Positions 1 through 64,000 of a stretch of DNA of 64,000 nt are shown here, in pieces. The notes under the pieces are model-generated. The model saw only the letters and a program-made list of their open reading frames with translations, did not search any database and had not been told where the DNA came from. This stretch comes from an uncultured Methanosarcinales archaeon (lineage in GTDB: Archaea > Nanobdellota > Nanobdellia > Woesearchaeales > SKGA01): positions 13,704-77,703 of the forward strand of contig CAYRYC010000001.1 of the NCBI GenBank assembly GCA_964428445.1, written 5' to 3'. Each line of letters opens with the position of its first letter. Within the stretch, counting starts at the first letter, position 1. The position numbers were made by a program, and so were the translations under genes.

Positions 1-146
1 CATATTTTCACATCTTTTTTGATGAACAAATAGATTTGTTTTACGGAGATGGCTCTTCGTCCCTCAGAGACATCATAAAAATCATCTTGCATAAATCAGA
101 TGATTTTTGAATTCTGCTCCAAGGTAAAATCAATCTATTTGCTTTT

Positions 147-1538
147 TCATAAAGCTAATGCTTGTTGTAATCGTAATTTAATACCAAGGTGTGTTGGATA
201 AAGATCTGCTAGAGAGATAAGTAACTTTAGAGACTTTGCTTTTTCTTTTTTCTTCATAGCCTCAAGTGCATCTACATATTTTTCCATGGAGTCACTACTC
301 ATTTCCTTGTTTTCATGTTTTTTCATAAGAACTGCAGGTTTGTCTGATACATCTATGAATTGGTCTTTGGATTTTGATGTTGAAGATATTTGTCCTTTCA
401 ATGCCAGTGAAAGAATCTTTGCTGCGTTTTGTAATTGTTCATAGATTACTTTCTTTTCATCGTCGTGTTCTTTGAGTTTAATTGCGCGTGATCGAACATC
501 TTCATAAAGTCCTTTTGCTTTGTCGTAATCTTTTTGAGATAATGATTCTTTAAGATGGTGAATTTGTTCTTCAATCAGAAGAACTTCAGGAAGCTCTTGG
601 CTTCGTGTTGAAACAATCACTTTCTCCTTTTTAAGTTCAGGAATGAGTTTTGGAATAGTTTTAGACTCTAGCTTAGGCTCCGGTTTAGGAAGCATAACGG
701 GTTTAGCAGGAATATCACTAATAATTTCTTTAGAAGTTGAAGGTTTAGGTAAAGGTTTAGGCTGAATTACTTTAGTTTCTATTGCAGGAACAAATTCTCT
801 AGGAGCAGGCATCTTGCGTTCAACAGGTTTTTCTTTAAACTTAATGAGAGAGATTATTTCTGCTTTTTTATTCTTTAAAGAAATTATTTTTTCTTGAGCA
901 AGTTTTGCTTCTCTTCTTGCAAGTTCAGCTTCTGACTCTGCTCGCTTTAATTCTCCTTTCAAGATAACATGTTCTTCCTTAGCAAAAGCTTTTTTATTTT
1001 GTAATTCTCCTACAATAGTTTTCAAATCAATTATTTCATTTTTAAGACGAAGAATATCAGCACGATTAGGAGATTCCATCACGGTTTTTTGTGTTGGCAT
1101 TGAAGCTCTTAATTCTTGCATTCTGGTTTCTAATTCTTGTTCAACAAGTAATTTAATTTGAGTTCTGTCCATCGATTGCTGTGAAGGCGCTCTAGCAGCT
1201 TGTTGCACAGGCGCAACGCTTACATTCTGTTGTTTGTGAAGTACCTGTTCTTGAACTTCTTTAGGAGCATCAATTGTAGGAGTAGTTACAGGAGAAGTTT
1301 CTTCATATGTGGAACCAGAGGATTCTGAAGGAAATAAATCTAGATCTATGGTAACATTTTCGTCTGCTGGTTGAACAATGAACTGTTCTTGAGCTTCTGG
1401 TTTAGCTTCCCCATTATTTGCTTTGGCAAGAAGAAATGCAGTTTCATCTACAGCAGCTTTACTTTTTGCTGCAGTTTGAGAATCAAAGGATTCAAGAAAA
1501 TTAAGAGCATCTTTTTTTAGAAACTCATCTAATTTCAT
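147..1538 (-). CDS. Lys/Glu-rich coiled-coil protein of unknown function; last gene of a 4-gene minus-strand surface/pilus-like operon
   Basis: 463-aa ORF from track. Long heptad-like K/E-rich stretches (ELARREAKLAQEKIISLKNKK) and Pro/Lys-rich linker. Overlaps upstream gene by 4 nt (1535-1538). No recognisable catalytic motif. Confidence 0.45.
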   Translation of the reverse strand: MKLDEFLKKDALNFLESFDSQTAAKSKAAVDETAFLLAKANNGEAKPEAQEQFIVQPADENVTIDLDLFPSESSGSTYEETSPVTTPTIDAPKEVQEQVLHKQQNVSVAPVQQAARAPSQQSMDRTQIKLLVEQELETRMQELRASMPTQKTVMESPNRADILRLKNEIIDLKTIVGELQNKKAFAKEEHVILKGELKRAESEAELARREAKLAQEKIISLKNKKAEIISLIKFKEKPVERKMPAPREFVPAIETKVIQPKPLPKPSTSKEIISDIPAKPVMLPKPEPKLESKTIPKLIPELKKEKVIVSTRSQELPEVLLIEEQIHHLKESLSQKDYDKAKGLYEDVRSRAIKLKEHDDEKKVIYEQLQNAAKILSLALKGQISSTSKSKDQFIDVSDKPAVLMKKHENKEMSSDSMEKYVDALEAMKKKEKAKSLKLLISLADLYPTHLGIKLRLQQALAL

Positions 1539-1996
1539 TGCAGACCACCTGCTTGCAATGTTTTTCTTGTATATGTATCGAAGGCTTGTTCAGGAGATTC
1601 TTTAATAGGATGTTTTTTTGCTTCTAGCAAGAAAAATTCTTTTTGTCTTTGAACTGCAGCTAAGAGGTGTTGTTTCCAGAGAACTTTAACTTGATCTTCA
1701 GAAATCTTTTTCTTTTTTGCTGCATCGAAAAATTGTTGTCTAAAAAAGTCTAAAGTAACTAAGTCTTCTTTTGATTCAGTCTTTTCTTCAGTAGCTTTAT
1801 TTAAAAAAATATAAGGCTTAGTAAATTTATATTCTAAACCAATAACTCTTTCTTCAACTAGAAAATCCACCCATAATTGAAGTGTTTGTTCAGAAACTTT
1901 AATTGCAGTAGCGACATCTTTGAGACTGAGCTTTTCCTTATCCGCTAAAAACGATATAAGATCATCTACTCCGGTTTCTACTTGTGCGTCAGTCAT
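1535..1996 (-). CDS. hypothetical protein (154 aa from internal Met MTDAQVETG)
   Basis: Track ORF runs to 2182 but its first 62 codons overlap the 3' end of the upstream gene (stop 2091). The internal ATG at 1996 gives a compact gene with a 94-nt spacer. No recognisable domain. Confidence 0.4.
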   Translation of the reverse strand: MTDAQVETGVDDLISFLADKEKLSLKDVATAIKVSEQTLQLWVDFLVEERVIGLEYKFTKPYIFLNKATEEKTESKEDLVTLDFFRQQFFDAAKKKKISEDQVKVLWKQHLLAAVQRQKEFFLLEAKKHPIKESPEQAFDTYTRKTLQAGGLQ

Positions 1997-2090
1997 AACG
2001 GAAAAATAGCAAAAAACCCTTATAAAGATTGTTAACCATTGGATAGTAGTTTTCGCATAATTATCCCTAGGGTGGGGGAAAAACAGAGAA

Positions 2091-3128
2091 TTAAGAGACT
2101 GTGTATGTCGGAGAAGGGTTCCCCATGTCAATAAGATAAATTTCTTGAAGAAGCTGATCTGAAGGAATACCAGGACCACCAATTCGTTTTATGCTTGAAG
2201 TAGCATATGGGTTTTGATTTAGAAAATCATACTCAATACTTGATGAATGGTTATCTTGATAGACAGGACGATTAAGAAAAGTTTCATTCGCCGGAAGAAT
2301 AGAAGCTATACCATAAGGACTATTTTCAGGGAAACCTGTGGAGTTCGGCAAATTACCATTAAACAAATCAATTACTGAAGGAGATCTATTGTCATTGAAA
2401 TAATAATCATTTTGTATGAAATCTCTTACAGCAGATTGATCACCATTAAATCTAGCAATCTTATAATTATGACCAATAGGATAAGGAGGATACTGTATTG
2501 TTCTATTTGCAATAATTGGATGAGCCATACCATTCATAGGAACATGTCTTTGAATTACAATAAATCTATTCCAAGAATAACCGCTTCTTTCAATATAAAC
2601 ATTCATGGACAAATCTATTGTAAGCTCGAAAGGACTTTGTTGAGAAAGTTCTGCATCTACATTATCATAAGATATAGAAACATTGAACGTTTTCGAAGCT
2701 AAGAAAAATAAATCACTAACATATTTTGAGAATGAAAAGTTATAACCTACACCAGGAAGAGTAATACTGCTATCGCAAGGAAGAGGGGTTGCATTTATAG
2801 CAGAATTATATACATAAGTTGTTCCTTCAAAACAAGATTCAAATGATTCGGTGAAATTTTCAAAATAATAAGTTGAAGATACTGAAGAAATTTCTTGCTG
2901 TAATAAAGAGAACTGAGCCAATGAACCATAGGCTGCACGATCAACCGCATTAATAACTAATCTATCAAAATCTTTTACAAAAGAATCTACACGAGAAACT
3001 TCTGCTTTGATAATAGGAACTTTACGATCTAAAGGAACATGAGTCATACTTGAAAAAATAAGAATAAACAAAATAGACATCATGATAGCAATCATCGAGA
3101 AAACTTGTGCCCGTCTACTCATTGCCAT
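2091..3128 (-). CDS. secreted pilin-like glycoprotein with class III (type IV pilin-like) signal peptide
   Basis: N-terminus MAMSRRA|QVFSMIAIMMSILFILIF: basic n-region, Ala at -1 and Gln at +1, then a ~20-aa hydrophobic stretch. This fits the PibD/FlaK cleavage motif [KR][GA]|[QLIVF]. More than 9 N-x-S/T sequons. Confidence 0.5.
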   Translation of the reverse strand: MAMSRRAQVFSMIAIMMSILFILIFSSMTHVPLDRKVPIIKAEVSRVDSFVKDFDRLVINAVDRAAYGSLAQFSLLQQEISSVSSTYYFENFTESFESCFEGTTYVYNSAINATPLPCDSSITLPGVGYNFSFSKYVSDLFFLASKTFNVSISYDNVDAELSQQSPFELTIDLSMNVYIERSGYSWNRFIVIQRHVPMNGMAHPIIANRTIQYPPYPIGHNYKIARFNGDQSAVRDFIQNDYYFNDNRSPSVIDLFNGNLPNSTGFPENSPYGIASILPANETFLNRPVYQDNHSSSIEYDFLNQNPYATSSIKRIGGPGIPSDQLLQEIYLIDMGNPSPTYTVS

Positions 3129-3613
3129 ACGACCACCTCAGAAATTACTGGCTCTAAAACAAAAGTGATATTGGGAGCAAGAGAAGTTATTTTTCTTCTT
3201 GAAAGTTTAGTAACGCTCTCATTGTAAAAACCAAGAGCTGCGTCTCTTTCATAAATAACAGTTTCATTAATAGAATATGAAATTCCAAATGTTGGCGGAA
3301 GCCAGGATGTTGCATTACCAACAAGAAGAGCAGAATGATTCAACCAAAATTCCTCTCCATCAACAAGCCCAATCCATTCTGAATGAAGAAGCCAAATATA
3401 CTCATCCAATGTGAGATAAGGATTATAAGTTACATTATTATATCGCAATAAATTTAATTCAGCATTGTTTGTCCCTATATCTTGAAGTTCAGTTGTGAAA
3501 ATATCAGAATAAACGTTATCAATTGTTTGTGTGACGCCTTCCATTGAAGGAGTGAAGGAATTAAAAGAGAAGAGCATGAGAATAGAAATTAAGAATATAA
3601 ATGATCCTATCAT
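3119..3613 (-). CDS. N-terminally anchored secreted/membrane glycoprotein (possible minor pilin)
   Basis: 164-aa ORF. N-terminal hydrophobic helix MIGSFIFLISILMLFSF with no charged n-region. At least 6 N-x-S/T sequons. First gene of the operon, overlapping the next by 10 nt. Confidence 0.4.
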   Translation of the reverse strand: MIGSFIFLISILMLFSFNSFTPSMEGVTQTIDNVYSDIFTTELQDIGTNNAELNLLRYNNVTYNPYLTLDEYIWLLHSEWIGLVDGEEFWLNHSALLVGNATSWLPPTFGISYSINETVIYERDAALGFYNESVTKLSRRKITSLAPNITFVLEPVISEVVVWQ

Positions 3614-3741
3614 AACATCTATTAGAAAAAAGTAAACTCCTTTTTTGTTCCTTAGAATAATTCACACCTCTTTACTATAATACAAATTAAATAGTTTAAA
3701 AAGCTTTGCGAATGTGTCTAAATAGCTCTACAAGCAACAAT

Positions 3742-3749
3742 TTTATAAA
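3742..3749 (+). promoter_or_regulatory. TATA box (TTTATAAA) ~26 nt upstream of polB ATG; implies leaderless mRNA
   Basis: tttataaa at 3742-3749; ATG at 3772. The same spacing recurs at many genes in the window. Confidence 0.45.
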
Positions 3750-3771
3750 CATCCTCGTTAACAGCTAATCC

Positions 3772-6204
3772 ATGAAGGAATACATAGGATTCATCGTTAA
3801 CGCCCACTACGAGATTGTAGAAGAAACTTGCAAACAAAGTGAACGCAAGGGTGAGAACGAAAGTAAACACAGTGAACAAAAAGCAATAATTCATATCTAT
3901 GGGCGATTCAAGAACGGAAAATCCTTTGAAGCAATAACTTCAACAGCAGCATATTTCTTTATCAAAAAAGAAGACGAGATGAAAGCTAAGAAAATTCTCC
4001 ATATAGAAACATCTCCAACAGAACTATGGAATCTTAAAGAGGAAGAAGTTGTAAAAGTTTCTGCAAATAGTCCTAAAGATGTTCCTAAACTAAGAAAACT
4101 TTTCGAAGATCATAATATTCCTTGTTTCGAAGCAGACATACGATTTGTTCGAAGATACTTTATTGATAAACACATTCTTTCAACAATCACAATAAAAGGA
4201 GAATCAAGTGCAGGACAATACACTGATTTGTATTTTGATCATCCAGAAATATCTCCAGGGCCAAAGGAGAATCCTGTTGAGCCAACAATGCTTTCTTTCG
4301 ATATAGAAACAGACGAAGAAGCGAGCAAATTATATTCTATTTCATTATATAGCAAAAAAATAAAAAAAGTTTTTATTGTTGAAAACGCAGCCATAAAAAA
4401 AACAAAACTGAAAGGAGCAGAAGTTTTTAAGAACGAAAAAGAGCTATTACAAAAATTCATTGAAGAAGTTAACAGAGATGACCCTGATGTATTAGTCGGA
4501 TGGCATGTAATTGATTTTGACTTAATGGTACTTGCAAAGAAAGCCAAAGAATACGACTTACCATTCAACCTAGGGAGAACAGCAAATAATTCAACACTAA
4601 GAATTAACTCCTCATTTTTCCGAGACTCAAGTGCAAACTGCGAAGGAAGAGTAGTTCTTGATGGCATTCAAGTATTAAAATCATCATTTGTAAAGCTCGA
4701 TGATTACAAGCTAAACACAGCAGCAAAACATTTCTTGAAAGATTCAAAACTCATTACAGAAAATAATCGTGGCGGAATTATAAATAAAATGTATAAAGAA
4801 AAACCGCAAAAACTTGTTGACTATAATCTAAAAGATTCAGAATTGGTTTTTAATATTTTTCACGCGTCAAAAACATTTGAACTTACAGTCCAACGATCAA
4901 TGTTAACAGGAATGCGAATGGATGAAGTCAAAGCAAGCATAGCAAGTTTTGATTCATTATTTTTACGAGCATTAAGAAAAAGAAATCATGTTGCTCCATC
5001 AACCCGATCGGTTAACGATGAAGAAGGCATAGGTGGATTTGTCATGGAATCAAAACCAGGAATTTATGATCAAGTTATTGTTTTAGATTTTAAATCTCTG
5101 TATCCTTCTCTAATGCAAACATTCAACATAGATCCGCTAGAATATGCAGGAACTGTTGATGAAGTTAAGAAAAAAGGGGAAAATCCTGCAGACACAAGCA
5201 AATATTCTATTTCACCAAATGATGCCGTTTTCAAAATAACTAAAGAAGGAATTTTGCCGCAGATGCTTACAGAATTATTAGCTGAAAGAGCAAAAGCTAA
5301 AAAACAAAAAAAAGATCTTTCTCAGTACGCAATTAAAATTTTAATGAACTCTATGTATGGAGTTTTAGCTAGTCGTAATTCTAGATTCCACATTCGAAAC
5401 ATGTCGAATTCAATAACATCATTCGCGCAGTTTTTTATTAAACTAACCGCAGAAGAACTAAAAAAGGACGGCTACGACGTCATTTACGGAGATACTGATT
5501 CTGTATTTATAGATATTAAAACTAAAGATACAAAAGAAGCTGAAAAAATAGGTCATAAAATTGAGAAAGATCTTAATGAACATTTTACAAAATTCATTAA
5601 AGAAAAATATGACCGAGAAAGTATGCTCGAATTAGAATTTGAAAAACAATTCGTAAAATTCTTCATGCCAACAGTTCGTGGTGGAGAAGGAGGAGCAAAG
5701 AAGCGTTACGCTGGACTTAAACTAAGTATAGGTGAACACGATAAGAAACCAGTTATGGACTTTACAGGTTTGGAGTTTGTTCGACGAGATTGGACGGATG
5801 TTTCAAAAGAATTCCAATTAAAATTACTTAATCTTGTATTTAGTGAAAAACCTGTTGAAGATTTCGTAAAAAAGTTTGTCGAAGATCTGAAGGCAGGAAA
5901 ATACGATGAATTGCTTGTTTATAGAAAATCTCTAAGAAAAAAAGTTGAAGAATATACAAAAACAACACCGCCACATGTAAAAGCAGCAAAGCTTCTTAAG
6001 AAAATTGAAAGTAATTTAATTGAATATGTAATTACTAAAGATGGACCTCAACCAGTACAAAACACCAAATCAGCACTTGATTATGATCATTATATTGAGA
6101 AACAAATTAAACCTATTGCAAATAGCGTTTTAGAATTGAAAGGAACTACGTTCGAAGATGCTGTGAAAGGCAGTAAACAGAAAGGTTTAGGCGGATTCTT
6201 TTAA
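3772..6204 (+). CDS. polB: family B DNA polymerase (archaeal PolB)
   Basis: 810 aa. Exo I FDIETD, motif A LDFKSLYPSLM, motif C VIYGDTDSVFI, KKRYAG (KxY) motif. No intein-sized insertion. Confidence 0.9.
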   Translation: MKEYIGFIVNAHYEIVEETCKQSERKGENESKHSEQKAIIHIYGRFKNGKSFEAITSTAAYFFIKKEDEMKAKKILHIETSPTELWNLKEEEVVKVSANSPKDVPKLRKLFEDHNIPCFEADIRFVRRYFIDKHILSTITIKGESSAGQYTDLYFDHPEISPGPKENPVEPTMLSFDIETDEEASKLYSISLYSKKIKKVFIVENAAIKKTKLKGAEVFKNEKELLQKFIEEVNRDDPDVLVGWHVIDFDLMVLAKKAKEYDLPFNLGRTANNSTLRINSSFFRDSSANCEGRVVLDGIQVLKSSFVKLDDYKLNTAAKHFLKDSKLITENNRGGIINKMYKEKPQKLVDYNLKDSELVFNIFHASKTFELTVQRSMLTGMRMDEVKASIASFDSLFLRALRKRNHVAPSTRSVNDEEGIGGFVMESKPGIYDQVIVLDFKSLYPSLMQTFNIDPLEYAGTVDEVKKKGENPADTSKYSISPNDAVFKITKEGILPQMLTELLAERAKAKKQKKDLSQYAIKILMNSMYGVLASRNSRFHIRNMSNSITSFAQFFIKLTAEELKKDGYDVIYGDTDSVFIDIKTKDTKEAEKIGHKIEKDLNEHFTKFIKEKYDRESMLELEFEKQFVKFFMPTVRGGEGGAKKRYAGLKLSIGEHDKKPVMDFTGLEFVRRDWTDVSKEFQLKLLNLVFSEKPVEDFVKKFVEDLKAGKYDELLVYRKSLRKKVEEYTKTTPPHVKAAKLLKKIESNLIEYVITKDGPQPVQNTKSALDYDHYIEKQIKPIANSVLELKGTTFEDAVKGSKQKGLGGFF

Positions 6205-7352
6205 TCTAGTATCCAAAAATAATTCATTTCAAAACCTCTTTCATTCATTCTCGATTCAAAATCTTTTTTATCTAACTCATTAACTTTAAACTGTGCCTTG
6301 ATTTGATTATTATTTTTATGCAGTTTGTATCCTCCAGGTTTTACATTTCCACAATTATATGTATAAAAATCACCACCGAGAACATTTCTCATATTTAATT
6401 CATGAGTTTCTCTTGTTTGTAACCATCGCCCTATCAATGGTTCTGCTAACTTATAAGTCATTAAAGCCAACTCATATTGCTGATTAGTAACTAAATTAAA
6501 AGAAGAATTCTTTATTCTGGGAGTGCCAAACATTCTAGGTTTAAATCCATATTCCAATTGTAAATATCTTGCTTTTGCTATTTGCATCAATACATCATAT
6601 TTGAAATCACTAAGACCAAATAGACAACCTGTTGAGACTTCTAATCCTGCCTGCATTGCTTTGTCATGTGTGTTGATTCGTTCTCGAAAATTTGATTTAT
6701 ATTTACTTCCCTGATGCAAATTATGAAATTGTTTCTCATCAAGAGTTTCATCCCATTGAACTACACCCCAAAGACCTGCACGTTTTAATTCATCATATTC
6801 TTCTTTGGAGAAATAATTTGAACAAAGTAAAACTCCAGAACCAATTTCTCCTTGTAAACTAGATTCCGCTTTGGAAATATATTCTCCTAATTTAACAGCA
6901 GAGAAATTTATATCTGAAGATAGCGTTAATTCAATCACTTTATTTCCTTGTGAAATAACTTCTTCAAGTTCTGTTTCAAATTCATCTATAGATAGGCGTG
7001 TTCTTGACAATTTAGAAGTATTTGAAAAATCACAATATTTACAAGCATCAACACAATAATTTGATAAATATATTGGTGCGATGTGATTGAGAGTTTTATT
7101 TTTTGGTTTTGAACTTATATTTTTAAATTTTTTATAAAAAAGTTCGTTTAACTGAGTGAATGTGTTATTAGTTGTAAAAAGAATTTTAGCGTATGTTTCT
7201 AAAGATGTTGATTCTGTATGTACTAAATCACATATTTCACTTGTATCAGAAGGTTCTTTTGTGTTAGAAAGGATTGTTCTCACTTTTTTATCAAGTTCGT
7301 CATATATGTCGCTAAACATTTTTCTTTCCTCTGACAGCCACCCATAATTCAC
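6201..7352 (-). CDS. radical SAM enzyme, ThiH/HydG/BioB-like family
   Basis: APIYLSNYCVDACKYCDF carries the CxxxCxxC cluster motif in the PLYLSNxCxNxCxYCxF context typical of ThiH/HydG-type enzymes. 383 aa. Confidence 0.6.
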   Translation of the reverse strand: MNYGWLSEERKMFSDIYDELDKKVRTILSNTKEPSDTSEICDLVHTESTSLETYAKILFTTNNTFTQLNELFYKKFKNISSKPKNKTLNHIAPIYLSNYCVDACKYCDFSNTSKLSRTRLSIDEFETELEEVISQGNKVIELTLSSDINFSAVKLGEYISKAESSLQGEIGSGVLLCSNYFSKEEYDELKRAGLWGVVQWDETLDEKQFHNLHQGSKYKSNFRERINTHDKAMQAGLEVSTGCLFGLSDFKYDVLMQIAKARYLQLEYGFKPRMFGTPRIKNSSFNLVTNQQYELALMTYKLAEPLIGRWLQTRETHELNMRNVLGGDFYTYNCGNVKPGGYKLHKNNNQIKAQFKVNELDKKDFESRMNERGFEMNYFWILD

Positions 7353-7968
7353 CTACAGGATCTATTGAAAGAACATTTATTCCTGCAATAGTATAATATT
7401 CAGCAATTTCTTTGCTACTTGGTCGTCTCGTGTTTTTATCAGTTACAAGTTCTGAGTCTGTCAAATGCACTATATTGATTCCTATTGAGAGATAATATTT
7501 TTTAAGAAACTCAGTTGTTGATGACTTACTATTCCAAAAAATGGAGATGATTTCTTCTTGAGTTATTCGTTTTTGTTCTTGTAGAAAAGTATTTATTGAA
7601 TCTTTTTGCATGCATCCTACAAAGTTGTATGTTGAATATGTTGTTGTAAAGAACTCATTTTCAAAAGTGGTGTTGGATGCATTTTTAACTAAAAATGAAA
7701 TATTTTGTATGTTTTGTTGCTCTTTTGCTCCTTTTATCATTCGTTTATCAAAATCAATCCCGTAGAATTGTTTATTTTCAAAAGTTCTTGCTAAATCTAG
7801 GAGGGGTCGTCCAACCCCACATCCAATATCAAGGATTCTTGATTTTGAAGAAAGTTTCTTAATTATGTTAGACAAATATGTTTTCTCGGCTTGAAACGTT
7901 CTAGCTAAATCAGGTAAAGGATGATTAATTCCTTTAAGATACGCTTCATAATAATTACAACGACTCAT
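7312..7968 (-). CDS. class I SAM-dependent methyltransferase
   Basis: Motif I ILDIGCGVGRPLLDLA. 218 aa. Its 3' end overlaps the radical SAM gene by 41 nt, so the two are likely co-transcribed. Confidence 0.6.
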   Translation of the reverse strand: MSRCNYYEAYLKGINHPLPDLARTFQAEKTYLSNIIKKLSSKSRILDIGCGVGRPLLDLARTFENKQFYGIDFDKRMIKGAKEQQNIQNISFLVKNASNTTFENEFFTTTYSTYNFVGCMQKDSINTFLQEQKRITQEEIISIFWNSKSSTTEFLKKYYLSIGINIVHLTDSELVTDKNTRRPSSKEIAEYYTIAGINVLSIDPVGELWVAVRGKKNV

Positions 7969-8037
7969 TTTATTACTTATAAGTGGTTTTCTTTATTTGA
8001 AACTTTTTATTGAAAATTTGCACAAAAAGAGAAAAAT

Positions 8038-8045
8038 TTATATAA
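8038..8045 (+). promoter_or_regulatory. TATA box ~26 nt upstream of Lrp-like gene ATG
   Basis: aaatttatataataa; ATG at 8068. Confidence 0.4.
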
Positions 8046-8067
8046 TAATGTCTTTTTGTAACATATT

Positions 8068-9042
8068 ATGATTTTAGATGTAAAAGATAAGAAATTGCTT
8101 TTTGAAATAGATTTTAATGCAAGAAGAACCTATGCAGAACTAGCTAAAGTTCTTGGAATGAGTAAAAGAGGCGTAGAATACAAACTTCAAAATCTGGAGA
8201 AAAAAAACATAATTTTAGGATATTCTCCAATAATAGATATAACAAGCTTCGGGTTTAATTATTACAGAGTGTTCATTGAGTTTCAAAACCTTACCAAAGA
8301 ATTAAAAAAAGAAATAGAAAAATATATTCGACAAGACAATAATATTGGATGGGCAATCTGGACATACGGAACATACAGCATAGGATTCACCATATGGGCA
8401 AAAACAGTAACAGAATTCAAAGAAATAATAAACAAATTCTACTTCTCGTTTGGAAAATACATCAAAGAACGAACAGAATCAATAGCAACAGAAGTACAAT
8501 TCTATAAAAACAAATTCTTACTGAGCAAAAATAGTGAAGACGTCCTTATTATTAAAGAAAAGAAAAAACAACAAAACTACGATGAATTGGATATAAAGAT
8601 ACTAAAAGAAATTATTAGAGAGCCTAGAGCTAAAATAATAACAATTTCAAGTAAACTAGGAGAACCAACAAAAAAAATAAGTTATAGATTGAAAAAATTA
8701 TATGTTAATAAAATACTTCTAGGAGTTAGACCATTACTTAATCATCAACTATTAGGAAAAACGTACTATAAACTTTTCATAAATCTAAATAATACAAATA
8801 AAGAACAAATAAAGAAACTAGAAACATATGTGGCCAATGACAAAAAAGTAATATATATAGTAAAGGCACTAGGAACTTGCGATTTTGATGTTGAATTAAT
8901 GGTCAATTCAAACGAAGAGCTATTTGAGTTCATAAACAACATACAAGAAAAATTTCCAGGAACAATAAAAGATTATAAGACAACAATACTAACTAAAACA
9001 ATAAAAGCAAAATTTTTACCAGAAAAAGTAGAATTTAAATAA
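8068..9042 (+). CDS. Lrp/AsnC-family transcriptional regulator with tandem duplicated HTH-ligand modules
   Basis: Two AsnC-type HTH segments: LDVKDKKLLFEIDFNARRTYAELAKVLGMSKRGVEYKLQNLEKKNII and LDIKILKEIIREPRAKIITISSKLGEPTKKISYRLKKL. Confidence 0.6.
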   Translation: MILDVKDKKLLFEIDFNARRTYAELAKVLGMSKRGVEYKLQNLEKKNIILGYSPIIDITSFGFNYYRVFIEFQNLTKELKKEIEKYIRQDNNIGWAIWTYGTYSIGFTIWAKTVTEFKEIINKFYFSFGKYIKERTESIATEVQFYKNKFLLSKNSEDVLIIKEKKKQQNYDELDIKILKEIIREPRAKIITISSKLGEPTKKISYRLKKLYVNKILLGVRPLLNHQLLGKTYYKLFINLNNTNKEQIKKLETYVANDKKVIYIVKALGTCDFDVELMVNSNEELFEFINNIQEKFPGTIKDYKTTILTKTIKAKFLPEKVEFK

Positions 9043-9270
9043 TCACTCAATAAATTCAAATCTCTTCATGGTTTTACCATCGCGTTCTATTGTTTCTAAG
9101 AATTCATCTTTTGGACGAGTCCACAAAGATCCTGCTTTGAAGTCGCCAAAATCATGAAGTTTCTTGTAAATAACTACATCCTTTAGAGTTTCACTGTCTT
9201 TACCTACGCCAATAACTTCAACTAGAAGATCTTTGAAATGTTTATATTTACCTAATTTAACTTCAGACAC
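9043..9270 (-). CDS. DUF1653-family small protein
   Basis: 75 aa. GKYKHFKD...VIYKKLHDFG...SLWTRPKDEF matches the DUF1653 pattern (GxYxHYKG ... WxRP). Confidence 0.5.
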   Translation of the reverse strand: MSEVKLGKYKHFKDLLVEVIGVGKDSETLKDVVIYKKLHDFGDFKAGSLWTRPKDEFLETIERDGKTMKRFEFIE

Positions 9271-9280
9271 AAAATCACCA

Positions 9281-9799
9281 CTAATGGAAGCTTTCCATGT
9301 TCAAATAAGATCTAATATGATCTTGGAATTTACTATATTGAGCCTTAGATCTTTCAATAGCTCTGTTGATATAACTCTTAAAGACAAATCTGTCAATAAC
9401 AGTTCTTAAGAAATAGAGAAATGCTTTTTGTTCGAAACTTTTATCATAATCTGTTGCTAGAAATACATCGGTACAGAATTCAATTTCTCCTTTATACATT
9501 TTAACACGTTGATTATCTCTTTCAACAACAGTTTCTTTAAGTTTAAGACAAGTAATTTTTGTTTTCCATCGAATTTGTGCAAAATCAGAGAGATCTTTTT
9601 CTCCATGAATTTCAACAATAATTTCTTTTCCTTCCTCAAAATTCTGTTCCATATGTTTTTTTTCATAGGGCTTGTAATCCTGCTCCATAAGCCAATCTGT
9701 AGCAACTCTATAAACTCCTTTCACATCTATAAGACCAGCATAAGAAAACTTTTTCTGCCAAAGGATTGTTCGTAATTCTGCCATTGTACGTTTAAACAC
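9281..9799 (-). CDS. hypothetical protein
   Basis: 172-aa ORF overlapping the upstream gene by 8 nt. No motif recognised. Weakly resembles the neighbouring 180-aa protein (possible tandem paralogues). Confidence 0.4.
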   Translation of the reverse strand: MFKRTMAELRTILWQKKFSYAGLIDVKGVYRVATDWLMEQDYKPYEKKHMEQNFEEGKEIIVEIHGEKDLSDFAQIRWKTKITCLKLKETVVERDNQRVKMYKGEIEFCTDVFLATDYDKSFEQKAFLYFLRTVIDRFVFKSYINRAIERSKAQYSKFQDHIRSYLNMESFH

Positions 9800-10334
9800 A
9801 CTCCATCTTTAAATGTTCTTTGATTAGTTTATCAAGCTCCCAAACCAAGTGACGAATAAGAAGAATGCCAGTTTGAAAGTTTTCAGAATGTTGTAATCCG
9901 CTTGCCCAGTAATCATCCAGACGAGATTTCATCCATTCAAGCAAGAATTTCTCTCCTTTCTTTTTATCCTTCGTTGCATAGGCGCCAGCATAATCAAAAG
10001 ATACTTTGCAGTTAATGCTCATTTGAATCTTGCCGTCAGTAACTACTTTCTTTTCACCATTTACATCGATTGTTCTTCTCTTAGTGTCCCAAGTATGACC
10101 GTCAATTTGAAGGTCAACTCTAACATAATGAGAAACTAAACGCCATCCCTTAATACGAAAATCTGCTTCAGCTCCACCAGGGCCAGCTTGTTTGAACTTA
10201 AATCTAGGTTCTTCTACTTTTAAATCATATTCAGCAAAATATTTTCTAATCTTTGCTAAAAGACCATCATAGTCATAAGTGCCTCTAAATCGAATAAGAA
10301 TAGGATCTCCAAAAGCAGGAACTTCATCAACCAT
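9792..10334 (-). CDS. hypothetical protein
   Basis: 180-aa ORF. Good coding character. No motif recognised. Confidence 0.4.
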   Translation of the reverse strand: MVDEVPAFGDPILIRFRGTYDYDGLLAKIRKYFAEYDLKVEEPRFKFKQAGPGGAEADFRIKGWRLVSHYVRVDLQIDGHTWDTKRRTIDVNGEKKVVTDGKIQMSINCKVSFDYAGAYATKDKKKGEKFLLEWMKSRLDDYWASGLQHSENFQTGILLIRHLVWELDKLIKEHLKMECV

Positions 10335-10488
10335 GAATCAAATTGGATAAAAGAAGTATATAAAGCTTCCTGAGAAGAATTTGTTCTTAAAAAGCCTCAA
10401 AAAGGCATAATAAGCCCTTTCTAGTGATACTACTGGACAGAAGTAACAAAACGAAACATTTATATACTAGCGAATTCCAAATATCAGT

Positions 10489-11151
10489 ATGAAACTAGAT
10501 ATTCCTCTTATTCGTCAAGCAAAAGAATCTTTTGATTGCGGTCTTGCAAGTATAGCTATGATTCTTAAGTATCATGGAATTGAAAAAGAAATTATTGATA
10601 TCAAAAAAGAACTTACAATCCATAAAGATGTAGGATCATATATATCAGAGCTAGGAACGTACTTTCTAAAACAAGGATTTGATGCAAACATAGTTACAAT
10701 GAATCCTCATTTATTCACAAAACAACTCGAAAACAATTCTCCCAATCAATTAATATCTCATCTAAAAGAAAAAAGAAAGGAAATGAAACAAGAAATATCT
10801 GTCAATTCAGTAACATATTTGATAGATTTTTTAGAGCAAGGAGGAATAATTGATGTCAAAATACCTTCAGCCGAATACATTAAAAATGAAATTTCACAAG
10901 GAAGACCATTATGTTCATGGGCAACAACTAATTTTTTAACAAACAATTCATCAAAATTTAATTATCACTTTAATGTTATCACGGGAATCGATAATAAAAA
11001 TATTTATGTTAACGACCCAAGCCAAGACGCTTATGGTGGCAAAAAGCAATACGCTATTAATGATTATTTATACGCAATACATTCAACAGCACATGTTTGC
11101 CCAGAAGCAGCATCAATATTAACAATTAAAACAAACAGAGAAAAAAAATGA
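10489..11151 (+). CDS. peptidase C39-like (papain-fold) cysteine peptidase domain protein
   Basis: N-terminal IRQAKESFDCGLASIAMILKYHG is the Q...C-G-xA-S-xAMxL signature of C39/bacteriocin-processing-like peptidases. A downstream His is present. Confidence 0.5.
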   Translation: MKLDIPLIRQAKESFDCGLASIAMILKYHGIEKEIIDIKKELTIHKDVGSYISELGTYFLKQGFDANIVTMNPHLFTKQLENNSPNQLISHLKEKRKEMKQEISVNSVTYLIDFLEQGGIIDVKIPSAEYIKNEISQGRPLCSWATTNFLTNNSSKFNYHFNVITGIDNKNIYVNDPSQDAYGGKKQYAINDYLYAIHSTAHVCPEAASILTIKTNREKK

Positions 11152-11849
11152 ACTTAAAGCATTTAGAACAAGTTTTGGAAACTCCTTATCTAGGAATCGT
11201 ATCATTCGTTAGACACGGTGATAAAACCAAAGAAGGTCAATTATCAGAAAAAGGTAAAGAACAAGCTCGAAAACTTGGTCAAAAATTTAAACAAATTCAC
11301 AAAGAAGGCAAAGTATTTTTACGATCAAGTTCAAGCGATATGGACCGAGCAAACGACACAGTAAAAGAAATATTTAGTGCTGAACCAAAATATAACAAAC
11401 CAATAAGTAAAAATATGCAAGTAGAACCATATTTTTCTAACGAAATTATGGAAAAATATGTAAAAATCATGAAAGAAGAAAGTGAAGTTGCAGGATTTGA
11501 TTGGTTTCTTAATTCTTCACATGGAAAAGACTTAGCAAAACACTTTTCATACATACTTAGTTCAGCAAGTCAAGACGCTAAAAAAATCACAAAAAAAGAT
11601 TTAAATTTCCATTATATTCACGGAACACACGAAGCACTTCCAGAAGCTTTGCTAAAAAGAGTTCTTATCATAAAAGAAGGAAAATCAGGCTTTGATAGCA
11701 TCGATGATATTGGCGGAGGTCTCAAACTTGCAGAACCTATAAATTTCATTCTAGGTATAGATAATAAATACAAAGTAGAAATGAGAAACAAAACATACAA
11801 TGTTGATATGAAAGCATTAAATGATCTAGCTTCTCAATATACAGAATAA
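11148..11849 (+). CDS. histidine phosphatase superfamily (phosphoglycerate mutase-like) protein
   Basis: GIVSFVRHGDKTKEGQLSEKGKEQA carries the RHG catalytic motif. Start overlaps the upstream stop (ATGA). Confidence 0.5.
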   Translation: MNLKHLEQVLETPYLGIVSFVRHGDKTKEGQLSEKGKEQARKLGQKFKQIHKEGKVFLRSSSSDMDRANDTVKEIFSAEPKYNKPISKNMQVEPYFSNEIMEKYVKIMKEESEVAGFDWFLNSSHGKDLAKHFSYILSSASQDAKKITKKDLNFHYIHGTHEALPEALLKRVLIIKEGKSGFDSIDDIGGGLKLAEPINFILGIDNKYKVEMRNKTYNVDMKALNDLASQYTE

Positions 11850-11863
11850 ATTTTTATTTTATT

Positions 11864-14800
11864 TTAATTTTTTTCTAAAATTCTCACAATGCCATTGTCA
11901 GCATCGACTTCAACTAAGTCTCCATCCTTAAGAACTTTTGTTGCAATCTTAGTTCCTATAATACAAGGAACGCCTAGCTCTCGAGAAACAATGGCTGCAT
12001 GACATAATAATCCGCCTTCATCAGTAATAAATGCGGCTGCACGTCGCATACCTGTAATTAATTCCGGCGTAGTCATGCTTGCAACAAGAATTTCTCCTTC
12101 TTGAAGTTCATCAGCGTCTTTTTGAGTATAAGTTTTTTTTACTCTTCCTATAACCTTACCTTTAAAGGCAATAGTCCCTTTTAGTTCATTAACATTTTCT
12201 GTAAAAGGTTCAAATTCAGTTATTCCTTCTCTTTGTATAAGTTTGTCCACTTCCTCTTTTCCAAAAACTTCTTCATATTTACCATCATCTAAAATCAATG
12301 CAAAATATTTTGCACGTTCAGTTAAATCTTCTTCAGGTAAAATCTCTGTTTCTAGCCAAGTAACAAATTCGTCTTCAAATAAATTCATAATCTTTTCTTC
12401 ATTAAAACCAAGATTTGTTAATGTTTTTCTTAAGGCCCAATTAGCACGTACTAAAGCAGATTTACTCTCATCAAACATATATGATGTTCTTCTTATAATA
12501 TCTATTAACCAATCAATATATTCATCATCATATTTTGGAACTTCATTAGTTATTGGTTTTTGTTCTTCTTTAAGTGGACGTTTAATTTCATAAATATAAT
12601 TTTCTGCTAACCATTCTTTGGCCATGTATTCTGAATGAATAAATCCAAAAGATTCAGCAAGTTTTTTTGCTTCATTTTTCATTTCTTCATCATCAATCAA
12701 TTCTTTATGATATTTTTCTTTTATCTCGTTGATAGCATGATTCTCTTTGCTAATCGTTGTTAGTTTATGAGGTATAGTAATATTTAATTTAACTTTTTCA
12801 AATTCTTTTTCACCTAAAACAAATTTTAGTTGCTCTAAAGCAATTTGAGTCAAATAATAACCAGAAAACATGAAACCAACTTCTTCCTTATACGAACCAG
12901 AAAATTTCAATAAATCATCTTTTTTAGAACTTGGAAGAAGTTCCAAATCTTTTTCAATAGTATCATCTACTTTAATTAAAATTTCATAGACATCAGAATT
13001 TTTCTTTGAAATTAATTCTTTGAAATTAGTATCAAAACAAGCTTTTGTAGATTCGAAATCAACGGAACTTTTCTCACCATAAAAAATAGCCAGATATTTA
13101 GGATAATTAAAATACAAATTGTTTATCTTCGTTCCTTCTTTCAAGATACTCATCATACTTGACCAAGTTAAAGGAGATAAATTTCTTGCTCCTAATTTCG
13201 TCCATTTGATTACAGAAGCATCATTCAATATCTTAACAATGCCATTATCAGCATCGACTTCGACCATATCGCCCGTTTTAAGAATTCTTGTAAGTCCCTT
13301 TATACCTACAATGCAAGGAATCTTTAATTCTCTTGAAGTTATAGACGCATGGCATATTGCACCACCATGTTCGGAAAGTATTGCTACAGATTTTTTCATA
13401 GCAGGGAGAAAATCAGGAGTGGTTGTTGAAGAAACAATAATTTCATCTTCTTGGAATTGTCTTACTTCATCTATATTTTCAACACAACGAACTTTACCTT
13501 TTACTTTTCCAGGATACGCTGTTTGACCTTCAAGTAAAGTTTTCCCTTCAACATTCTCTTCCTTAATTTCTATGTTGAATTTTTCTTTAACAGCTTCCAT
13601 AGAATCCTGTAATTGACCGTCAGTGTATACAAAACCTTCTAATCTTTTTCTAAGAACATCATCTGAAGGTAAAATTCCTGATTCTACTTCTTCTAAAGAA
13701 ATAACGTCAACGAATTGTTGTTTCTCAGGAAAAAGTTTTTTCAAAGTGTTTCTAATAGTTCCTGTTGTTCCTGGAGCTAGTTGTTCTGTTTGTTTTCTCA
13801 CTATAATAAGATCTTCTAAAGGTAAATTCTTTTTATCGTAATATTCAATCGCCCACCACATGCAATCCCACCAAGCCCATGCATCTCGGATGTTCTTTAT
13901 GAAATCTAAAAAATCTTCTTTGCTTAAAGCAGGTTTATTGAGAATAATATCTTCAACTTTTTTGTAATGTTTAATAGTTTCTTCTTTCATTACTTCTTTA
14001 TCGAACTTTCCTGCCTGCTCTATCTTCCAATCTATACCTTTAGGATTATAGTAATAATATAGAAGATTATTTTTTCGTTCGAAAACACAATAAGGATGAA
14101 AAGTGAATGGTTCGTTTAACCAAGGAACGTCTCGTCTTGATTCTTCCTGATTGGTTAATTCTGCAATAATTAAAGGAAAGTCATGATGCATTAGTTGAGT
14201 GTATTCTTTTTTTTTATTCTTTTTTTCAAGAATTTTTACAATTCCATTGTCAGCATCAACTTCGACGAAATCGCCATCTTTGAGAACTTTCGTTGCAATT
14301 TTAGTTCCAACAACACAAGGAATGTTGAGTTCACGAGAAACAATAGAAGCATGACAAGTTAATCCACCTTCATCTGTAACAATTGCAGATGCTTTTTTCA
14401 TTGCAGGTACAACACTTGGAGTGGTAGCTGTTGATACTAAAATATCTCCTTTATTCATTTTATGCATATCAGCAGGTTCATTTATTATTTTCACAATTCC
14501 TTTTGCAAAGCCTTTACATGCCAGAGATCCTTTGATACTGTCCACATCCTCCAGGGTTTCTTCTCTTTCAAATGTTGAAATAAAATCTTGCGCGTCTTGG
14601 CCGTGAATAACAAGAACACCACCTTCTTTTTTAGAAAGAATTACATGAAAATCATATAGACTATCCAAAAGATCGCTGTCTACAGATCCGTTTGCAAGAC
14701 CTTCTTTGAAAAGTTCAGGAGTAAGACCTCTTGCTTGATTAAAAGAAATGTTAAGACGTTTAGCAATTTCTTTAAACATCATTTGCATATGATAATAACT

Positions 14801-16717
14801 TTTACTCTGGTGATCTTTTCTTCTAGGTTTTGCCCAAACTACTTTTCCTGTTAAACGAAGAATCATCTCGTTAAACTCATCCGGCTGAAGTTTTTTTATT
14901 ATGTCCTCTCGTTTTTCACCTATTTGTTTTCTTTTTAATCTTATTTCAATTAATTCTTCTTGGGGAGTTTTATTTTTAGAAAGATTATCCTTAATAAAAT
15001 CTAAAAACTCTTTTTCAGTAAATGCAGGTCCTGCATATACATAATATATCCAAGCATATTTTTCTGTGTGTTCAGAAAGTTTTTTGAAAAAATCAAGATG
15101 AGAAGTTTTCAAAGATTCAACTGTTCCTTGCAAGATATCTTTACTCCATTGCCCAGAATAAAACTCACTCATCAATTCTAAAAGAGCTTCTTCTTGATCT
15201 TGAGCATAGGAATTATATAAAGGATAAGTACATATATCATAATACTCTTGAAATTCTTCAACAGAACTTGTTTTAGATTCTAAAAACGATTTCATATTTC
15301 CTTCAACAAAAGAAAAATCTCGGAAATCCATTATAGAAAGTATCATACCATAAGCATCCAGCATTTTCATTTTATAACGAAATTGTTCGTACAAAGAGAA
15401 TAATTCGTCGTTAGAAAAAGTTGAAAAATCTTTTGTAAAAATATTCTCTTGACTCCATATATTAAATACATCTCCCATTTTAAGAGTTTTATCAATTAAT
15501 TTTTCTACATAATATCTATCTGCTTCAATATATGTTTTTAATTTATTGTGAGCTCTAATCCAAGTATCCATATCAACACAATAATCCAATTTTCTTTTTC
15601 TACTTGCAATACCGCCCATCAATCGCGGAATATCAAACTCTTTTGCTTGTATTTCAAAAGATTCCATCCACAAATAATTTCTAAACATATGAGAGTTAAA
15701 ATCATTTGCAACACTAACTAAATTAGCGTCAGTATATACAAATCCTTTTTTCGAACTAAGCGTTGTTATAGGTCGACTTTGCACAATGTAGAATTCTCCG
15801 CCTTCCATAGCCCATTCTATATCCACAGGAAAACCATAATGTTTTTCTATCTTAACAGTAAGCTTAGATAATTCTACGATTTCATCTTTAGTAAGAGCTT
15901 GTTTAGAACCTTCTGATAAAGTCAGTTCCTTCCAAACATTACCACCACCAACATCACGAACAAGTTCTCTAGGCTGCTCATTAATTTGAACATCAGTAAA
16001 AGACCAATCTCGTTTATCAACAACATAACTATCAGGAGTTATTTGTCCAGAAACAATAGATTCGCCAAGACCGAAACCAGCCTCGATAATAATTTGATCA
16101 TAATCTTGAGTAACAGGATGAACAGAGAAAGCAATTCCAGAAACTTCGCTGGCAATCATTTTCTGAACAACAACAGCTACAGAAATTTGTTCATCATGCA
16201 ATTCTTTTTCAAAACGATAAGCAATAGCACGAGGAGTAAATAAAGAAGCCCAACAAAGTTGAACATTCTTCAGTAATGTTTCTTCAGTTGTGTTCAAGAA
16301 AGAATCCAATTGACCAGCCCAAGCTGCGTCTGCACTATCTTCAGAAGTTGCTGAAGAACGAACAGCGACAAAAGGAGCATTAAGATTTTTGAATTCAAAT
16401 AAAATTTCTTCTTTTAGATCTTCAGGAAAAGCTCTACCTTTAATCAAACCTTGAATAGCCTCGGAAGCAAAATCAACAGTATGAACTGCCTCGGTATCTA
16501 CTTTATCAAGTTCAACTTGAATCTCAACTTTAAGATTGCTTTCTTCGACAAAACGATCAAAAGCAGAAGACAAAACAACATAACCAGGAGGAACAGCAAT
16601 ACCCGCTTGAGTCATCTCTCCAAGAGAAGCTCCTTTACCTCCAGCAATATCTACATTCTTGCTGTTCAAATCAGAAAATCGTTTAATAAAAACCATAAAA
16701 GTACTATATTCACCCAA
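11864..16717 (-). CDS. giant PEP-synthase/PPDK-like protein: N-terminal PPDK_N ATP-grasp domain followed by three phosphohistidine (PEP-utilising mobile/swivel) domains
   Basis: 1617 aa. N-terminus FSDLNSKNVDIAGGKGASLGEMTQAGIAVPPGYVV...GGEFYIVQSRPIT is PPDK_N. Three swivel domains carry the catalytic His: GGLTCHASIVSRELNIPCVVG, GGAICHASITSRELKIPCIVG, GGLLCHAAIVSRELGVPCIIG. Each ends with G-D-x-V-E-V-D-A-D-N-G-I-V. No PEP-utilising TIM-barrel C-terminal domain. Confidence 0.75.
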   Translation of the reverse strand: MGEYSTFMVFIKRFSDLNSKNVDIAGGKGASLGEMTQAGIAVPPGYVVLSSAFDRFVEESNLKVEIQVELDKVDTEAVHTVDFASEAIQGLIKGRAFPEDLKEEILFEFKNLNAPFVAVRSSATSEDSADAAWAGQLDSFLNTTEETLLKNVQLCWASLFTPRAIAYRFEKELHDEQISVAVVVQKMIASEVSGIAFSVHPVTQDYDQIIIEAGFGLGESIVSGQITPDSYVVDKRDWSFTDVQINEQPRELVRDVGGGNVWKELTLSEGSKQALTKDEIVELSKLTVKIEKHYGFPVDIEWAMEGGEFYIVQSRPITTLSSKKGFVYTDANLVSVANDFNSHMFRNYLWMESFEIQAKEFDIPRLMGGIASRKRKLDYCVDMDTWIRAHNKLKTYIEADRYYVEKLIDKTLKMGDVFNIWSQENIFTKDFSTFSNDELFSLYEQFRYKMKMLDAYGMILSIMDFRDFSFVEGNMKSFLESKTSSVEEFQEYYDICTYPLYNSYAQDQEEALLELMSEFYSGQWSKDILQGTVESLKTSHLDFFKKLSEHTEKYAWIYYVYAGPAFTEKEFLDFIKDNLSKNKTPQEELIEIRLKRKQIGEKREDIIKKLQPDEFNEMILRLTGKVVWAKPRRKDHQSKSYYHMQMMFKEIAKRLNISFNQARGLTPELFKEGLANGSVDSDLLDSLYDFHVILSKKEGGVLVIHGQDAQDFISTFEREETLEDVDSIKGSLACKGFAKGIVKIINEPADMHKMNKGDILVSTATTPSVVPAMKKASAIVTDEGGLTCHASIVSRELNIPCVVGTKIATKVLKDGDFVEVDADNGIVKILEKKNKKKEYTQLMHHDFPLIIAELTNQEESRRDVPWLNEPFTFHPYCVFERKNNLLYYYYNPKGIDWKIEQAGKFDKEVMKEETIKHYKKVEDIILNKPALSKEDFLDFIKNIRDAWAWWDCMWWAIEYYDKKNLPLEDLIIVRKQTEQLAPGTTGTIRNTLKKLFPEKQQFVDVISLEEVESGILPSDDVLRKRLEGFVYTDGQLQDSMEAVKEKFNIEIKEENVEGKTLLEGQTAYPGKVKGKVRCVENIDEVRQFQEDEIIVSSTTTPDFLPAMKKSVAILSEHGGAICHASITSRELKIPCIVGIKGLTRILKTGDMVEVDADNGIVKILNDASVIKWTKLGARNLSPLTWSSMMSILKEGTKINNLYFNYPKYLAIFYGEKSSVDFESTKACFDTNFKELISKKNSDVYEILIKVDDTIEKDLELLPSSKKDDLLKFSGSYKEEVGFMFSGYYLTQIALEQLKFVLGEKEFEKVKLNITIPHKLTTISKENHAINEIKEKYHKELIDDEEMKNEAKKLAESFGFIHSEYMAKEWLAENYIYEIKRPLKEEQKPITNEVPKYDDEYIDWLIDIIRRTSYMFDESKSALVRANWALRKTLTNLGFNEEKIMNLFEDEFVTWLETEILPEEDLTERAKYFALILDDGKYEEVFGKEEVDKLIQREGITEFEPFTENVNELKGTIAFKGKVIGRVKKTYTQKDADELQEGEILVASMTTPELITGMRRAAAFITDEGGLLCHAAIVSRELGVPCIIGTKIATKVLKDGDLVEVDADNGIVRILEKN

Positions 16718-16889
16718 TATATAACGTTTACTATATTAAAGAAAAATATCCTGTCGAAGTGATAAAAATCAAAGATTTTCAGCATGCCAAAAATTATATT
16801 TTTGAGCACTATAGCTCCTCTCGACTTTTTATTTTAATCTCAGAAAATAATTATATAAAAATAAAAAGAAAAGAAAAAAAAGAACTAAT

Positions 16890-17060
16890 CTAAAGATCTT
16901 TTGCCATTACTGTCTTTCGACCGTTTGCTTCAGCTCTTTGAACAGCTTTAGCAACAATTTCTCTTGTGATTTTGTCTAGTTCTTCTGCGAAGTCACCAGC
17001 AACATTGTAGTCACCAACAACATCTTTAATTTTTGCCTTTACAACTAATAAATCTGCCAT
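16890..17060 (-). CDS. archaeal histone-fold protein (HMf-like, single fold)
   Basis: MADLLVVKAKIKDVVGDYNVAGDFAEELDKITREIVAKAVQRAEANGRKTVMAKDL; the C-terminal AxxAxxxGRKTVxxxDL is the archaeal histone signature. GAGGTG Shine-Dalgarno site 8 nt upstream of this ATG. The track ORF begins 15 nt earlier at a GTG. Confidence 0.6.
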   Translation of the reverse strand: MADLLVVKAKIKDVVGDYNVAGDFAEELDKITREIVAKAVQRAEANGRKTVMAKDL

Positions 17061-17174
17061 AATTATACACCTCACTATTTTACATAGTGTTTTTTAGGAA
17101 AAGATCTAAAGCTCCCTAATAAACCCACCTCAGGAAGCCCCCTATTTAAAGTTTTTGGTGTTCTAAGCGTTTCA

Positions 17175-17182
17175 TTTATAAA
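17175..17182 (+). promoter_or_regulatory. TATA box ~26 nt upstream of dph6 ATG
   Basis: tttataaa at 17175-17182; ATG at 17208. Confidence 0.4.
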
Positions 17183-17207
17183 GGAAGGCTTGTTTTGAGT
17201 TAACAAG

Positions 17208-17891
17208 ATGAAATATGGAATACTCCTCAGCGGAGGGAAAGACTCCGTCTACGCAGCATATTTGGCATCTAAGGACAATGAAATTAGCTGTGCGATTACA
17301 ATCAAATCTCTCAATAAAGAGAGCTATATGTTCCATACTCCTAACATAGATTTAGTCAAATATCAAACAGAATCAATGGAAATCCCATTAATAGTTGCAG
17401 AAACCCAAGGTGTTAAAGAAGAAGAACTTACAGATCTTAAAGAAGCTATTGCAGAAGCAAAAGAAAAGTATCAGCTAGACGGCATTGTTACAGGAGCTGT
17501 AGCTTCAGTCTATCAAGCTGAGAGAATACAAAAAATCTGCGATGAACTTGGTCTTAAGTGCTTTAATCCTCTCTGGCAAATTAACCAAATACAATTGTTA
17601 CAAGAATTATTAGAAAATAAATTCGAAGTTCTTATTGGAGGAGTATTCGCCTATCCTTTTGATGAAACTCTTCTAGGTAAATTCATTGATGAAGATATTA
17701 TCGCTATGCTCAAAGATATGCAGGAAAAATATAAAATCAATCCGGCAGGAGAAGGTGGTGAGATAGAAACATTCGTTACTGATTGTCCTTTGTTCAAAAA
17801 GAAAATAAAAATTCTAGAAGCGAATACTGATTTTGAAAAACACGCAGGAACATATAATATAACTAAAGTAGAACTTGTGGATAAAAATTAA
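17208..17891 (+). CDS. dph6: diphthine-ammonia ligase (Dph6; MJ0570-family PP-loop ATPase)
   Basis: PP-loop SGGKDS at residues 8-13. C-terminal EGGEIETFV matches the Dph6 EGGEYET signature. 227 aa. Confidence 0.7.
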   Translation: MKYGILLSGGKDSVYAAYLASKDNEISCAITIKSLNKESYMFHTPNIDLVKYQTESMEIPLIVAETQGVKEEELTDLKEAIAEAKEKYQLDGIVTGAVASVYQAERIQKICDELGLKCFNPLWQINQIQLLQELLENKFEVLIGGVFAYPFDETLLGKFIDEDIIAMLKDMQEKYKINPAGEGGEIETFVTDCPLFKKKIKILEANTDFEKHAGTYNITKVELVDKN

Positions 17892-19606
17892 TCATGTGTA
17901 AACCAGAACACTCGTGTTCCGTCTTCATTAATATCATCTAATCTGCAAAAAGCGAATCTTTCGAACTGAACTACATCACCAACTTTCAAATCTCTAATAT
18001 TTGGTTCGCAAATAAGTTTCTGAGTTGTAATATCAGGCATGAAAAGTTCTGCGTTCTCAAGATCATCGGTTTTAGGAACGAATTGAACAATTCCGTGCTT
18101 ATCAGAAAATGCTCGATAGTCATCATAGGCAGAACTTACAAACTCATATTCTGTTTTAGAAACTTTCTTGATGTTCATAGCATCCTTTAATCTTAGGAAA
18201 CCACCAACAGGAACTTCATCGTGATCTTTTTTCTCAATGAAATATTTTTCTGTTGCTATTAATTGTCTAGCGCCTTTATCATCTTCAGGATGATATGCCA
18301 GAGAAAATGATTTGATATCTTTAGGAATTTTAGAAACTAAAATTTCAACAGGATCTCTGATAGCATAAAGTCGCTTAGCATTTCGATCGAGGATTCCTCG
18401 ATTAACCGCTGCAAGAACAGAGAACTCTAAATTTGTTTGTGTTTTGGAAAGTCCAATTGATTGAGCAAGTTCATAGAATGCTTCTTTGACAATACCTCGT
18501 CGTCGAAGAGCTCGAATAGTAACCAGTCTTGGATCATCCCAACCTATGTAATCTCTAGTCTCAATTAAAGCTCTGATCTCTCTACCCTGGGTTGTAGCTC
18601 CAACAATATTGTAACGACCGTAATGTTTGTATGTTACTTCTGGAAATCCTAATAAGTTTGCAATATAATTTTGTAATTCAATTCTAGAATCAAACTCATT
18701 TGATCGCATAACATGAGTAACTCCACAAAGACCTTCTTCGATTGCAGTTTCAAAATCATACATTGGCCAAACTTTGTATTTGGTGCCAACTTTGTAATGG
18801 GAAGCGTAGGATAATCTATAAATAACAGGATCTCGCATGACAGCGTTCTTATGTTCCATGTCAATTTTTAATCTCAAAACAACAGATCCTTCTTTAAGAT
18901 CTCCAGATTTCATTTTGTCCCAATGTTTTTGATTCTCTTTTACTTCTTGATTTCTATGAATACAATCCTTTCCTTCTCGACGCATTAATTTAATATCTTC
19001 CTGAGGACAGGAACAAACATAGGCTTCTCCTTTCTCAATAAGTTTTTCTGCGAAGCCATAATATTTCTCCATGTTATCGCTAGCGTATTTTATTTCATCT
19101 GGTTTAATTTCCAAGAAATTAATAACGTCTTCATGAACTGCATCAACAAACTCTTGAGATGATTTCTCAGGGTTAGTATCATCGAATCTAAGGATTACTT
19201 TCCCAGCATATTTTTTAGCGTACAAATAATTAATGAGAAAACTCATAGCATGACCCATATGATTATACTTGGAAGGTTCAGGAGGAATTCTCGTTACAAC
19301 TTTACCGTGTTCTGCATTAGGTAAATCTGGGAGAGAACTTCTCTTTTCTTTTCTCTCTGCTTTTTTTTCCTTTTGTTTTTTTTCAAAATCAGGATTTATC
19401 TTTAAAAGTTCAGTCTTTTGATCTTCAAGAGAAAGAGAATTAACTTCTGCAACAATTGTAGCAATTGTTTTAGAAACATCTCCCATAAAATCCTTAGCTT
19501 CAGGATGTTCTTTGATAACAGCTCCAACTAGAGCTTTAGGATTAGCAGTTCCTTTGAACTTAATTGCGTTCTTAAGAGCTTCTCTACGAATAGTATCTTC
19601 AAACAT
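17888..19606 (-). CDS. gltX: glutamyl-tRNA synthetase (archaeal/eukaryal-type GlxRS)
   Basis: 572 aa. Class I HIGH-variant HMGH. VILRFDDTNPEK matches the GlxRS LRxEDTD signature. THVMRSNEFDSRIELQNYI block. Confidence 0.75.
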   Translation of the reverse strand: MFEDTIRREALKNAIKFKGTANPKALVGAVIKEHPEAKDFMGDVSKTIATIVAEVNSLSLEDQKTELLKINPDFEKKQKEKKAERKEKRSSLPDLPNAEHGKVVTRIPPEPSKYNHMGHAMSFLINYLYAKKYAGKVILRFDDTNPEKSSQEFVDAVHEDVINFLEIKPDEIKYASDNMEKYYGFAEKLIEKGEAYVCSCPQEDIKLMRREGKDCIHRNQEVKENQKHWDKMKSGDLKEGSVVLRLKIDMEHKNAVMRDPVIYRLSYASHYKVGTKYKVWPMYDFETAIEEGLCGVTHVMRSNEFDSRIELQNYIANLLGFPEVTYKHYGRYNIVGATTQGREIRALIETRDYIGWDDPRLVTIRALRRRGIVKEAFYELAQSIGLSKTQTNLEFSVLAAVNRGILDRNAKRLYAIRDPVEILVSKIPKDIKSFSLAYHPEDDKGARQLIATEKYFIEKKDHDEVPVGGFLRLKDAMNIKKVSKTEYEFVSSAYDDYRAFSDKHGIVQFVPKTDDLENAELFMPDITTQKLICEPNIRDLKVGDVVQFERFAFCRLDDINEDGTRVFWFTHD

Positions 19607-19640
19607 GATAGAAGAAAGGTAGAAGACTTAGTTTATAAAT

Positions 19641-20258
19641 TTAGCCAAGATGTTCCAGATAAAGATTTTTTGCATCTCCAACTTGAGATAAATAATCAGT
19701 ATGAACGGAGGGTTTATTGTATGAAACTAGACGTTCAATTAGATTATTTAAAGAAAAGTGATTCATTCTAGGGAAAAAATCTTTAGCAAGATCTACAAAA
19801 CCTATATCAAAAGGAATATCCTTATCAAAAGGAAATATTTGAATTGATTCAACTAAAGGATTAATGTTCTTATATTCTCCTTTATTAATAATAACTCTAT
19901 TTAATTCTTTGAAATCTAGAAAATACTGCTCGTCATTATGATCAAAATTAACAGCAAAATGCAAAGAATAAGAGCTATATTTATGATAATATAATTCTTC
20001 AACTAAAAGGTCAGGAGAATAACCATTATCTTTAAGAGCATGATAACCCACAAGAGAGAGATCTAAACAAGGATTAAGAAAACAAGAATCTCCATCCTCT
20101 AAAATCTTCTTCGTGCTTCTTCTAGCAAAATCATCTCGTATTTTCTCATTAGACCACTGAACTCGTTTTACAGCAGAGCCTGTCCAAGAAACCAAATCTG
20201 ATAAATTGGCATATAAATCTTTGTCGCTGTTAAATTTGAAATCTGTATTAAAAGACAT
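19641..20258 (-). CDS. hypothetical protein
   Basis: 205-aa ORF. No motif recognised. Confidence 0.4.
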   Translation of the reverse strand: MSFNTDFKFNSDKDLYANLSDLVSWTGSAVKRVQWSNEKIRDDFARRSTKKILEDGDSCFLNPCLDLSLVGYHALKDNGYSPDLLVEELYYHKYSSYSLHFAVNFDHNDEQYFLDFKELNRVIINKGEYKNINPLVESIQIFPFDKDIPFDIGFVDLAKDFFPRMNHFSLNNLIERLVSYNKPSVHTDYLSQVGDAKNLYLEHLG

Positions 20259-20325
20259 TTTTAAATCAAAATGACAAAGTATTTAAAAAAATAACGGAAA
20301 ATAAGGGTTAAAAAGGTGAAAAAAC

Positions 20326-20736
20326 GTGGAAAACTGTATATTTTGTAAAATTATCAAAGGAGAACTCCCATCGAATAAAATCTATGAAGATGACGAATTC
20401 ATAGCATTCCAATCATTAAATCAAACAGCTAAAGGGCACAGTCTCCTTGTTCCTAAAGAACATTCTACTGATTTATTAGATATGAACTCTGAATTAGGAT
20501 GCAAAATGACTGCAGTTGCTCAGAAAATTGCTAAAGCTACAATGGATGGACTAGGCGCCACAGGATTAAATATGTCATTCAATGTAAGACCTGCAGCGGG
20601 GCAAGTCATTTTCCATACTCATATGCACATCATTCCTCGATATGACAATGACGGCCTGAAAATGTGGCCTGAAGAAAATGTCAGCGAAGAAGATAGAATT
20701 CTATTTGCAAGCAAGATAATCAAACATCTTGACTAA
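20326..20736 (+). CDS. HIT-family (histidine triad) nucleotide hydrolase/transferase
   Basis: Histidine triad HTHMHIIPR. GTG start with an AAAGGTGA Shine-Dalgarno site 8 nt upstream. Confidence 0.7.
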   Translation: MENCIFCKIIKGELPSNKIYEDDEFIAFQSLNQTAKGHSLLVPKEHSTDLLDMNSELGCKMTAVAQKIAKATMDGLGATGLNMSFNVRPAAGQVIFHTHMHIIPRYDNDGLKMWPEENVSEEDRILFASKIIKHLD

Positions 20737-20771
20737 GTTTAGAATCAGTTGCGGAAAAGTTCTATTAAAAG

Positions 20772-20880
20772 TACGGGAGCTTTGACGAAGTCAAAGTTCG
20801 GAGTAATGAAACATTACGACAGAACGTCCGCGAGTGAAATTTTCTGAAAGAAAAGTGCGGGAGCGGAGATTCAACCGAGC
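20772..20880 (-). repeat. two degenerate direct copies of the 3' end of the adjacent tRNA-Met gene (tRNA-derived fragments; possible att-site relics)
   Basis: aaaagtacgggagc at ~20768 and aaaagtgcgggagcggagatt at ~20852 repeat the intact tRNA 3' end aaaagtgcgggagcggagatttgaactccgg at ~20957. Spacings are ~84 and ~105 bp. Copy 1 is interrupted by the perfect palindrome ctttgacgaagtcaaag. Confidence 0.5.
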
Positions 20881-20960
20881 AAAGCGAGCGTTGTGCCAAT
20901 AACTATGTTATCGAGCATGAACTATTCAAACGACAAAAACGTACTTTTTAGAATAAAAAG

Positions 20961-21091
20961 TGCGGGAGCGGAGATTTGAACTCCGGACTTCCACGGTGCA
21001 TCACCAATTGAATAATCATCGACAATAAATTGTCTCATCGCTCAATTGCGTTTATGAGCGTGGCGATCTAACCAGGCTGAACTACTCCCGC
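20961..21091 (-). tRNA. tRNA-Met (anticodon CAU) with ~56-nt intron adjacent to the anticodon loop
   Basis: Reverse-complement reads GCGGGAG-TA-GTTCAGCCTGGTTAGATC-G-CCACG-CTCATAA-[intron]-CGTGG-AAGTC-CGGAGTTCAAATCTCCG-CTCCCGC-A. CCA is not encoded. The exact intron junction (37/38 or 38/39) is ambiguous by eye. Confidence 0.7.
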
Positions 21092-21154
21092 GTTCAGTTC
21101 CTTGAAGAATCAGATATTATTTTATAAAAGTATTGATAATAAAGAAAAAAATAC

Positions 21155-21358
21155 TTATTCTACAGCATCAGCTGTTTCGTTAGCAAATACTTCATCTACC
21201 ACATCAGTGGAATTAGTACTATTTGGAACATTAATAGTTAGAGAAACTTTTCCTCCAGCAGGACCTCCATCACCAACAGGAACTTCCTTAATGTCTGAAC
21301 AACCCATCATTAGAGCAGCAACAAGCACAATTAACACTAAAATTATTACATATTTCAT
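21155..21358 (-). CDS. small secreted lipoprotein-like protein
   Basis: MKYVIILVLIVLVAALMMGCSD has a signal peptide with a Cys lipobox-like site; N-x-S/T sequons follow. The plus-strand ORF 21102-21440 is the low-complexity antisense of this gene. Confidence 0.45.
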   Translation of the reverse strand: MKYVIILVLIVLVAALMMGCSDIKEVPVGDGGPAGGKVSLTINVPNSTNSTDVVDEVFANETADAVE

Positions 21359-21411
21359 TATTATACCTCGCAAAGTTTATACAATTAGAGAACAAAAAGC
21401 ATTTATAAATT

Positions 21412-21951
21412 TTACAGTAAGAAACCATAAAGTTGGATAGCCACTAGTACAGTTGCTACGAATAATGGAGAAATAATGAATCTTCGAGCCAGTTTAATCA
21501 CTCTTGTCTTCTTATACATGTCTTCTTTCATAACAAAGATTTGATTACTATAATCCTCAATAATCTGTTTTTCTGAACTTGTCGTTTTTTGTATATCTTT
21601 GAAGAAATCTTTCTTTGCTTCTTCATGAAATTCTTCCAATGAAAGGGGATGAAATGTCTTTGTAAGGTGTGTAGGCCTGAAATTCTCTGCTCTAAGGAGC
21701 AATAGAACACCAACAGCATTACCAATACCAATAACACCTATGCTAATCTGAAAGAGAGGAGCTAAAGCCACAAAACTAGCGCTTAATACTTCACTAATTG
21801 AAATTGTTAAAATAAGAGCTGCTACAGCAATGAGAAAAGTTGTTTTTTGAGCTAAAATCATGTCATAGTTGATGTGTAAATGAGTTACACTATTAAGATA
21901 AGTAACTTTAGCCTGCTCAGGCACCTCTTTTTCTTTAAAATTAACAACCAT
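21412..21951 (-). CDS. membrane protein with two TM helices
   Basis: 179 aa. Hydrophobic helices LIAVAALILTISISEVLSASFVALAPLF and ISPLFVATVLVAIQLYGFLL. Confidence 0.45.
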   Translation of the reverse strand: MVVNFKEKEVPEQAKVTYLNSVTHLHINYDMILAQKTTFLIAVAALILTISISEVLSASFVALAPLFQISIGVIGIGNAVGVLLLLRAENFRPTHLTKTFHPLSLEEFHEEAKKDFFKDIQKTTSSEKQIIEDYSNQIFVMKEDMYKKTRVIKLARRFIISPLFVATVLVAIQLYGFLL

Positions 21952-22036
21952 GTATGACCATAGTTAGGAGAAAATGGTTTATAAATGTTCTTTATCCGCA
22001 AGCCTTAAAAAGTAAAAGCTATTTCAAGAACCTTCA

Positions 22037-22234
22037 ATGACTCAAAAAATAACAGTAAATCAAGATCTCTGCATTGGATGCGGAGCTTGCGCAGCAACAT
22101 GCCCAAATACATTCGAACTATCAGACTCTGGAAAAGCACAAACTATCTCAGAAGAAGGTCTTTGTTTGGATGATGAATGCAGTATTTGTATAGATGTTTG
22201 CCCTGTAGGAGCAATCAGCGAGAAAGAAAATTAA
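22037..22234 (+). CDS. 2x[4Fe-4S] ferredoxin
   Basis: 65 aa with CIGCGACAATCP and CSICIDVCPVGAI cluster motifs. Confidence 0.7.
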   Translation: MTQKITVNQDLCIGCGACAATCPNTFELSDSGKAQTISEEGLCLDDECSICIDVCPVGAISEKEN

Positions 22235-22279
22235 TTATTCTTAAACTACAAATAACAAGTAATTCTATTTTAAAATCAA

Positions 22280-23260
22280 TCAATTGATTTTAAACTGCTC
22301 AAGGAATTTTTGTAAAGATTCTTGTGAAAGTAATTCTGATTTAACAGATTCAAAAGGAAGAAGTTTATACTGTTCCTCTAATAATATATCTTTCAGTTTT
22401 TGATATTGTTGACCATAGAATAATCCTCTTTTCTCGACTAGAACGCCATAATTAGTAATCAAGAAACGAATTTGATTCAGACTTCTCTCTATTAACATAA
22501 TATACAATAATTTTGTTTGAGCAGACGCAAAACCATTTAGAACAAGATCCTTGTAAGCTTCAAGAGTCATAGAATTCTTAGAATAAATTTTTACTAAAGA
22601 TCTAAACTTAGAAGGCCAGTCAGCCAAAGTATTATCTAATCGGTCAGCTAATTTAACCATGAGAATACGTTCATTCCCCGTTTCATAAATAACATCTTTG
22701 AGTAATTGTAAATATTTCTCATAACTATCTCTTTTCAAATCAACAAGAGTTCTTTTAGGAAGATCCTTGGATGTTTCTTTAGCGACATCAGCTAAAATTT
22801 CAGATGAGGAAAGAGAATCTAAATGTTCTTGTTGTTTAGGAATTTTTTCTAATTCTTTAATCAATAAAGAATGACGATTTGTCAAAGCCAAACAATCAGA
22901 AGCAATACTATTAGGAATCTGAGAAAATTCTTTCTCTAAATCTTCAGAAGATTTTCCGAAATCCTCCAAAATGTCGTGATAGAGGGCTAAAAGCTTAGTC
23001 TCTTCATTACCACCAAGAGCAACAATCCAAATCATTGTTCGTAATGAATGAACAAAACCAGGATTTCCACAAGAACGTGTTGAATTAGAACAGAAAAATT
23101 TCTCATTCAAATGCATAATTTCCTTTGCGATTTCAGGTTTGAAAAAAGATTCTAGAAATTCAATTGAAAGATCTCCTTCGAGAAGAGAACTTACTAAAGG
23201 ATAATATTTCTCAAGTCTTGGATGAAAAATTTGGTATATGTCCATTGGAGAAATATCCAA
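22280..23260 (-). CDS. HD-domain hydrolase of the RelA/SpoT (MESH1-like (p)ppGpp hydrolase) family
   Basis: HSLRTMIWIVALGG ... LLALYHDILEDFG ... KLADRLDNTL match the H...HD...D motifs of the SpoT/RelA HD domain. 326 aa. Confidence 0.55.
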   Translation of the reverse strand: MDISPMDIYQIFHPRLEKYYPLVSSLLEGDLSIEFLESFFKPEIAKEIMHLNEKFFCSNSTRSCGNPGFVHSLRTMIWIVALGGNEETKLLALYHDILEDFGKSSEDLEKEFSQIPNSIASDCLALTNRHSLLIKELEKIPKQQEHLDSLSSSEILADVAKETSKDLPKRTLVDLKRDSYEKYLQLLKDVIYETGNERILMVKLADRLDNTLADWPSKFRSLVKIYSKNSMTLEAYKDLVLNGFASAQTKLLYIMLIERSLNQIRFLITNYGVLVEKRGLFYGQQYQKLKDILLEEQYKLLPFESVKSELLSQESLQKFLEQFKIN

Positions 23261-23282
23261 GAAGCAAGCAAGTATAAAAACA

Positions 23283-23693
23283 TTATGGTCTGCTGACTAT
23301 TTTTTCATCAATAGAACCGTCCCCACACATATCGTGAGAACTTACTTCCTTTTTCAACTCGCCTTTTCGATTATACTTGAACGTGGTTGTTCTCAAATAT
23401 ATCACATTAGAAGAAATATCGCTTGCTTCCTCTTGTTTTTCGACGAGGAGTCCTGATTTGTCATATTTAAATCTGTTCTGGAAAATAATCATGTTTGATC
23501 CTTGATAACTATCCAAATAAAAGCTTTCTCTTGCAAGATTTCCTTTTCCATCAAATATTTCTTGATGACCTTGTTTATTTTCTACATTAAAATAAATGTT
23601 TTGATCGCATGGAAATTCTCGTTCAGATTCTTGAGAAAGTGTTGAGCCTATTACTCCTAGAGTAAATAATGAATATAAAATAATTTTTTTCAT
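23283..23693 (-). CDS. secreted protein (signal peptide), unknown function
   Basis: Start taken at MKKIILYSLFTLGVIGSTLSQ (internal Met of track ORF 23283-23792). YD-repeat-like motifs (FKYDKSGLL, FKYNRKGEL). Confidence 0.4.
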   Translation of the reverse strand: MKKIILYSLFTLGVIGSTLSQESEREFPCDQNIYFNVENKQGHQEIFDGKGNLARESFYLDSYQGSNMIIFQNRFKYDKSGLLVEKQEEASDISSNVIYLRTTTFKYNRKGELKKEVSSHDMCGDGSIDEKIVSRP

Positions 23694-23743
23694 AAAATAC
23701 CTAATTTGAACTGAATTTAAAAACATTTGTATGGAAGAAAATA

Positions 23744-23771
23744 TGGCGCCAAAGCCCGGATTGTTACGAAC
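23744..23771 (-). repeat. partial direct copy of tRNA-Ser 3' end (tRNA fragment / att-like core)
   Basis: tggcgccaaagcccggatt matches 18/19 nt of the intact tRNA-Ser 3' end tggcgccaaggcccggatt, which lies 110 bp away at 23854. An inverted T-loop-like gttcaaatcc sits between them at ~23812. Confidence 0.5.
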
Positions 23772-23853
23772 ACAGTGACGTAACTCAAGCAATCTTTGAT
23801 TGCGAAGATGTTCAAATCCAATGAGAAGAATTCATATCAGTAAGAATATAAGA

Positions 23854-23939
23854 TGGCGCCAAGGCCCGGATTTGAACCGGGAATTCCATACAGAACAAGC
23901 TTTCCAGGCTTGCGCAATACCAGATTATGCGACCTTGGC
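23854..23939 (-). tRNA. tRNA-Ser (anticodon GGA), type II with long variable arm; CCA encoded
   Basis: Reverse-complement reads GCCAAGG..CAAGC-CTGGAAA-GCTTG-TTCTGTATGGAATTC-CCGGTTCAAATCCGG-GCCTTGGC-G-CCA. Confidence 0.75.
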
Positions 23940-24151
23940 AAATATAAGACCCTGTCGAAAGCTACACTTCCTCCGGACTTTTCATTCATTCGAATAAAAA
24001 GAATTAAAAAAAATAGCGCCGAAAGCCGTGACCAAAAGATAAAACTCTTAATGCACGACTAAGGCGTGTGAAAATTACTTTCTGCGATTAAATAAATAAA
24101 AAATACTACTCTAAACCATGCGCAACATAGTTACTTAGGTTTAAGTTTCAC

Positions 24152-24460
24152 TTAAACCATTTCGATTTCAATATTCAATCCTTCAGGGATTGGAACTTTC
24201 ATGATTAAACGAAGAGCTCTCTCATCAATACCAATATCGATTAGTCTTTTGTGTATTCTCATTTCGTATCGTTCCCAAGAAGCTTTACCTTCGCCATCTG
24301 GACTCTTACGAGTAGTTACTCGTAGTTTCTTAGTTGGAAGAGGAATAGGACCTTTTAGAACAACGCCAGTCTTTTCTGCAATGGACTGGATATAATCACA
24401 GGTTTGGTTAATTTTAATTATGTCTGCACTTGCTAATTTAATTCTTGCTCTATTCATTTT
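24152..24460 (-). CDS. rps10: 30S ribosomal protein S10
   Basis: MNRARIKLAS...MRIHKRLIDI, 102 aa from an internal Met. The track ORF extends 13 codons further upstream. Lies directly downstream of tuf, as in other archaea. Confidence 0.85.
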   Translation of the reverse strand, partial: KMNRARIKLASADIIKINQTCDYIQSIAEKTGVVLKGPIPLPTKKLRVTTRKSPDGEGKASWERYEMRIHKRLIDIGIDERALRLIMKVPIPEGLNIEIEMV

Positions 24461-24555
24461 TTTATACCATACCTGATTTTGTTTTACATTAACAACCATG
24501 ATGAATTATTCAATCCATCACGATCAATGAAAATAATAAAAAATTAAAAAATAAT

Positions 24556-25842
24556 CTAGGCTTTTTTGACTAGATCAATACACATACCTGCTGCAACTGT
24601 TGCTCCGGAATCTCGGATAGCGAAGTTTGCAAGCTGAGGAATGTCTGCTTTTTTCTCAATTACTAAAGGAGTTGTTGGTTTCAGCTTAACAATAGCTGCG
24701 TCACCATTTCTGATGAAGTCTGGTTTATCAACTTCTTCAGGTGAAACTTTCTTTACTAATTCAGTAAACTGACATGCCACTTGTGATGTGTGGATGTGGA
24801 AAACCGGCGTGTAACCAACTGTGATAACACTTGGATGGTTTAATACAACGATTTGACCGGTAAATTCAGTTACAACGCTTGGAGGGTTGCTGGTATGACC
24901 AATAACATCTCCTCGTGCTAAATCTTTTTTACCAAATCCTCGAACGGAAATACCAACATTGTCACCAGGTCCTGCAGTAGGTTGTTGTTCATGATGCATT
25001 TCGATGGTTTTACATTCTCCTGTAATACCAGTACCTTCTCGGCCAGGCATTGCAACGATTTTGTCACCAACTTTTAGGATTCCAGTTTCAATTCGACCTA
25101 CAGGAACTACACCAATACCGGTGATGCTGTAAACGTCTTGAACAGGCATTCTGAAAGGAAGTGTTGTTGGTTTTTCAGGAACATAAAATGTATTGATAGC
25201 TTCTAGGATTGTTAGTCCTTTGTACCATTCCATATTATTTTTTCCGTCTTGATCAGTTCTATTTACTACATTGTCTCCTTTTAGGGAAGCAATTGGAATA
25301 AATTTGATTTCATCAGCTTTGTATCCAACACTTGCAAGAAGTTTACTAACTTCATCTTTAACTGTGTTGTATCGAGCTTCTGCATAATCTTGAAGATCCA
25401 TTTTGTTAATTGCAACAATCATTTGCTGAACACCTAATGTTTTTGAAAGGAAAACGTGTTCTTTGGTTTGTGAATTAATACCGTCATTAGCTGCTACAAC
25501 TAAAACTGCTGCGTCTGCTTGAGAAGCACCAGTAATCATATTCTTAACAAAGTCTCTGTGCCCTGGAGCATCAATAATTGTAAAGTCGTATTTGTCTGTA
25601 ACAAATCTTTTGTGAGCAAGATCGATAGTTACTCCTCTTTCTTGTTCTTCTTTTAAGTTGTCCATAACGTATGCAAATTCGAATCCAGCTTTTCCTAATT
25701 GAGCCGCTTTATCTTTTAATTTTCTCATTTGCTGTTCGCTAACGTTTCCACTATCAAACATTAATCGTCCTACGGATGTAGATTTACCGTGATCAACGTG
25801 TCCGATAAATACTAAGTTAATGTGTTCTTTTTTATCTGCCAT
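24556..25842 (-). CDS. tuf: translation elongation factor 1-alpha (aEF-1alpha)
   Basis: [22 protein letters not shown]; G-domain motifs DAPGHRDF and NKMD. 428 aa from the MADKK start; the track start MIIM lies 9 nt upstream. Confidence 0.9.
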
Positions 25843-25996
25843 AATTATCATTCCTCATATTGAGTTTTTTAATCCCCTATTTGGGCATTTATCTCTCACG
25901 CAGGAACCACATTTTATTTATAAAGGTTTTGCTCTAAAAAGCGCTTGAGAAAGGCTTATAAGGGTAAAATCTAAGAAAAGTAATACAAAGTAAGAA

Positions 25997-27640
25997 CTAT
26001 TGCTTCTTATGAGATCTTACCTTATGTTGTATATATATTATTACTATGACTAATAAAGATATTAGTAAAAACATAAAAAACGAGAATGATGCAGCACTTT
26101 TAAAAGAAAGAACTTTAGTTTCTTCTTCAGCTGACTCAATATCTTGTTCTAAAAGAATATTTTCTCCATCGCTTGGAACAGATTTTAGTACAGGAATTGC
26201 TGCAGCGCCTTCAGGAATGTAAGGATCATCTGAAGTTCCTGCTTTTGAAAATCTCTCGATAATTTCAGCTATAATCTTTTCGTTATCTCCGCCATCAGTA
26301 GTATCTTCACAAGGAATAATTCTAAAAATAGCATCAACATCAATATATCCTGGTTTCTGAACATTTAAAGAATACAATTCTTTTGCAAGATTTATAGAAT
26401 ATAAACCCTCTTCATCAGTTAATCCCATATATGATTCAATTTCTGAAATTAATTTTATATTAGCATTTTTTATAGGATTCCCATTAGAACCATAAACAAT
26501 AACAGTTGTTGTTTTATACGGACATCCTGGTACTACACTTACAACAAATTCTTTATCGGAAGAAGATTCTTCTTCAACAATTACAAGAGGCTTAAAGAAA
26601 TTACAAACACAATCATCTTCCCACATCAAACAAGGATAATCGTTTGCATAATCATCAATACCCCAAACACTTTTAGAAGCAGAACAATTCATAGACCAAT
26701 CTGCATTTGCATAAATTTCGTGGAATTGCATATCAGCAGTAGATAAACCAAGTCCTTTTCCTGTATCATTTTGTCCTGAAGTTTCATTATCATAAAAAGA
26801 GGCAATTACCTTTGAAAAATTACCAATCAAACCACCAAGATAAGAAACACCAGAAACAAAACCAGTCGAATAAGAATTTCTTATAATATCGCCACCTTCA
26901 GAATAACCAACCAAACCACCAAGATAAGAAGTACCATTCACAGAACCAGTCGAATAAGAACTTCTAATAGAATTACCTGCAGAATAACCAACCAAACTAC
27001 CAAGATAAGAAGTACCAGTCACAGAAACATCCGAATAAGAAACAGAAATACTATTTGCACCACCTACAACATTACCCATCAAACCACCAACCAAACCACC
27101 AAGATAAGAAGTACCATTCACAGAACCAGAAGCAAAAGAAGAATAAAAAACAACACCAGAAGAATATCCAACTAAACCTCCAACATAATTATTTCCATCA
27201 AGAAGAAGAGAAGAAGAAGAACAATCATAAATATTACCACCTCTCATTCTACCAGTTATTGTACCAACATAATCATGACCTTTAATATTACTATAAATAA
27301 AATTAACATTTTTAATATCACTATTTTTAGCATTAGCAAATAAACCTACCCAAGATGTATTAGAACGATTAATAGTTAAATTAGTAATATTAAATCCAGC
27401 ACCATAAAAAGATCCAGAAAAAGGAGAACTAATATTACCAATAGGTTCAAAACCTGCGCCACTATTCCAATTAACAGTATCAGAACAGTCTATGTTGTTT
27501 GTAAGAATAAAATTTCCTCCTAAATCACCAGCTACAATTTTTTGCAAATCAGCGCAAGAAGATATGTCTAAAGCTCCTACTACTGATACTTGCGAGAATA
27601 ATAATATTAATCCTAAAAAAAGCAACAGCTTGTACTTCAT
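25997..27640 (-). CDS. secreted GLUG-motif repeat surface protein with C-terminal TM anchor
   Basis: Signal peptide MKYKLLLFLGLILLFSQVSVVGA. Eight or more tandem ~22-aa repeats of the type SYSTGSVNGTSYLGGLVGYS (GLUG-like). C-terminal hydrophobic helix FFMFLLISLLVIVIIY followed by a basic tail. Confidence 0.6.
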   Translation of the reverse strand: MKYKLLLFLGLILLFSQVSVVGALDISSCADLQKIVAGDLGGNFILTNNIDCSDTVNWNSGAGFEPIGNISSPFSGSFYGAGFNITNLTINRSNTSWVGLFANAKNSDIKNVNFIYSNIKGHDYVGTITGRMRGGNIYDCSSSSLLLDGNNYVGGLVGYSSGVVFYSSFASGSVNGTSYLGGLVGGLMGNVVGGANSISVSYSDVSVTGTSYLGSLVGYSAGNSIRSSYSTGSVNGTSYLGGLVGYSEGGDIIRNSYSTGFVSGVSYLGGLIGNFSKVIASFYDNETSGQNDTGKGLGLSTADMQFHEIYANADWSMNCSASKSVWGIDDYANDYPCLMWEDDCVCNFFKPLVIVEEESSSDKEFVVSVVPGCPYKTTTVIVYGSNGNPIKNANIKLISEIESYMGLTDEEGLYSINLAKELYSLNVQKPGYIDVDAIFRIIPCEDTTDGGDNEKIIAEIIERFSKAGTSDDPYIPEGAAAIPVLKSVPSDGENILLEQDIESAEEETKVLSFKSAASFSFFMFLLISLLVIVIIYIQHKVRSHKKQ

Positions 27641-27761
27641 GAAAGACACCTCAATTATCAAAATACTAATCAATGAAGTATTTAAAGGTTTTTATAGAAA
27701 GTAAGTAAACAGTCAGCACCGCATTGTAGTATTTTAAGATCTCATATGCCCATCCATACAA

Positions 27762-28262
27762 TTAATCCTTCCCTTGAAGAACTTTAATTTTATTGTAAAA
27801 AGAATACTGTAAATTATTATCACTATCAATATCATAAGATTGACGAATTTCTTCAATTAGCTCCGAAGAACAAAATCCGTCTTTTTCATAAAGCTCTGCT
27901 TGTTTAAAATTATTGCTAATCATAGCATTCCTCCATTCTGTTTGAAAACCAAGCGCATAATCAGAAGCCAAAATTACATAACCAAGATCCCTCTTTGTAG
28001 TATCAAGAGATATTTTAAATGAATCAATTCTTTCTTCATTATTTTTATTATATTGAATAAGATTAGTTATAGAATCATTAAAAATAATAGAATCTTTTTG
28101 CAGGGTTGCAATATTTTTTTCTTGAGAAACAATAGTTTTGTTCTTTGGTTGAACAAAAGAATAATAAAAAATAAGTCCTGAAATTAAAACGCCTCCTAAA
28201 GTACAAAGTACAGGTTTAGCTAAACATTTAAGGTTCATAAAAAAAGGATAATGCTCTCGCAA
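27762..28262 (-). CDS. small membrane protein, unknown function
   Basis: 166-aa ORF with an N-terminal TM helix PVLCTLGGVLISGLIFYYSF. Confidence 0.4.
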   Translation of the reverse strand: MREHYPFFMNLKCLAKPVLCTLGGVLISGLIFYYSFVQPKNKTIVSQEKNIATLQKDSIIFNDSITNLIQYNKNNEERIDSFKISLDTTKRDLGYVILASDYALGFQTEWRNAMISNNFKQAELYEKDGFCSSELIEEIRQSYDIDSDNNLQYSFYNKIKVLQGKD

Positions 28263-28317
28263 ATATAAAGCTTGAGAAAGACATTAAAAGAAAAAAGAAA
28301 AAATTAAAAAGAAAAAA

Positions 28318-30504
28318 CTAATCAGAAGAACCAATACTCAAGCCTTTTCGCTGTCGAATTTGCTTCTTAATTTTATCTTGTAGTTCTTCGGGTAATCTTT
28401 CGAAAGCCTGATCAACAACAGAAGATGATCCTCTACCACCAGTCGCACTTCGCAATTCACTTGAAAGACCAAACATTTCAGCCACAGGAAGTTTTCCTTT
28501 AACAGAAACCATAACTCCTTTCTGTTCCATATCTAGAAGTTGTCCTCTCTTATTATTAATAAGTTTAGAAATTTCTCCCATATATTCTTCAGGTGCTTCG
28601 AATAGTAATGTTTGTACTGGTTCGAAAAGGAAAGGTTTAGCTTGATTCATAGCTGATCGAATACCTTCTCTAACTGCAGGATATAACTGAGCCGGACCAC
28701 GGTGAATTGCATCTTCGTGAAGTTTTACATCATCAAGAGTTACTTTCATACCAACAACTGGTTCTCCAGCAATACCTCCTGATCGGCAAACATCTTCAAA
28801 CATGTCAAGAACCATTTCCATGATTTCTCCAATATGAACAATACCACGAGTTCCATCGATAAAAATGTTACCTTCGTAAACATCTCTAATTTTATCTGCA
28901 ACTTTTGTTTCCATTCCTGAATCAATAAAGTGTTGACGAAATTCAAGATCTTTTTTCTTAACTCTTCCTTGATGGATTAATCCTGATTTGATTTTAACTC
29001 CAATTTCTGGTTCCAAAGGTTCAACGTAGAAGTATAGTCTGTTGTGTTTGTTAGGAGATTTTCCTTCAGCAGCCACTGTGTTTTTAGAAGTTATTGTTTC
29101 TCTATATACAACAACAGGCGGACTTGTTTTTACCTGAACGTTTTTCTCTTTAACAATTCTGTTTTCAATAATTTCTAAGTGAAGCTCACCCATTCCACTC
29201 ATCAAGTGTTCTCCAGTTTCCTGGTTTAATGTAATGTGGATTGATGGATCTTCTTTTGAAACTTGAACTAAAACTTCAACAAGTTTTGGAAGATCAGATG
29301 GTTTTAATGCTTCAATAGCTTTTGTAATTACTGGATCGAAAATGTGTTGAAGATTTTCAAAAGGTTGAACGTCGTGTCCTTCTAAAGAAACTGTTTCCCC
29401 TGGGAAAGCTCCTTTCAGACCACCAACACCAATAATGTTTCCTGCTGGAACATGATCAACGATTTCTTTCTTTGCACCATTGTAAATGTAAATCTGTTGT
29501 GATCGAAGATTAACATTTGCTTTATGTAAATAAACATTAAGTCCTTTACTCATAGTACCAGAATATAATCTTCCCATACAAATTTCTCCTGCTTGAGGAT
29601 CAACGACAACTTTTGTTACAACAAACATTAGTTCTCCTTTTGGATTTGCAGTTAAAAGATCTTGACCGCACTTACTTTCTTTATCTCCATACCAGAATTT
29701 TTCAATTCTATATGCTGCTGCTTGAAGAGGAGTTGGATGATGTACAACGGAAGCACCAAGAAGTACTTCATGAAGTGGAGCAAGTTTTCCAAGTTTTTTC
29801 CAAGCATCGTCTTCGCCGCTTGTATAAGCATCGATAACTTCTTTGAAAGAAACTCCTTTTTCCTTCATATAAGGAATACTTAATGCCCAGTTGTGGAAAG
29901 CAGAACCGAAACATACGCTTCCGTCTTGAACATTAACTTGCCATTTTTCACCATAACCATCTTCTGCAATGTCCATGATTAATTTATTCACATTTGCAAT
30001 TGTTTTTGTGAATCTTTCCATCATTGCTTCAGGAGTTAATTGTAATTCTTTGATTAATCGATCAGTTTTGTTAATAAAAAGAAGAGGTTTAACTCTTTCT
30101 CTAAGTGCCTGTCTAAGAACAGTTTCTGTTTGAGGCATAATACCTTCTACTGCGCAACATACAACTACTGCACCGTCAACTGCTCGCATAGCACGAGTAA
30201 CGTCTCCACCGAAATCAACGTGTCCCGGAGTATCAATTAGATTGATTAAATATTCTTTATTACCTACTGTGTGAACCATGGAAACCGCTGCGGAGTCAAT
30301 TGTGATTCCTCGCTCTGCTTCATCATCGTGAAAGTCAAGAGCAACTGCTTTTCCTGCTAGTTCCTCTGAAAGCATACCTGCACCTGCAAGTAAATTATCA
30401 GAAAGTGTTGTTTTACCGTGATCAATGTGAGCCGCGATTGCAATGTTCCGAATAAGTTCTGGATTCTGCATCGCCGCTGTTACTCTATCTACCATTTTTG
30501 CCAT
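28318..30504 (-). CDS. fusA: translation elongation factor 2 (aEF-2)
   Basis: IRNIAIAAHIDHGKTTLSDNLLAGAGM; diphthamide-site region HEDAIHRGPAQ. 728 aa. Confidence 0.9.
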   Translation of the reverse strand: MAKMVDRVTAAMQNPELIRNIAIAAHIDHGKTTLSDNLLAGAGMLSEELAGKAVALDFHDDEAERGITIDSAAVSMVHTVGNKEYLINLIDTPGHVDFGGDVTRAMRAVDGAVVVCCAVEGIMPQTETVLRQALRERVKPLLFINKTDRLIKELQLTPEAMMERFTKTIANVNKLIMDIAEDGYGEKWQVNVQDGSVCFGSAFHNWALSIPYMKEKGVSFKEVIDAYTSGEDDAWKKLGKLAPLHEVLLGASVVHHPTPLQAAAYRIEKFWYGDKESKCGQDLLTANPKGELMFVVTKVVVDPQAGEICMGRLYSGTMSKGLNVYLHKANVNLRSQQIYIYNGAKKEIVDHVPAGNIIGVGGLKGAFPGETVSLEGHDVQPFENLQHIFDPVITKAIEALKPSDLPKLVEVLVQVSKEDPSIHITLNQETGEHLMSGMGELHLEIIENRIVKEKNVQVKTSPPVVVYRETITSKNTVAAEGKSPNKHNRLYFYVEPLEPEIGVKIKSGLIHQGRVKKKDLEFRQHFIDSGMETKVADKIRDVYEGNIFIDGTRGIVHIGEIMEMVLDMFEDVCRSGGIAGEPVVGMKVTLDDVKLHEDAIHRGPAQLYPAVREGIRSAMNQAKPFLFEPVQTLLFEAPEEYMGEISKLINNKRGQLLDMEQKGVMVSVKGKLPVAEMFGLSSELRSATGGRGSSSVVDQAFERLPEELQDKIKKQIRQRKGLSIGSSD

Positions 30505-30510
30505 TTTTTA

Positions 30511-30557
30511 ATACCTCGATTTTATGAGAGGTCCCGTAAAGCTACGCTTTAAGGACA
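30511..30557 (-). promoter_or_regulatory. conserved 5'-leader element of the EF-2 gene: 10-bp interrupted stem-loop followed by a hairpin pairing ACCUC with the GAGGU Shine-Dalgarno
   Basis: mRNA sense: UGUCCUUAAAGCGUAGCUUUACGGGACCUCUCAUAAAAUCGAGGUAUUAAAAA-AUG. A second copy with compensatory changes lies upstream of ndk. Confidence 0.5.
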
Positions 30558-30564
30558 ACCTCAA

Positions 30565-31053
30565 TTATTGTGTGTGTGCTTCATGCACGACATCGTATGA
30601 ATGTAATTCTTCTTTAGTAAACCAAAGATTTAATTCCATTTCTGCTTCTTCAGGATTAGCTGAAGAGTGAACTAAATTACCTACTGTTTTATCATTAGCA
30701 TTAGCATAAGCTTTACTAATATGACAATAGTCTCCTCTAATTGTCCCTGGTATAGCATCATTAGGATAAGTGCTACCAACTAATTTTCTAACAAGAGAAA
30801 TTGAATCAACTCCTTCTAAACAGAAAGCAATAACAGGACCAGATTTTAAATAATCCGCATTAATTCTAAACACTTTTTCACCATGTCGCTCAGCAACATC
30901 ATAATAGTGTTTTTTTGCAAGTTCCTCATTAGCCCAAACCATCTTACTAGCGACTATTTTAAGACCAACATCTTCAAATCTTTGAAGGATTTTTCCGACC
31001 AGTGCTCGTTTAACAGCATCAGGCTTCATGAATATTAATGTTCGTTGAATCAT
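30565..31053 (-). CDS. ndk: nucleoside diphosphate kinase
   Basis: MIQRTLIFMKPDAVKRALVGKILQRFE...NLVHSSANPEEAEMELNLWF is an NDK fold sequence. 162 aa. Confidence 0.85.
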   Translation of the reverse strand: MIQRTLIFMKPDAVKRALVGKILQRFEDVGLKIVASKMVWANEELAKKHYYDVAERHGEKVFRINADYLKSGPVIAFCLEGVDSISLVRKLVGSTYPNDAIPGTIRGDYCHISKAYANANDKTVGNLVHSSANPEEAEMELNLWFTKEELHSYDVVHEAHTQ

Positions 31054-31061
31054 TCTTTTTT

Positions 31062-31106
31062 AACCTCAAATTTATTCGAGGTCCGTTAAAGTTTACTTTA
31101 AGGACA
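31062..31106 (-). promoter_or_regulatory. conserved 5'-leader element of ndk (second copy of stem-loop plus SD-sequestering hairpin)
   Basis: mRNA sense: UGUCCUUAAAGUAAACUUUAACGGACCUCGAAUAAAUUUGAGGUUAAAAAAGA-AUG. Copy 1 has UAAAGC/GCUUUA where copy 2 has UAAAGU/ACUUUA, which is covariation. Confidence 0.5.
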
Positions 31107-31149
31107 GCTCAAATATAATAATAATAATAATAAATTAAAATAAAAAAAA

Positions 31150-31338
31150 TTATTTTTTGCTCTTCTTCAAACTGTTAAACAAATTAGTCCAAGGAGTAAT
31201 ACGATTTTTGTATCCTCTTTTGATCTGCATGTTTTGACATTTTGATGAACAAAAGTTAAAGACAGTACCGTCTTTTTTGACGTACATTTTTCCAGTTCCT
31301 TTTTGGATACTTTTTCCACAAAAACTACAGTCAACCAT
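31150..31338 (-). CDS. rpl24e: 50S ribosomal protein L24e
   Basis: MVDCSFCGKSIQKGTGKMYVKKDGTVFNFCSSKCQ is the L24e zinc-ribbon. Confidence 0.85.
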   Translation of the reverse strand: MVDCSFCGKSIQKGTGKMYVKKDGTVFNFCSSKCQNMQIKRGYKNRITPWTNLFNSLKKSKK

Positions 31339-31339
31339 T

Positions 31340-31612
31340 TTACATACCTCGACCAGACTTGTTTAAAGGTCTAGCTTCAATTTCAGTTTCTCGTAACATT
31401 AATGTGTCTCCAATTTGGATTGGACCTCGAACATTTCTTCGAAGAATTTTATTTTTATCTCTTCCATCTAAAACCTTGCATCGAACTTGGATAACTTCTC
31501 CTCTAGTTCCTGTCCGTCCAACAATTTCTTCAACTGTTGCAGGGATAGCTACTACGAATAAAGAAGAACTTCCAGTATCTTTGCCAGATCTTTTTGATTT
31601 TGGTTCAGCCAC
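31340..31612 (-). CDS. rps28e: 30S ribosomal protein S28e
   Basis: EVIQVRCKVLDGRDKNKILRRNVRGPIQIGDTLMLRETEIEARPL is an S28e signature. Confidence 0.85.
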   Translation of the reverse strand: MAEPKSKRSGKDTGSSSLFVVAIPATVEEIVGRTGTRGEVIQVRCKVLDGRDKNKILRRNVRGPIQIGDTLMLRETEIEARPLNKSGRGM

Positions 31613-31627
31613 TCTTGATCGCCTCTA

Positions 31628-31954
31628 TTACTCCACTTTTGGTTCTTCAGTAGAAAATGCAGCAATAAGATTTTTTGCATCTCCTGCGTCCATAACAGCA
31701 ACAGCAACAGTTGGTACACCAATACCGGCAGCAGTTCCTAGCTCTTCTCTAGATGAGACAACAGCGCATGGAATGCCTTTTTCTTTCGCTAAAAGAGGAA
31801 TGTGCATGATTATTTCTTTAGGGGAAACATCTTCTGCTACTGCAACAAATACAGCTTTGCCTCTTTCGATAGCCTTTGTAACTTCATTAGCTCCTTTTTT
31901 AAGAGCTCCAGATTTTTTTGCAATTTCGATTATTTCAAATGCTTGTTCACTCAT
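31628..31954 (-). CDS. rpl7ae: 50S ribosomal protein L7Ae (K-turn binding)
   Basis: MSEQAFEIIEIAKKSGALKKGANEVTKAIERGKAVFVAVAEDVSP. GAGGT Shine-Dalgarno site 9 nt upstream of this ATG. The track start is a TTG 9 nt further upstream. Confidence 0.85.
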   Translation of the reverse strand: MSEQAFEIIEIAKKSGALKKGANEVTKAIERGKAVFVAVAEDVSPKEIIMHIPLLAKEKGIPCAVVSSREELGTAAGIGVPTVAVAVMDAGDAKNLIAAFSTEEPKVE

Positions 31955-32184
31955 GGTGTTCAAACCTCGTTTATTTTTTTGTTTTAAGAAATGGGAATAG
32001 AACTCAGAAAAAGACCTAAAGGACTTTTACTAAATTAGTCGATGCGAACATCGATAATTATCCCACAATTCCTCAATCAGATATCTTAGATTGCTAAGAC
32101 ATCTTCATTTATCACAGGTAACTGTGTAGGCGATAGAAACAGCCAATCGTTTATAAATATATTCTTTAATAGTATACAAGAACA

Positions 32185-32194
32185 TTTATAAATA
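32185..32194 (+). promoter_or_regulatory. TATA box ~25 nt upstream of prepilin peptidase ATG
   Basis: tttataaata; ATG at 32215. Confidence 0.4.
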
Positions 32195-32214
32195 ATCCTG
32201 GCCTGGTTTGCACT

Positions 32215-33462
32215 ATGGTGAGTGTTATTCCTTTCTGGCTTATTCATACAATTGCGTTAGCAATACTTGTAACTGCAAGCGCGGTAGACTTGAGAAAGCG
32301 AGAAGTTCCTGATTTACTAAATTATTCTCTGGTTGCTATAGGAATAATTCTAGCTGTTATCAGCAGCGTTTATTCTCACAGCATTTGGCCTTTTGTTGCT
32401 AGTATTATAGGAGTAGTTCTTGGTTATTCTATAGGTGCAGTAATGTTTTACTCCGGTCAGTGGGGAGGTGGCGATGCAAAAATGCTTATGGGACTTGGAG
32501 CATTACTAGGTTTTGACATATATGCATCAATAGAAAAAGGAATAGAAACAGTTGCTAGTTCATTATTTGTAAATGTCTTTGTTGCAATTTTAATTGCAGG
32601 AGTCGTTTATGGATTAATATATTTATTATATCTTATTATCAAAAAATGGAAAACATTTCGTAAACATCTTAAAATAAAATTAAACACAAAAGAAATGATT
32701 CACAAAAGATGGACGGTGATGATTACGGTGTCAATAGGAATCATCATGTGTTTTTTAATCGCAGATCCATTCACAAAAATAATTGTTGCTTCTCTTGCAG
32801 GATTAATATTCATAGGATTCTATATGTTTACATATATTAAAGTTGTCGAACACCATTTATTGACAGGCCCTATGAAAATAGTAGAAATAACTCCAGGAGA
32901 ATGGCTTAGTAAAGATCTATTTGTAAAAGCAAAAGAACAATCACCCGTAAAAAGCATAAAACAAAATATGGCTCTATATTATGTAAAAGAAGGACCTAGA
33001 ACTGCAAAAAAGAAAACAACATTCATTAACAGAAAAACAAAAGAACTCATTAAAAAAATTGTTTTTGAAACATACGGTAAAGGAAAATTTTCTTTCTTTA
33101 GAAAAATAAAACTAAAATTAAATAAAAAAACATACGAAGAATTCCGAAAGAAAATTATTTTCGTATTACATTTAGAAACAGAAGAATCTTTTGATAATTA
33201 TGTAAATAAAAATGAACTTCAACATTTAAAAAATATTTTGAAAAAGCACCACTTAGTTTTCAAAAAAAGATTTATTAGCGGACCAAAAGATCTTGGAATT
33301 AATGAAGAACAAATTAAACTTCTAAAAAAATTAAAAACAAGAACCATACTTGTGAAAAAAGGAATTCCTTTTATTCCTGCATTTTTTCTAGCCTACGTCT
33401 TGGTACTTATACTACTTAATTACAGCACAACACCAATTCAAATAATGGCTAGTCTTGTTTAA
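32215..33462 (+). CDS. A24-family prepilin/preflagellin peptidase (PibD/FlaK-like) with long C-terminal extension
   Basis: First catalytic Asp in SAVDLRKREVPDLL (DxxxxxxPD). Second in GGGDAKMLMGLGALLG (GxGDxK). Multiple TM helices. The ~200-aa Lys-rich C-terminal extension is unusual for this family. Confidence 0.65.
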   Translation: MVSVIPFWLIHTIALAILVTASAVDLRKREVPDLLNYSLVAIGIILAVISSVYSHSIWPFVASIIGVVLGYSIGAVMFYSGQWGGGDAKMLMGLGALLGFDIYASIEKGIETVASSLFVNVFVAILIAGVVYGLIYLLYLIIKKWKTFRKHLKIKLNTKEMIHKRWTVMITVSIGIIMCFLIADPFTKIIVASLAGLIFIGFYMFTYIKVVEHHLLTGPMKIVEITPGEWLSKDLFVKAKEQSPVKSIKQNMALYYVKEGPRTAKKKTTFINRKTKELIKKIVFETYGKGKFSFFRKIKLKLNKKTYEEFRKKIIFVLHLETEESFDNYVNKNELQHLKNILKKHHLVFKKRFISGPKDLGINEEQIKLLKKLKTRTILVKKGIPFIPAFFLAYVLVLILLNYSTTPIQIMASLV

Positions 33463-34399
33463 TTTTTTTTATTCTTTCATTTATAGCACGAAGTATTAAT
33501 TCTTTTTTAGTCACATATCTTTTTTTTGGTTCTTTCTTAATATTAGCATCATTTCTATGTATTGCGTCTAAATTTAAAACAACCTTTTTAGGGTCATTAA
33601 CAACTAAACTGTCAATTGAATTTTTTTGTTCAATTACAGAAGTATTTTGTTTTTTTTCTTTTGCATTAGGAAGATAAATAATTTGCTTTTCTACAATCGT
33701 TTCAGGAGTAGATGCAACATAAACTGTGTCTGGCGTTGATGAAATATAAACAGTATCTTTTTCTGAAATAGCATTTGTATTTTGAATAAGATCATTATTA
33801 TAATTACCAAAGTAGTATGCAGAACCTGCAGCACAAGCAGCACCAAACGCCAATACTAAAAAATAATTTCTTATTTTTTTACCAAAGCTTTTTTCTTTTT
33901 TCAAAGGAAAATCAAATACTAAATTCCCATTGTGCTCATACACTGAAGCAGTTTTTATCTTATTTTGTTTAGAAACTTTACTTTTTAAATTTTCAAAAAG
34001 TCGATCTACAGCCCTTTCTCTAAGTTCATACATTCCTACATCAGAAGCCAATGTCATCATTTGTTTTGTTTTATACAATAATTGATCAGGGTTTTCTTGA
34101 TTACTTTCTGAAACAATCCAATTATATAATTTTTCAAAAGTTTTGTTTAAATTTTGGTCTCCTTTTTTCAAAGACATTTGTAATTCATAAAAATTCGATT
34201 TTAAATTTTTATTAGATTCTGAAAAACTAACATTATCAGCAAACCGTCTAATTTTTTCGTACTCAATATATTTTAATCTTCGTTCTGAAAACGAAAGGTC
34301 TTCTACTTCTCGGGAACTTATTGAATTTACTAAAGAAATATCTTTTTCTAAACCATTATTTACATATCTTTCTAACGATGATTGATCCATAATAAACAC
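33449..34399 (-). CDS. single-pass membrane protein, unknown function
   Basis: 316 aa. TM helix NYFLVLAFGAACAAGSAYYFG. C-terminal ectodomain with STPDTVYVASTPETIV repeats. Confidence 0.4.
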   Translation of the reverse strand: MFIMDQSSLERYVNNGLEKDISLVNSISSREVEDLSFSERRLKYIEYEKIRRFADNVSFSESNKNLKSNFYELQMSLKKGDQNLNKTFEKLYNWIVSESNQENPDQLLYKTKQMMTLASDVGMYELRERAVDRLFENLKSKVSKQNKIKTASVYEHNGNLVFDFPLKKEKSFGKKIRNYFLVLAFGAACAAGSAYYFGNYNNDLIQNTNAISEKDTVYISSTPDTVYVASTPETIVEKQIIYLPNAKEKKQNTSVIEQKNSIDSLVVNDPKKVVLNLDAIHRNDANIKKEPKKRYVTKKELILRAINERIKKIKQD

Positions 34400-34457
34400 C
34401 TTAGAATAATATAAGTAATGCTATGCTTTATAGTCTGTGTAAAGAAATACGAAAAAT

Positions 34458-35018
34458 TTACGGAACTCTTCTTAATGATTTAATCATATAATTTTCATCA
34501 TCAGGAACATCGGTTTTTTTAGAACTAGGTGCTTCAGGAATTTTGGAAGGATCTGTTTTTTCAACTTTATCAGGATTTTGTTTTGCCCAAATTTCATAAT
34601 CAATTTTATCTTTGATAGATTTTGCAGCATCTTTAAGATCTTCAGGAGATGCAGGTTTTGGCTCCCATAAAAAATTTAATCCATCATCTTGATACCTAGC
34701 AATAACATGAACAACAAGTTGTTCATCTGATTCATTTAAAATAATATTTGTTCCGTGTGCACCAAGGAATTCGAAAAGTGCAGTCGCAGCATAGGATGCT
34801 CCAAAGAAAAGATGCTCTGTTTCTTCATCGGAAAGATCACTCATGTTTTTTACCTGCTTTATTGGAAGAACTTCTATATGACCTTTAGACATCGGCTTTT
34901 CGCTAAGTCTAATTTGAATAAGAGCGTCTTCAAAGAGTATCCATTTACTCATTTTTAGCCTCCTCTTGTTCTTTTTTGTATTTTTCTGATTCAACAAGTT
35001 TTTCAGAAAGTTTGTCAA
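34458..35018 (-). CDS. HIT-like fold protein (degenerate histidine triad)
   Basis: MSKWILFEDALIQIRLSEKPMSKGHIEVLPIKQV resembles the N-terminal region of HIT proteins. The probable start is the internal Met at 34952. The track ORF overlaps the upstream gene by 74 nt. Confidence 0.35.
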   Translation of the reverse strand: MTNFLKNLLNQKNTKKNKRRLKMSKWILFEDALIQIRLSEKPMSKGHIEVLPIKQVKNMSDLSDEETEHLFFGASYAATALFEFLGAHGTNIILNESDEQLVVHVIARYQDDGLNFLWEPKPASPEDLKDAAKSIKDKIDYEIWAKQNPDKVEKTDPSKIPEAPSSKKTDVPDDENYMIKSLRRVP

Positions 35019-36042
35019 GATTTACATCTTTGAAAAGTTCTTGAATATCAGATCTACCTGCAAGAAGTTCTTTGAATTTTGCAAGATCATGTGTTAACAA
35101 TTCTTTTGCTTTAGGTTTTTCTCCAAAGTAAGCAAAGACTTTTTCTTTTTGAGCATAAGGATCAGAGCCTAAAAAGACTTCAGGTTTTTTATCGGTTTGC
35201 GGAGGAGGAATAGGTGAGCTTACTTGTTCTGATGCAGGTTTTGGAGAAGTTTCTGGAGTTTTCTCTTTTTCTTGTTCAGCCATCACTTTCATTCCCTGTG
35301 AAAGAGAATCAAGATCTACACCTTCAAAAATAGACTTAAGTTGCTCATTAAGAGCGACTTGTTTTTTGAACTCTTCTGGATTGTTAATAAGAAGCTCTTT
35401 AAGTTGAGGATTAGATTCAATTATTTGAGCAATTTGTTCTTTTCTTTGTTCGATTACCTTTTCTGGATTAATTGCAGGAGCCGCTTGTAACGGAGAACTT
35501 GGAAGAGGGACTTTTTGTTTTGCATAGGATTTTCCTTCTCGTTGCGCATGTTTCTGCATCATAAGAGTCATGTTGTTTTTCAGTGAAGCAAACATTGTTT
35601 CTTGATCTGGAAGAAATGCTTCATTAGGAATTACTGAGAAATTATTAAGGCCATCGCCTTCCTCACGTGGAATTACATGAAATAAGAAATGTGCTGCTTG
35701 TTGACCTGCAACCGCGCCATTTGCAATGAATAATGTTGTTTTTGGAACAAGAACTCCTTTCTTTTGACCTATGGAAACCAAACGTGCCGTATGAAATAAT
35801 TTCTTAAATACATTTGGAGGACACACAGGCATAATAGGAACGTGCTCTTTTGGCATAAGTAGAACGTGACCTTTCTTTGCAGGATTAATGTCCAGAATGC
35901 CCATAACATCGTCATCACTAAAAACATTACTTGAAGGAATTTCGCCTTTTACAATCTTACAAAAAGGACAGTTTTGTTTCTGTAATTCTGCAATCTCCTC
36001 AGGAGACATTTTTTCAAGCTCTTCTTGTGTAACCATAGACAA
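34945..36042 (-). CDS. HIT-like domain protein with long Lys/Glu/Pro-rich C-terminal extension
   Basis: CPFCKIVKGEIPSSNVFSDDDVMGILDINPAKKGHVLLMPKEHV...AHFLFHVIPRE is HIT/GalT-like. The last 190 aa are low-complexity. Confidence 0.5.
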   Translation of the reverse strand: MSMVTQEELEKMSPEEIAELQKQNCPFCKIVKGEIPSSNVFSDDDVMGILDINPAKKGHVLLMPKEHVPIMPVCPPNVFKKLFHTARLVSIGQKKGVLVPKTTLFIANGAVAGQQAAHFLFHVIPREEGDGLNNFSVIPNEAFLPDQETMFASLKNNMTLMMQKHAQREGKSYAKQKVPLPSSPLQAAPAINPEKVIEQRKEQIAQIIESNPQLKELLINNPEEFKKQVALNEQLKSIFEGVDLDSLSQGMKVMAEQEKEKTPETSPKPASEQVSSPIPPPQTDKKPEVFLGSDPYAQKEKVFAYFGEKPKAKELLTHDLAKFKELLAGRSDIQELFKDVNLDKLSEKLVESEKYKKEQEEAKNE

Positions 36043-36080
36043 TTTTTTGAGGTTTAATGAGTATATAAAATTTTGTGTAA

Positions 36081-38582
<2,502 letters not shown>

Positions 38583-38588
38583 TTAAAA

Positions 38589-39671
38589 TCACCTTATTAA
38601 TTTGACTATTCCTTTATTTGCATCAACTTCTACAAGATCACCATCTTTTAATAGAGTGGTAGCATTACCAGTTCCGACAATGCAAGGTATTCCTAACTCT
38701 CTGGAAACAATTGCGGCATGGGAAAGTAAACCTCCTTGATTAGTAATAATAGCAGCGGCTTTTTTACAAGCAACGAATAGTTCTGGAGAAGTTGTTTCTG
38801 CTACCAATATTTCTCCTTCTTTCATTTTATTAATCAATTCTTTAACAACATCAAAATTGTTGTAGCCATAAACAAAAAGATTTACATTTCCTCTAACAAG
38901 TCCTTTGTTAGCAGGAGTTCCTTTTACAACAAAAATTTCTTTTACAAGAGGACATTCTTGCCCTTTGAATGAGGCAATTTGTTTTTTTGCATCCACACCT
39001 ATAAGGACTGTTTTATTTTTTTCAAAAGATGTAAAGTATGCTTGTTTTCTTCTAAACAGAATAGATTCTTTTACTTCTTTATCATTAAACAGAGCAAGTA
39101 ATTCTTCGTGAGTATATTGTTGTAATAAATCAAAATTTATCTCGAACTTTTCACTTAGTTGATTTAGACATCTGTTAATATAACTTTGATTTCCAAAAAA
39201 GACTTTATTCAGATCTTCTCTCCGAGCGTTCTTCATATTTGCTAAACTGGACAAGTTTGTTTTTGTTATTTCGCAATCTTTTTTGAAGGCTCGATCTACA
39301 TAAAAAAATTCTGTCTTAATATAGTAGGTATGAAATAAAACAATATAATTGAGAAATTTTTCTAGATTAGCTTTAGAAATATCCTTGGAAAAAAACGATT
39401 CAATAAATTCATTAAACTCAGTTACATAATTATCAAACTCATTCACATAGTTCGAAAATAATCTAGGAGACGATAATAACCTTACACCATAATCTAATGT
39501 CTTATCAACAACAGAGCGAGGTAAATAGCCAATCCAATCTGTCCCATCAAAAAGAAAAACAGCATTAAGATTGGAATAATTTTTCACTAAAGTATCATTA
39601 ACAAAAAAAGGCATTCCTCCTACTTCAAACAAACGTTGATAGTCAAGAATAGTTTTTTTCTTAAACAACAT
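38589..39671 (-). CDS. stand-alone PEP-utilising (phosphohistidine swivel) domain protein with N-terminal substrate-binding-like region; no ATP-grasp domain
   Basis: C-terminus EILVAETTSPELFVACKKAAAIITNQGGLLSHAAIVSRELGIPCIVGTGNATTLLKDGDLVEVDANKGIVKLIR is nearly identical in pattern to the three swivel domains of the 1617-aa protein. Confidence 0.65.
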   Translation of the reverse strand: MLFKKKTILDYQRLFEVGGMPFFVNDTLVKNYSNLNAVFLFDGTDWIGYLPRSVVDKTLDYGVRLLSSPRLFSNYVNEFDNYVTEFNEFIESFFSKDISKANLEKFLNYIVLFHTYYIKTEFFYVDRAFKKDCEITKTNLSSLANMKNARREDLNKVFFGNQSYINRCLNQLSEKFEINFDLLQQYTHEELLALFNDKEVKESILFRRKQAYFTSFEKNKTVLIGVDAKKQIASFKGQECPLVKEIFVVKGTPANKGLVRGNVNLFVYGYNNFDVVKELINKMKEGEILVAETTSPELFVACKKAAAIITNQGGLLSHAAIVSRELGIPCIVGTGNATTLLKDGDLVEVDANKGIVKLIR

Positions 39672-39672
39672 T

Positions 39673-40299
39673 TTATTTCACCAATTTATCTAACGCCTTA
39701 GGAACAAAGTAACAAATTTGTTCTACTGCTTTTTCATATTCTTTCAAACCTAAACCATATGCATTGGGGATCGTGTCGTCCGGATTACCGGTAACAAATG
39801 AAGCTAAAGATGAAATTAAAGGTTTTTCTGATATATTATCATATATAGAAATTACTTGTTTGTTGTTAGATTCAGCCATAGAAAAAACTGCTAAAGCATC
39901 TGCATGTACAATAGTTTGATCTTGTTTAGATTTCACTTGCCCTTTAATATTAAATTTTTTTAGAACTTGTTCTCTATGGTGGAGCTCTTCATTAGCAAAA
40001 TATGAAACGGCTTCATTAAATAAACTTGTAACAAAAGCAAGATTTTCCTGATTTAAGGCGATTTTATAATCACTACACTTTGAAGGAGAATATATCTTTC
40101 TCTCTATTCCTAAATCAACAATAGAACTTTGTACACTTAAAGGAATAGCTCCTGTTTTAGATAAAGCTACTAAAGTTCCACTTGAGCGAGTTCCATAATC
40201 TAGTTTTTGTTTAAGTAAATAATTTTGTCCTACAAGCTCGGCCACAGGAGATCTTCCTTGATTTCCTGTACAAACGAATTCTATCATATTTTTAATCAT
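39673..40299 (-). CDS. low-molecular-weight protein-tyrosine phosphatase / ArsC-like (CX5R) protein
   Basis: MIEFVCTGNQGRSPVAE carries the V-C-x5-R P-loop. Its stop lies 2 nt from the start of the swivel gene. AGAGGT Shine-Dalgarno site 8 nt upstream. Confidence 0.65.
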   Translation of the reverse strand: MIKNMIEFVCTGNQGRSPVAELVGQNYLLKQKLDYGTRSSGTLVALSKTGAIPLSVQSSIVDLGIERKIYSPSKCSDYKIALNQENLAFVTSLFNEAVSYFANEELHHREQVLKKFNIKGQVKSKQDQTIVHADALAVFSMAESNNKQVISIYDNISEKPLISSLASFVTGNPDDTIPNAYGLGLKEYEKAVEQICYFVPKALDKLVK

Positions 40300-40370
40300 A
40301 ATAATTACCTCTTGTTACTACTGAGCGATGACTCGTATATAAATCTATGTGGGAGTTCACCACCCACAAC

Positions 40371-40380
40371 ATTTATATTC
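40371..40380 (+). promoter_or_regulatory. TATA box ~26 nt upstream of GTG start of TrmB-like regulator
   Basis: atttatattc; GTG at 40401. Confidence 0.35.
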
Positions 40381-40400
40381 TCTGAAGAAATACAATCACA

Positions 40401-41117
40401 GTGAAAGAACAATTACTTGCAATAGACTTTGACGATAAGGAAGCAGACATATACACAGCTCTTCTTAAGTTAGATAATGCTAGTGTAAGTGAACTTCTCA
40501 AAAATACATCAATTGAACGAAGAACGATTTACGATGTTTTAGAACGACTCATACAAAAAGGAAGAGCAAGTTATTTCGAAGAAAATAATACACGAAAGTA
40601 TAAAGCCATTTCTCCTGAAATTATTCTTGAAGAACTGAAACACAAACAAAAAGAATTCGAAGCAATAATTCCCAAACTTCAAAGTTTACAAGAAACACCT
40701 AGTGGTGCTAAAGTTGAAATACTCAAAGGATTAAAAGGATTAAAAGCAATATTTCTTGAAGCAATACAGGCAGAACAGACGCACTATTCTTTTGGAGACC
40801 TAAGCCCACTCATGTATGAAGAAAAATATGCAAAAGAAGTAGCAAAATTTCTCAAAGAAATTGAAAAAAAAGGAATGAAGGAAAAAATACTTTATGGAAA
40901 AGGAGATCCTATTAAAAAAATCAAAGGAGGAGAATATAGAACAGTCAACAAAGAAGATATAGCTCCTTCACCAACACTTATTTGTGGAGATGTTGTTACG
41001 CAATATATTTATACTGATCCAATAACCATAATAAAAATAACAAGTAAAGAAGTTTCAGAAACATACAAACAATATTTCAATCATTTCTGGAAACTTGCTA
41101 AAAGAGATAAAAAATGA
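40401..41117 (+). CDS. TrmB-family HTH transcriptional regulator
   Basis: LLAIDFDDKEADIYTALLKLDNASVSELLKNTSIERRTIYDVLERLIQKGRASY is a TrmB-type winged HTH. GTG start. Confidence 0.6.
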   Translation: MKEQLLAIDFDDKEADIYTALLKLDNASVSELLKNTSIERRTIYDVLERLIQKGRASYFEENNTRKYKAISPEIILEELKHKQKEFEAIIPKLQSLQETPSGAKVEILKGLKGLKAIFLEAIQAEQTHYSFGDLSPLMYEEKYAKEVAKFLKEIEKKGMKEKILYGKGDPIKKIKGGEYRTVNKEDIAPSPTLICGDVVTQYIYTDPITIIKITSKEVSETYKQYFNHFWKLAKRDKK

Positions 41118-42166
41118 AACGTAAGAACTCACTAATTACTCCAATAATATTCGCAGCACCATTAGCATATGTAGGATTCGATAGACTAATTGGAGGAATA
41201 ACATCTAATATTCCTCTCCTGCCTCTTATTTCAATAGCTCTAGGAAGTTTTGTTATAACATATTTATTACAACATATACAAAAAAAATATAATAATCCTA
41301 AAACATTCATAGCTTATCATATTTTCTTAACAACAATTTTGTCTTTAGCATTTCTTGCATTAGGAGAAATTATAGCTAAAATAATAAATTTTTTAGGATA
41401 TGCAAAAGAATATTTCTTAGAAATAAGTCTTATTGTAGGTATATGTATCTATGGGTGGGCTCTTTTCGCAGGAAATACAATTATTAACAAAAAGAAAAAA
41501 ATCTATTCTTCAAAGATAAAAAAAGCTTTAAGAATTATTCAAATAAGCGATACTCATCTTCACGGACCATATGTTAGTAAGAGAGTCGATAAAATAATGA
41601 GAAAGTCCATGAAGGAAAATCCTGATTTGATGGTTATAACAGGAGATTTCATTGACAAACCAGGCTTACCTAATGAAACTATGTTTGATGCTATGAAAAA
41701 AGCAAAAATCCCCATATACTATGTTTCAGGAAATCACGAAATAGATTATATTGGTAAAGAAAGAACTAAGAAACTTATTAACAAAATAGGATTAAAATAT
41801 TTATCTAATGAAAGCATTCTTTCTAATGGAATTATGATTACAGGGATAGAAGATGACGCTAGCAATAAACAAATCAAAGATCTTGTGAAGAAGAAAACAA
41901 ACAAATTTCATCTTTATCTAATACATAAACCTCTACGCTTAGATTTAGTAAAAAATAAAGTCGATATGACTCTTTCAGGACATGTACATGCAGGACAAAT
42001 ATTTCCTGGTAAACAAATAGCTAGAGGCTTCTTTAAGTTTGTTTATGGATGGTATAATTATGGAAATACAAAAGTCTATGTTTCTCCAGGAACCCGATCA
42101 GGAGAAATGTATATTAGATTAGGAAGTAGAAACGAAATCACAGTAATTGATTTATTACCTAAATAA
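41114..42166 (+). CDS. membrane-anchored calcineurin-like metallophosphoesterase
   Basis: N-terminal TM helices, then IIQISDTHLHGP, ITGDFID, GNHE and GHVHAGQ metallophosphatase motifs. Start overlaps the upstream stop (ATGA). Confidence 0.65.
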   Translation: MKRKNSLITPIIFAAPLAYVGFDRLIGGITSNIPLLPLISIALGSFVITYLLQHIQKKYNNPKTFIAYHIFLTTILSLAFLALGEIIAKIINFLGYAKEYFLEISLIVGICIYGWALFAGNTIINKKKKIYSSKIKKALRIIQISDTHLHGPYVSKRVDKIMRKSMKENPDLMVITGDFIDKPGLPNETMFDAMKKAKIPIYYVSGNHEIDYIGKERTKKLINKIGLKYLSNESILSNGIMITGIEDDASNKQIKDLVKKKTNKFHLYLIHKPLRLDLVKNKVDMTLSGHVHAGQIFPGKQIARGFFKFVYGWYNYGNTKVYVSPGTRSGEMYIRLGSRNEITVIDLLPK

Positions 42167-42563
42167 GATCTTCTAAAGGAAGTTCAAGTGTTCTTGCGGC
42201 ATTAACAATATCTTTTTTCTCAGAACCAATAACAGTAATAAGAGTTCTAGGTCGGGTTGGAGCAGAGTCTACAAATTCTTTTTTCATTTCATTATATACA
42301 ATAAGAGTTTGATCCAAGAAATACATTTCTGTTTTGTAAGGACCGAGTACAGGAGTATATTTCACATCAGAATTTTCAATATCAGAAATTAAAGCGCCCG
42401 TAAGTTGTCCCAGATTCTTAGCAAAGAAAATCTTTTCATTAGGAACTATGGATGAGCCGATGGGTCCTTGATCAGCACACCAGGTATGAGAATAGGCTTT
42501 GATGGTTTTTTCAGAACCCACATAATTTTTAGAAAATAATTCTTCCATGAAAGAGCAAAACAA
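42159..42563 (-). CDS. hypothetical protein
   Basis: 134-aa ORF, convergent with the metallophosphoesterase gene. Confidence 0.35.
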   Translation of the reverse strand: MFCSFMEELFSKNYVGSEKTIKAYSHTWCADQGPIGSSIVPNEKIFFAKNLGQLTGALISDIENSDVKYTPVLGPYKTEMYFLDQTLIVYNEMKKEFVDSAPTRPRTLITVIGSEKKDIVNAARTLELPLEDLI

Positions 42564-42610
42564 GTCTTAGAATATAAACTTTAAGATTGTATTATAAATG
42601 ATTTGAAAGC

Positions 42611-42618
42611 TTTATAAA
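42611..42618 (+). promoter_or_regulatory. TATA box ~27 nt upstream of srp54 ATG
   Basis: tttataaa at 42611-42618; ATG at 42642. Confidence 0.4.
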
Positions 42619-42641
42619 GACATTCCTGTTCTATCATTCTC

Positions 42642-44003
42642 ATGGTCCTTGATAAATTAGGAGAATCTTTACGAAATAGCCTCAAAAAAATCGGCAATAA
42701 ATCATATGTCGATGAAAAGAGCGTTAATGAACTCGTTAAAGAAATTCAAAGAGCACTTTTACAGGCAGATGTAAACGTCAAGTTAGTCTTCGCTATAGGT
42801 AAAAAGATCAAAGAAAGAGCTCTTAATGAAAAAGTTCCAGTAAAACTATCCACAAAAGACTTCTTAGTTAACATTGTCTACGAAGAACTAGTTGACTTAG
42901 TTGGAAAAGGATCCTCAAAAATTGATGTCGACTCAAAAAAACCATTTACAATCATGATGGTTGGTCTTTTCGGTAACGGTAAAACCACGACAAGTGGAAA
43001 ACTTGCTAATTATTACAAAAAGCGCGGAAAAAAAATGGCTCTTATATCATTGGATACATGGAGACCTGCAGCTTTTGATCAACTTAAACAACTTGGAAAA
43101 CAAATTAATGTTCCTGTATTCGGAGAACCAGAAATTGGTGATCCTGTTAAAATTTATAACAAATTCAAAGATGAACTTTCTAAATTCGATGTGGTTATTG
43201 TTGACACTGCTGGTCGAGATGCTCTTAATGAAGAATTAATTACAGAAATTAAAAAAATAAATTTGGCAGTCAATGCAGACGAAACAATTCTAACAATCAA
43301 TGCAGACATTGGACAATCCGCAGAGAAACAAGCAAAAGCATTCCATGATAACACAAATATAACAGGAGTTATCATGACAAAACTCGATGGAACAGCTCGA
43401 GGAGGAGGCGCACTTGTTGCTTGTACAATCACAGGAACTCCAATCAAATTTATAGGTGTCGGTGAAAAAATCGATGCTCTCGAAGAATTCAAATCTGAAG
43501 GATTCATTGGTCGTTTACTTGGAATGGGAGACTTGGAAAGTTTACTAGATCGAGCAAAAGAAGCAATGACCGAAGAAGACGCTCAAGACATGGGCAGAAA
43601 ATTCCTGAAAGGAGATTTCAATCTTATCGATCTTTACAATCAAATGAAATCCATGAAAAAAATGGGTTCCATGTCCAAAATTGTTGGCATGATTCCAGGG
43701 TTTAGTAATATGAATATTCCTAAAGATATGCTTGAAGGACAGGAAGAAAAAGTTGGAAAATGGAAATACCTTATGGATTCCATGACAAAAAAAGAACTTG
43801 AAGAACCTGATTGCATCAGAGGAAATAGAATTGATCGAATCTCTCAAGGTAGTGGTCAAGAAGTAAGTGAAGTTCGACATCTTCTCAAACAGTATAAACA
43901 ATCTAAGAAAATGATGAAGATGATGAAAGGCATGGACGGCTCTGAAAAAGACATGGGCAAGATGATGCAAAAAATGCAAGGAAAAAAGATGAAGTTTAAA
44001 TAG
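42642..44003 (+). CDS. srp54: signal recognition particle protein SRP54
   Basis: NG domain GLFGNGKTTTSGKLANYY, DTAGR, TKLDGTARGG. Met-rich M-domain (KKMMKMMKGM). Confidence 0.9.
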   Translation: MVLDKLGESLRNSLKKIGNKSYVDEKSVNELVKEIQRALLQADVNVKLVFAIGKKIKERALNEKVPVKLSTKDFLVNIVYEELVDLVGKGSSKIDVDSKKPFTIMMVGLFGNGKTTTSGKLANYYKKRGKKMALISLDTWRPAAFDQLKQLGKQINVPVFGEPEIGDPVKIYNKFKDELSKFDVVIVDTAGRDALNEELITEIKKINLAVNADETILTINADIGQSAEKQAKAFHDNTNITGVIMTKLDGTARGGGALVACTITGTPIKFIGVGEKIDALEEFKSEGFIGRLLGMGDLESLLDRAKEAMTEEDAQDMGRKFLKGDFNLIDLYNQMKSMKKMGSMSKIVGMIPGFSNMNIPKDMLEGQEEKVGKWKYLMDSMTKKELEEPDCIRGNRIDRISQGSGQEVSEVRHLLKQYKQSKKMMKMMKGMDGSEKDMGKMMQKMQGKKMKFK

Positions 44004-44048
44004 TAAAGATTTCTCCTCAACAAACCTTATAGTAACAGAGATGAAAAC

Positions 44049-44252
44049 ATGAACGCAACAGAAGCACAAAGAAGTATTCGCAATGGATTGAATTCTGAAA
44101 AGATCCCTTTTACCTTAGAAGAAAATAAATTTATTGTCGATAACAAATATTATGATAGCGTTAAAGCGCTATTTATGTTCTTTATTGAGAAAGAAGGTGA
44201 AGACCTGCAACTTAAAGTTGATAATGAAATTGTTTCTATTGTTTTTTCTTAA
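44049..44252 (+). CDS. small hypothetical protein (67 aa)
   Basis: Short ORF directly after srp54. Reasonable codon usage but no motif. Confidence 0.25.
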   Translation: MNATEAQRSIRNGLNSEKIPFTLEENKFIVDNKYYDSVKALFMFFIEKEGEDLQLKVDNEIVSIVFS

Positions 44253-44676
44253 AATATTATATTCAAATTATAATTGAGAAAAATTTATTCTAGATTTGAG
44301 TTTAAAAAAAAGGGTTCGCGAATCCGAGGTTTGCTGTTGTGAAAAGGGTGTGTGAGGTGTGTTTTGGAAGCAGAAATACTCCCCGGCCGCTCGCCCAAAA
44401 TAGATATAAATCTAAGATTCATATCTATATGATAGTATGAAGGCTTCACTATATAAACATTTCGATTTTATATCTACTCGCGAGTAGTAAGTCAATCCGA
44501 GCTTAATTTAAACGTTTTTTGTGTGAAAGAAGAGCTAAATGAGTTTGAAAGAGAAAAATACGAGCAAAAATAAGGATTAAAACACCGAAATAACAATATT
44601 TAACTAATTATGCTGGTTTTAAACCCATTTAGCCATTAAAAAACTATTTAAATAAATACTCATTTTTAATCATATA

Positions 44677-45222
44677 ATGAAACAAAAAACACGAATTGGA
44701 AGATATCTAAATGGTGATCGAGAATATCTTTTTCCTCACGAAGTAGATGAATTTAATAGACTTCATGTTTTAAGACACATACAAACAAATAACGCGTTAC
44801 TCAAAAATTTAGATCCAAAATTAGAACAAATATTTTCTATTTATGCATATTCTGAATCAAATAGAAATGTTTTAAATTTGGGAAAATTAAAAAAAAGATA
44901 TAAACTTTCAGAAGAGGGAATCAAATACCTATCTGACAAAAAAAACATAGTTAACATAATTCTTGCAAATGTAAACAAACCATTAGAAAAAGGAAGCGAG
45001 TTAAAACAACACATAGAAAACAGCGGTTACATTCACAGTATATACTCTTTCATGGTTAACAAAGCAATCCTTGTAGATCATACTTTCGACACTCTGCCAT
45101 TAGGCATATTTACAAGAAAAGAAGTTTTTATGCCTCAAGAGTTCATAGACTATGCAGAGCCTATTTTTGAAAAATCTCTTAGTTATAAACCTCAAGATCG
45201 CGAGTTTTCTAATATATATTAA
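44677..45222 (+). CDS. hypothetical protein
   Basis: 181-aa ORF. No motif recognised. Confidence 0.4.
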   Translation: MKQKTRIGRYLNGDREYLFPHEVDEFNRLHVLRHIQTNNALLKNLDPKLEQIFSIYAYSESNRNVLNLGKLKKRYKLSEEGIKYLSDKKNIVNIILANVNKPLEKGSELKQHIENSGYIHSIYSFMVNKAILVDHTFDTLPLGIFTRKEVFMPQEFIDYAEPIFEKSLSYKPQDREFSNIY

Positions 45223-45342
45223 CTAATATTTTAACTGTGCTGAAAAATAAATTTAATGTAATTCTTTTTCAATTATTAGAAATAAAATGGAGCCAATGAA
45301 AAACCCTGAGTTTTTCAGGACATTTAAAATCTGTGATTTGAA

Positions 45343-45415
45343 AGCCTCGGGCGAGATTTGAACTCGCGACCTGTCGCTTACTAAGCGACCGCTATAGCCA
45401 CTAAGCCACCGAGGC
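45343..45415 (-). tRNA. tRNA with anticodon loop UUAGUAA (apparent anticodon AGU, Thr-like body)
   Basis: Reverse-complement reads GCCTCGG-TG-GCTTAGTGGCTATAGC-G-GTCGC-TTAGTAA-GCGAC-AGGTC-GCGAGTTCAAATCTCGC-CCGAGGC-T. The D-arm is identical to the two tRNA-Thr genes nearby. Confidence 0.65.
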
Positions 45416-45471
45416 AAGGCTAATACGGAAAATAAAGACTTTTTTAAATATATTTATTTAGAATAAGAAAA

Positions 45472-45583
45472 AGCCTCCGCCGAGAGTTGAACTCGGGACC
45501 TCTGCATCTTTGAAATTCGATGAATTACAAATCATTCGTACGAATATACCAATGCAACGCTATAGCCACTAAGCCACGGAGGC
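45472..45583 (-). tRNA. tRNA-Thr (anticodon GGU) with ~39-nt intron at canonical 37/38 position
   Basis: Reverse-complement reads GCCTCCG-TG-GCTTAGTGGCTATAGC-G-TTGCA-TTGGTA[intron]A-TGCAG-AGGTC-CCGAGTTCAACTCTCGG-CGGAGGC-T. Confidence 0.75.
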
Positions 45584-45628
45584 AATTATATGGGTTCGGA
45601 GCTGGTTTTCATTTAAAAATATGACGTT

Positions 45629-46117
45629 TTAAGGCAAGTTGTTCAAAACACGAACGCCAACATTTTCAAAATAATTACTCAAATCAGAAGTAAACAAATG
45701 ATGCTTATCACGGGTTAAAATATCTCCTTTTAATGTCACAGCGGCAGCTGCTAGGACTGCATCGGAAGGATCTGCAATGTGCTTAAGCAATTCTCCATCA
45801 ATAGAAGAAACAAATTCTTTCTCATTATAAGAAGAACCCGGAGAAACAGGAACTTCGTAAAAAAACAATCTAAGGCCTCGTTTAATTGCGCTTCGAAATC
45901 TAACTCTAATATTTTCATTAACATCATGAGAATGATAAAGAAATTCTTCTGCGGTAAAACTTGTTATAACAACAGTATTTTCATCACAGAACTTAGCGAA
46001 TTCTTTGGAGTGTCCTTTCTCATATAAAAAATAAAGAAAACAAGTATCGACAAGATAATTAACCTTTTGATTGGTAAGACGATCAAACTTGTCAAATAAC
46101 TCTTTCATAAAAAACAC
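45629..46117 (-). CDS. PIN-domain (VapC-like) nuclease
   Basis: First Asp in VNYLVDTCFL and a late Asp/Ala-rich block ADPSDAVLAAAAVTLKGDILTRD, both typical of PIN domains. Confidence 0.55.
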   Translation of the reverse strand: MFFMKELFDKFDRLTNQKVNYLVDTCFLYFLYEKGHSKEFAKFCDENTVVITSFTAEEFLYHSHDVNENIRVRFRSAIKRGLRLFFYEVPVSPGSSYNEKEFVSSIDGELLKHIADPSDAVLAAAAVTLKGDILTRDKHHLFTSDLSNYFENVGVRVLNNLP

Positions 46118-46546
46118 CTAAACTAAAAATAACAAATATGTTGCAAATGCTACAACAAGACCAATTGCTGCACCAACTAAAACGTGTTCAATAGTATGGC
46201 CATGTTCAATCATAACTTTCTTTTGCAATTTTTTGTTTTTTGTAAGTGATTCTTTTAGAACCATGCCATTTATTCCAACTGCTAATCTTACACCAATTGA
46301 GTCTCTAATAACAATTGCTGCAAATAAAATTGCTAGTGCTACTGTTGATGTAAATCCTTCATAGAAGAATAATAATACAACAAGAGAAATTACGGTTGCA
46401 GTATGTGCGCTCGGCATTCCACCGCTAGTTCCTAAAGCCTTACCAACGGATGGCTTTGATAACCAGAGCATTTTAAACAGTTGTGCGATAAACCAAGAAG
46501 CTAACGCAGCTAAAACAATGATTATTAATTCAATGGGAACATTCAT
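46118..46546 (-). CDS. DUF212/PAP2-related membrane protein (acid phosphatase / vanadium haloperoxidase-related family)
   Basis: GGMPSAHTATVISL matches the GMPSSHSA signature. Three or four TM helices. Confidence 0.55.
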   Translation of the reverse strand: MNVPIELIIIVLAALASWFIAQLFKMLWLSKPSVGKALGTSGGMPSAHTATVISLVVLLFFYEGFTSTVALAILFAAIVIRDSIGVRLAVGINGMVLKESLTKNKKLQKKVMIEHGHTIEHVLVGAAIGLVVAFATYLLFLV

Positions 46547-46821
46547 AATATATACACCTCAATAATACTGTTTTCAAGACTAGGTGTTTTATAAATATTA
46601 GCATTATCATAAAAATTCATTAAATAGAAATTAACCCTTTAAAACAAGAAATTTATTAAAATATATAGCTTAAAAATGAATTTTTAGGATGCTGAAAATA
46701 GAAAAACGCGTTTCACAAAACAAAATAGATAATTTTCTATTTTCAAGCATAAATAATTCACAAACAATTTATATATTGAAAGATAAACCCGTGTTTTCGG
46801 CAAAAAATAGGTAACAACGCA

Positions 46822-47526
46822 ATGGATTCAAAAAACTTAGAATTATGTAAAAACATAGGAAAAGAAGGCGTTGAAACACTAAAAACGAAGACTGTGAGCA
46901 TTATAGGTCTCGGCGGTGTAGGAACAACTGCTTCTCAAATTCTAGCTAGAAATGGCGTAAAGTTACGTGTTGTTGATAAAAATCGAGTTCTTAAAGAAGA
47001 AATGCCTAGAATGACACTATACCAAGTAGAAGATATTGGAAAATTCAAAGCAAAACAAATCAAAAAACGTCTAGAAGAAATAAATTCAAACGTACAAGTA
47101 AAAGTATTTCATGAAGATCTCAGAGAAGAAAACGCATTCCTATTGGATGCGGATCTTATTATAGATGTTAGTAACAATTTTAAAACATCATTATTTGTTA
47201 ATGAATACGCACAAAAAAATAATATACCTTTAGTCTTCTGTAATTATTCAGGATATGAAGGTAATGTTATCACAATTGATAAAAAACAACACAAAGGACC
47301 ATGCATCGCATGTCTTGAAAAAAAACTTAAACTTCCGCCTCATACTAAAGAAGGAGTATTTAGTCCTCTTTCAACACTTTTTGCAGGAATAGTTGCAAGT
47401 GTTGCTTTCAAAAATTTATTAGGAATAGAAAATCTTCATTGCGTCCTTCATGTGGATGTTCTTGAAGCTGAAATTAAACATGTAGAAGTTACAAATAATA
47501 AAGATTGTAAATTTTGTATAAAATGA
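46822..47526 (+). CDS. ThiF/MoeB/TcdA-family E1-like protein with C-terminal CxxC...CxxC
   Basis: Nucleotide-binding loop KTVSIIGLGGVGTTASQILARNGVKLRVVDKN. C-terminal Cys pairs CIACLEKK and CKFCIK. Confidence 0.55.
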   Translation: MDSKNLELCKNIGKEGVETLKTKTVSIIGLGGVGTTASQILARNGVKLRVVDKNRVLKEEMPRMTLYQVEDIGKFKAKQIKKRLEEINSNVQVKVFHEDLREENAFLLDADLIIDVSNNFKTSLFVNEYAQKNNIPLVFCNYSGYEGNVITIDKKQHKGPCIACLEKKLKLPPHTKEGVFSPLSTLFAGIVASVAFKNLLGIENLHCVLHVDVLEAEIKHVEVTNNKDCKFCIK

Positions 47527-48560
47527 AATCACTAAAAGAACAATTAGGTAAAGCAAAAGATTTGTTGCTAAGTAGTGCTCGGCCTTTTTTCTTATTCGAT
47601 GATGATCCAGATGGACTCGCATCATTCCTATTATTATACAAAATGGTTCATGCTGGAAAAGGCATGGCTCTCAAAGGAGCAGTCGTAGATGAACGAATGG
47701 CGGAAAAAGTCAATGCCTATCAACCAGACCTGGTTGTTTTTCTTGATAAAGCAGAAGTTGCTCAAGAATTCTTCGATGAAGTAAAAACTCCTTGTATTTG
47801 GATAGATCATCACGAACCTAAAAAAAGAAATGGAAACATAACATATGTTAATCCTAGATCTTTCAATGCGCAAGATAATCAACCAACAAGTTTACTCTGT
47901 TACCAAATCACAGAAGAAGACGCTTGGATTGCAGCAGTAGGAATTGTTGCAGATTGGCAAATGCCTCCAAAAAACATTCTTGATATTTGTGAAAAAGAAT
48001 ATCCTGGATTCATAGACACAACAATAACTAATCCTCCGGAAGCATTATTTACAAATCCTGTTGGCGAACTAGCTAGAATGTTTTCATTTAATCTAAAAGG
48101 AAGAATGAGCGAAGTCTTAGCATCTATGAAAATTCTTACACGAATTAAAAATCCTAATGAATTACTAAAAAAAGAACACTCTCAAGCTAAATTTGTAATG
48201 AAAAAATACGAACAAAGATTATCAGAATATGTTGAGTTAAGATCCAAGGTTGAAATTGATGAAAGCAGTCCTCTCATAGTATTCGTCTATGACGAAGCAA
48301 AGAATTCCTACACTACAGATTTATCAAACGAATTACTGTTTAAATTTCCTGACAAAATGATTATCATCGCAAGAAAAAGCGGAGAAAGTTACAAATGCTC
48401 CCTACGAAGCAGCACAATGCGAGTAGATATGTTCCTTAAACAAGTCCTTGAACTGGTTGGTGGAAGCGGTGGCGGACACGAACATGCATGCGGAGCAGTC
48501 ATTCCAGAAGACAGTTGGGAAGAATTCTTAAAAGCGCTTAGAAAAGAAGTCAAAGGATAA
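47514..48560 (+). CDS. DHH-DHHA1 phosphoesterase (NrnA/RecJ-like)
   Basis: Motifs DDDPDG and IWIDHHEP (DHH); DHHA1 motif GGSGGGHEHACG. Overlaps the E1-like gene by 13 nt. Confidence 0.7.
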   Translation: MYKMKSLKEQLGKAKDLLLSSARPFFLFDDDPDGLASFLLLYKMVHAGKGMALKGAVVDERMAEKVNAYQPDLVVFLDKAEVAQEFFDEVKTPCIWIDHHEPKKRNGNITYVNPRSFNAQDNQPTSLLCYQITEEDAWIAAVGIVADWQMPPKNILDICEKEYPGFIDTTITNPPEALFTNPVGELARMFSFNLKGRMSEVLASMKILTRIKNPNELLKKEHSQAKFVMKKYEQRLSEYVELRSKVEIDESSPLIVFVYDEAKNSYTTDLSNELLFKFPDKMIIIARKSGESYKCSLRSSTMRVDMFLKQVLELVGGSGGGHEHACGAVIPEDSWEEFLKALRKEVKG

Positions 48561-48699
48561 TTTTTCTAATAATAGTGTCTCCTTGCAGCGTTATTGAATA
48601 AAACAACTAATGAGCAAAAGCGAATTAGAGGATTGTTTTATGATTAAAATTTCGCAGCGAAGCTCGAACAATAAACATACTGCGCGACACGAAAAAAAA

Positions 48700-49137
48700 T
48701 CAAATAATCTTTCTTGTTTCTTTTTCTACAAATAATCTAAGTGATTTCATTTGGGTAATAAGTTCTTTTCCTCGATCTAAAGAAACATGCTTACCATAAT
48801 AATTAACACTATTTCTAGCGAAACGAGAACCATTAAACAAAGTTAAATCAAAATTAGGAAGAAGAAGATTTGTTAATTCCCCCAAACACACATGATTGAG
48901 AACTACAAATCCTTTGAGTAAACAAAAAGAGTCAAGAGTCATACGTAGAGCATCATATTGCAAAGTAAAAATAGTGGAAACAGATTCATTTGTTATTTCT
49001 AACTGAGAAAGTAAATGTTCTTTTTCAAAAGCCATATCTAAAAGAGAAATAGATTTTTCTTCATCAGGGGAACTTTCTTTCACAAATCGTCTACGTTTAC
49101 ATTCATTCAAATCCACGGATAACACCTTGTAAAACAA
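48700..49137 (-). CDS. hypothetical protein, possible HEPN-like partner of adjacent nucleotidyltransferase
   Basis: 145-aa ORF directly downstream of, and overlapping, the MNT gene. A weak R-x(n)-H candidate (RFARNSVNYYGKH). Assignment is by genomic context only. Confidence 0.3.
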   Translation of the reverse strand: MFYKVLSVDLNECKRRRFVKESSPDEEKSISLLDMAFEKEHLLSQLEITNESVSTIFTLQYDALRMTLDSFCLLKGFVVLNHVCLGELTNLLLPNFDLTLFNGSRFARNSVNYYGKHVSLDRGKELITQMKSLRLFVEKETRKII

Positions 49138-49627
49138 TACCTGAAATAATATTGTTCATAAGGTGTTTATTACCTACTTCCTTAATAGAGCTGTGGACAA
49201 AAATCTGCAATTCTTTCGAAAAAAGTTTTTCAAAACGTTTTTGTTGAGGAAATTCATTATTTCCTTCACATTGAATGAATAAATCAATATCACTATCTTC
49301 TCTGTCATAGCCATTACTCATCGAACCGAATAAAACAATGGTTGGTTTGAGATAAAAGTCATTGAGTTCTTCAATTAAACCACTTTCTCGAATTAAACGA
49401 ATGTTGTAAAATATTTTTATATCTCTGTATTCTCGACTAGAAATATGCGCGCTGTATAAATCAAGAATGCGCTCTTTACGATATTGTAAAATATTTTGTT
49501 TGTGAAAATCTTTCAAATATTTACTTGCAGTCGCAGGACTGATTTTTAGGATTCTAGAGATATCTCTAACTGTGAACTCCTTAGAAGGAGAATCGAAGAA
49601 TGGTTTGAGATAGATTAATTCTTTCAT
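49103..49627 (-). CDS. HTH-fused minimal nucleotidyltransferase (MNT-type)
   Basis: N-terminal wHTH (FTVRDISRILKISPATASKYLKDF) plus GS-x9-DxD nucleotidyltransferase motif LFGSMSNGYDREDSDIDLFI. Confidence 0.6.
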   Translation of the reverse strand: MKELIYLKPFFDSPSKEFTVRDISRILKISPATASKYLKDFHKQNILQYRKERILDLYSAHISSREYRDIKIFYNIRLIRESGLIEELNDFYLKPTIVLFGSMSNGYDREDSDIDLFIQCEGNNEFPQQKRFEKLFSKELQIFVHSSIKEVGNKHLMNNIISGIVLQGVIRGFE

Positions 49628-49746
49628 CTGTTCAGAAAAATGAACAGTTGTTTAAAAAACTATGTGTTTACAAACGATAACGTTTTTAAATGAAACTCTG
49701 CTCCACACCCGATAGAAAGGCATTCAGAGTTCTGTTTGCCCTTTTT

Positions 49747-49819
49747 GCCTCCGTGGCTTAGTGGCTATAGTACCTGACTTGTAATCAGGAGGTCGCGAGT
49801 TCAACTCTCGCCGGAGGCT
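49747..49819 (+). tRNA. tRNA-Thr (anticodon UGU)
   Basis: GCCTCCG-TG-GCTTAGTGGCTATAGT-A-CCTGA-CTTGTAA-TCAGG-AGGTC-GCGAGTTCAACTCTCGC-CGGAGGC-T. Confidence 0.8.
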
Positions 49820-49833
49820 CCATATTCTTTAAA

Positions 49834-50394
49834 ATGAACATAACAATAATAGGACCTCGATCCGCAGGGAAAACGACAGTTTCAAGAATTCTAGCTAAGA
49901 AGATCAAGTTTACACATATTAACTATGATGATCTTATGAACAAATCGTTAAAAGAATTTGGTGGTTTAGGTAAAATCATCAGAGACAGAAACATGGAAGT
50001 TCTTAATGTTCATGCTCTTAAAGGCGTAAGAGAAACCATGGAAAAAGATGGAGTTCTTTTTGATATTGGTGGAGGCTATCTCCGAGCAGAAGATAAACAA
50101 TTCAAAGAAGATGTTAACAAAGCAATTCTTTCGAAATCAATTCTTATTGGATTGCTTCCTTTCGAAGATGAAGAAGAAAGCATGAAACTCCTATCAGCGC
50201 GAGAAAAAGCACGTCCGCAATACAAAGATAAAGCTCCAGAAGAAATTGATAAAAGATCAAGAGAACATTATCCTGATGTTGCTAAGGGAATGAAAGAAAT
50301 AACAAAACACCTCTTCTATGTTGGAGATAAAACTCCAGAAGAAATAAGTGAATTATTATATAATTATATTAATAAACATATATTGGCAGAATAA
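49834..50394 (+). CDS. P-loop NTPase, small-molecule/nucleotide kinase-like (AAA_33 / shikimate kinase-like fold)
   Basis: MNITIIGPRSAGKTTVSRILAKK carries the Walker A at the N-terminus. 186 aa. Confidence 0.5.
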   Translation: MNITIIGPRSAGKTTVSRILAKKIKFTHINYDDLMNKSLKEFGGLGKIIRDRNMEVLNVHALKGVRETMEKDGVLFDIGGGYLRAEDKQFKEDVNKAILSKSILIGLLPFEDEEESMKLLSAREKARPQYKDKAPEEIDKRSREHYPDVAKGMKEITKHLFYVGDKTPEEISELLYNYINKHILAE

Positions 50395-50412
50395 AAAAAA
50401 TACTTCATAAAA

Positions 50413-51540
50413 TCAACCAAGGTTGATTTCATACCATCCTTTTTCTCTAGCTTGCTTGTTAAAATAACGGTCGTGAGAAACAACCCATAATTGACTTTTT
50501 TTAGATTGGTCAAAAATCTTACTAGAATAGACGTCTTGAGAATTTTCATCTAAATTTGCCATAGGCTCATCTAGAAGAATAACATTATTTTCTCCTTTAA
50601 ATAATTCATCCATATAATGTTTATCTTGCTGACCGCTACTTCCTGTAATCGCTTTGAGAGTTTCTTCTTTACCTTTTAAAGTCAATATACTTGTTCTTTT
50701 GGTTTTTTGTCCAGGAATATTATATCGTGCAAATATATGGTTTTTTTCCCCTTCATTTTTCATGAATAACCATTCAGAGAAAGTAGTATCGAAAGCACCC
50801 AAGATATTATGATCTAATAATGCACAAACCGAGTAGAGTTTATTTGGTGAGACTTTGTATTCTTTAGCTAATAAGTTTATAACATCAGGATATTCTTCAG
50901 CTACTTGAAGAAACGGTAAATCATTTTGATTCATGTTTGGATTAAGTGTTTCCACATACTGAGTAATTTGATAAACAAAAGTTGCAAAAGCCATTTCAGG
51001 AATTTCTATATGTTTTGAGTATTTTAGTGCTAATGAACTAATATATTGCTCATCTAGTGGTTTTTCTGGATCAAATGTGTTTGTAAATTTTTTAACATTC
51101 AAATGTTCAAGAAAACCTTTCACATTTTTTTTAATAATTTTTTTTGCTTCTTTTTGTACTCTGGCATTAATTTCCTCTTCACTAGCAGACTCTCCTAATT
51201 CCTCAGTTATTGATTCATGATGTCCTTCACTTACAGAATTATCATATTTAGCTCCTATGTATTCATTAAAATCTTGATCATCTGTCAATTCTTCCATTTT
51301 TAATAACGGAGAATAACATTGTATGAAATTTGGTAGTTGAGTATTTAGTTGATCAGTACGTTTATAACCTCGTTGTCGATTAATACGTTCACTCTCAAAC
51401 AACATATGTAAAAGAGAAGATTTTCCAGAACCAGAATTTCCTGTGATAAGAACAGATTCGTTTTCAGGAGCATATATGGTTCCTGGTTTAATAATTACTT
51501 GAGGTGCGTAAGGTATAAGTATTTCAGTTTTTGTTATCAT
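50413..51540 (-). CDS. stand-alone ABC-type ATPase with ~250-aa acidic insertion between Walker A and signature/Walker B
   Basis: Walker A GNSGSGKSS; signature-like TGSSGQQ; Walker B VILLDEPMANLD; H-loop VVSHD. No TM domain and no adjacent permease. Confidence 0.55.
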   Translation of the reverse strand: MITKTEILIPYAPQVIIKPGTIYAPENESVLITGNSGSGKSSLLHMLFESERINRQRGYKRTDQLNTQLPNFIQCYSPLLKMEELTDDQDFNEYIGAKYDNSVSEGHHESITEELGESASEEEINARVQKEAKKIIKKNVKGFLEHLNVKKFTNTFDPEKPLDEQYISSLALKYSKHIEIPEMAFATFVYQITQYVETLNPNMNQNDLPFLQVAEEYPDVINLLAKEYKVSPNKLYSVCALLDHNILGAFDTTFSEWLFMKNEGEKNHIFARYNIPGQKTKRTSILTLKGKEETLKAITGSSGQQDKHYMDELFKGENNVILLDEPMANLDENSQDVYSSKIFDQSKKSQLWVVSHDRYFNKQAREKGWYEINLG

Positions 51541-51705
51541 GATTATATCCTCTTAAAATATAATCTCACCATCTGAAACAACTCAAACAAAGTATTTAAA
51601 CATTACGCCAGGCACAAATACATAACATTTATAAATCAAATCACACATCTTTTAATAAACATTAAAACTTATAAAACTTAAATTACATAAAAAAGGATAA
51701 ACAAA

Positions 51706-52200
51706 GTGATGAAAACAGATTATTTCAAATTGCAAGAGCAAATGTCTCGACGTTTCGGAGCGAAGCCTACGGAAGCTACAATAATTGCAGTTATCAAAAC
51801 ATCTACCGAACCGATTTCCCTGGACGAAATAGCTGAACAAACAAAATATTCACTAGCAACGGTTAGTAATGCTATTCGAAAATTCGAAATGCATGGAATT
51901 CTTTTCAGAAGTAAAAAACCAGGATCTAAAAAAGTATATGTTGAAGCAAAAAAAGATTTTATCAAATCAATGAAAGAAAATTTGAAAATGGTAACTTCAA
52001 ACATACAGCTACTTGTCGAAGCACTTCCGCTAATCATAGAAAAAACAAAACTTCGAATACAAAGTAAAGAAGGCTTAGGAAATCAAAATGATTTACAAAG
52101 AGACAAGAAAGATCTGGAAATGCAAAAAGACGAACTTCGTCAAGCAAAGATAACAAGCAAAATAATGGCTGAAACATTAAAAAAATTGGAAGAACACTAA
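51706..52200 (+). CDS. winged-helix transcriptional regulator with C-terminal coiled coil
   Basis: ISLDEIAEQTKYSLATVSNAIRKFEMHGIL HTH segment. Its stop abuts the ABC ATPase start (52200/52202). Confidence 0.4.
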   Translation: MMKTDYFKLQEQMSRRFGAKPTEATIIAVIKTSTEPISLDEIAEQTKYSLATVSNAIRKFEMHGILFRSKKPGSKKVYVEAKKDFIKSMKENLKMVTSNIQLLVEALPLIIEKTKLRIQSKEGLGNQNDLQRDKKDLEMQKDELRQAKITSKIMAETLKKLEEH

Positions 52201-52201
52201 A

Positions 52202-52942
52202 ATGGCTGAGAAAAAAATTACGAAAAAAACAACCCATAGCAAAACTGGCAAAAGTAAGAAAGATATAGTTCTTTCATTAAGAAATGTCTGGCGAACCTAT
52301 ACTATGGGGGATAATAAGATTCACGCTCTTAAAGGATTAAACCTAGATGTAAAGAAAGGAGAATTCTTAGCAATACAAGGACCTTCAGGATCAGGTAAAT
52401 CTACTGCTCTAAACATGATAGGGGTTTTAGATCTACCATCACAGGGAGATATATTTCTAGATGGACATAATATTAACAAATTTACAGAATCACAACTCGC
52501 ACAATTAAGAGGACAAAAAATAGGATTCATTTTTCAAAAATTCAATCTCATAAATACATTAACAGCAAAAGAAAACATTACATTACCATTAATTTTCCAA
52601 GGAAAAACTGAAGCAGAACGAGAGAAAAAAGCACAAGAGCTTCTTGACCTCGTTGAAATTGCTGATCGAGCAAATCACAAACCAGGAGAACTTTCAGGAG
52701 GACAGCAACAACGAGTAGCAATTGCTAGAGCACTTGCAGTTGATCCAGAAATTATTCTGGCAGACGAACCAACAGGAAACCTTGACAGTAAAAGTGGAGG
52801 AACAGTAATGGACTTCCTAAAAAAACTACACAAAGAACAAGGTAAAACAATCATCATGGTAACCCATGATTCAAATCTTACAAAATACGCCGATCGTATT
52901 GAAACACTCAAAGACGGCGAAATCCAAAAAAATCGAAAATAA
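52202..52942 (+). CDS. ABC transporter ATP-binding protein (MacB/LolD/FtsE-like)
   Basis: Walker A GPSGSGKST, signature LSGGQQQRVAIARAL, Walker B ILADEPTGNLD, H-loop VTHD. Confidence 0.85.
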   Translation: MAEKKITKKTTHSKTGKSKKDIVLSLRNVWRTYTMGDNKIHALKGLNLDVKKGEFLAIQGPSGSGKSTALNMIGVLDLPSQGDIFLDGHNINKFTESQLAQLRGQKIGFIFQKFNLINTLTAKENITLPLIFQGKTEAEREKKAQELLDLVEIADRANHKPGELSGGQQQRVAIARALAVDPEIILADEPTGNLDSKSGGTVMDFLKKLHKEQGKTIIMVTHDSNLTKYADRIETLKDGEIQKNRK

Positions 52943-52961
52943 AATTTAGATTTTTAGGGAT

Positions 52962-53015
52962 GCAAAGAAAACTAAAGTTTTCTTGCACAAAAAACAATTA
53001 TTGTTTTTTAGTGCT
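52962..53015 (+). terminator. two adjacent hairpins followed by T-tracts after ABC ATPase gene
   Basis: gcaaagaaaactaaagttttcttgc is an 11-bp inverted repeat. aaaaaacaattattgtttttt is a 10-bp inverted repeat ending in T6. AGGTGA Shine-Dalgarno site for the next gene follows. Confidence 0.4.
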
Positions 53016-53074
53016 GAAAAATATTAAAAATATTTTTCAAGCATTGTGACTAAACATCGAAAGGTGAGCAAAAA

Positions 53075-54298
53075 ATGAACAAAAAAATAATTTTAGGAAT
53101 TATGCTGCTTATTGTTATGCTAGTAGGCACAACATTAGTAAGCGCAGCAGTAGACACAGCTAACCTCGAAGCGTCACTTGTACGTTACGAGCCACTTCCT
53201 GCACAACCAGGACAATACCTTACAGTATATGTAAAAGTGGAAAATGATTATGCATATCCTGCAGAAGATGCAGCTATCAGAATCAAAGAAGAATTTCCTT
53301 TCAGTGTTGTAAACATAGATGATTTAGAACAAGACTTAGGAATCATCGAAGGACGAGATAGCCAAGTTGCGGAATTTAGACTTAAAGTTGATAGTCAAGC
53401 TGCAGTTGGAACAAATTATCTAACAGTAGAATATACTCAAGATAAATTCAAAGGGGTATGGAAAGAAGCAGAACTTAGTATTTCAATAAGACCGAACGAT
53501 GCATCTCTTTCAATTTCAAATGTGAAAACAAGTCCTGAAGAAATTACTCCAGGAAGTGAAGGAGTTCTTGAAATAACAATTAAAAACACCGCAGAAATTA
53601 CTCTAAGAGATATTGGGCTTCAAATCGGACTCGTCAGCATTGACGGAACGGATCTTCCATTCATCCCAACATCAGTTACTGAAAAAAGAGTTGGAAAAAT
53701 TAATCCTGCTGAAATTATAACATTAAGTTTTCCTCTGAAAGCATATCCAAGTGCAAGCCCTGGTTATTACAAATTACCAATGCGAACAACATTCTACGAT
53801 GAAGAAGGAACAATGACCACACAGGACGATTTTGTTGGAATTATTGTAAAAGCAGAACCCGAACTAAAGGTATATGTTGAAGACGTAGAAGCTACAAAAG
53901 GCGGAACTGGAAAAATTACTTTCAAATTTGTTAACAAAGGAATTAGTGATCTTAAATTCTTAGACATAGTAGTTCAAGAAGGAGAAGGATACAAAGTTCA
54001 CGATTCAACAGATAGATACATCGGAGATTTAGATTCTGATGATTATCGTAGCGAATATTTTAACATCGAACTACTTGATGAAGAAACTGAAGTAAATATT
54101 CTAGTTAGCTACAAAGATGAAAATAATAATATTTACGAAACAACAGAAATAGTTATGGTAAATGCTTCAAGCGGAAACGGACAAAAATCAGGACCTTCAT
54201 GGTTTACAATTTTACTTGTAATTGTTTTAGCAATTATTGGAATTAGATATTTCATAAAAAAAAGAAAAGCAAGTAAGGCTAAAAAAAATAAAAAATAA
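53075..54298 (+). CDS. exported protein with C-terminal TM anchor (extracytoplasmic component of the ABC system)
   Basis: Signal/anchor MNKKIILGIMLLIVMLVGTTLVSA. C-terminal helix WFTILLVIVLAIIGIRYF followed by KKRKASKAKKNKK. Confidence 0.5.
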   Translation: MNKKIILGIMLLIVMLVGTTLVSAAVDTANLEASLVRYEPLPAQPGQYLTVYVKVENDYAYPAEDAAIRIKEEFPFSVVNIDDLEQDLGIIEGRDSQVAEFRLKVDSQAAVGTNYLTVEYTQDKFKGVWKEAELSISIRPNDASLSISNVKTSPEEITPGSEGVLEITIKNTAEITLRDIGLQIGLVSIDGTDLPFIPTSVTEKRVGKINPAEIITLSFPLKAYPSASPGYYKLPMRTTFYDEEGTMTTQDDFVGIIVKAEPELKVYVEDVEATKGGTGKITFKFVNKGISDLKFLDIVVQEGEGYKVHDSTDRYIGDLDSDDYRSEYFNIELLDEETEVNILVSYKDENNNIYETTEIVMVNASSGNGQKSGPSWFTILLVIVLAIIGIRYFIKKRKASKAKKNKK

Positions 54299-54310
54299 GG
54301 ATATAGCCTC

Positions 54311-55519
54311 ATGAACCTTAAAGAAGCACTACGTATTGCACTTATCAACATTACTCACCGAAGAGTCCGGAGTTTGCTCACTCTCATAGGAATCTTCGCA
54401 GGTATTGCTGCAGTAGTAGCTCTCGTTAGTCTCGGACAAGGTTTACAAGGCGCTATCAATGATCAATTCTCAGACATCGGTGCGGATGTCTTTACAGTCA
54501 GCGGAGCAGGAAGTGCATTTGGACCTCCTGGAACAAATGCTGTTGGATCCATAGGTGATCATGACATAACAGTTATAGAACGCGTCAATGATGTCGACTT
54601 TGCCTTTGGTCGTTATATCAGACCATTTCAAATGGAATTTAATGGAAAAGAATCTGGAGGCTATGTTGCATCCTTGCCTGAAGGAGCATCCTTCGAACTC
54701 ATGCTTCAAGCACTCAATGTTGAAGTTGTAGAGGGACGAATGATTACTCCAGATGATAAACGGAACATAGTTGTTGGTGGTTCCGTAGACGTTGATAATG
54801 ACAAATTAGAAGTTGGACAAAAAGTTACAATAAAAGATGAAGTGTTTAGAATTGTTGGCGTGTTGAAAAAAACAGGAAATCCAATGGTTGATGCGGCGAC
54901 ACTCATGACAAAAGACAGCACCGAAGAACTCTTTGAAGTGGAAGATGATTATAGTATAATTGTTGTCGCGGTTGATGAAGGAGCGGATCTTTTAGAAGTA
55001 AAAGATGCTGTTGAACGACAAATGCGACGAGATCGAGATGTAAAAGAAGGCGAAGAAGATTTTCAAATATCAACACCTCAAGAAACATTAGAATCACTTA
55101 ACTCAATTCTTACAACGGTTCAAGTATTGATTGTAGGAATAGCTGCAATCAGTTTATTAGTTGGAGCAATAGGAATTGCAAACACAATGTATACTGCAGT
55201 ATTAGAACGACGGCGAGAAATTGGAATTATGAAATCCGTCGGAGCGAAAAACAGCGATGTACTAACAATATTCCTTATCGAATCAGGAATGCTCGGTCTT
55301 GTAGGTGGAATCATAGGACTTATTGTAGGAGTTCTTATCAGTAAAGGAATAGAAGCAGGAGCATATTATTATTTTGGCGAAAGCCTCATCAAAGCAACAA
55401 TACCATTTTGGTTAATTGCAGGATCACTTGCATTCGCATTCATTTTAGGAACTGTGTCAGGAACACTACCTGCAAAACAAGCATCACAGCTTAAACCTGT
55501 GGACGCATTGCGCAAATAG
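54311..55519 (+). CDS. FtsX/MacB-type ABC transporter permease
   Basis: N-terminal TM helix, large extracytoplasmic domain, three C-terminal TM helices. Conserved motif NTMYTAVLERRREIGIMKSVGA. Confidence 0.75.
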   Translation: MNLKEALRIALINITHRRVRSLLTLIGIFAGIAAVVALVSLGQGLQGAINDQFSDIGADVFTVSGAGSAFGPPGTNAVGSIGDHDITVIERVNDVDFAFGRYIRPFQMEFNGKESGGYVASLPEGASFELMLQALNVEVVEGRMITPDDKRNIVVGGSVDVDNDKLEVGQKVTIKDEVFRIVGVLKKTGNPMVDAATLMTKDSTEELFEVEDDYSIIVVAVDEGADLLEVKDAVERQMRRDRDVKEGEEDFQISTPQETLESLNSILTTVQVLIVGIAAISLLVGAIGIANTMYTAVLERRREIGIMKSVGAKNSDVLTIFLIESGMLGLVGGIIGLIVGVLISKGIEAGAYYYFGESLIKATIPFWLIAGSLAFAFILGTVSGTLPAKQASQLKPVDALRK

Positions 55520-55525
55520 CGCAAT

Positions 55526-55614
55526 GTTCGATGCGTAAGTATCGTAACTTTGAGAAAATGAATAATACAATTATTCATTTTAGAAAAGTTCGACGCACAA
55601 GTGTCGTAACTTTG
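55526..55614 (+). repeat. two copies of ~27-nt motif GTTCGAYGCRYAAGTRTCGTAACTTTG flanking a 17-nt palindrome
   Basis: R1 at 55526-55552, R2 at 55588-55614; palindrome gaataatacaattattc at 55560-55576. Related copies follow the second permease gene. Confidence 0.55.
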
Positions 55615-55674
55615 CGTAAATAACGCAATATTGAGAATGACAATAAACAAAACTTTGAAAAAATAAAAAGAAAA

Positions 55675-56898
55675 ATGATACTAGAATATTTCAAAATAGC
55701 ATTGCGGTCACTTACGCGACGAAAAACACGTAGTTGGTTAACTATGATTGGAATATTCATAGGTATTGCAGCGGTTGTTTCTCTTATTAGTCTTGGTCAA
55801 GGAATGCAAGATTCCATCCAAGAATCTTTTGAAAGTATTGGAACTGATAAATTATTCATCAGTCCCGGAAGTTCTCTTTTCTCCATAGGAGAAAACATAG
55901 GAACGGAACCCATAACAGAGGATGATGTTCGTTTCTTAATAGGGCAGGGCGGTGTGAAATATGTTACCTATTACGCCATGACCAGCGCAAAAGTAGAATA
56001 TCAAGATGTAGTCAGGTATTATCTAATTGCAGGAATTCCTACAAACAACAAAGACATAGAACTTATGGAAGCACTTTTGGGTGTTGGAATGGCTAAAGGA
56101 AGAATGCTTTCTGCAGGAGATAGAACTGCAACAGCTATTGCATTCTACCATAATGAAAGAGGTTTATATGATGGGGAAAATATGAATGTAAATAGTAAAT
56201 TTCTCATTAATGATCAAAAATTCTATGTTGCAGGAGTATTCGAACCAATAGGAAGTTCTCAGGATGATAAAATGATTTATCTCCCAATAGATTCATTCAG
56301 AGATGTTACAGGAATAGAAGAACGAGTAGATTATGTTATCGTTCAGGTTGCAGAAGGAAAAGATCCAGCAATTATTGGTGATGAATTGAAACGATCCCTG
56401 GCTCGATTCCGAGGAGTTAAAGAAGGAGATGAAGATTTCACCATACAAACACCTGAAGAATTACTAGCATCATTCCAAACAATCCTAGACATCGTCAAAG
56501 CAGTGTTAATTGGTATTGCATTAATTAGTTTATTTGTTGGAAGTGTTGGAATCATGAACACAATGTATACTTCCGTTCTTGAAAGAAATAAAGAAATTGG
56601 AATTATGAAAGCAATTGGTGCAAGAAATAAAGATATCTTCTGGCTATTTTTTATTGAATCAGGAATCCTAGGACTTGTTGGAGGTGCCATAGGAATTATT
56701 ATAGGAACAGGATTGGCAAGCGCGGTAGAATTAGTTAGCACACAAGCACTCGGTAAATCATTCCTACAAGCAAATTATTCTTGGGAACTATTTGTAGGAG
56801 CATTAGTATTCTCATTCATTGTCGGAGCTTTAGCAGGAACACTACCTGCAATCCAAGCAAGTAAAGAAAAACCCGCAGATACTTTACGCGATGAATAA
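55675..56898 (+). CDS. FtsX/MacB-type ABC transporter permease (second paralogue)
   Basis: Same architecture as the first permease; motif NTMYTSVLERNKEIGIMKAIGA. Protein identity to the first copy is roughly 35-40%. Confidence 0.75.
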   Translation: MILEYFKIALRSLTRRKTRSWLTMIGIFIGIAAVVSLISLGQGMQDSIQESFESIGTDKLFISPGSSLFSIGENIGTEPITEDDVRFLIGQGGVKYVTYYAMTSAKVEYQDVVRYYLIAGIPTNNKDIELMEALLGVGMAKGRMLSAGDRTATAIAFYHNERGLYDGENMNVNSKFLINDQKFYVAGVFEPIGSSQDDKMIYLPIDSFRDVTGIEERVDYVIVQVAEGKDPAIIGDELKRSLARFRGVKEGDEDFTIQTPEELLASFQTILDIVKAVLIGIALISLFVGSVGIMNTMYTSVLERNKEIGIMKAIGARNKDIFWLFFIESGILGLVGGAIGIIIGTGLASAVELVSTQALGKSFLQANYSWELFVGALVFSFIVGALAGTLPAIQASKEKPADTLRDE

Positions 56899-56913
56899 AA
56901 CGAATAGTGTAAA

Positions 56914-56990
56914 GTTCGACATGTAAGTGTCATAACTCTGTGTAATGAATAGGAACACAGAGTTCAACGCGTAAGTGTTGTAATACTAAG
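56914..56990 (+). repeat. two further copies of the ~27-nt GTTCRAC..TAAGTGT..TAA motif flanking a palindrome
   Basis: R3 at 56914-56940 (gttcgacatgtaagtgtcataactctg), R4 at 56963-56990 (gttcaacgcgtaagtgttgtaatactaag). Palindrome ctctgtg-N13-cacagag at 56937-56963. Confidence 0.5.
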
Positions 56991-57005
56991 AGATGAGTAA
57001 CAAAT

Positions 57006-60000
57006 CTATTTCTCTTTAGTAAATGTAGAACTATAATCTAATTCAGCAAATGCTGCTTGAAGGAAAGGATGTAGTTTTTCTTTCTCTTCTTCAGATAAAG
57101 TTTCATATATTTTAACAGCTTCTGAATATTTCTTTTTAGAAATAAGTAACTCGTCAAATTCTAAAGCAAGTGTTGCATTGTAAAGAAGTTCTTGAACTCT
57201 CTTGAAAGGCTCTTCAGATAAAGACATCTCGTTAATTGATCGAGCAACATCTTCAGTTTCAGTTTTAGAAATACTTAATACTTGTTCTCTAAATAATTCT
57301 AGGCTAAGAAGTAATTCTTCTCTAGATAATAATTCTTCTTTACTTAGTAATTTATGTATTTCTTCTTGATCCTTAAGAGATTTTTTTACTTTATTAGTGG
57401 TGGAAAGTTTTTCAATGGATCGATTATTTTCTTTCATACGACTATTTGTAAAAATGAATCCAAAGAAATTAGTAAATAATAAACTTAATTTATGTTGAGG
57501 AACATCTACCGATTTTGTTGAAACAGATTCTTTTTCCAGACCAGATAAATTTCTTAATAATTGTTTTTTCTGTGCTGCGGTTAATAATACTTGTTTAGCC
57601 TTATGACCTAAAGCAATAATTCCATATTTACTTGCTATTTTTATAGCTCCTAATAATATTAATGCCAATAGACCAAATCCTATTATACGAGCTGTTTTGT
57701 TATCAAATAATTCTCCTGCTTTACATGCTTCGCAAGAACCGCCACAATCAACACCTTTTTCATTTTGATTTTTTATACCATCAAAACAAGTTCCGCAGGG
57801 TTCACAAGGACCGCCACAATCAACACCTAATTCTCCGTAATTTTGAATACCATCAAAACAATTTTTACAAGGAACACAGAAAGGACCGCCACAATCAATT
57901 TCTTCTTCGAAATTATTAAAGATTCCATCAAAACAAGTTTTACACACATCACAGAAAAGTCCGCCACAATCAATATCTTCTTCTCCTTGATTTTTTATAC
58001 CATCATTACAACTAGCACAAGGTTTACATTCTCCACCACAATCAACGCCTTCTTCGAATTCATCCTGTATACCATTTTCACAGAAAATTAATTGTTCACA
58101 GCTTTCTTCAAAATATAATTCATTATTAGTGTAACAACTATTGTTATCAACGCAGGTTCTATTTTTTGTTCCATTCTCATTGCAAGGAGACCAGTCAGGG
58201 CAGAACCAATTAGGAGTACAAAATCCTCCGCCTCCACCGCCTCCACCAGGAGGAGTTGTAGTTGTTCCAATTTTCAAAGTATTGTTTGTTGTAGCCCAAG
58301 AGGATGCAAAATAAACATCATAGGCAAGACAGTTCCATTCATATGTCGCCAAAGGTAAACCTGAAACAATCCAAGAATTACTATCTGAATTTCCGGAAGA
58401 TGAAATAGAATTTTCATAAAAAATTACTCCGGTATTAGCATTCCAAACGCTTAAACTAAAATTGTATAAGTCTGTATTTGAAGTAACATTACATGTAAAT
58501 GTCTGTGTTGTGGAAGTTGATTGTGTATTATCAGTAGGAGCAACAAGAGTTACTAAAGGAGCATCTACAAAATCACAGGCTTCATTAAGATTAGCAGGAG
58601 CATATGTACAATTCCATAGTTCTCCATTAGTTCCAACTCCTGAACTAGAATAATTATTACAAATAAAGAACGATTCTTTTGTTGAATTAGCAGGATCTAA
58701 ATCTAAATCATATATTCCAGTCCATAAACCATAAAGATTATCATCCGATGGAGTTGTTATGGATCCTGAACAGGTCACAAGATCTCCTGAATAGCTTGCA
58801 GGAATTGTTCCTGCATTAACAACGGATCCATTTGTTGCTTGATAATATACATTGCATTTTGAGATGCTTTCTGAATCGTCACTGTAGAACTGCGAACTCA
58901 CACTTATTGTTATTAATGAACTATTATAGAAATTATTTGTTAATAAAAATGATCCTGATTTATACGCAGGAATTATATTAATTGTTTTTGATTCGGAAAC
59001 GGCTGTTGCATAATTACCCGTATCATCCCGTGCCCAGAATGAAAAATTATATGTTCCGCTTTCAACCATATTTCCTATTGTGAATTTACAATCGGAAGCA
59101 TCATCTCCTGAAACAAGATAGGAGTTCGGACCTGAAGCATTGTAGAAACAACGATCAATGGTTCCATCTTGATAATCTCCATTCTCAGTATCATTTGCAG
59201 AAACCCCAAACCACACACCAGAACCATAGCTAATATTTACTGAGCTAGCAGAAGGTTCGCTAATTGCTAAATTAACCGTTGGAGAAATATTATCAAGTAT
59301 TCTAAAATCAATGCTATGTCCTGTTGAAGGAACAGCAATGGTAAAATATAATTCAAAAGCATCATTAAAAATAGTGTCGTTGGTAGGAATGTTTACTGTC
59401 ATAGATATTGAACTAGCACCGGAACCGTTTACTGCATCCTGAAGAACTATTTGTCCTTTTGTATTAGAACCATCTTCAGAATATGATTGAGTTTCAAAAT
59501 TAGCCTGTGTTGATCCTGTTGTAATAAAATTTTCTCCTTGTAAACCAAGATGAACGGGAAGAGCAACACCTAAAAGATTACCAAGCCATAAATAAGCAGT
59601 AGAAGAATAGGAACCATATGTAAATTGTATTGTGAAATTATTTCCTAATCTTACTCTATTATCCCATAGAGCATAAAGTCCGTCAAATGTTTGCGAACTT
59701 GTTGAAGGAGGAACATATGTTCCAGTCATAAGAGTATTGACAATACAATATGCTTGAGCCGCGCAATCGCTATCAACGCAATCAATGGAACCATCGCCAT
59801 CATTATCAATGTCATCATTACAAACTTCTGCACTGCAAGAAGCAAATCCTAAACAATCACTATCCTGGCAATCAACTTGACCATCGCCATCATTATCATA
59901 GTTATCAGAACAAAGATAAGCATTATTTTCTATAGCAAGATAAAACTGATGATCATATGATGAAAGTTGATATAAACAATCAGCATCGTTCTCATCGATT

Positions 60001-63000
60001 TGAGAATCATAATCATTATCAGAACCATCTGCACATGCATCCCATTCGGTTAATTCTATATTAGGACAAGCATAACAAATACCATTTGAAAAAAGACCGA
60101 ATGAACCAAACGCTTGATAACAATCAGGATCAAAACAATCTTTAGGCCCATCCAAATCATCATCTATATTGTTATCGCAATAGAAATCAATTCTTGGAAG
60201 AAAAAAGAAAAATGCATCTGAAGCATTAAACTCGTAGTCTAAACAAACATCATACACATTTTCAGGATTAGCTACACCAATACAATTAGGATCGGAACAA
60301 TCTATTCCTCCACTTGCATTTGCACTATATCCTGCACCATTCCAATAGTATGCATCCATATCATTATCTATATTATCAAAACACCAGGACGCGTTAAGTG
60401 CTTCTGATGAAGGAACTTCAGCTTTATCCGCACAATCATAGTCATCGAAATCAGCATCATTGCTGAAAGTTTGATTGAATAATAATGCATATAGAGTTTG
60501 ATTATTTGTCCAACCAGGATTCGGCATTGAACCTGCTTCAGAATCATAATCATTATCAAACTCATCATAGCAATTTAGTTCTCTTTCTAATTCGCAAACT
60601 TTTCCATTGCTTAATGTTTCGTTACCACAATCTTCATCGGGATGATTATCAGAACCATAGGAAAAATATCCTCCCCAATGACAATCCATTCCAGCTCCAC
60701 TTGTTAGGTTGAAAGAATAACCGTTTGCTCCACCAGTGGTTGTATACCAAAGGTCCCAATCGTTATCAACACCATCATTACATTCAGAACCGAGTTCATT
60801 ATCATCTAATGTTGCTCGACAATGGGAAGAACAATCATATTCGGCATCATTATAGGAACCCGTTAGACTTCCTTCACAATCTAGTTCTTGCCAATAGTCA
60901 TTATCAAAACCATCGGTACAATTTAATTCAATTTTATATTGACATACTTGTGTTGCATTACTTGGATTAATAATTACATCACAATCTTTATCTCTACAAT
61001 CAATATCAGTTAATCCTGTATTAGCATGACCCCACATATCATCTTCTAGAGCCCAATCATTATTGTATTGATCGAAACATGCAGCCGCATCAATATACTC
61101 TCCACCATAACCACAACGACCTGTTGTGTCACCGTTCGTATAATAATCGTCGTGGGCAGGAGGACCTGGTTTAGTATTACAATCAATATCATAACAATCA
61201 TAGGATTGAAAATCAAAACAATATTGTTCGTTTCCACTACAATCTAAATAATCAAAGTCTCCGTTCTTTGTATCATTACAAGAATCCCAAGTCATACTTG
61301 GATCGTTTAGGCGAATTTCCCATTCGTTATTGTTATCGCTGCTCCATCGTGGACGACTATCACCAATCGGGATATATGTTAGATCGTCGAAATAAATTGT
61401 TATGTTAACAGTATCTTCGTAAGCAACTAAACCTTCTAAATAATTTAATGTAAGTTCAATAATATATCCTTCATCCATGCTTACGTTTGATTCATTGAAA
61501 TAAATAAGTAAAGTTGTATCTATGTTTGCAATCTCCGTTCCACCTGCTTGATATGATCGAAGAATAACTTGGTTCGTATGCGTTTCTGATTCGTTGAGAG
61601 TATCCTGATCTACAGGAATATTATTTTTATCTAAGAAATAAACAAATTCACCGTTGCTTGATCCAGTACCTGGGAAAATTTTTGTAACATTTTCTATTTG
61701 AGGAAAACCTCTAACAAAAATAGTTGCTGTTTTAGAAACAGACCAATGAGATAATCTCATTTTGAATGTACCATTAGGCATTGTGTGTTGCGTGTATTCA
61801 ATACTTGTTTCTCCAAAACTAGAACTGAACGATGTTGTGTTTATTTCCATGTCTCCTATAGGAATATCATTTGCCAATGTTCCGTGAGAACCGGAAGGAG
61901 AATAGTATAAACTAGTGTTGGCAAAAGATTGTTTTGGTTTATTACTATATGTAACTCCCCAACATTCAGGATCTGCAGTATCAATTAATGAATCTGGTTC
62001 TGTTGGATTATCAATTTCATCATGACAAAATAATTCTACATTTGTTCCGCCGTATTTTGAAACTGCGAACGCAACGTCTCCGTCTTGATCTGCTTTTATG
62101 GTGTTTTGTGCAAACATGTCTTCTGCGGATTTTGCATTTACTGAATTTGCAATATCACCAAGTGTCCATGTTATTGGACGTACATGGATATTCCAATTTA
62201 CAGAATCATTAACAACAATTGGTGAAAGCGAAGCATTGTAATGACCACACTCAAGAACTCTCCAAGGAATCCAGTTATCGGAAGTTCCATTTCCCGTTGA
62301 ATTTATGCTGTCAGAAGAAACTAGTACATAGGTGACACTGACGTTTCCATCTGTTATGTTAGACGTTAAGGTAGTGTTAGCAAAGATTTGGCGACAGCCA
62401 GCTAAACCGTCATCGTAACAATTGGACTGGTTAATATAACAACCCACAATGTCACCCAATGTACCAGTAATATGATCGAAAGGTATTGTAAAATTATAGA
62501 GATAGTTTCCTGCCGCAGGAAGCGGACTTGGTTCAAGATAATAGAATCCTTCAGGATATGTTGGATAAATGATATTATTTGCTTGAACTGTAAAACTTAC
62601 ATTGACTTCGTCAACGCTGTTAGAACAATTTCGTTCATCGATTACTGTAAAAGTTAGATTACTTATTCCGACGGTGGAAGAATTAGGAGTAACAGTTATT
62701 GTTCCGTTAGAATATAGATTGAATGTTAAATTTCCGCTTGTTGTATTTTGATAATAATATAATATGTCATCATTAAAATCAGTGGCGTCAAGTTGACAGG
62801 AATAATATGCTCCTTCGAAAAGATCAGTAGAACAATTAAATAAGATTTCAGGCGGATTATTAATGCAGGTTTGAACAGAACCATCAATGGCATCGCCAGT
62901 TACCCAGCTCGACATATCCATATCATGGAAGGCAAGATATGTTGGAACAAACAATGTTAACACTAGAGCTATAAATAGCACTACGCCTAACACCCTTTGC

Positions 63001-63065
63001 GTGACCACCTTGTCACAATAGCAGATTCTGGCCTTTAAAAGTGTTTCTTTATAAAGGAAATGCAT
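57006..63065 (-). CDS. giant (2019 aa) Cys/Asp-rich cell-surface protein with N-terminal signal/anchor, C-terminal TM helix and cytoplasmic tail
   Basis: N-terminus VVLFIALVLTLFVPTYLA. At least 10 TSP3-like repeats (CSDNYDNDGDGQVDCQDSDC, CNDDIDNDGDGSIDCVDSDC, CTDGFDNDYWQELDC, and others). Gly8 linker. Five tandem ~24-aa Cys repeats of the form C-x-[DN]-G-I-x-N-x-x-E-x-x-[IV]-D-C-G-G-x-C-x-x-C. TM helix IIGFGLLALILLGAIKIA, then a ~280-aa coiled-coil tail. Confidence 0.7.
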   Translation of the reverse strand: MHFLYKETLLKARICYCDKVVTQRVLGVVLFIALVLTLFVPTYLAFHDMDMSSWVTGDAIDGSVQTCINNPPEILFNCSTDLFEGAYYSCQLDATDFNDDILYYYQNTTSGNLTFNLYSNGTITVTPNSSTVGISNLTFTVIDERNCSNSVDEVNVSFTVQANNIIYPTYPEGFYYLEPSPLPAAGNYLYNFTIPFDHITGTLGDIVGCYINQSNCYDDGLAGCRQIFANTTLTSNITDGNVSVTYVLVSSDSINSTGNGTSDNWIPWRVLECGHYNASLSPIVVNDSVNWNIHVRPITWTLGDIANSVNAKSAEDMFAQNTIKADQDGDVAFAVSKYGGTNVELFCHDEIDNPTEPDSLIDTADPECWGVTYSNKPKQSFANTSLYYSPSGSHGTLANDIPIGDMEINTTSFSSSFGETSIEYTQHTMPNGTFKMRLSHWSVSKTATIFVRGFPQIENVTKIFPGTGSSNGEFVYFLDKNNIPVDQDTLNESETHTNQVILRSYQAGGTEIANIDTTLLIYFNESNVSMDEGYIIELTLNYLEGLVAYEDTVNITIYFDDLTYIPIGDSRPRWSSDNNNEWEIRLNDPSMTWDSCNDTKNGDFDYLDCSGNEQYCFDFQSYDCYDIDCNTKPGPPAHDDYYTNGDTTGRCGYGGEYIDAAACFDQYNNDWALEDDMWGHANTGLTDIDCRDKDCDVIINPSNATQVCQYKIELNCTDGFDNDYWQELDCEGSLTGSYNDAEYDCSSHCRATLDDNELGSECNDGVDNDWDLWYTTTGGANGYSFNLTSGAGMDCHWGGYFSYGSDNHPDEDCGNETLSNGKVCELERELNCYDEFDNDYDSEAGSMPNPGWTNNQTLYALLFNQTFSNDADFDDYDCADKAEVPSSEALNASWCFDNIDNDMDAYYWNGAGYSANASGGIDCSDPNCIGVANPENVYDVCLDYEFNASDAFFFFLPRIDFYCDNNIDDDLDGPKDCFDPDCYQAFGSFGLFSNGICYACPNIELTEWDACADGSDNDYDSQIDENDADCLYQLSSYDHQFYLAIENNAYLCSDNYDNDGDGQVDCQDSDCLGFASCSAEVCNDDIDNDGDGSIDCVDSDCAAQAYCIVNTLMTGTYVPPSTSSQTFDGLYALWDNRVRLGNNFTIQFTYGSYSSTAYLWLGNLLGVALPVHLGLQGENFITTGSTQANFETQSYSEDGSNTKGQIVLQDAVNGSGASSISMTVNIPTNDTIFNDAFELYFTIAVPSTGHSIDFRILDNISPTVNLAISEPSASSVNISYGSGVWFGVSANDTENGDYQDGTIDRCFYNASGPNSYLVSGDDASDCKFTIGNMVESGTYNFSFWARDDTGNYATAVSESKTINIIPAYKSGSFLLTNNFYNSSLITISVSSQFYSDDSESISKCNVYYQATNGSVVNAGTIPASYSGDLVTCSGSITTPSDDNLYGLWTGIYDLDLDPANSTKESFFICNNYSSSGVGTNGELWNCTYAPANLNEACDFVDAPLVTLVAPTDNTQSTSTTQTFTCNVTSNTDLYNFSLSVWNANTGVIFYENSISSSGNSDSNSWIVSGLPLATYEWNCLAYDVYFASSWATTNNTLKIGTTTTPPGGGGGGGGFCTPNWFCPDWSPCNENGTKNRTCVDNNSCYTNNELYFEESCEQLIFCENGIQDEFEEGVDCGGECKPCASCNDGIKNQGEEDIDCGGLFCDVCKTCFDGIFNNFEEEIDCGGPFCVPCKNCFDGIQNYGELGVDCGGPCEPCGTCFDGIKNQNEKGVDCGGSCEACKAGELFDNKTARIIGFGLLALILLGAIKIASKYGIIALGHKAKQVLLTAAQKKQLLRNLSGLEKESVSTKSVDVPQHKLSLLFTNFFGFIFTNSRMKENNRSIEKLSTTNKVKKSLKDQEEIHKLLSKEELLSREELLLSLELFREQVLSISKTETEDVARSINEMSLSEEPFKRVQELLYNATLALEFDELLISKKKYSEAVKIYETLSEEEKEKLHPFLQAAFAELDYSSTFTKEK
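57700..58110 (-). repeat. in-frame tandem nucleotide repeats (~72-75 bp period, 5 copies) encoding the C-terminal Cys-rich modules of the giant protein
   Basis: Recurring ccgccacaatcaa[c/t] segments at ~57770, 57880, 57960 and 58030 on the plus strand. Confidence 0.5.
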
Positions 63066-63128
63066 TTGTTGTCACTTTTTAGGAATAACAATAGAAATAT
63101 TTATAAAGAGTGAATTGTGACAAATAAT

Positions 63129-64000
63129 ATGAAACTTCCAAAAGTATCTTCACTTCTCAAAATACTAGGCCTTTTTGGAGCAGGATTGCTATTAAGTGCA
63201 AACAGCACAGCACAATCCACAACAATCCTTCACGGGACCGTAAAATTAGCCTATGATAGCACCACGGTCGTTGAAGACGCTGAAATAAACATTTGGAAAG
63301 CAGGAAATCCTACAGACACATTACACTTTAATTCTGACAATCTGGGAGAATACATTACATATGAATTTAATATTAATGAAGACACAATAGTAAACATAGA
63401 CGATTACTCAGCACCTAAATTAGAAGATATTCTTATCACAAACAATCCTGGACAAGGACATCACTTTATTGTTCCAAGCGATGAAAAACCAAAAGATCTA
63501 GCTAAGATCTATAACGTACAAGGAAAAGAAGTCGCAAGCATCGAAGCTCTTATGAAAAACGGAAATATTGTAAGTTCATGGGATGGAAAAACTGCTGATG
63601 GAATAGCAAAAAACGGACTCTACATATATTCATTAGAATTAGAAAATGGAGAACGAGTTTCAGAAAAATTTATACAAACTACAAACGGAAGTCAAAGCGC
63701 ATATCTTTCTAAATCAATCGAGCCTAAAAACGAACTAAACACTAAAGCTCTTAAAGATATTATGATCGATGGAACATACGTCTTTGAAGTAAAATCAAAC
63801 TCAGGAATAACAAGCCATGATTTCCCAACACAACTAGACACATTCTTAATTTCAGGAAGTTTAGGAACAAATTTTGTAGAACACTATGTACAATCAGTTC
63901 CACAACACAAAACATTCAATTTTATAGTTCGAGAACCATACTATTCAGATGGTGTAGAAAATGTTAAAGTTCTAGCTACAGATTCCTTAACAGGAACAGT
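63129..64000 (+). CDS. secreted protein (3'-truncated by window end) with CarboxypepD_reg-like and FlgD-Ig/T9SS-CTD-like beta-sandwich modules
   Basis: Not in the ORF track, so translated by hand: MKLPKVSSLLKILGLFGAGLLLSANSTAQS (signal peptide). Then TILHGTVKLAYDSTTVVEDAEINIWKAG, and IYNVQGKEVASIE...GLYIYSLELENGERVSEKFI. No stop before position 64000. Divergent from the giant gene, sharing a 63-bp promoter region. Confidence 0.5.
   Translation, partial: MKLPKVSSLLKILGLFGAGLLLSANSTAQSTTILHGTVKLAYDSTTVVEDAEINIWKAGNPTDTLHFNSDNLGEYITYEFNINEDTIVNIDDYSAPKLEDILITNNPGQGHHFIVPSDEKPKDLAKIYNVQGKEVASIEALMKNGNIVSSWDGKTADGIAKNGLYIYSLELENGERVSEKFIQTTNGSQSAYLSKSIEPKNELNTKALKDIMIDGTYVFEVKSNSGITSHDFPTQLDTFLISGSLGTNFVEHYVQSVPQHKTFNFIVREPYYSDGVENVKVLATDSLTGT

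Follow-up and report, generated by a model that had tools for sequence, protein, structure and literature searches.

On the minus strand of the window (the whole 64,000-nt stretch of DNA that was analysed), a single giant open reading frame is found, preceded by a promoter-like element. The features of the locus are given below in the direction of transcription, with the basis of each assignment in brackets.

63098..63107, minus strand: archaeal TATA-like box TTTATAAATA, ~35-40 nt upstream of the ATG (read from sequence)
57006..63065, minus strand: whole ORF, 2019 aa; ATG start, stop codon 57006-57008
62928..63065, minus strand: N-terminal signal/anchor, aa 1-46, hydrophobic core aa 28-46 (hydropathy, homologue N-termini)
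62616..62819, minus strand: distal domain of Ig type, aa 83-150, with weak likeness to Big_9/cadherin (Big_9 profile)
58566..62573, minus strand: conserved family core, aa 165-1500, ~1,335 aa (homologue alignments)
61962..62027, minus strand: degenerate acidic repeat 0, aa 347-368 (motif position, homologue alignment)
59745..61280, minus strand: acidic double-disulfide region of Ca2+-binding type, aa 596-1107 (NF033662, motif positions)
59745..59912, minus strand: two compact canonical repeats, aa 1052-1107 (in-register match to teneurin C-rich domain)
59196..59744, minus strand: beta-rich domain 'Core B', aa 1108-1290 (profile matches)
58251..59195, minus strand: Ig/PKD-like beta domains, aa 1291-1605 (weak PKD_2 match)
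58224..58247, minus strand: Gly8 hinge, aa 1607-1614
58098..58220, minus strand: W/Cys knot, aa 1616-1656 (between Gly hinge and DCGG modules)
57717..58082, minus strand: five tandem DCGG modules, aa 1662-1783 (motif search, TRF)
57615..57686, minus strand: transmembrane helix, ~aa 1794-1817 (hydropathy)
57009..57614, minus strand: cytoplasmic domain, aa 1818-2019, 202 aa (composition)

The ORF is a real gene. A protein identical to the 2019-aa product (P0276) is present in NCBI/ENA, the 6060-nt gene and the 200 nt upstream of it are identical in four other assemblies, one of which came from a different assembler (Logan), and the ORF is collinear with homologues at 48-55% identity. The expectation that the ORF is no assembly chimera was borne out by these copies. 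Its start is ambiguous, as translation could begin at the ATG at 63065, at a GTG at codon 20 or at a GTG at codon 25. Both 2019-aa and 1995-aa versions exist among public gene calls, and in alignment the 'MSTQR' start of the homologue P0002 falls on the GTG at codon 20. The TATA-like box may serve as the promoter element.

The product contains 86 Cys and ~9% each of Ser, Asp and Asn. Its ectodomain of ~1,750 aa holds 84 of the Cys (4.8% of residues vs 0.7% in the other ORFs of the window), is richer in Asp than those ORFs (10.2% vs 5.7%) and carries 264 acidic vs 54 basic residues. It was found to hold 55 N-x-S/T sequons, compared with 28.2 ± 4.6 in shuffles (z = 5.9). Hydropathy revealed hydrophobic segments at aa 28-46 and aa 1794-1817, the latter followed by Lys-rich juxtamembrane residues that agree with the positive-inside rule. 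With the 84 ectodomain Cys outside and 0 in the tail, the sequons enriched and the positive residues inside, the product is a very acidic, Cys-rich, heavily glycosylatable protein of type-I topology, anchored in the membrane at the surface of a DPANN archaeon (Woesearchaeota-type). The sequence-only reading, which had proposed a giant Cys/Asp-rich surface protein with a signal/anchor, an N-glycosylation-rich ectodomain and one transmembrane helix, is supported in all these respects, the glycosylation claim as an enrichment of sequons. Relatives occur in Woesearchaeota and Aenigmatarchaeota MAGs, and the window itself carries intron-containing tRNAs.

The core is ~50% identical across homologues, with the number of acidic repeats constant at ~9. 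The strict motif C-x-D-x-x-D-N-D-x-D occurs six times in the protein and its loose form nine times vs 0.12 expected from shuffles, and two more, which begin at aa 347 and aa 596, are degenerate. An earlier count of at least ten copies thus stands only loosely (10-11 with the degenerate ones). The first of these, repeat 0, has lost a second Cys pair that is present in most homologues. The region aa 596-1107 holds ten repeats, most of them split by inserts of 15-40 aa, and matched NCBIfam NF033662 in five stretches with 66 bits vs a curated cut-off of 41, which points to this model as their proper family. Pfam TSP_3 did not match the giant protein even at a permissive threshold. The two compact repeats matched PDB 7plp (human teneurin-4) with an E-value of 8.6e-6, as well as teneurin-4 cryo-EM chains, and a profile search returned 7plp at 1.6e-6 and teneurin-2 at 9.4e-4. 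Seven of the eight acidic Ca2+ ligands of teneurin-4, plus the Asn, are kept in the archaeal repeat. The term 'TSP3-like' that had been given to the repeats is a fair analogy at the level of the motif, because the matched teneurin domain coordinates two of its three Ca2+ in the TSP-type-3 fashion; as a family assignment, it gives way to NF033662. An exhaustive search retrieved 6058 proteins that share the acidic repeats. Here they are a fixed set within the conserved core and no variable array.

Together with the preceding repeats, Core B makes up a ~600-aa block in the second half of the core, with contiguous matches to profile positions ~515-1103, that is common to 50 or more further giant proteins. 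The strands of Core B are of low confidence in the AF2 model. When two semi-confident core subdomains were searched with Foldseek, the best matches were Ig-like domains of the bacterial adhesins ACE19, Cna, SdrG, ClfA and FedF; these adhesin-like fold matches are weak and generic, because AF2 modelled the core poorly (mean pLDDT 36.9). The Ig/PKD-like region that follows is conserved to ~aa 1500 and variable beyond, and gave a weak match to the bacterial Ig domain 9kvu in a profile search. Across the family, variation falls on the tip at the N-terminus and on the stalk close to the membrane. The distal Ig-like domain sits in this variable N-terminal part and scored 26.0 bits with Big_9 as an isolated segment (cut-off 23.6) but 20.1 bits, below the cut-off, in the whole-protein scan. 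In the stalk, the Gly8 hinge is present as described before. The W/Cys knot next to it (C-x3-W-x-C-x2-W-x2-C-x3-G-x3-R-x-C-x-D-x3-C) is a conserved membrane-proximal module common to many giant relatives. It was modelled by AF2 as a beta-hairpin with pLDDT 78-91, and no significant fold or sequence match was obtained and no family assigned. Both the knot and the distal Ig-like domain had been overlooked earlier.

The five tandem Cys modules were confirmed, each of 24-25 aa with the consensus C-x-D-G-I-x-N-Q-G-E-x-G-[IV]-D-C-G-G-x(1-2)-C-x-x-C (0 in 3000 shuffles). The DNA units that encode them had been called near-identical and prone to expansion and contraction. Neither claim held: the units are 60-76% identical pairwise with a longest exact match of 19 nt (TRF: period 75, 57734-58005, 73% matches, 3.7 copies), and the copy number is the same in the five gene copies compared, namely the window and the four other assemblies. 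The module is novel insofar as it is absent from Pfam, NCBIfam and the PDB, but it is not rare. One query retrieved 157 proteins in archaea and Bacteroidota, and as an extracellular spacer the module occurs widely among DPANN, Altiarchaeota and Bacteroidota. In these 157 other extracellular proteins it adjoins a membrane anchor or signal peptide, a position that looks spacer-like. The near-invariant D3/N7/E10/D14 suggest a further putative metal site in each module.

Overall, the protein is predicted to be a Ca2+-stiffened type-I surface adhesin, a reading to which we give about an even chance. It belongs, as a so far uncharacterised protein, to a familiar giant adhesin-like class, and is no new kind of system. 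By analogy with the teneurin-4 domain, each compact loop may bind up to three Ca2+, and Ca2+ and disulfides would jointly make the core a rigid platform. This platform would be held off the membrane by the Ig-like domains, the Gly8 hinge, the W/Cys knot and the five DCGG modules, with the variable Ig/cadherin-like tip as the putative partner-binding end and the cytoplasmic domain as a possible link to an intracellular partner. Such a protein could serve in Ca2+-dependent adhesion to a host cell, between cells or to a substrate; host attachment, the role raised in the sequence-only reading, would be one such function. Some observations sit less easily with an adhesin. Conservation is highest in the middle of the molecule and not at the tip, which fits a structural envelope role too, and no neighbour gene was found by BLAST to be conserved across loci, the downstream neighbour in the source genome being an unrelated MacB/FtsX ABC transporter operon. 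In favour of an adhesin, besides the fold matches to bacterial adhesins and the non-enzymatic accessory domains of the relatives, the neighbouring genes in several genomes encode further giant proteins that are secreted, as well as small membrane proteins of pilin-like type.

N-glycosylation, many beta-sandwiches and often a membrane anchor are typical of archaeal S-layer proteins. The main rival to the adhesin reading, itself unlikely, is an S-layer or envelope scaffold, in which the Ca2+ core would form or enter a lattice, the transmembrane helix and stalk would anchor it, in the manner of SlaB-like or TM-anchored euryarchaeal S-layer glycoproteins, and the variable N-terminal parts would decorate the outside. 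Conservation in the membrane-proximal and middle platform agrees with this, and the extreme acidity would be apt for lattice contacts bridged by cations. Among DPANN archaea the S-layer protein has not been determined, the candidates being without homology to known ones. However, the family is sporadic, with only 3 loci in 185,579 GTDB species genomes and ~13 full-core DPANN clusters among 1.84 billion representatives in an exhaustive search. Proteins that range from 1.8 to 7.3 kaa carry the same core at very different positions, an unusual trait for a lattice subunit; known S-layer proteins have no conserved 202-aa cytoplasmic domain, and no Pfam or NCBIfam S-layer family was matched.

That cytoplasmic domain bears on a decidedly unlikely alternative, in which the protein is no passive tether but an adhesion receptor in the manner of teneurin, whose ectodomain would sense a ligand or contact and whose helical tail would transmit it. 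The tail is Cys-free and rich in Leu, Glu, Lys and Ser; it had been described as a ~280-aa coiled coil, which has to be corrected to 202 aa without a 3.5-residue (heptad) hydrophobic periodicity. P0002, the one homologue that is full-length and orthologue-like, keeps it (36% identity, E 2e-31), a charged tail of ~460 aa occurs in another member (P0007), and the Ca2+-binding C-rich domain is shared with teneurins, which are adhesion receptors. Most members, however, have only short Lys/Arg-rich tails, and the tail is therefore no part of the conserved function. It matched no family or PDB entry, and no signalling domain, and teneurin's defining TTR/NHL/YD-shell superfold is missing.

A surface enzyme or host-envelope-degrading factor, with aa 165-590 as a catalytic or glycan-binding part on a Ca2+-stabilised stalk, is very improbable. 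Its attraction lies in the invariant runs of this half of the core (DNWIPW, W-T-x-G-D-I-A-N and Y-S-P-S-G-S-H-G-T-L-A), which exceed the usual conservation of a scaffold and could belong to an unrecognised activity. This half is restricted to a narrow family, and host S-layers have been proposed as a target of DPANN surface hydrolases. Nevertheless, sequence searches with aa 165-590 in Pfam, NCBIfam and the PDB returned no match, no fold was recognisable there, the only semi-confident AF2 regions resemble plain beta-sandwiches, and the relatives carry as accessory domains only Ig-like, cadherin, PKD or BiPBP_C, with no recognisable enzyme domain. Lastly, an artefact (a chimera across the repeats, or a non-coding ORF), which internal repeats in a metagenomic assembly might bring to mind, is effectively refuted by the identical copies, the collinear homologues and module repeats too diverged for mis-assembly.

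The adhesin reading can be set against known systems. The sequence-only reading had singled out end-to-end homology to a characterised S-layer or adhesin family as a point to check; none was found in Pfam, NCBIfam, PDB and profile searches. NF033662, a repeat model that carries no functional annotation, shares the four-Cys, Asp/Asn-rich unit of ~30 aa, but only 3-5 of the archaeal repeats are compact, and all are embedded with beta domains in a fixed, non-expanding core. The teneurin-4 C-rich domain (PDB 7plp) was shown experimentally to bind three Ca2+, with sites I and II coordinated as in TSP type-3 repeats (PMC9058538). Residues 1080-1116 align with it in register, keeping the skeleton C-x-D-x-x-D-N-D-G-D-G-x-x-D-C-x-D-x-D-C, and in both proteins an extracellular C-rich domain is followed by a beta-sandwich region. 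However, the domain is single in teneurin and has six Cys (three disulfides), compared with 10-11 archaeal copies with four, and none of teneurin's TTR, FN-plug, NHL, YD-shell or toxin-like domains occurs here. TSP type-3 repeats share the disulfide-stabilised D-x-D-x-D-G-x-x-D type of Ca2+ motif, and in thrombospondin, too, a globular, beta-rich domain comes after the repeats. The two depart from each other in Cys spacing and in the length of the repeat, and the likeness is one of motif only. The Ig-like domains of Gram-positive MSCRAMM adhesins (ACE19, Cna, SdrG, ClfA) were matched with Foldseek E-values of 1.7e-4 to 3e-3 and TMt up to 0.54, but at ~10% sequence identity and as a generic sandwich from the low-confidence query model, a likeness that stops short of dock-lock-latch. 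By architecture, the protein resembles the giant proteins of the cultivated Nanobdella aerobiophila, whose surface proteins bearing a signal peptide, numerous sequons, Ig folds plus a transmembrane helix at the C-terminus were proposed to mediate host interaction at the symbiont-host interface (bioRxiv 10.1101/2023.10.27.564410); what sets it apart from them is the acidic Ca2+-loop core on a DCGG/knot stalk.

The giant gene reads from an ATG codon over 2019 aa, at exactly the position that the sequence-only reading had given:

57006..63065, minus strand: giant ORF, 2019 aa, ATG start

NCBI/ENA has an identical 2019-aa protein (P0276), encoded on contigs as long as 216.8 kb. Over the 6,060-nt gene and 200 nt upstream, zero differences were found in four other assemblies, of which one came from a different assembler. 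The ORF is therefore not a product of assembly, and a chimera, which had been named as a way in which the earlier proposal could fail, was ruled out. The start codon is ambiguous (window 62993-63065, minus strand): public calls start either with the ATG at 63065 (2019 aa) or, at codon 25, with a GTG (1995 aa). From another GTG, that of codon 20 (63008), the N-terminus would read 'MVTQRVLG...', which parallels the 'MSTQRTIA...' of P0002, a full-length, orthologue-like homologue.

The G+C content of the window is about 33%, and two of its five Rfam tRNA matches are long:

20961-21091, minus strand: tRNA match of 131 nt (Rfam, no ARAGORN match)
45472-45583, minus strand: tRNA match of 112 nt (Rfam, no ARAGORN match)

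Both are presumably intron-containing archaeal tRNAs. The taxon-labelled relatives of the giant protein all come from Candidatus Woesearchaeota or Aenigmatarchaeota MAGs. Based on the tRNA introns, the G+C content and the taxonomy of these relatives, a DPANN-type archaeon is a reasonable assumption.

The composition of the ectodomain differs sharply from that of the other ORFs in the window, with 4.8% Cys (0.7% elsewhere), 10.2% Asp (5.7%) and 1.8% Lys (9.3%), and acidic residues outnumber basic ones by 264 to 54. Two hydrophobic segments were found, at aa 28-46 and about 1794-1817, and the second is followed by Lys-rich residues. The 84 Cys of the ectodomain are all found between these segments, while the final 202 residues are Cys-free. 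This pattern indicates a type-I topology, with a large ectodomain, a single TM helix and a cytoplasmic tail. The ectodomain had been described as rich in N-glycosylation sites, and this is borne out by 55 N-x-S/T sequons against 28.2 +/- 4.6 in shuffled sequences (z = 5.9). The gene, reproducible across assemblies, encodes a secreted, membrane-anchored, very acidic, Cys-rich and sequon-rich protein that is annotated, like the rest of its family, only as hypothetical.

In the acidic repeats, the strict motif C-x-D-x-x-D-N-D-x-D occurs six times (0.0007 expected from 3000 shuffles) and a loose form nine times (0.12 expected from 3000 shuffles). With the degenerate copies at aa 347 and 596 the total is 10-11, and only when these are counted does the 'at least 10' of the sequence-only reading hold. 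The NCBIfam model NF033662 ('acidic double-disulfide repeat') matches five stretches with 66.0 bits against a curated cut-off of 41, best at aa 1047-1077. Repeats 7, 9 and 10 share the four-Cys spacing C-x13-C-x4-C-x5-C, the disulfides themselves being predicted from sequence. In a PDB sequence search, the crystal structure of the teneurin-4 C-rich domain (7plp) aligned in register with aa 1080-1116 (E 8.6e-6). With the family profile, the E-value for 7plp was 1.6e-6, and teneurin-2 was found on the preceding repeat (E 9.4e-4). Teneurins are the only solved structures with sequence similarity to the repeats, and the PDB matches are confined to their C-rich region.

The paper on the teneurin C-rich domain (PMC9058538) reports that three Ca2+ are bound there by one Asn and eight acidic residues, that site III is similar to the class A modules of the LDL receptor, and that the domain's Ca2+-binding motif is equivalent to TSP T3. 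Acidic repeat 10 keeps seven of the eight acidic ligand positions in register, together with the Asn. The compact repeats carry D-N-D-G-D-G-x-x-D, which follows the TSP_3-type Ca2+ motif D-x-D-x-D-G-x-x-D. The earlier term 'TSP3-like' is therefore a fair mechanistic analogy, since these ligands are kept. It does not stand as a family assignment: Pfam TSP_3 gave no match with the whole protein at E<=1 or with aa 590-1112 alone at E<=10. By sequence, the repeats belong to NF033662, and among solved structures the teneurin C-rich domain is closest to them. We infer that they bind Ca2+.

Comparison with nine homologues (48-55% identity) revealed that aa ~165-1500 are common to all at about 50% identity, with the number of acidic repeats constant at about nine. 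The first ~160 residues and everything beyond about aa 1500 are variable. Most acidic repeats are split by conserved inserts of 15-40 aa. As judged from these alignments, the repeats are part of a fixed core and not of a variable array. When 1.84 billion cluster representatives were searched exhaustively with a profile, the whole core was found in about 13 clusters, among them proteins of 3.4, 4.4 and 7.3 kaa. At least 50 others have only its second half, a contiguous block of ~600 aa (roughly aa 690-1295) made up of acidic repeats and core B, the beta-rich part at aa 1108-1290. Canonical acidic repeats alone were found in about 6,000 proteins. The family thus combines a conserved core with variable ends, and in the giant genes of DPANN archaea the core acts like a cassette that can be transferred. 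Over ~1,100 aa, the same core is buried within far larger proteins, as much as 5,400 aa from the N-terminus (P0132, 7334 aa; P0136, 4362 aa; and those of loci L010, >5875 aa, and L012, >5175 aa). The L010 protein has 324 sequons.

Signal peptides are found at the N-termini of the relatives, many of which end with a TM helix and a Lys/Arg-rich tail. Their recognisable accessory domains are only Ig-like, cadherin-like, PKD and BiPBP_C, with Cadherin_5, Big_9, PKD and Big_13 above cut-off; enzyme domains were not found among them. For the giant protein, Pfam and NCBIfam were searched with the whole sequence and eight segments at permissive thresholds, and only NF033662 and weak Ig-like matches were returned. 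Big_9 reached 26.0 bits (cut-off 23.6) when aa 47-165 were scanned alone, and the matches to Cadherin_5, PKD_2 and the Ig domain of 9kvu all stayed below cut-off. The protein is thus anchored and carries Ig/cadherin/PKD-like domains, mostly as sub-threshold matches, in the manner of a modular Ig-like surface adhesin. No Pfam or NCBIfam match was found for the stalk elements (DCGG modules and W/Cys knot), the tail, core A (aa 165-590) or core B. PDB sequence queries with the protein, the family profile, the stalk, a profile of 84 modules, a profile of 18 knots and the tail gave no match other than the teneurin C-rich domain.

An AF2 model of the core, built from a 7-sequence MSA, has a mean pLDDT of 36.9, with beta-sandwich-like subdomains at aa ~191-295 and ~409-557 (pLDDT 50-77). 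When this low-confidence model was compared with the PDB by Foldseek, generic Ig-like sandwiches were returned, Gram-positive adhesin domains first: ACE19 (E 1.7e-4, TMt 0.54), then Cna, SdrG, ClfA and FedF. Since the mean pLDDT is so low and only seven sequences went into the model, these matches were read generically, and the core is treated only as beta-sandwich-rich, typical of surface proteins, and no more.

Towards the C-terminus, the stalk region has the Gly8 hinge (aa 1607-1614) and five tandem DCGG Cys modules (aa 1662-1783), both as the sequence-only reading had described them. Between the two lies a W/Cys knot of ~40 aa (aa 1616-1656), which had been overlooked. The knot recurs close to the C-terminus in many giant relatives and is the sole part of the stalk that AF2 modelled confidently, as a beta-hairpin (pLDDT 78-91). 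It has no significant Foldseek match and no sequence match (18-knot profile against PDB). A TSR-like fold was considered and rejected: none of the 18 knots matches Pfam TSP_1, no PDB sequence matches, and BAI1 TSR3 and pleiotrophin appear in Foldseek only at E about 1.

Neither Pfam and NCBIfam nor the sequences of the PDB contain a match to the DCGG module, and the 84-module profile likewise finds nothing in the PDB at E<=10. The module had been called novel and unassignable; it is indeed unassigned in these libraries, but it is not rare. One search found it in 157 proteins from Woesearchaeota, Nanoarchaeota, Altiarchaeota and Bacteroidota, as tandem copies placed directly after a lipoprotein-type signal peptide or directly before a membrane anchor. 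In one other protein, the modules follow a Gly-rich linker, as they do here. In 333 instances, no exception was seen for C1, E10, C15, G16 and the final two Cys; a single instance lacks D14, G17 is found in 328, and D3 and N7 are kept in 94% each. This conservation reads as the signature of a small disulfide-braced metal-binding loop. The AF2 model of the stalk falls below pLDDT 60 over the modules, and Foldseek gave no significant match with this low-confidence model. A resemblance of the module to the Ca2+ site with which ADAM disintegrin domains begin (C-G-N-G-x-x-E-x-G-E-E-C-D-C-G) was considered. It found no support, as neither Pfam (E<=10) nor the PDB, searched with the tandem region and the 84-module profile (E<=10), gave a match, and it serves as a lead only.

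The DNA units encoding the modules had been taken to be near-identical and prone to expansion and contraction. The units are in fact 60-76% identical, with exact identity over at most 19 nt and 73% matches by TRF, and the five copies of the gene (the window and four other assemblies) show no variation in copy number. Within the family, the giant protein has five modules, P0002 three to four, three members two and the others none. A separate uncultured archaeal protein of 313 aa (P0012) combines five DCGG modules with a weak C-terminal glutaredoxin-like match (YruB family, E 0.015), a fusion which hints, by sequence, that the module is tied to thiol-disulfide chemistry outside the cell. Both the DCGG module (22-25 aa) and the W/Cys knot recur as extracellular building blocks, are absent from Pfam, NCBIfam and PDB, and are candidates for new family models.

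A cytoplasmic tail had been predicted as a coiled coil of ~280 aa. The tail exists and measures 202 aa, and no heptad periodicity was found, as the Fourier power at period 3.5 (0.03) is not above that at other periods. It is probably helical, given its L/E/K-rich composition. An alignment of 213 aa with the tail of P0002 shows 36% identity (E 2e-31) and the best conservation over the final ~70 residues. Elsewhere in the family, tails are short and basic, and that of P0007 is long and charged. The tail (aa 1818-2019) has no family match in Pfam/NCBIfam and no PDB sequence match. It is a real domain of unassigned function and not demonstrably a coiled coil.

The giant gene lies among the following neighbours (L003 is a stretch of the same contig that runs beyond the window):

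51706-56898, plus strand: MarR-type regulator, ABC ATPase and three tandem ~405-aa permease paralogues, downstream of the giant gene and convergent with it
63131-64000, plus strand, extending past the window (L003 8159-9877): upstream, divergent gene for a secreted protein of 572 aa, in which a FlgD_ig-like segment scores below threshold
L003 4287-8156, just past the window end: cluster of small proteins (77, 200, 424, 149, 206 and 214 aa), hydrophobic and pilin-like at the N-terminus

Two of the permeases are clear MacB_PCD + FtsX proteins, and the first (53075-54298) has no Pfam match. The 65-nt intergenic region between the giant gene and that of the 572-aa protein contains a TATA-like TTTATAAATA at 63098-63107. 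In the small-protein cluster, the 200-, 206- and 214-aa proteins are paralogues; no meaningful Pfam family was found, only sub-threshold matches over the low-complexity C-terminus of the 424-aa protein. Other family members are flanked by giant secreted proteins (>3,300 aa; >3,700 aa with LamG; 2,701 aa) and small membrane proteins. A conserved operon was considered, as small membrane/pilin-like genes of ~200-215 aa lie near several members, and it was rejected because no neighbour, giant or small, shares BLAST homology between loci. The common theme is a loose 'surface-protein island' and not an operon. At the P0009 locus of a Woesearchaeota MAG (L001 5949-10004), three tandem pairs of ~203-218-aa and 212-aa genes stand between a >3,300-aa giant gene and P0009, with 50-94% identity within each series and no Pfam match in the precomputed annotation.

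Two other ORFs of the window were recorded. A 1617-aa PEP synthase/pyruvate-phosphate-dikinase-like ORF with a TTG start (11864-16717, minus strand) has three separate matches to the PEP-utilisers mobile domain and is about twice the usual family length, which may result from duplication, fusion or an intein-like insertion. A second secreted protein (25997-27673, minus strand; 558 aa), with a signal-peptide-like N-terminus and a sub-threshold CarboxypepD_reg-like domain, is unrelated to the giant protein.

With respect to function, the giant protein may be a Ca2+-dependent adhesin. Its core would be rigidified by calcium and disulfides, the stalk would keep the core away from the membrane, and the variable Ig/cadherin-like N-terminal tip would bind a partner. 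The main rival is an S-layer or envelope-scaffold protein, which gains weight because the platform, and not the tip, is conserved. However, the family is distributed sporadically, the core occupies very different positions in relatives of very different sizes, and a cytoplasmic domain is present, all of which argue against a scaffold. Homology to a characterised S-layer family, which the sequence-only reading had named as speaking against its proposal, was looked for in Pfam, NCBIfam and the PDB, and no match to known archaeal S-layer families was found. A receptor is possible at a lower probability, and so is a hidden enzymatic activity in aa 165-590.

Should the protein prove to be an adhesin, the family is a concrete target for learning how Woesearchaeota-type DPANN cells attach to partners, one in which conserved platform and variable tip are open to separate mapping. 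That a DPANN archaeon has a giant, modular surface glycoprotein of adhesin-like build with Ca2+ repeats is to be expected rather than surprising, and the general picture of DPANN biology is unchanged. A far bolder proposal, which we consider improbable, is that the core (~1,335 aa) or its more widespread ~600-aa second half is a hitherto undescribed Ca2+-dependent recognition machine for docking onto hosts, that the tails of P0002 and the giant protein relay the contact into the cell, as archaeal counterparts of teneurin-type receptors, and that DCGG is a new metal-binding mini-domain of archaea and Bacteroidota.

Among known systems, a Ca2+-dependent adhesin would fit with the DPANN surface proteins that have been discussed as a class in cultivated Nanobdella. 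The comparison with teneurins is limited to one domain, as no Pfam matches to the TTR, FN-plug, NHL or YD-shell of the teneurin superfold were found in the giant protein. The teneurin C-rich domain has six Cys, paired 1-3, 2-5 and 4-6, whereas the archaeal repeats have four and lack the equivalents of C858 and C869, which fits the name 'double-disulfide'. As a whole, the teneurin domain was described as unlike any other known fold (PMC9058538). It has clear sequence relatives in the form of multi-copy repeats in thousands of prokaryotic surface proteins, and these bear on the proposal that the teneurin ectodomain is of prokaryotic ancestry.
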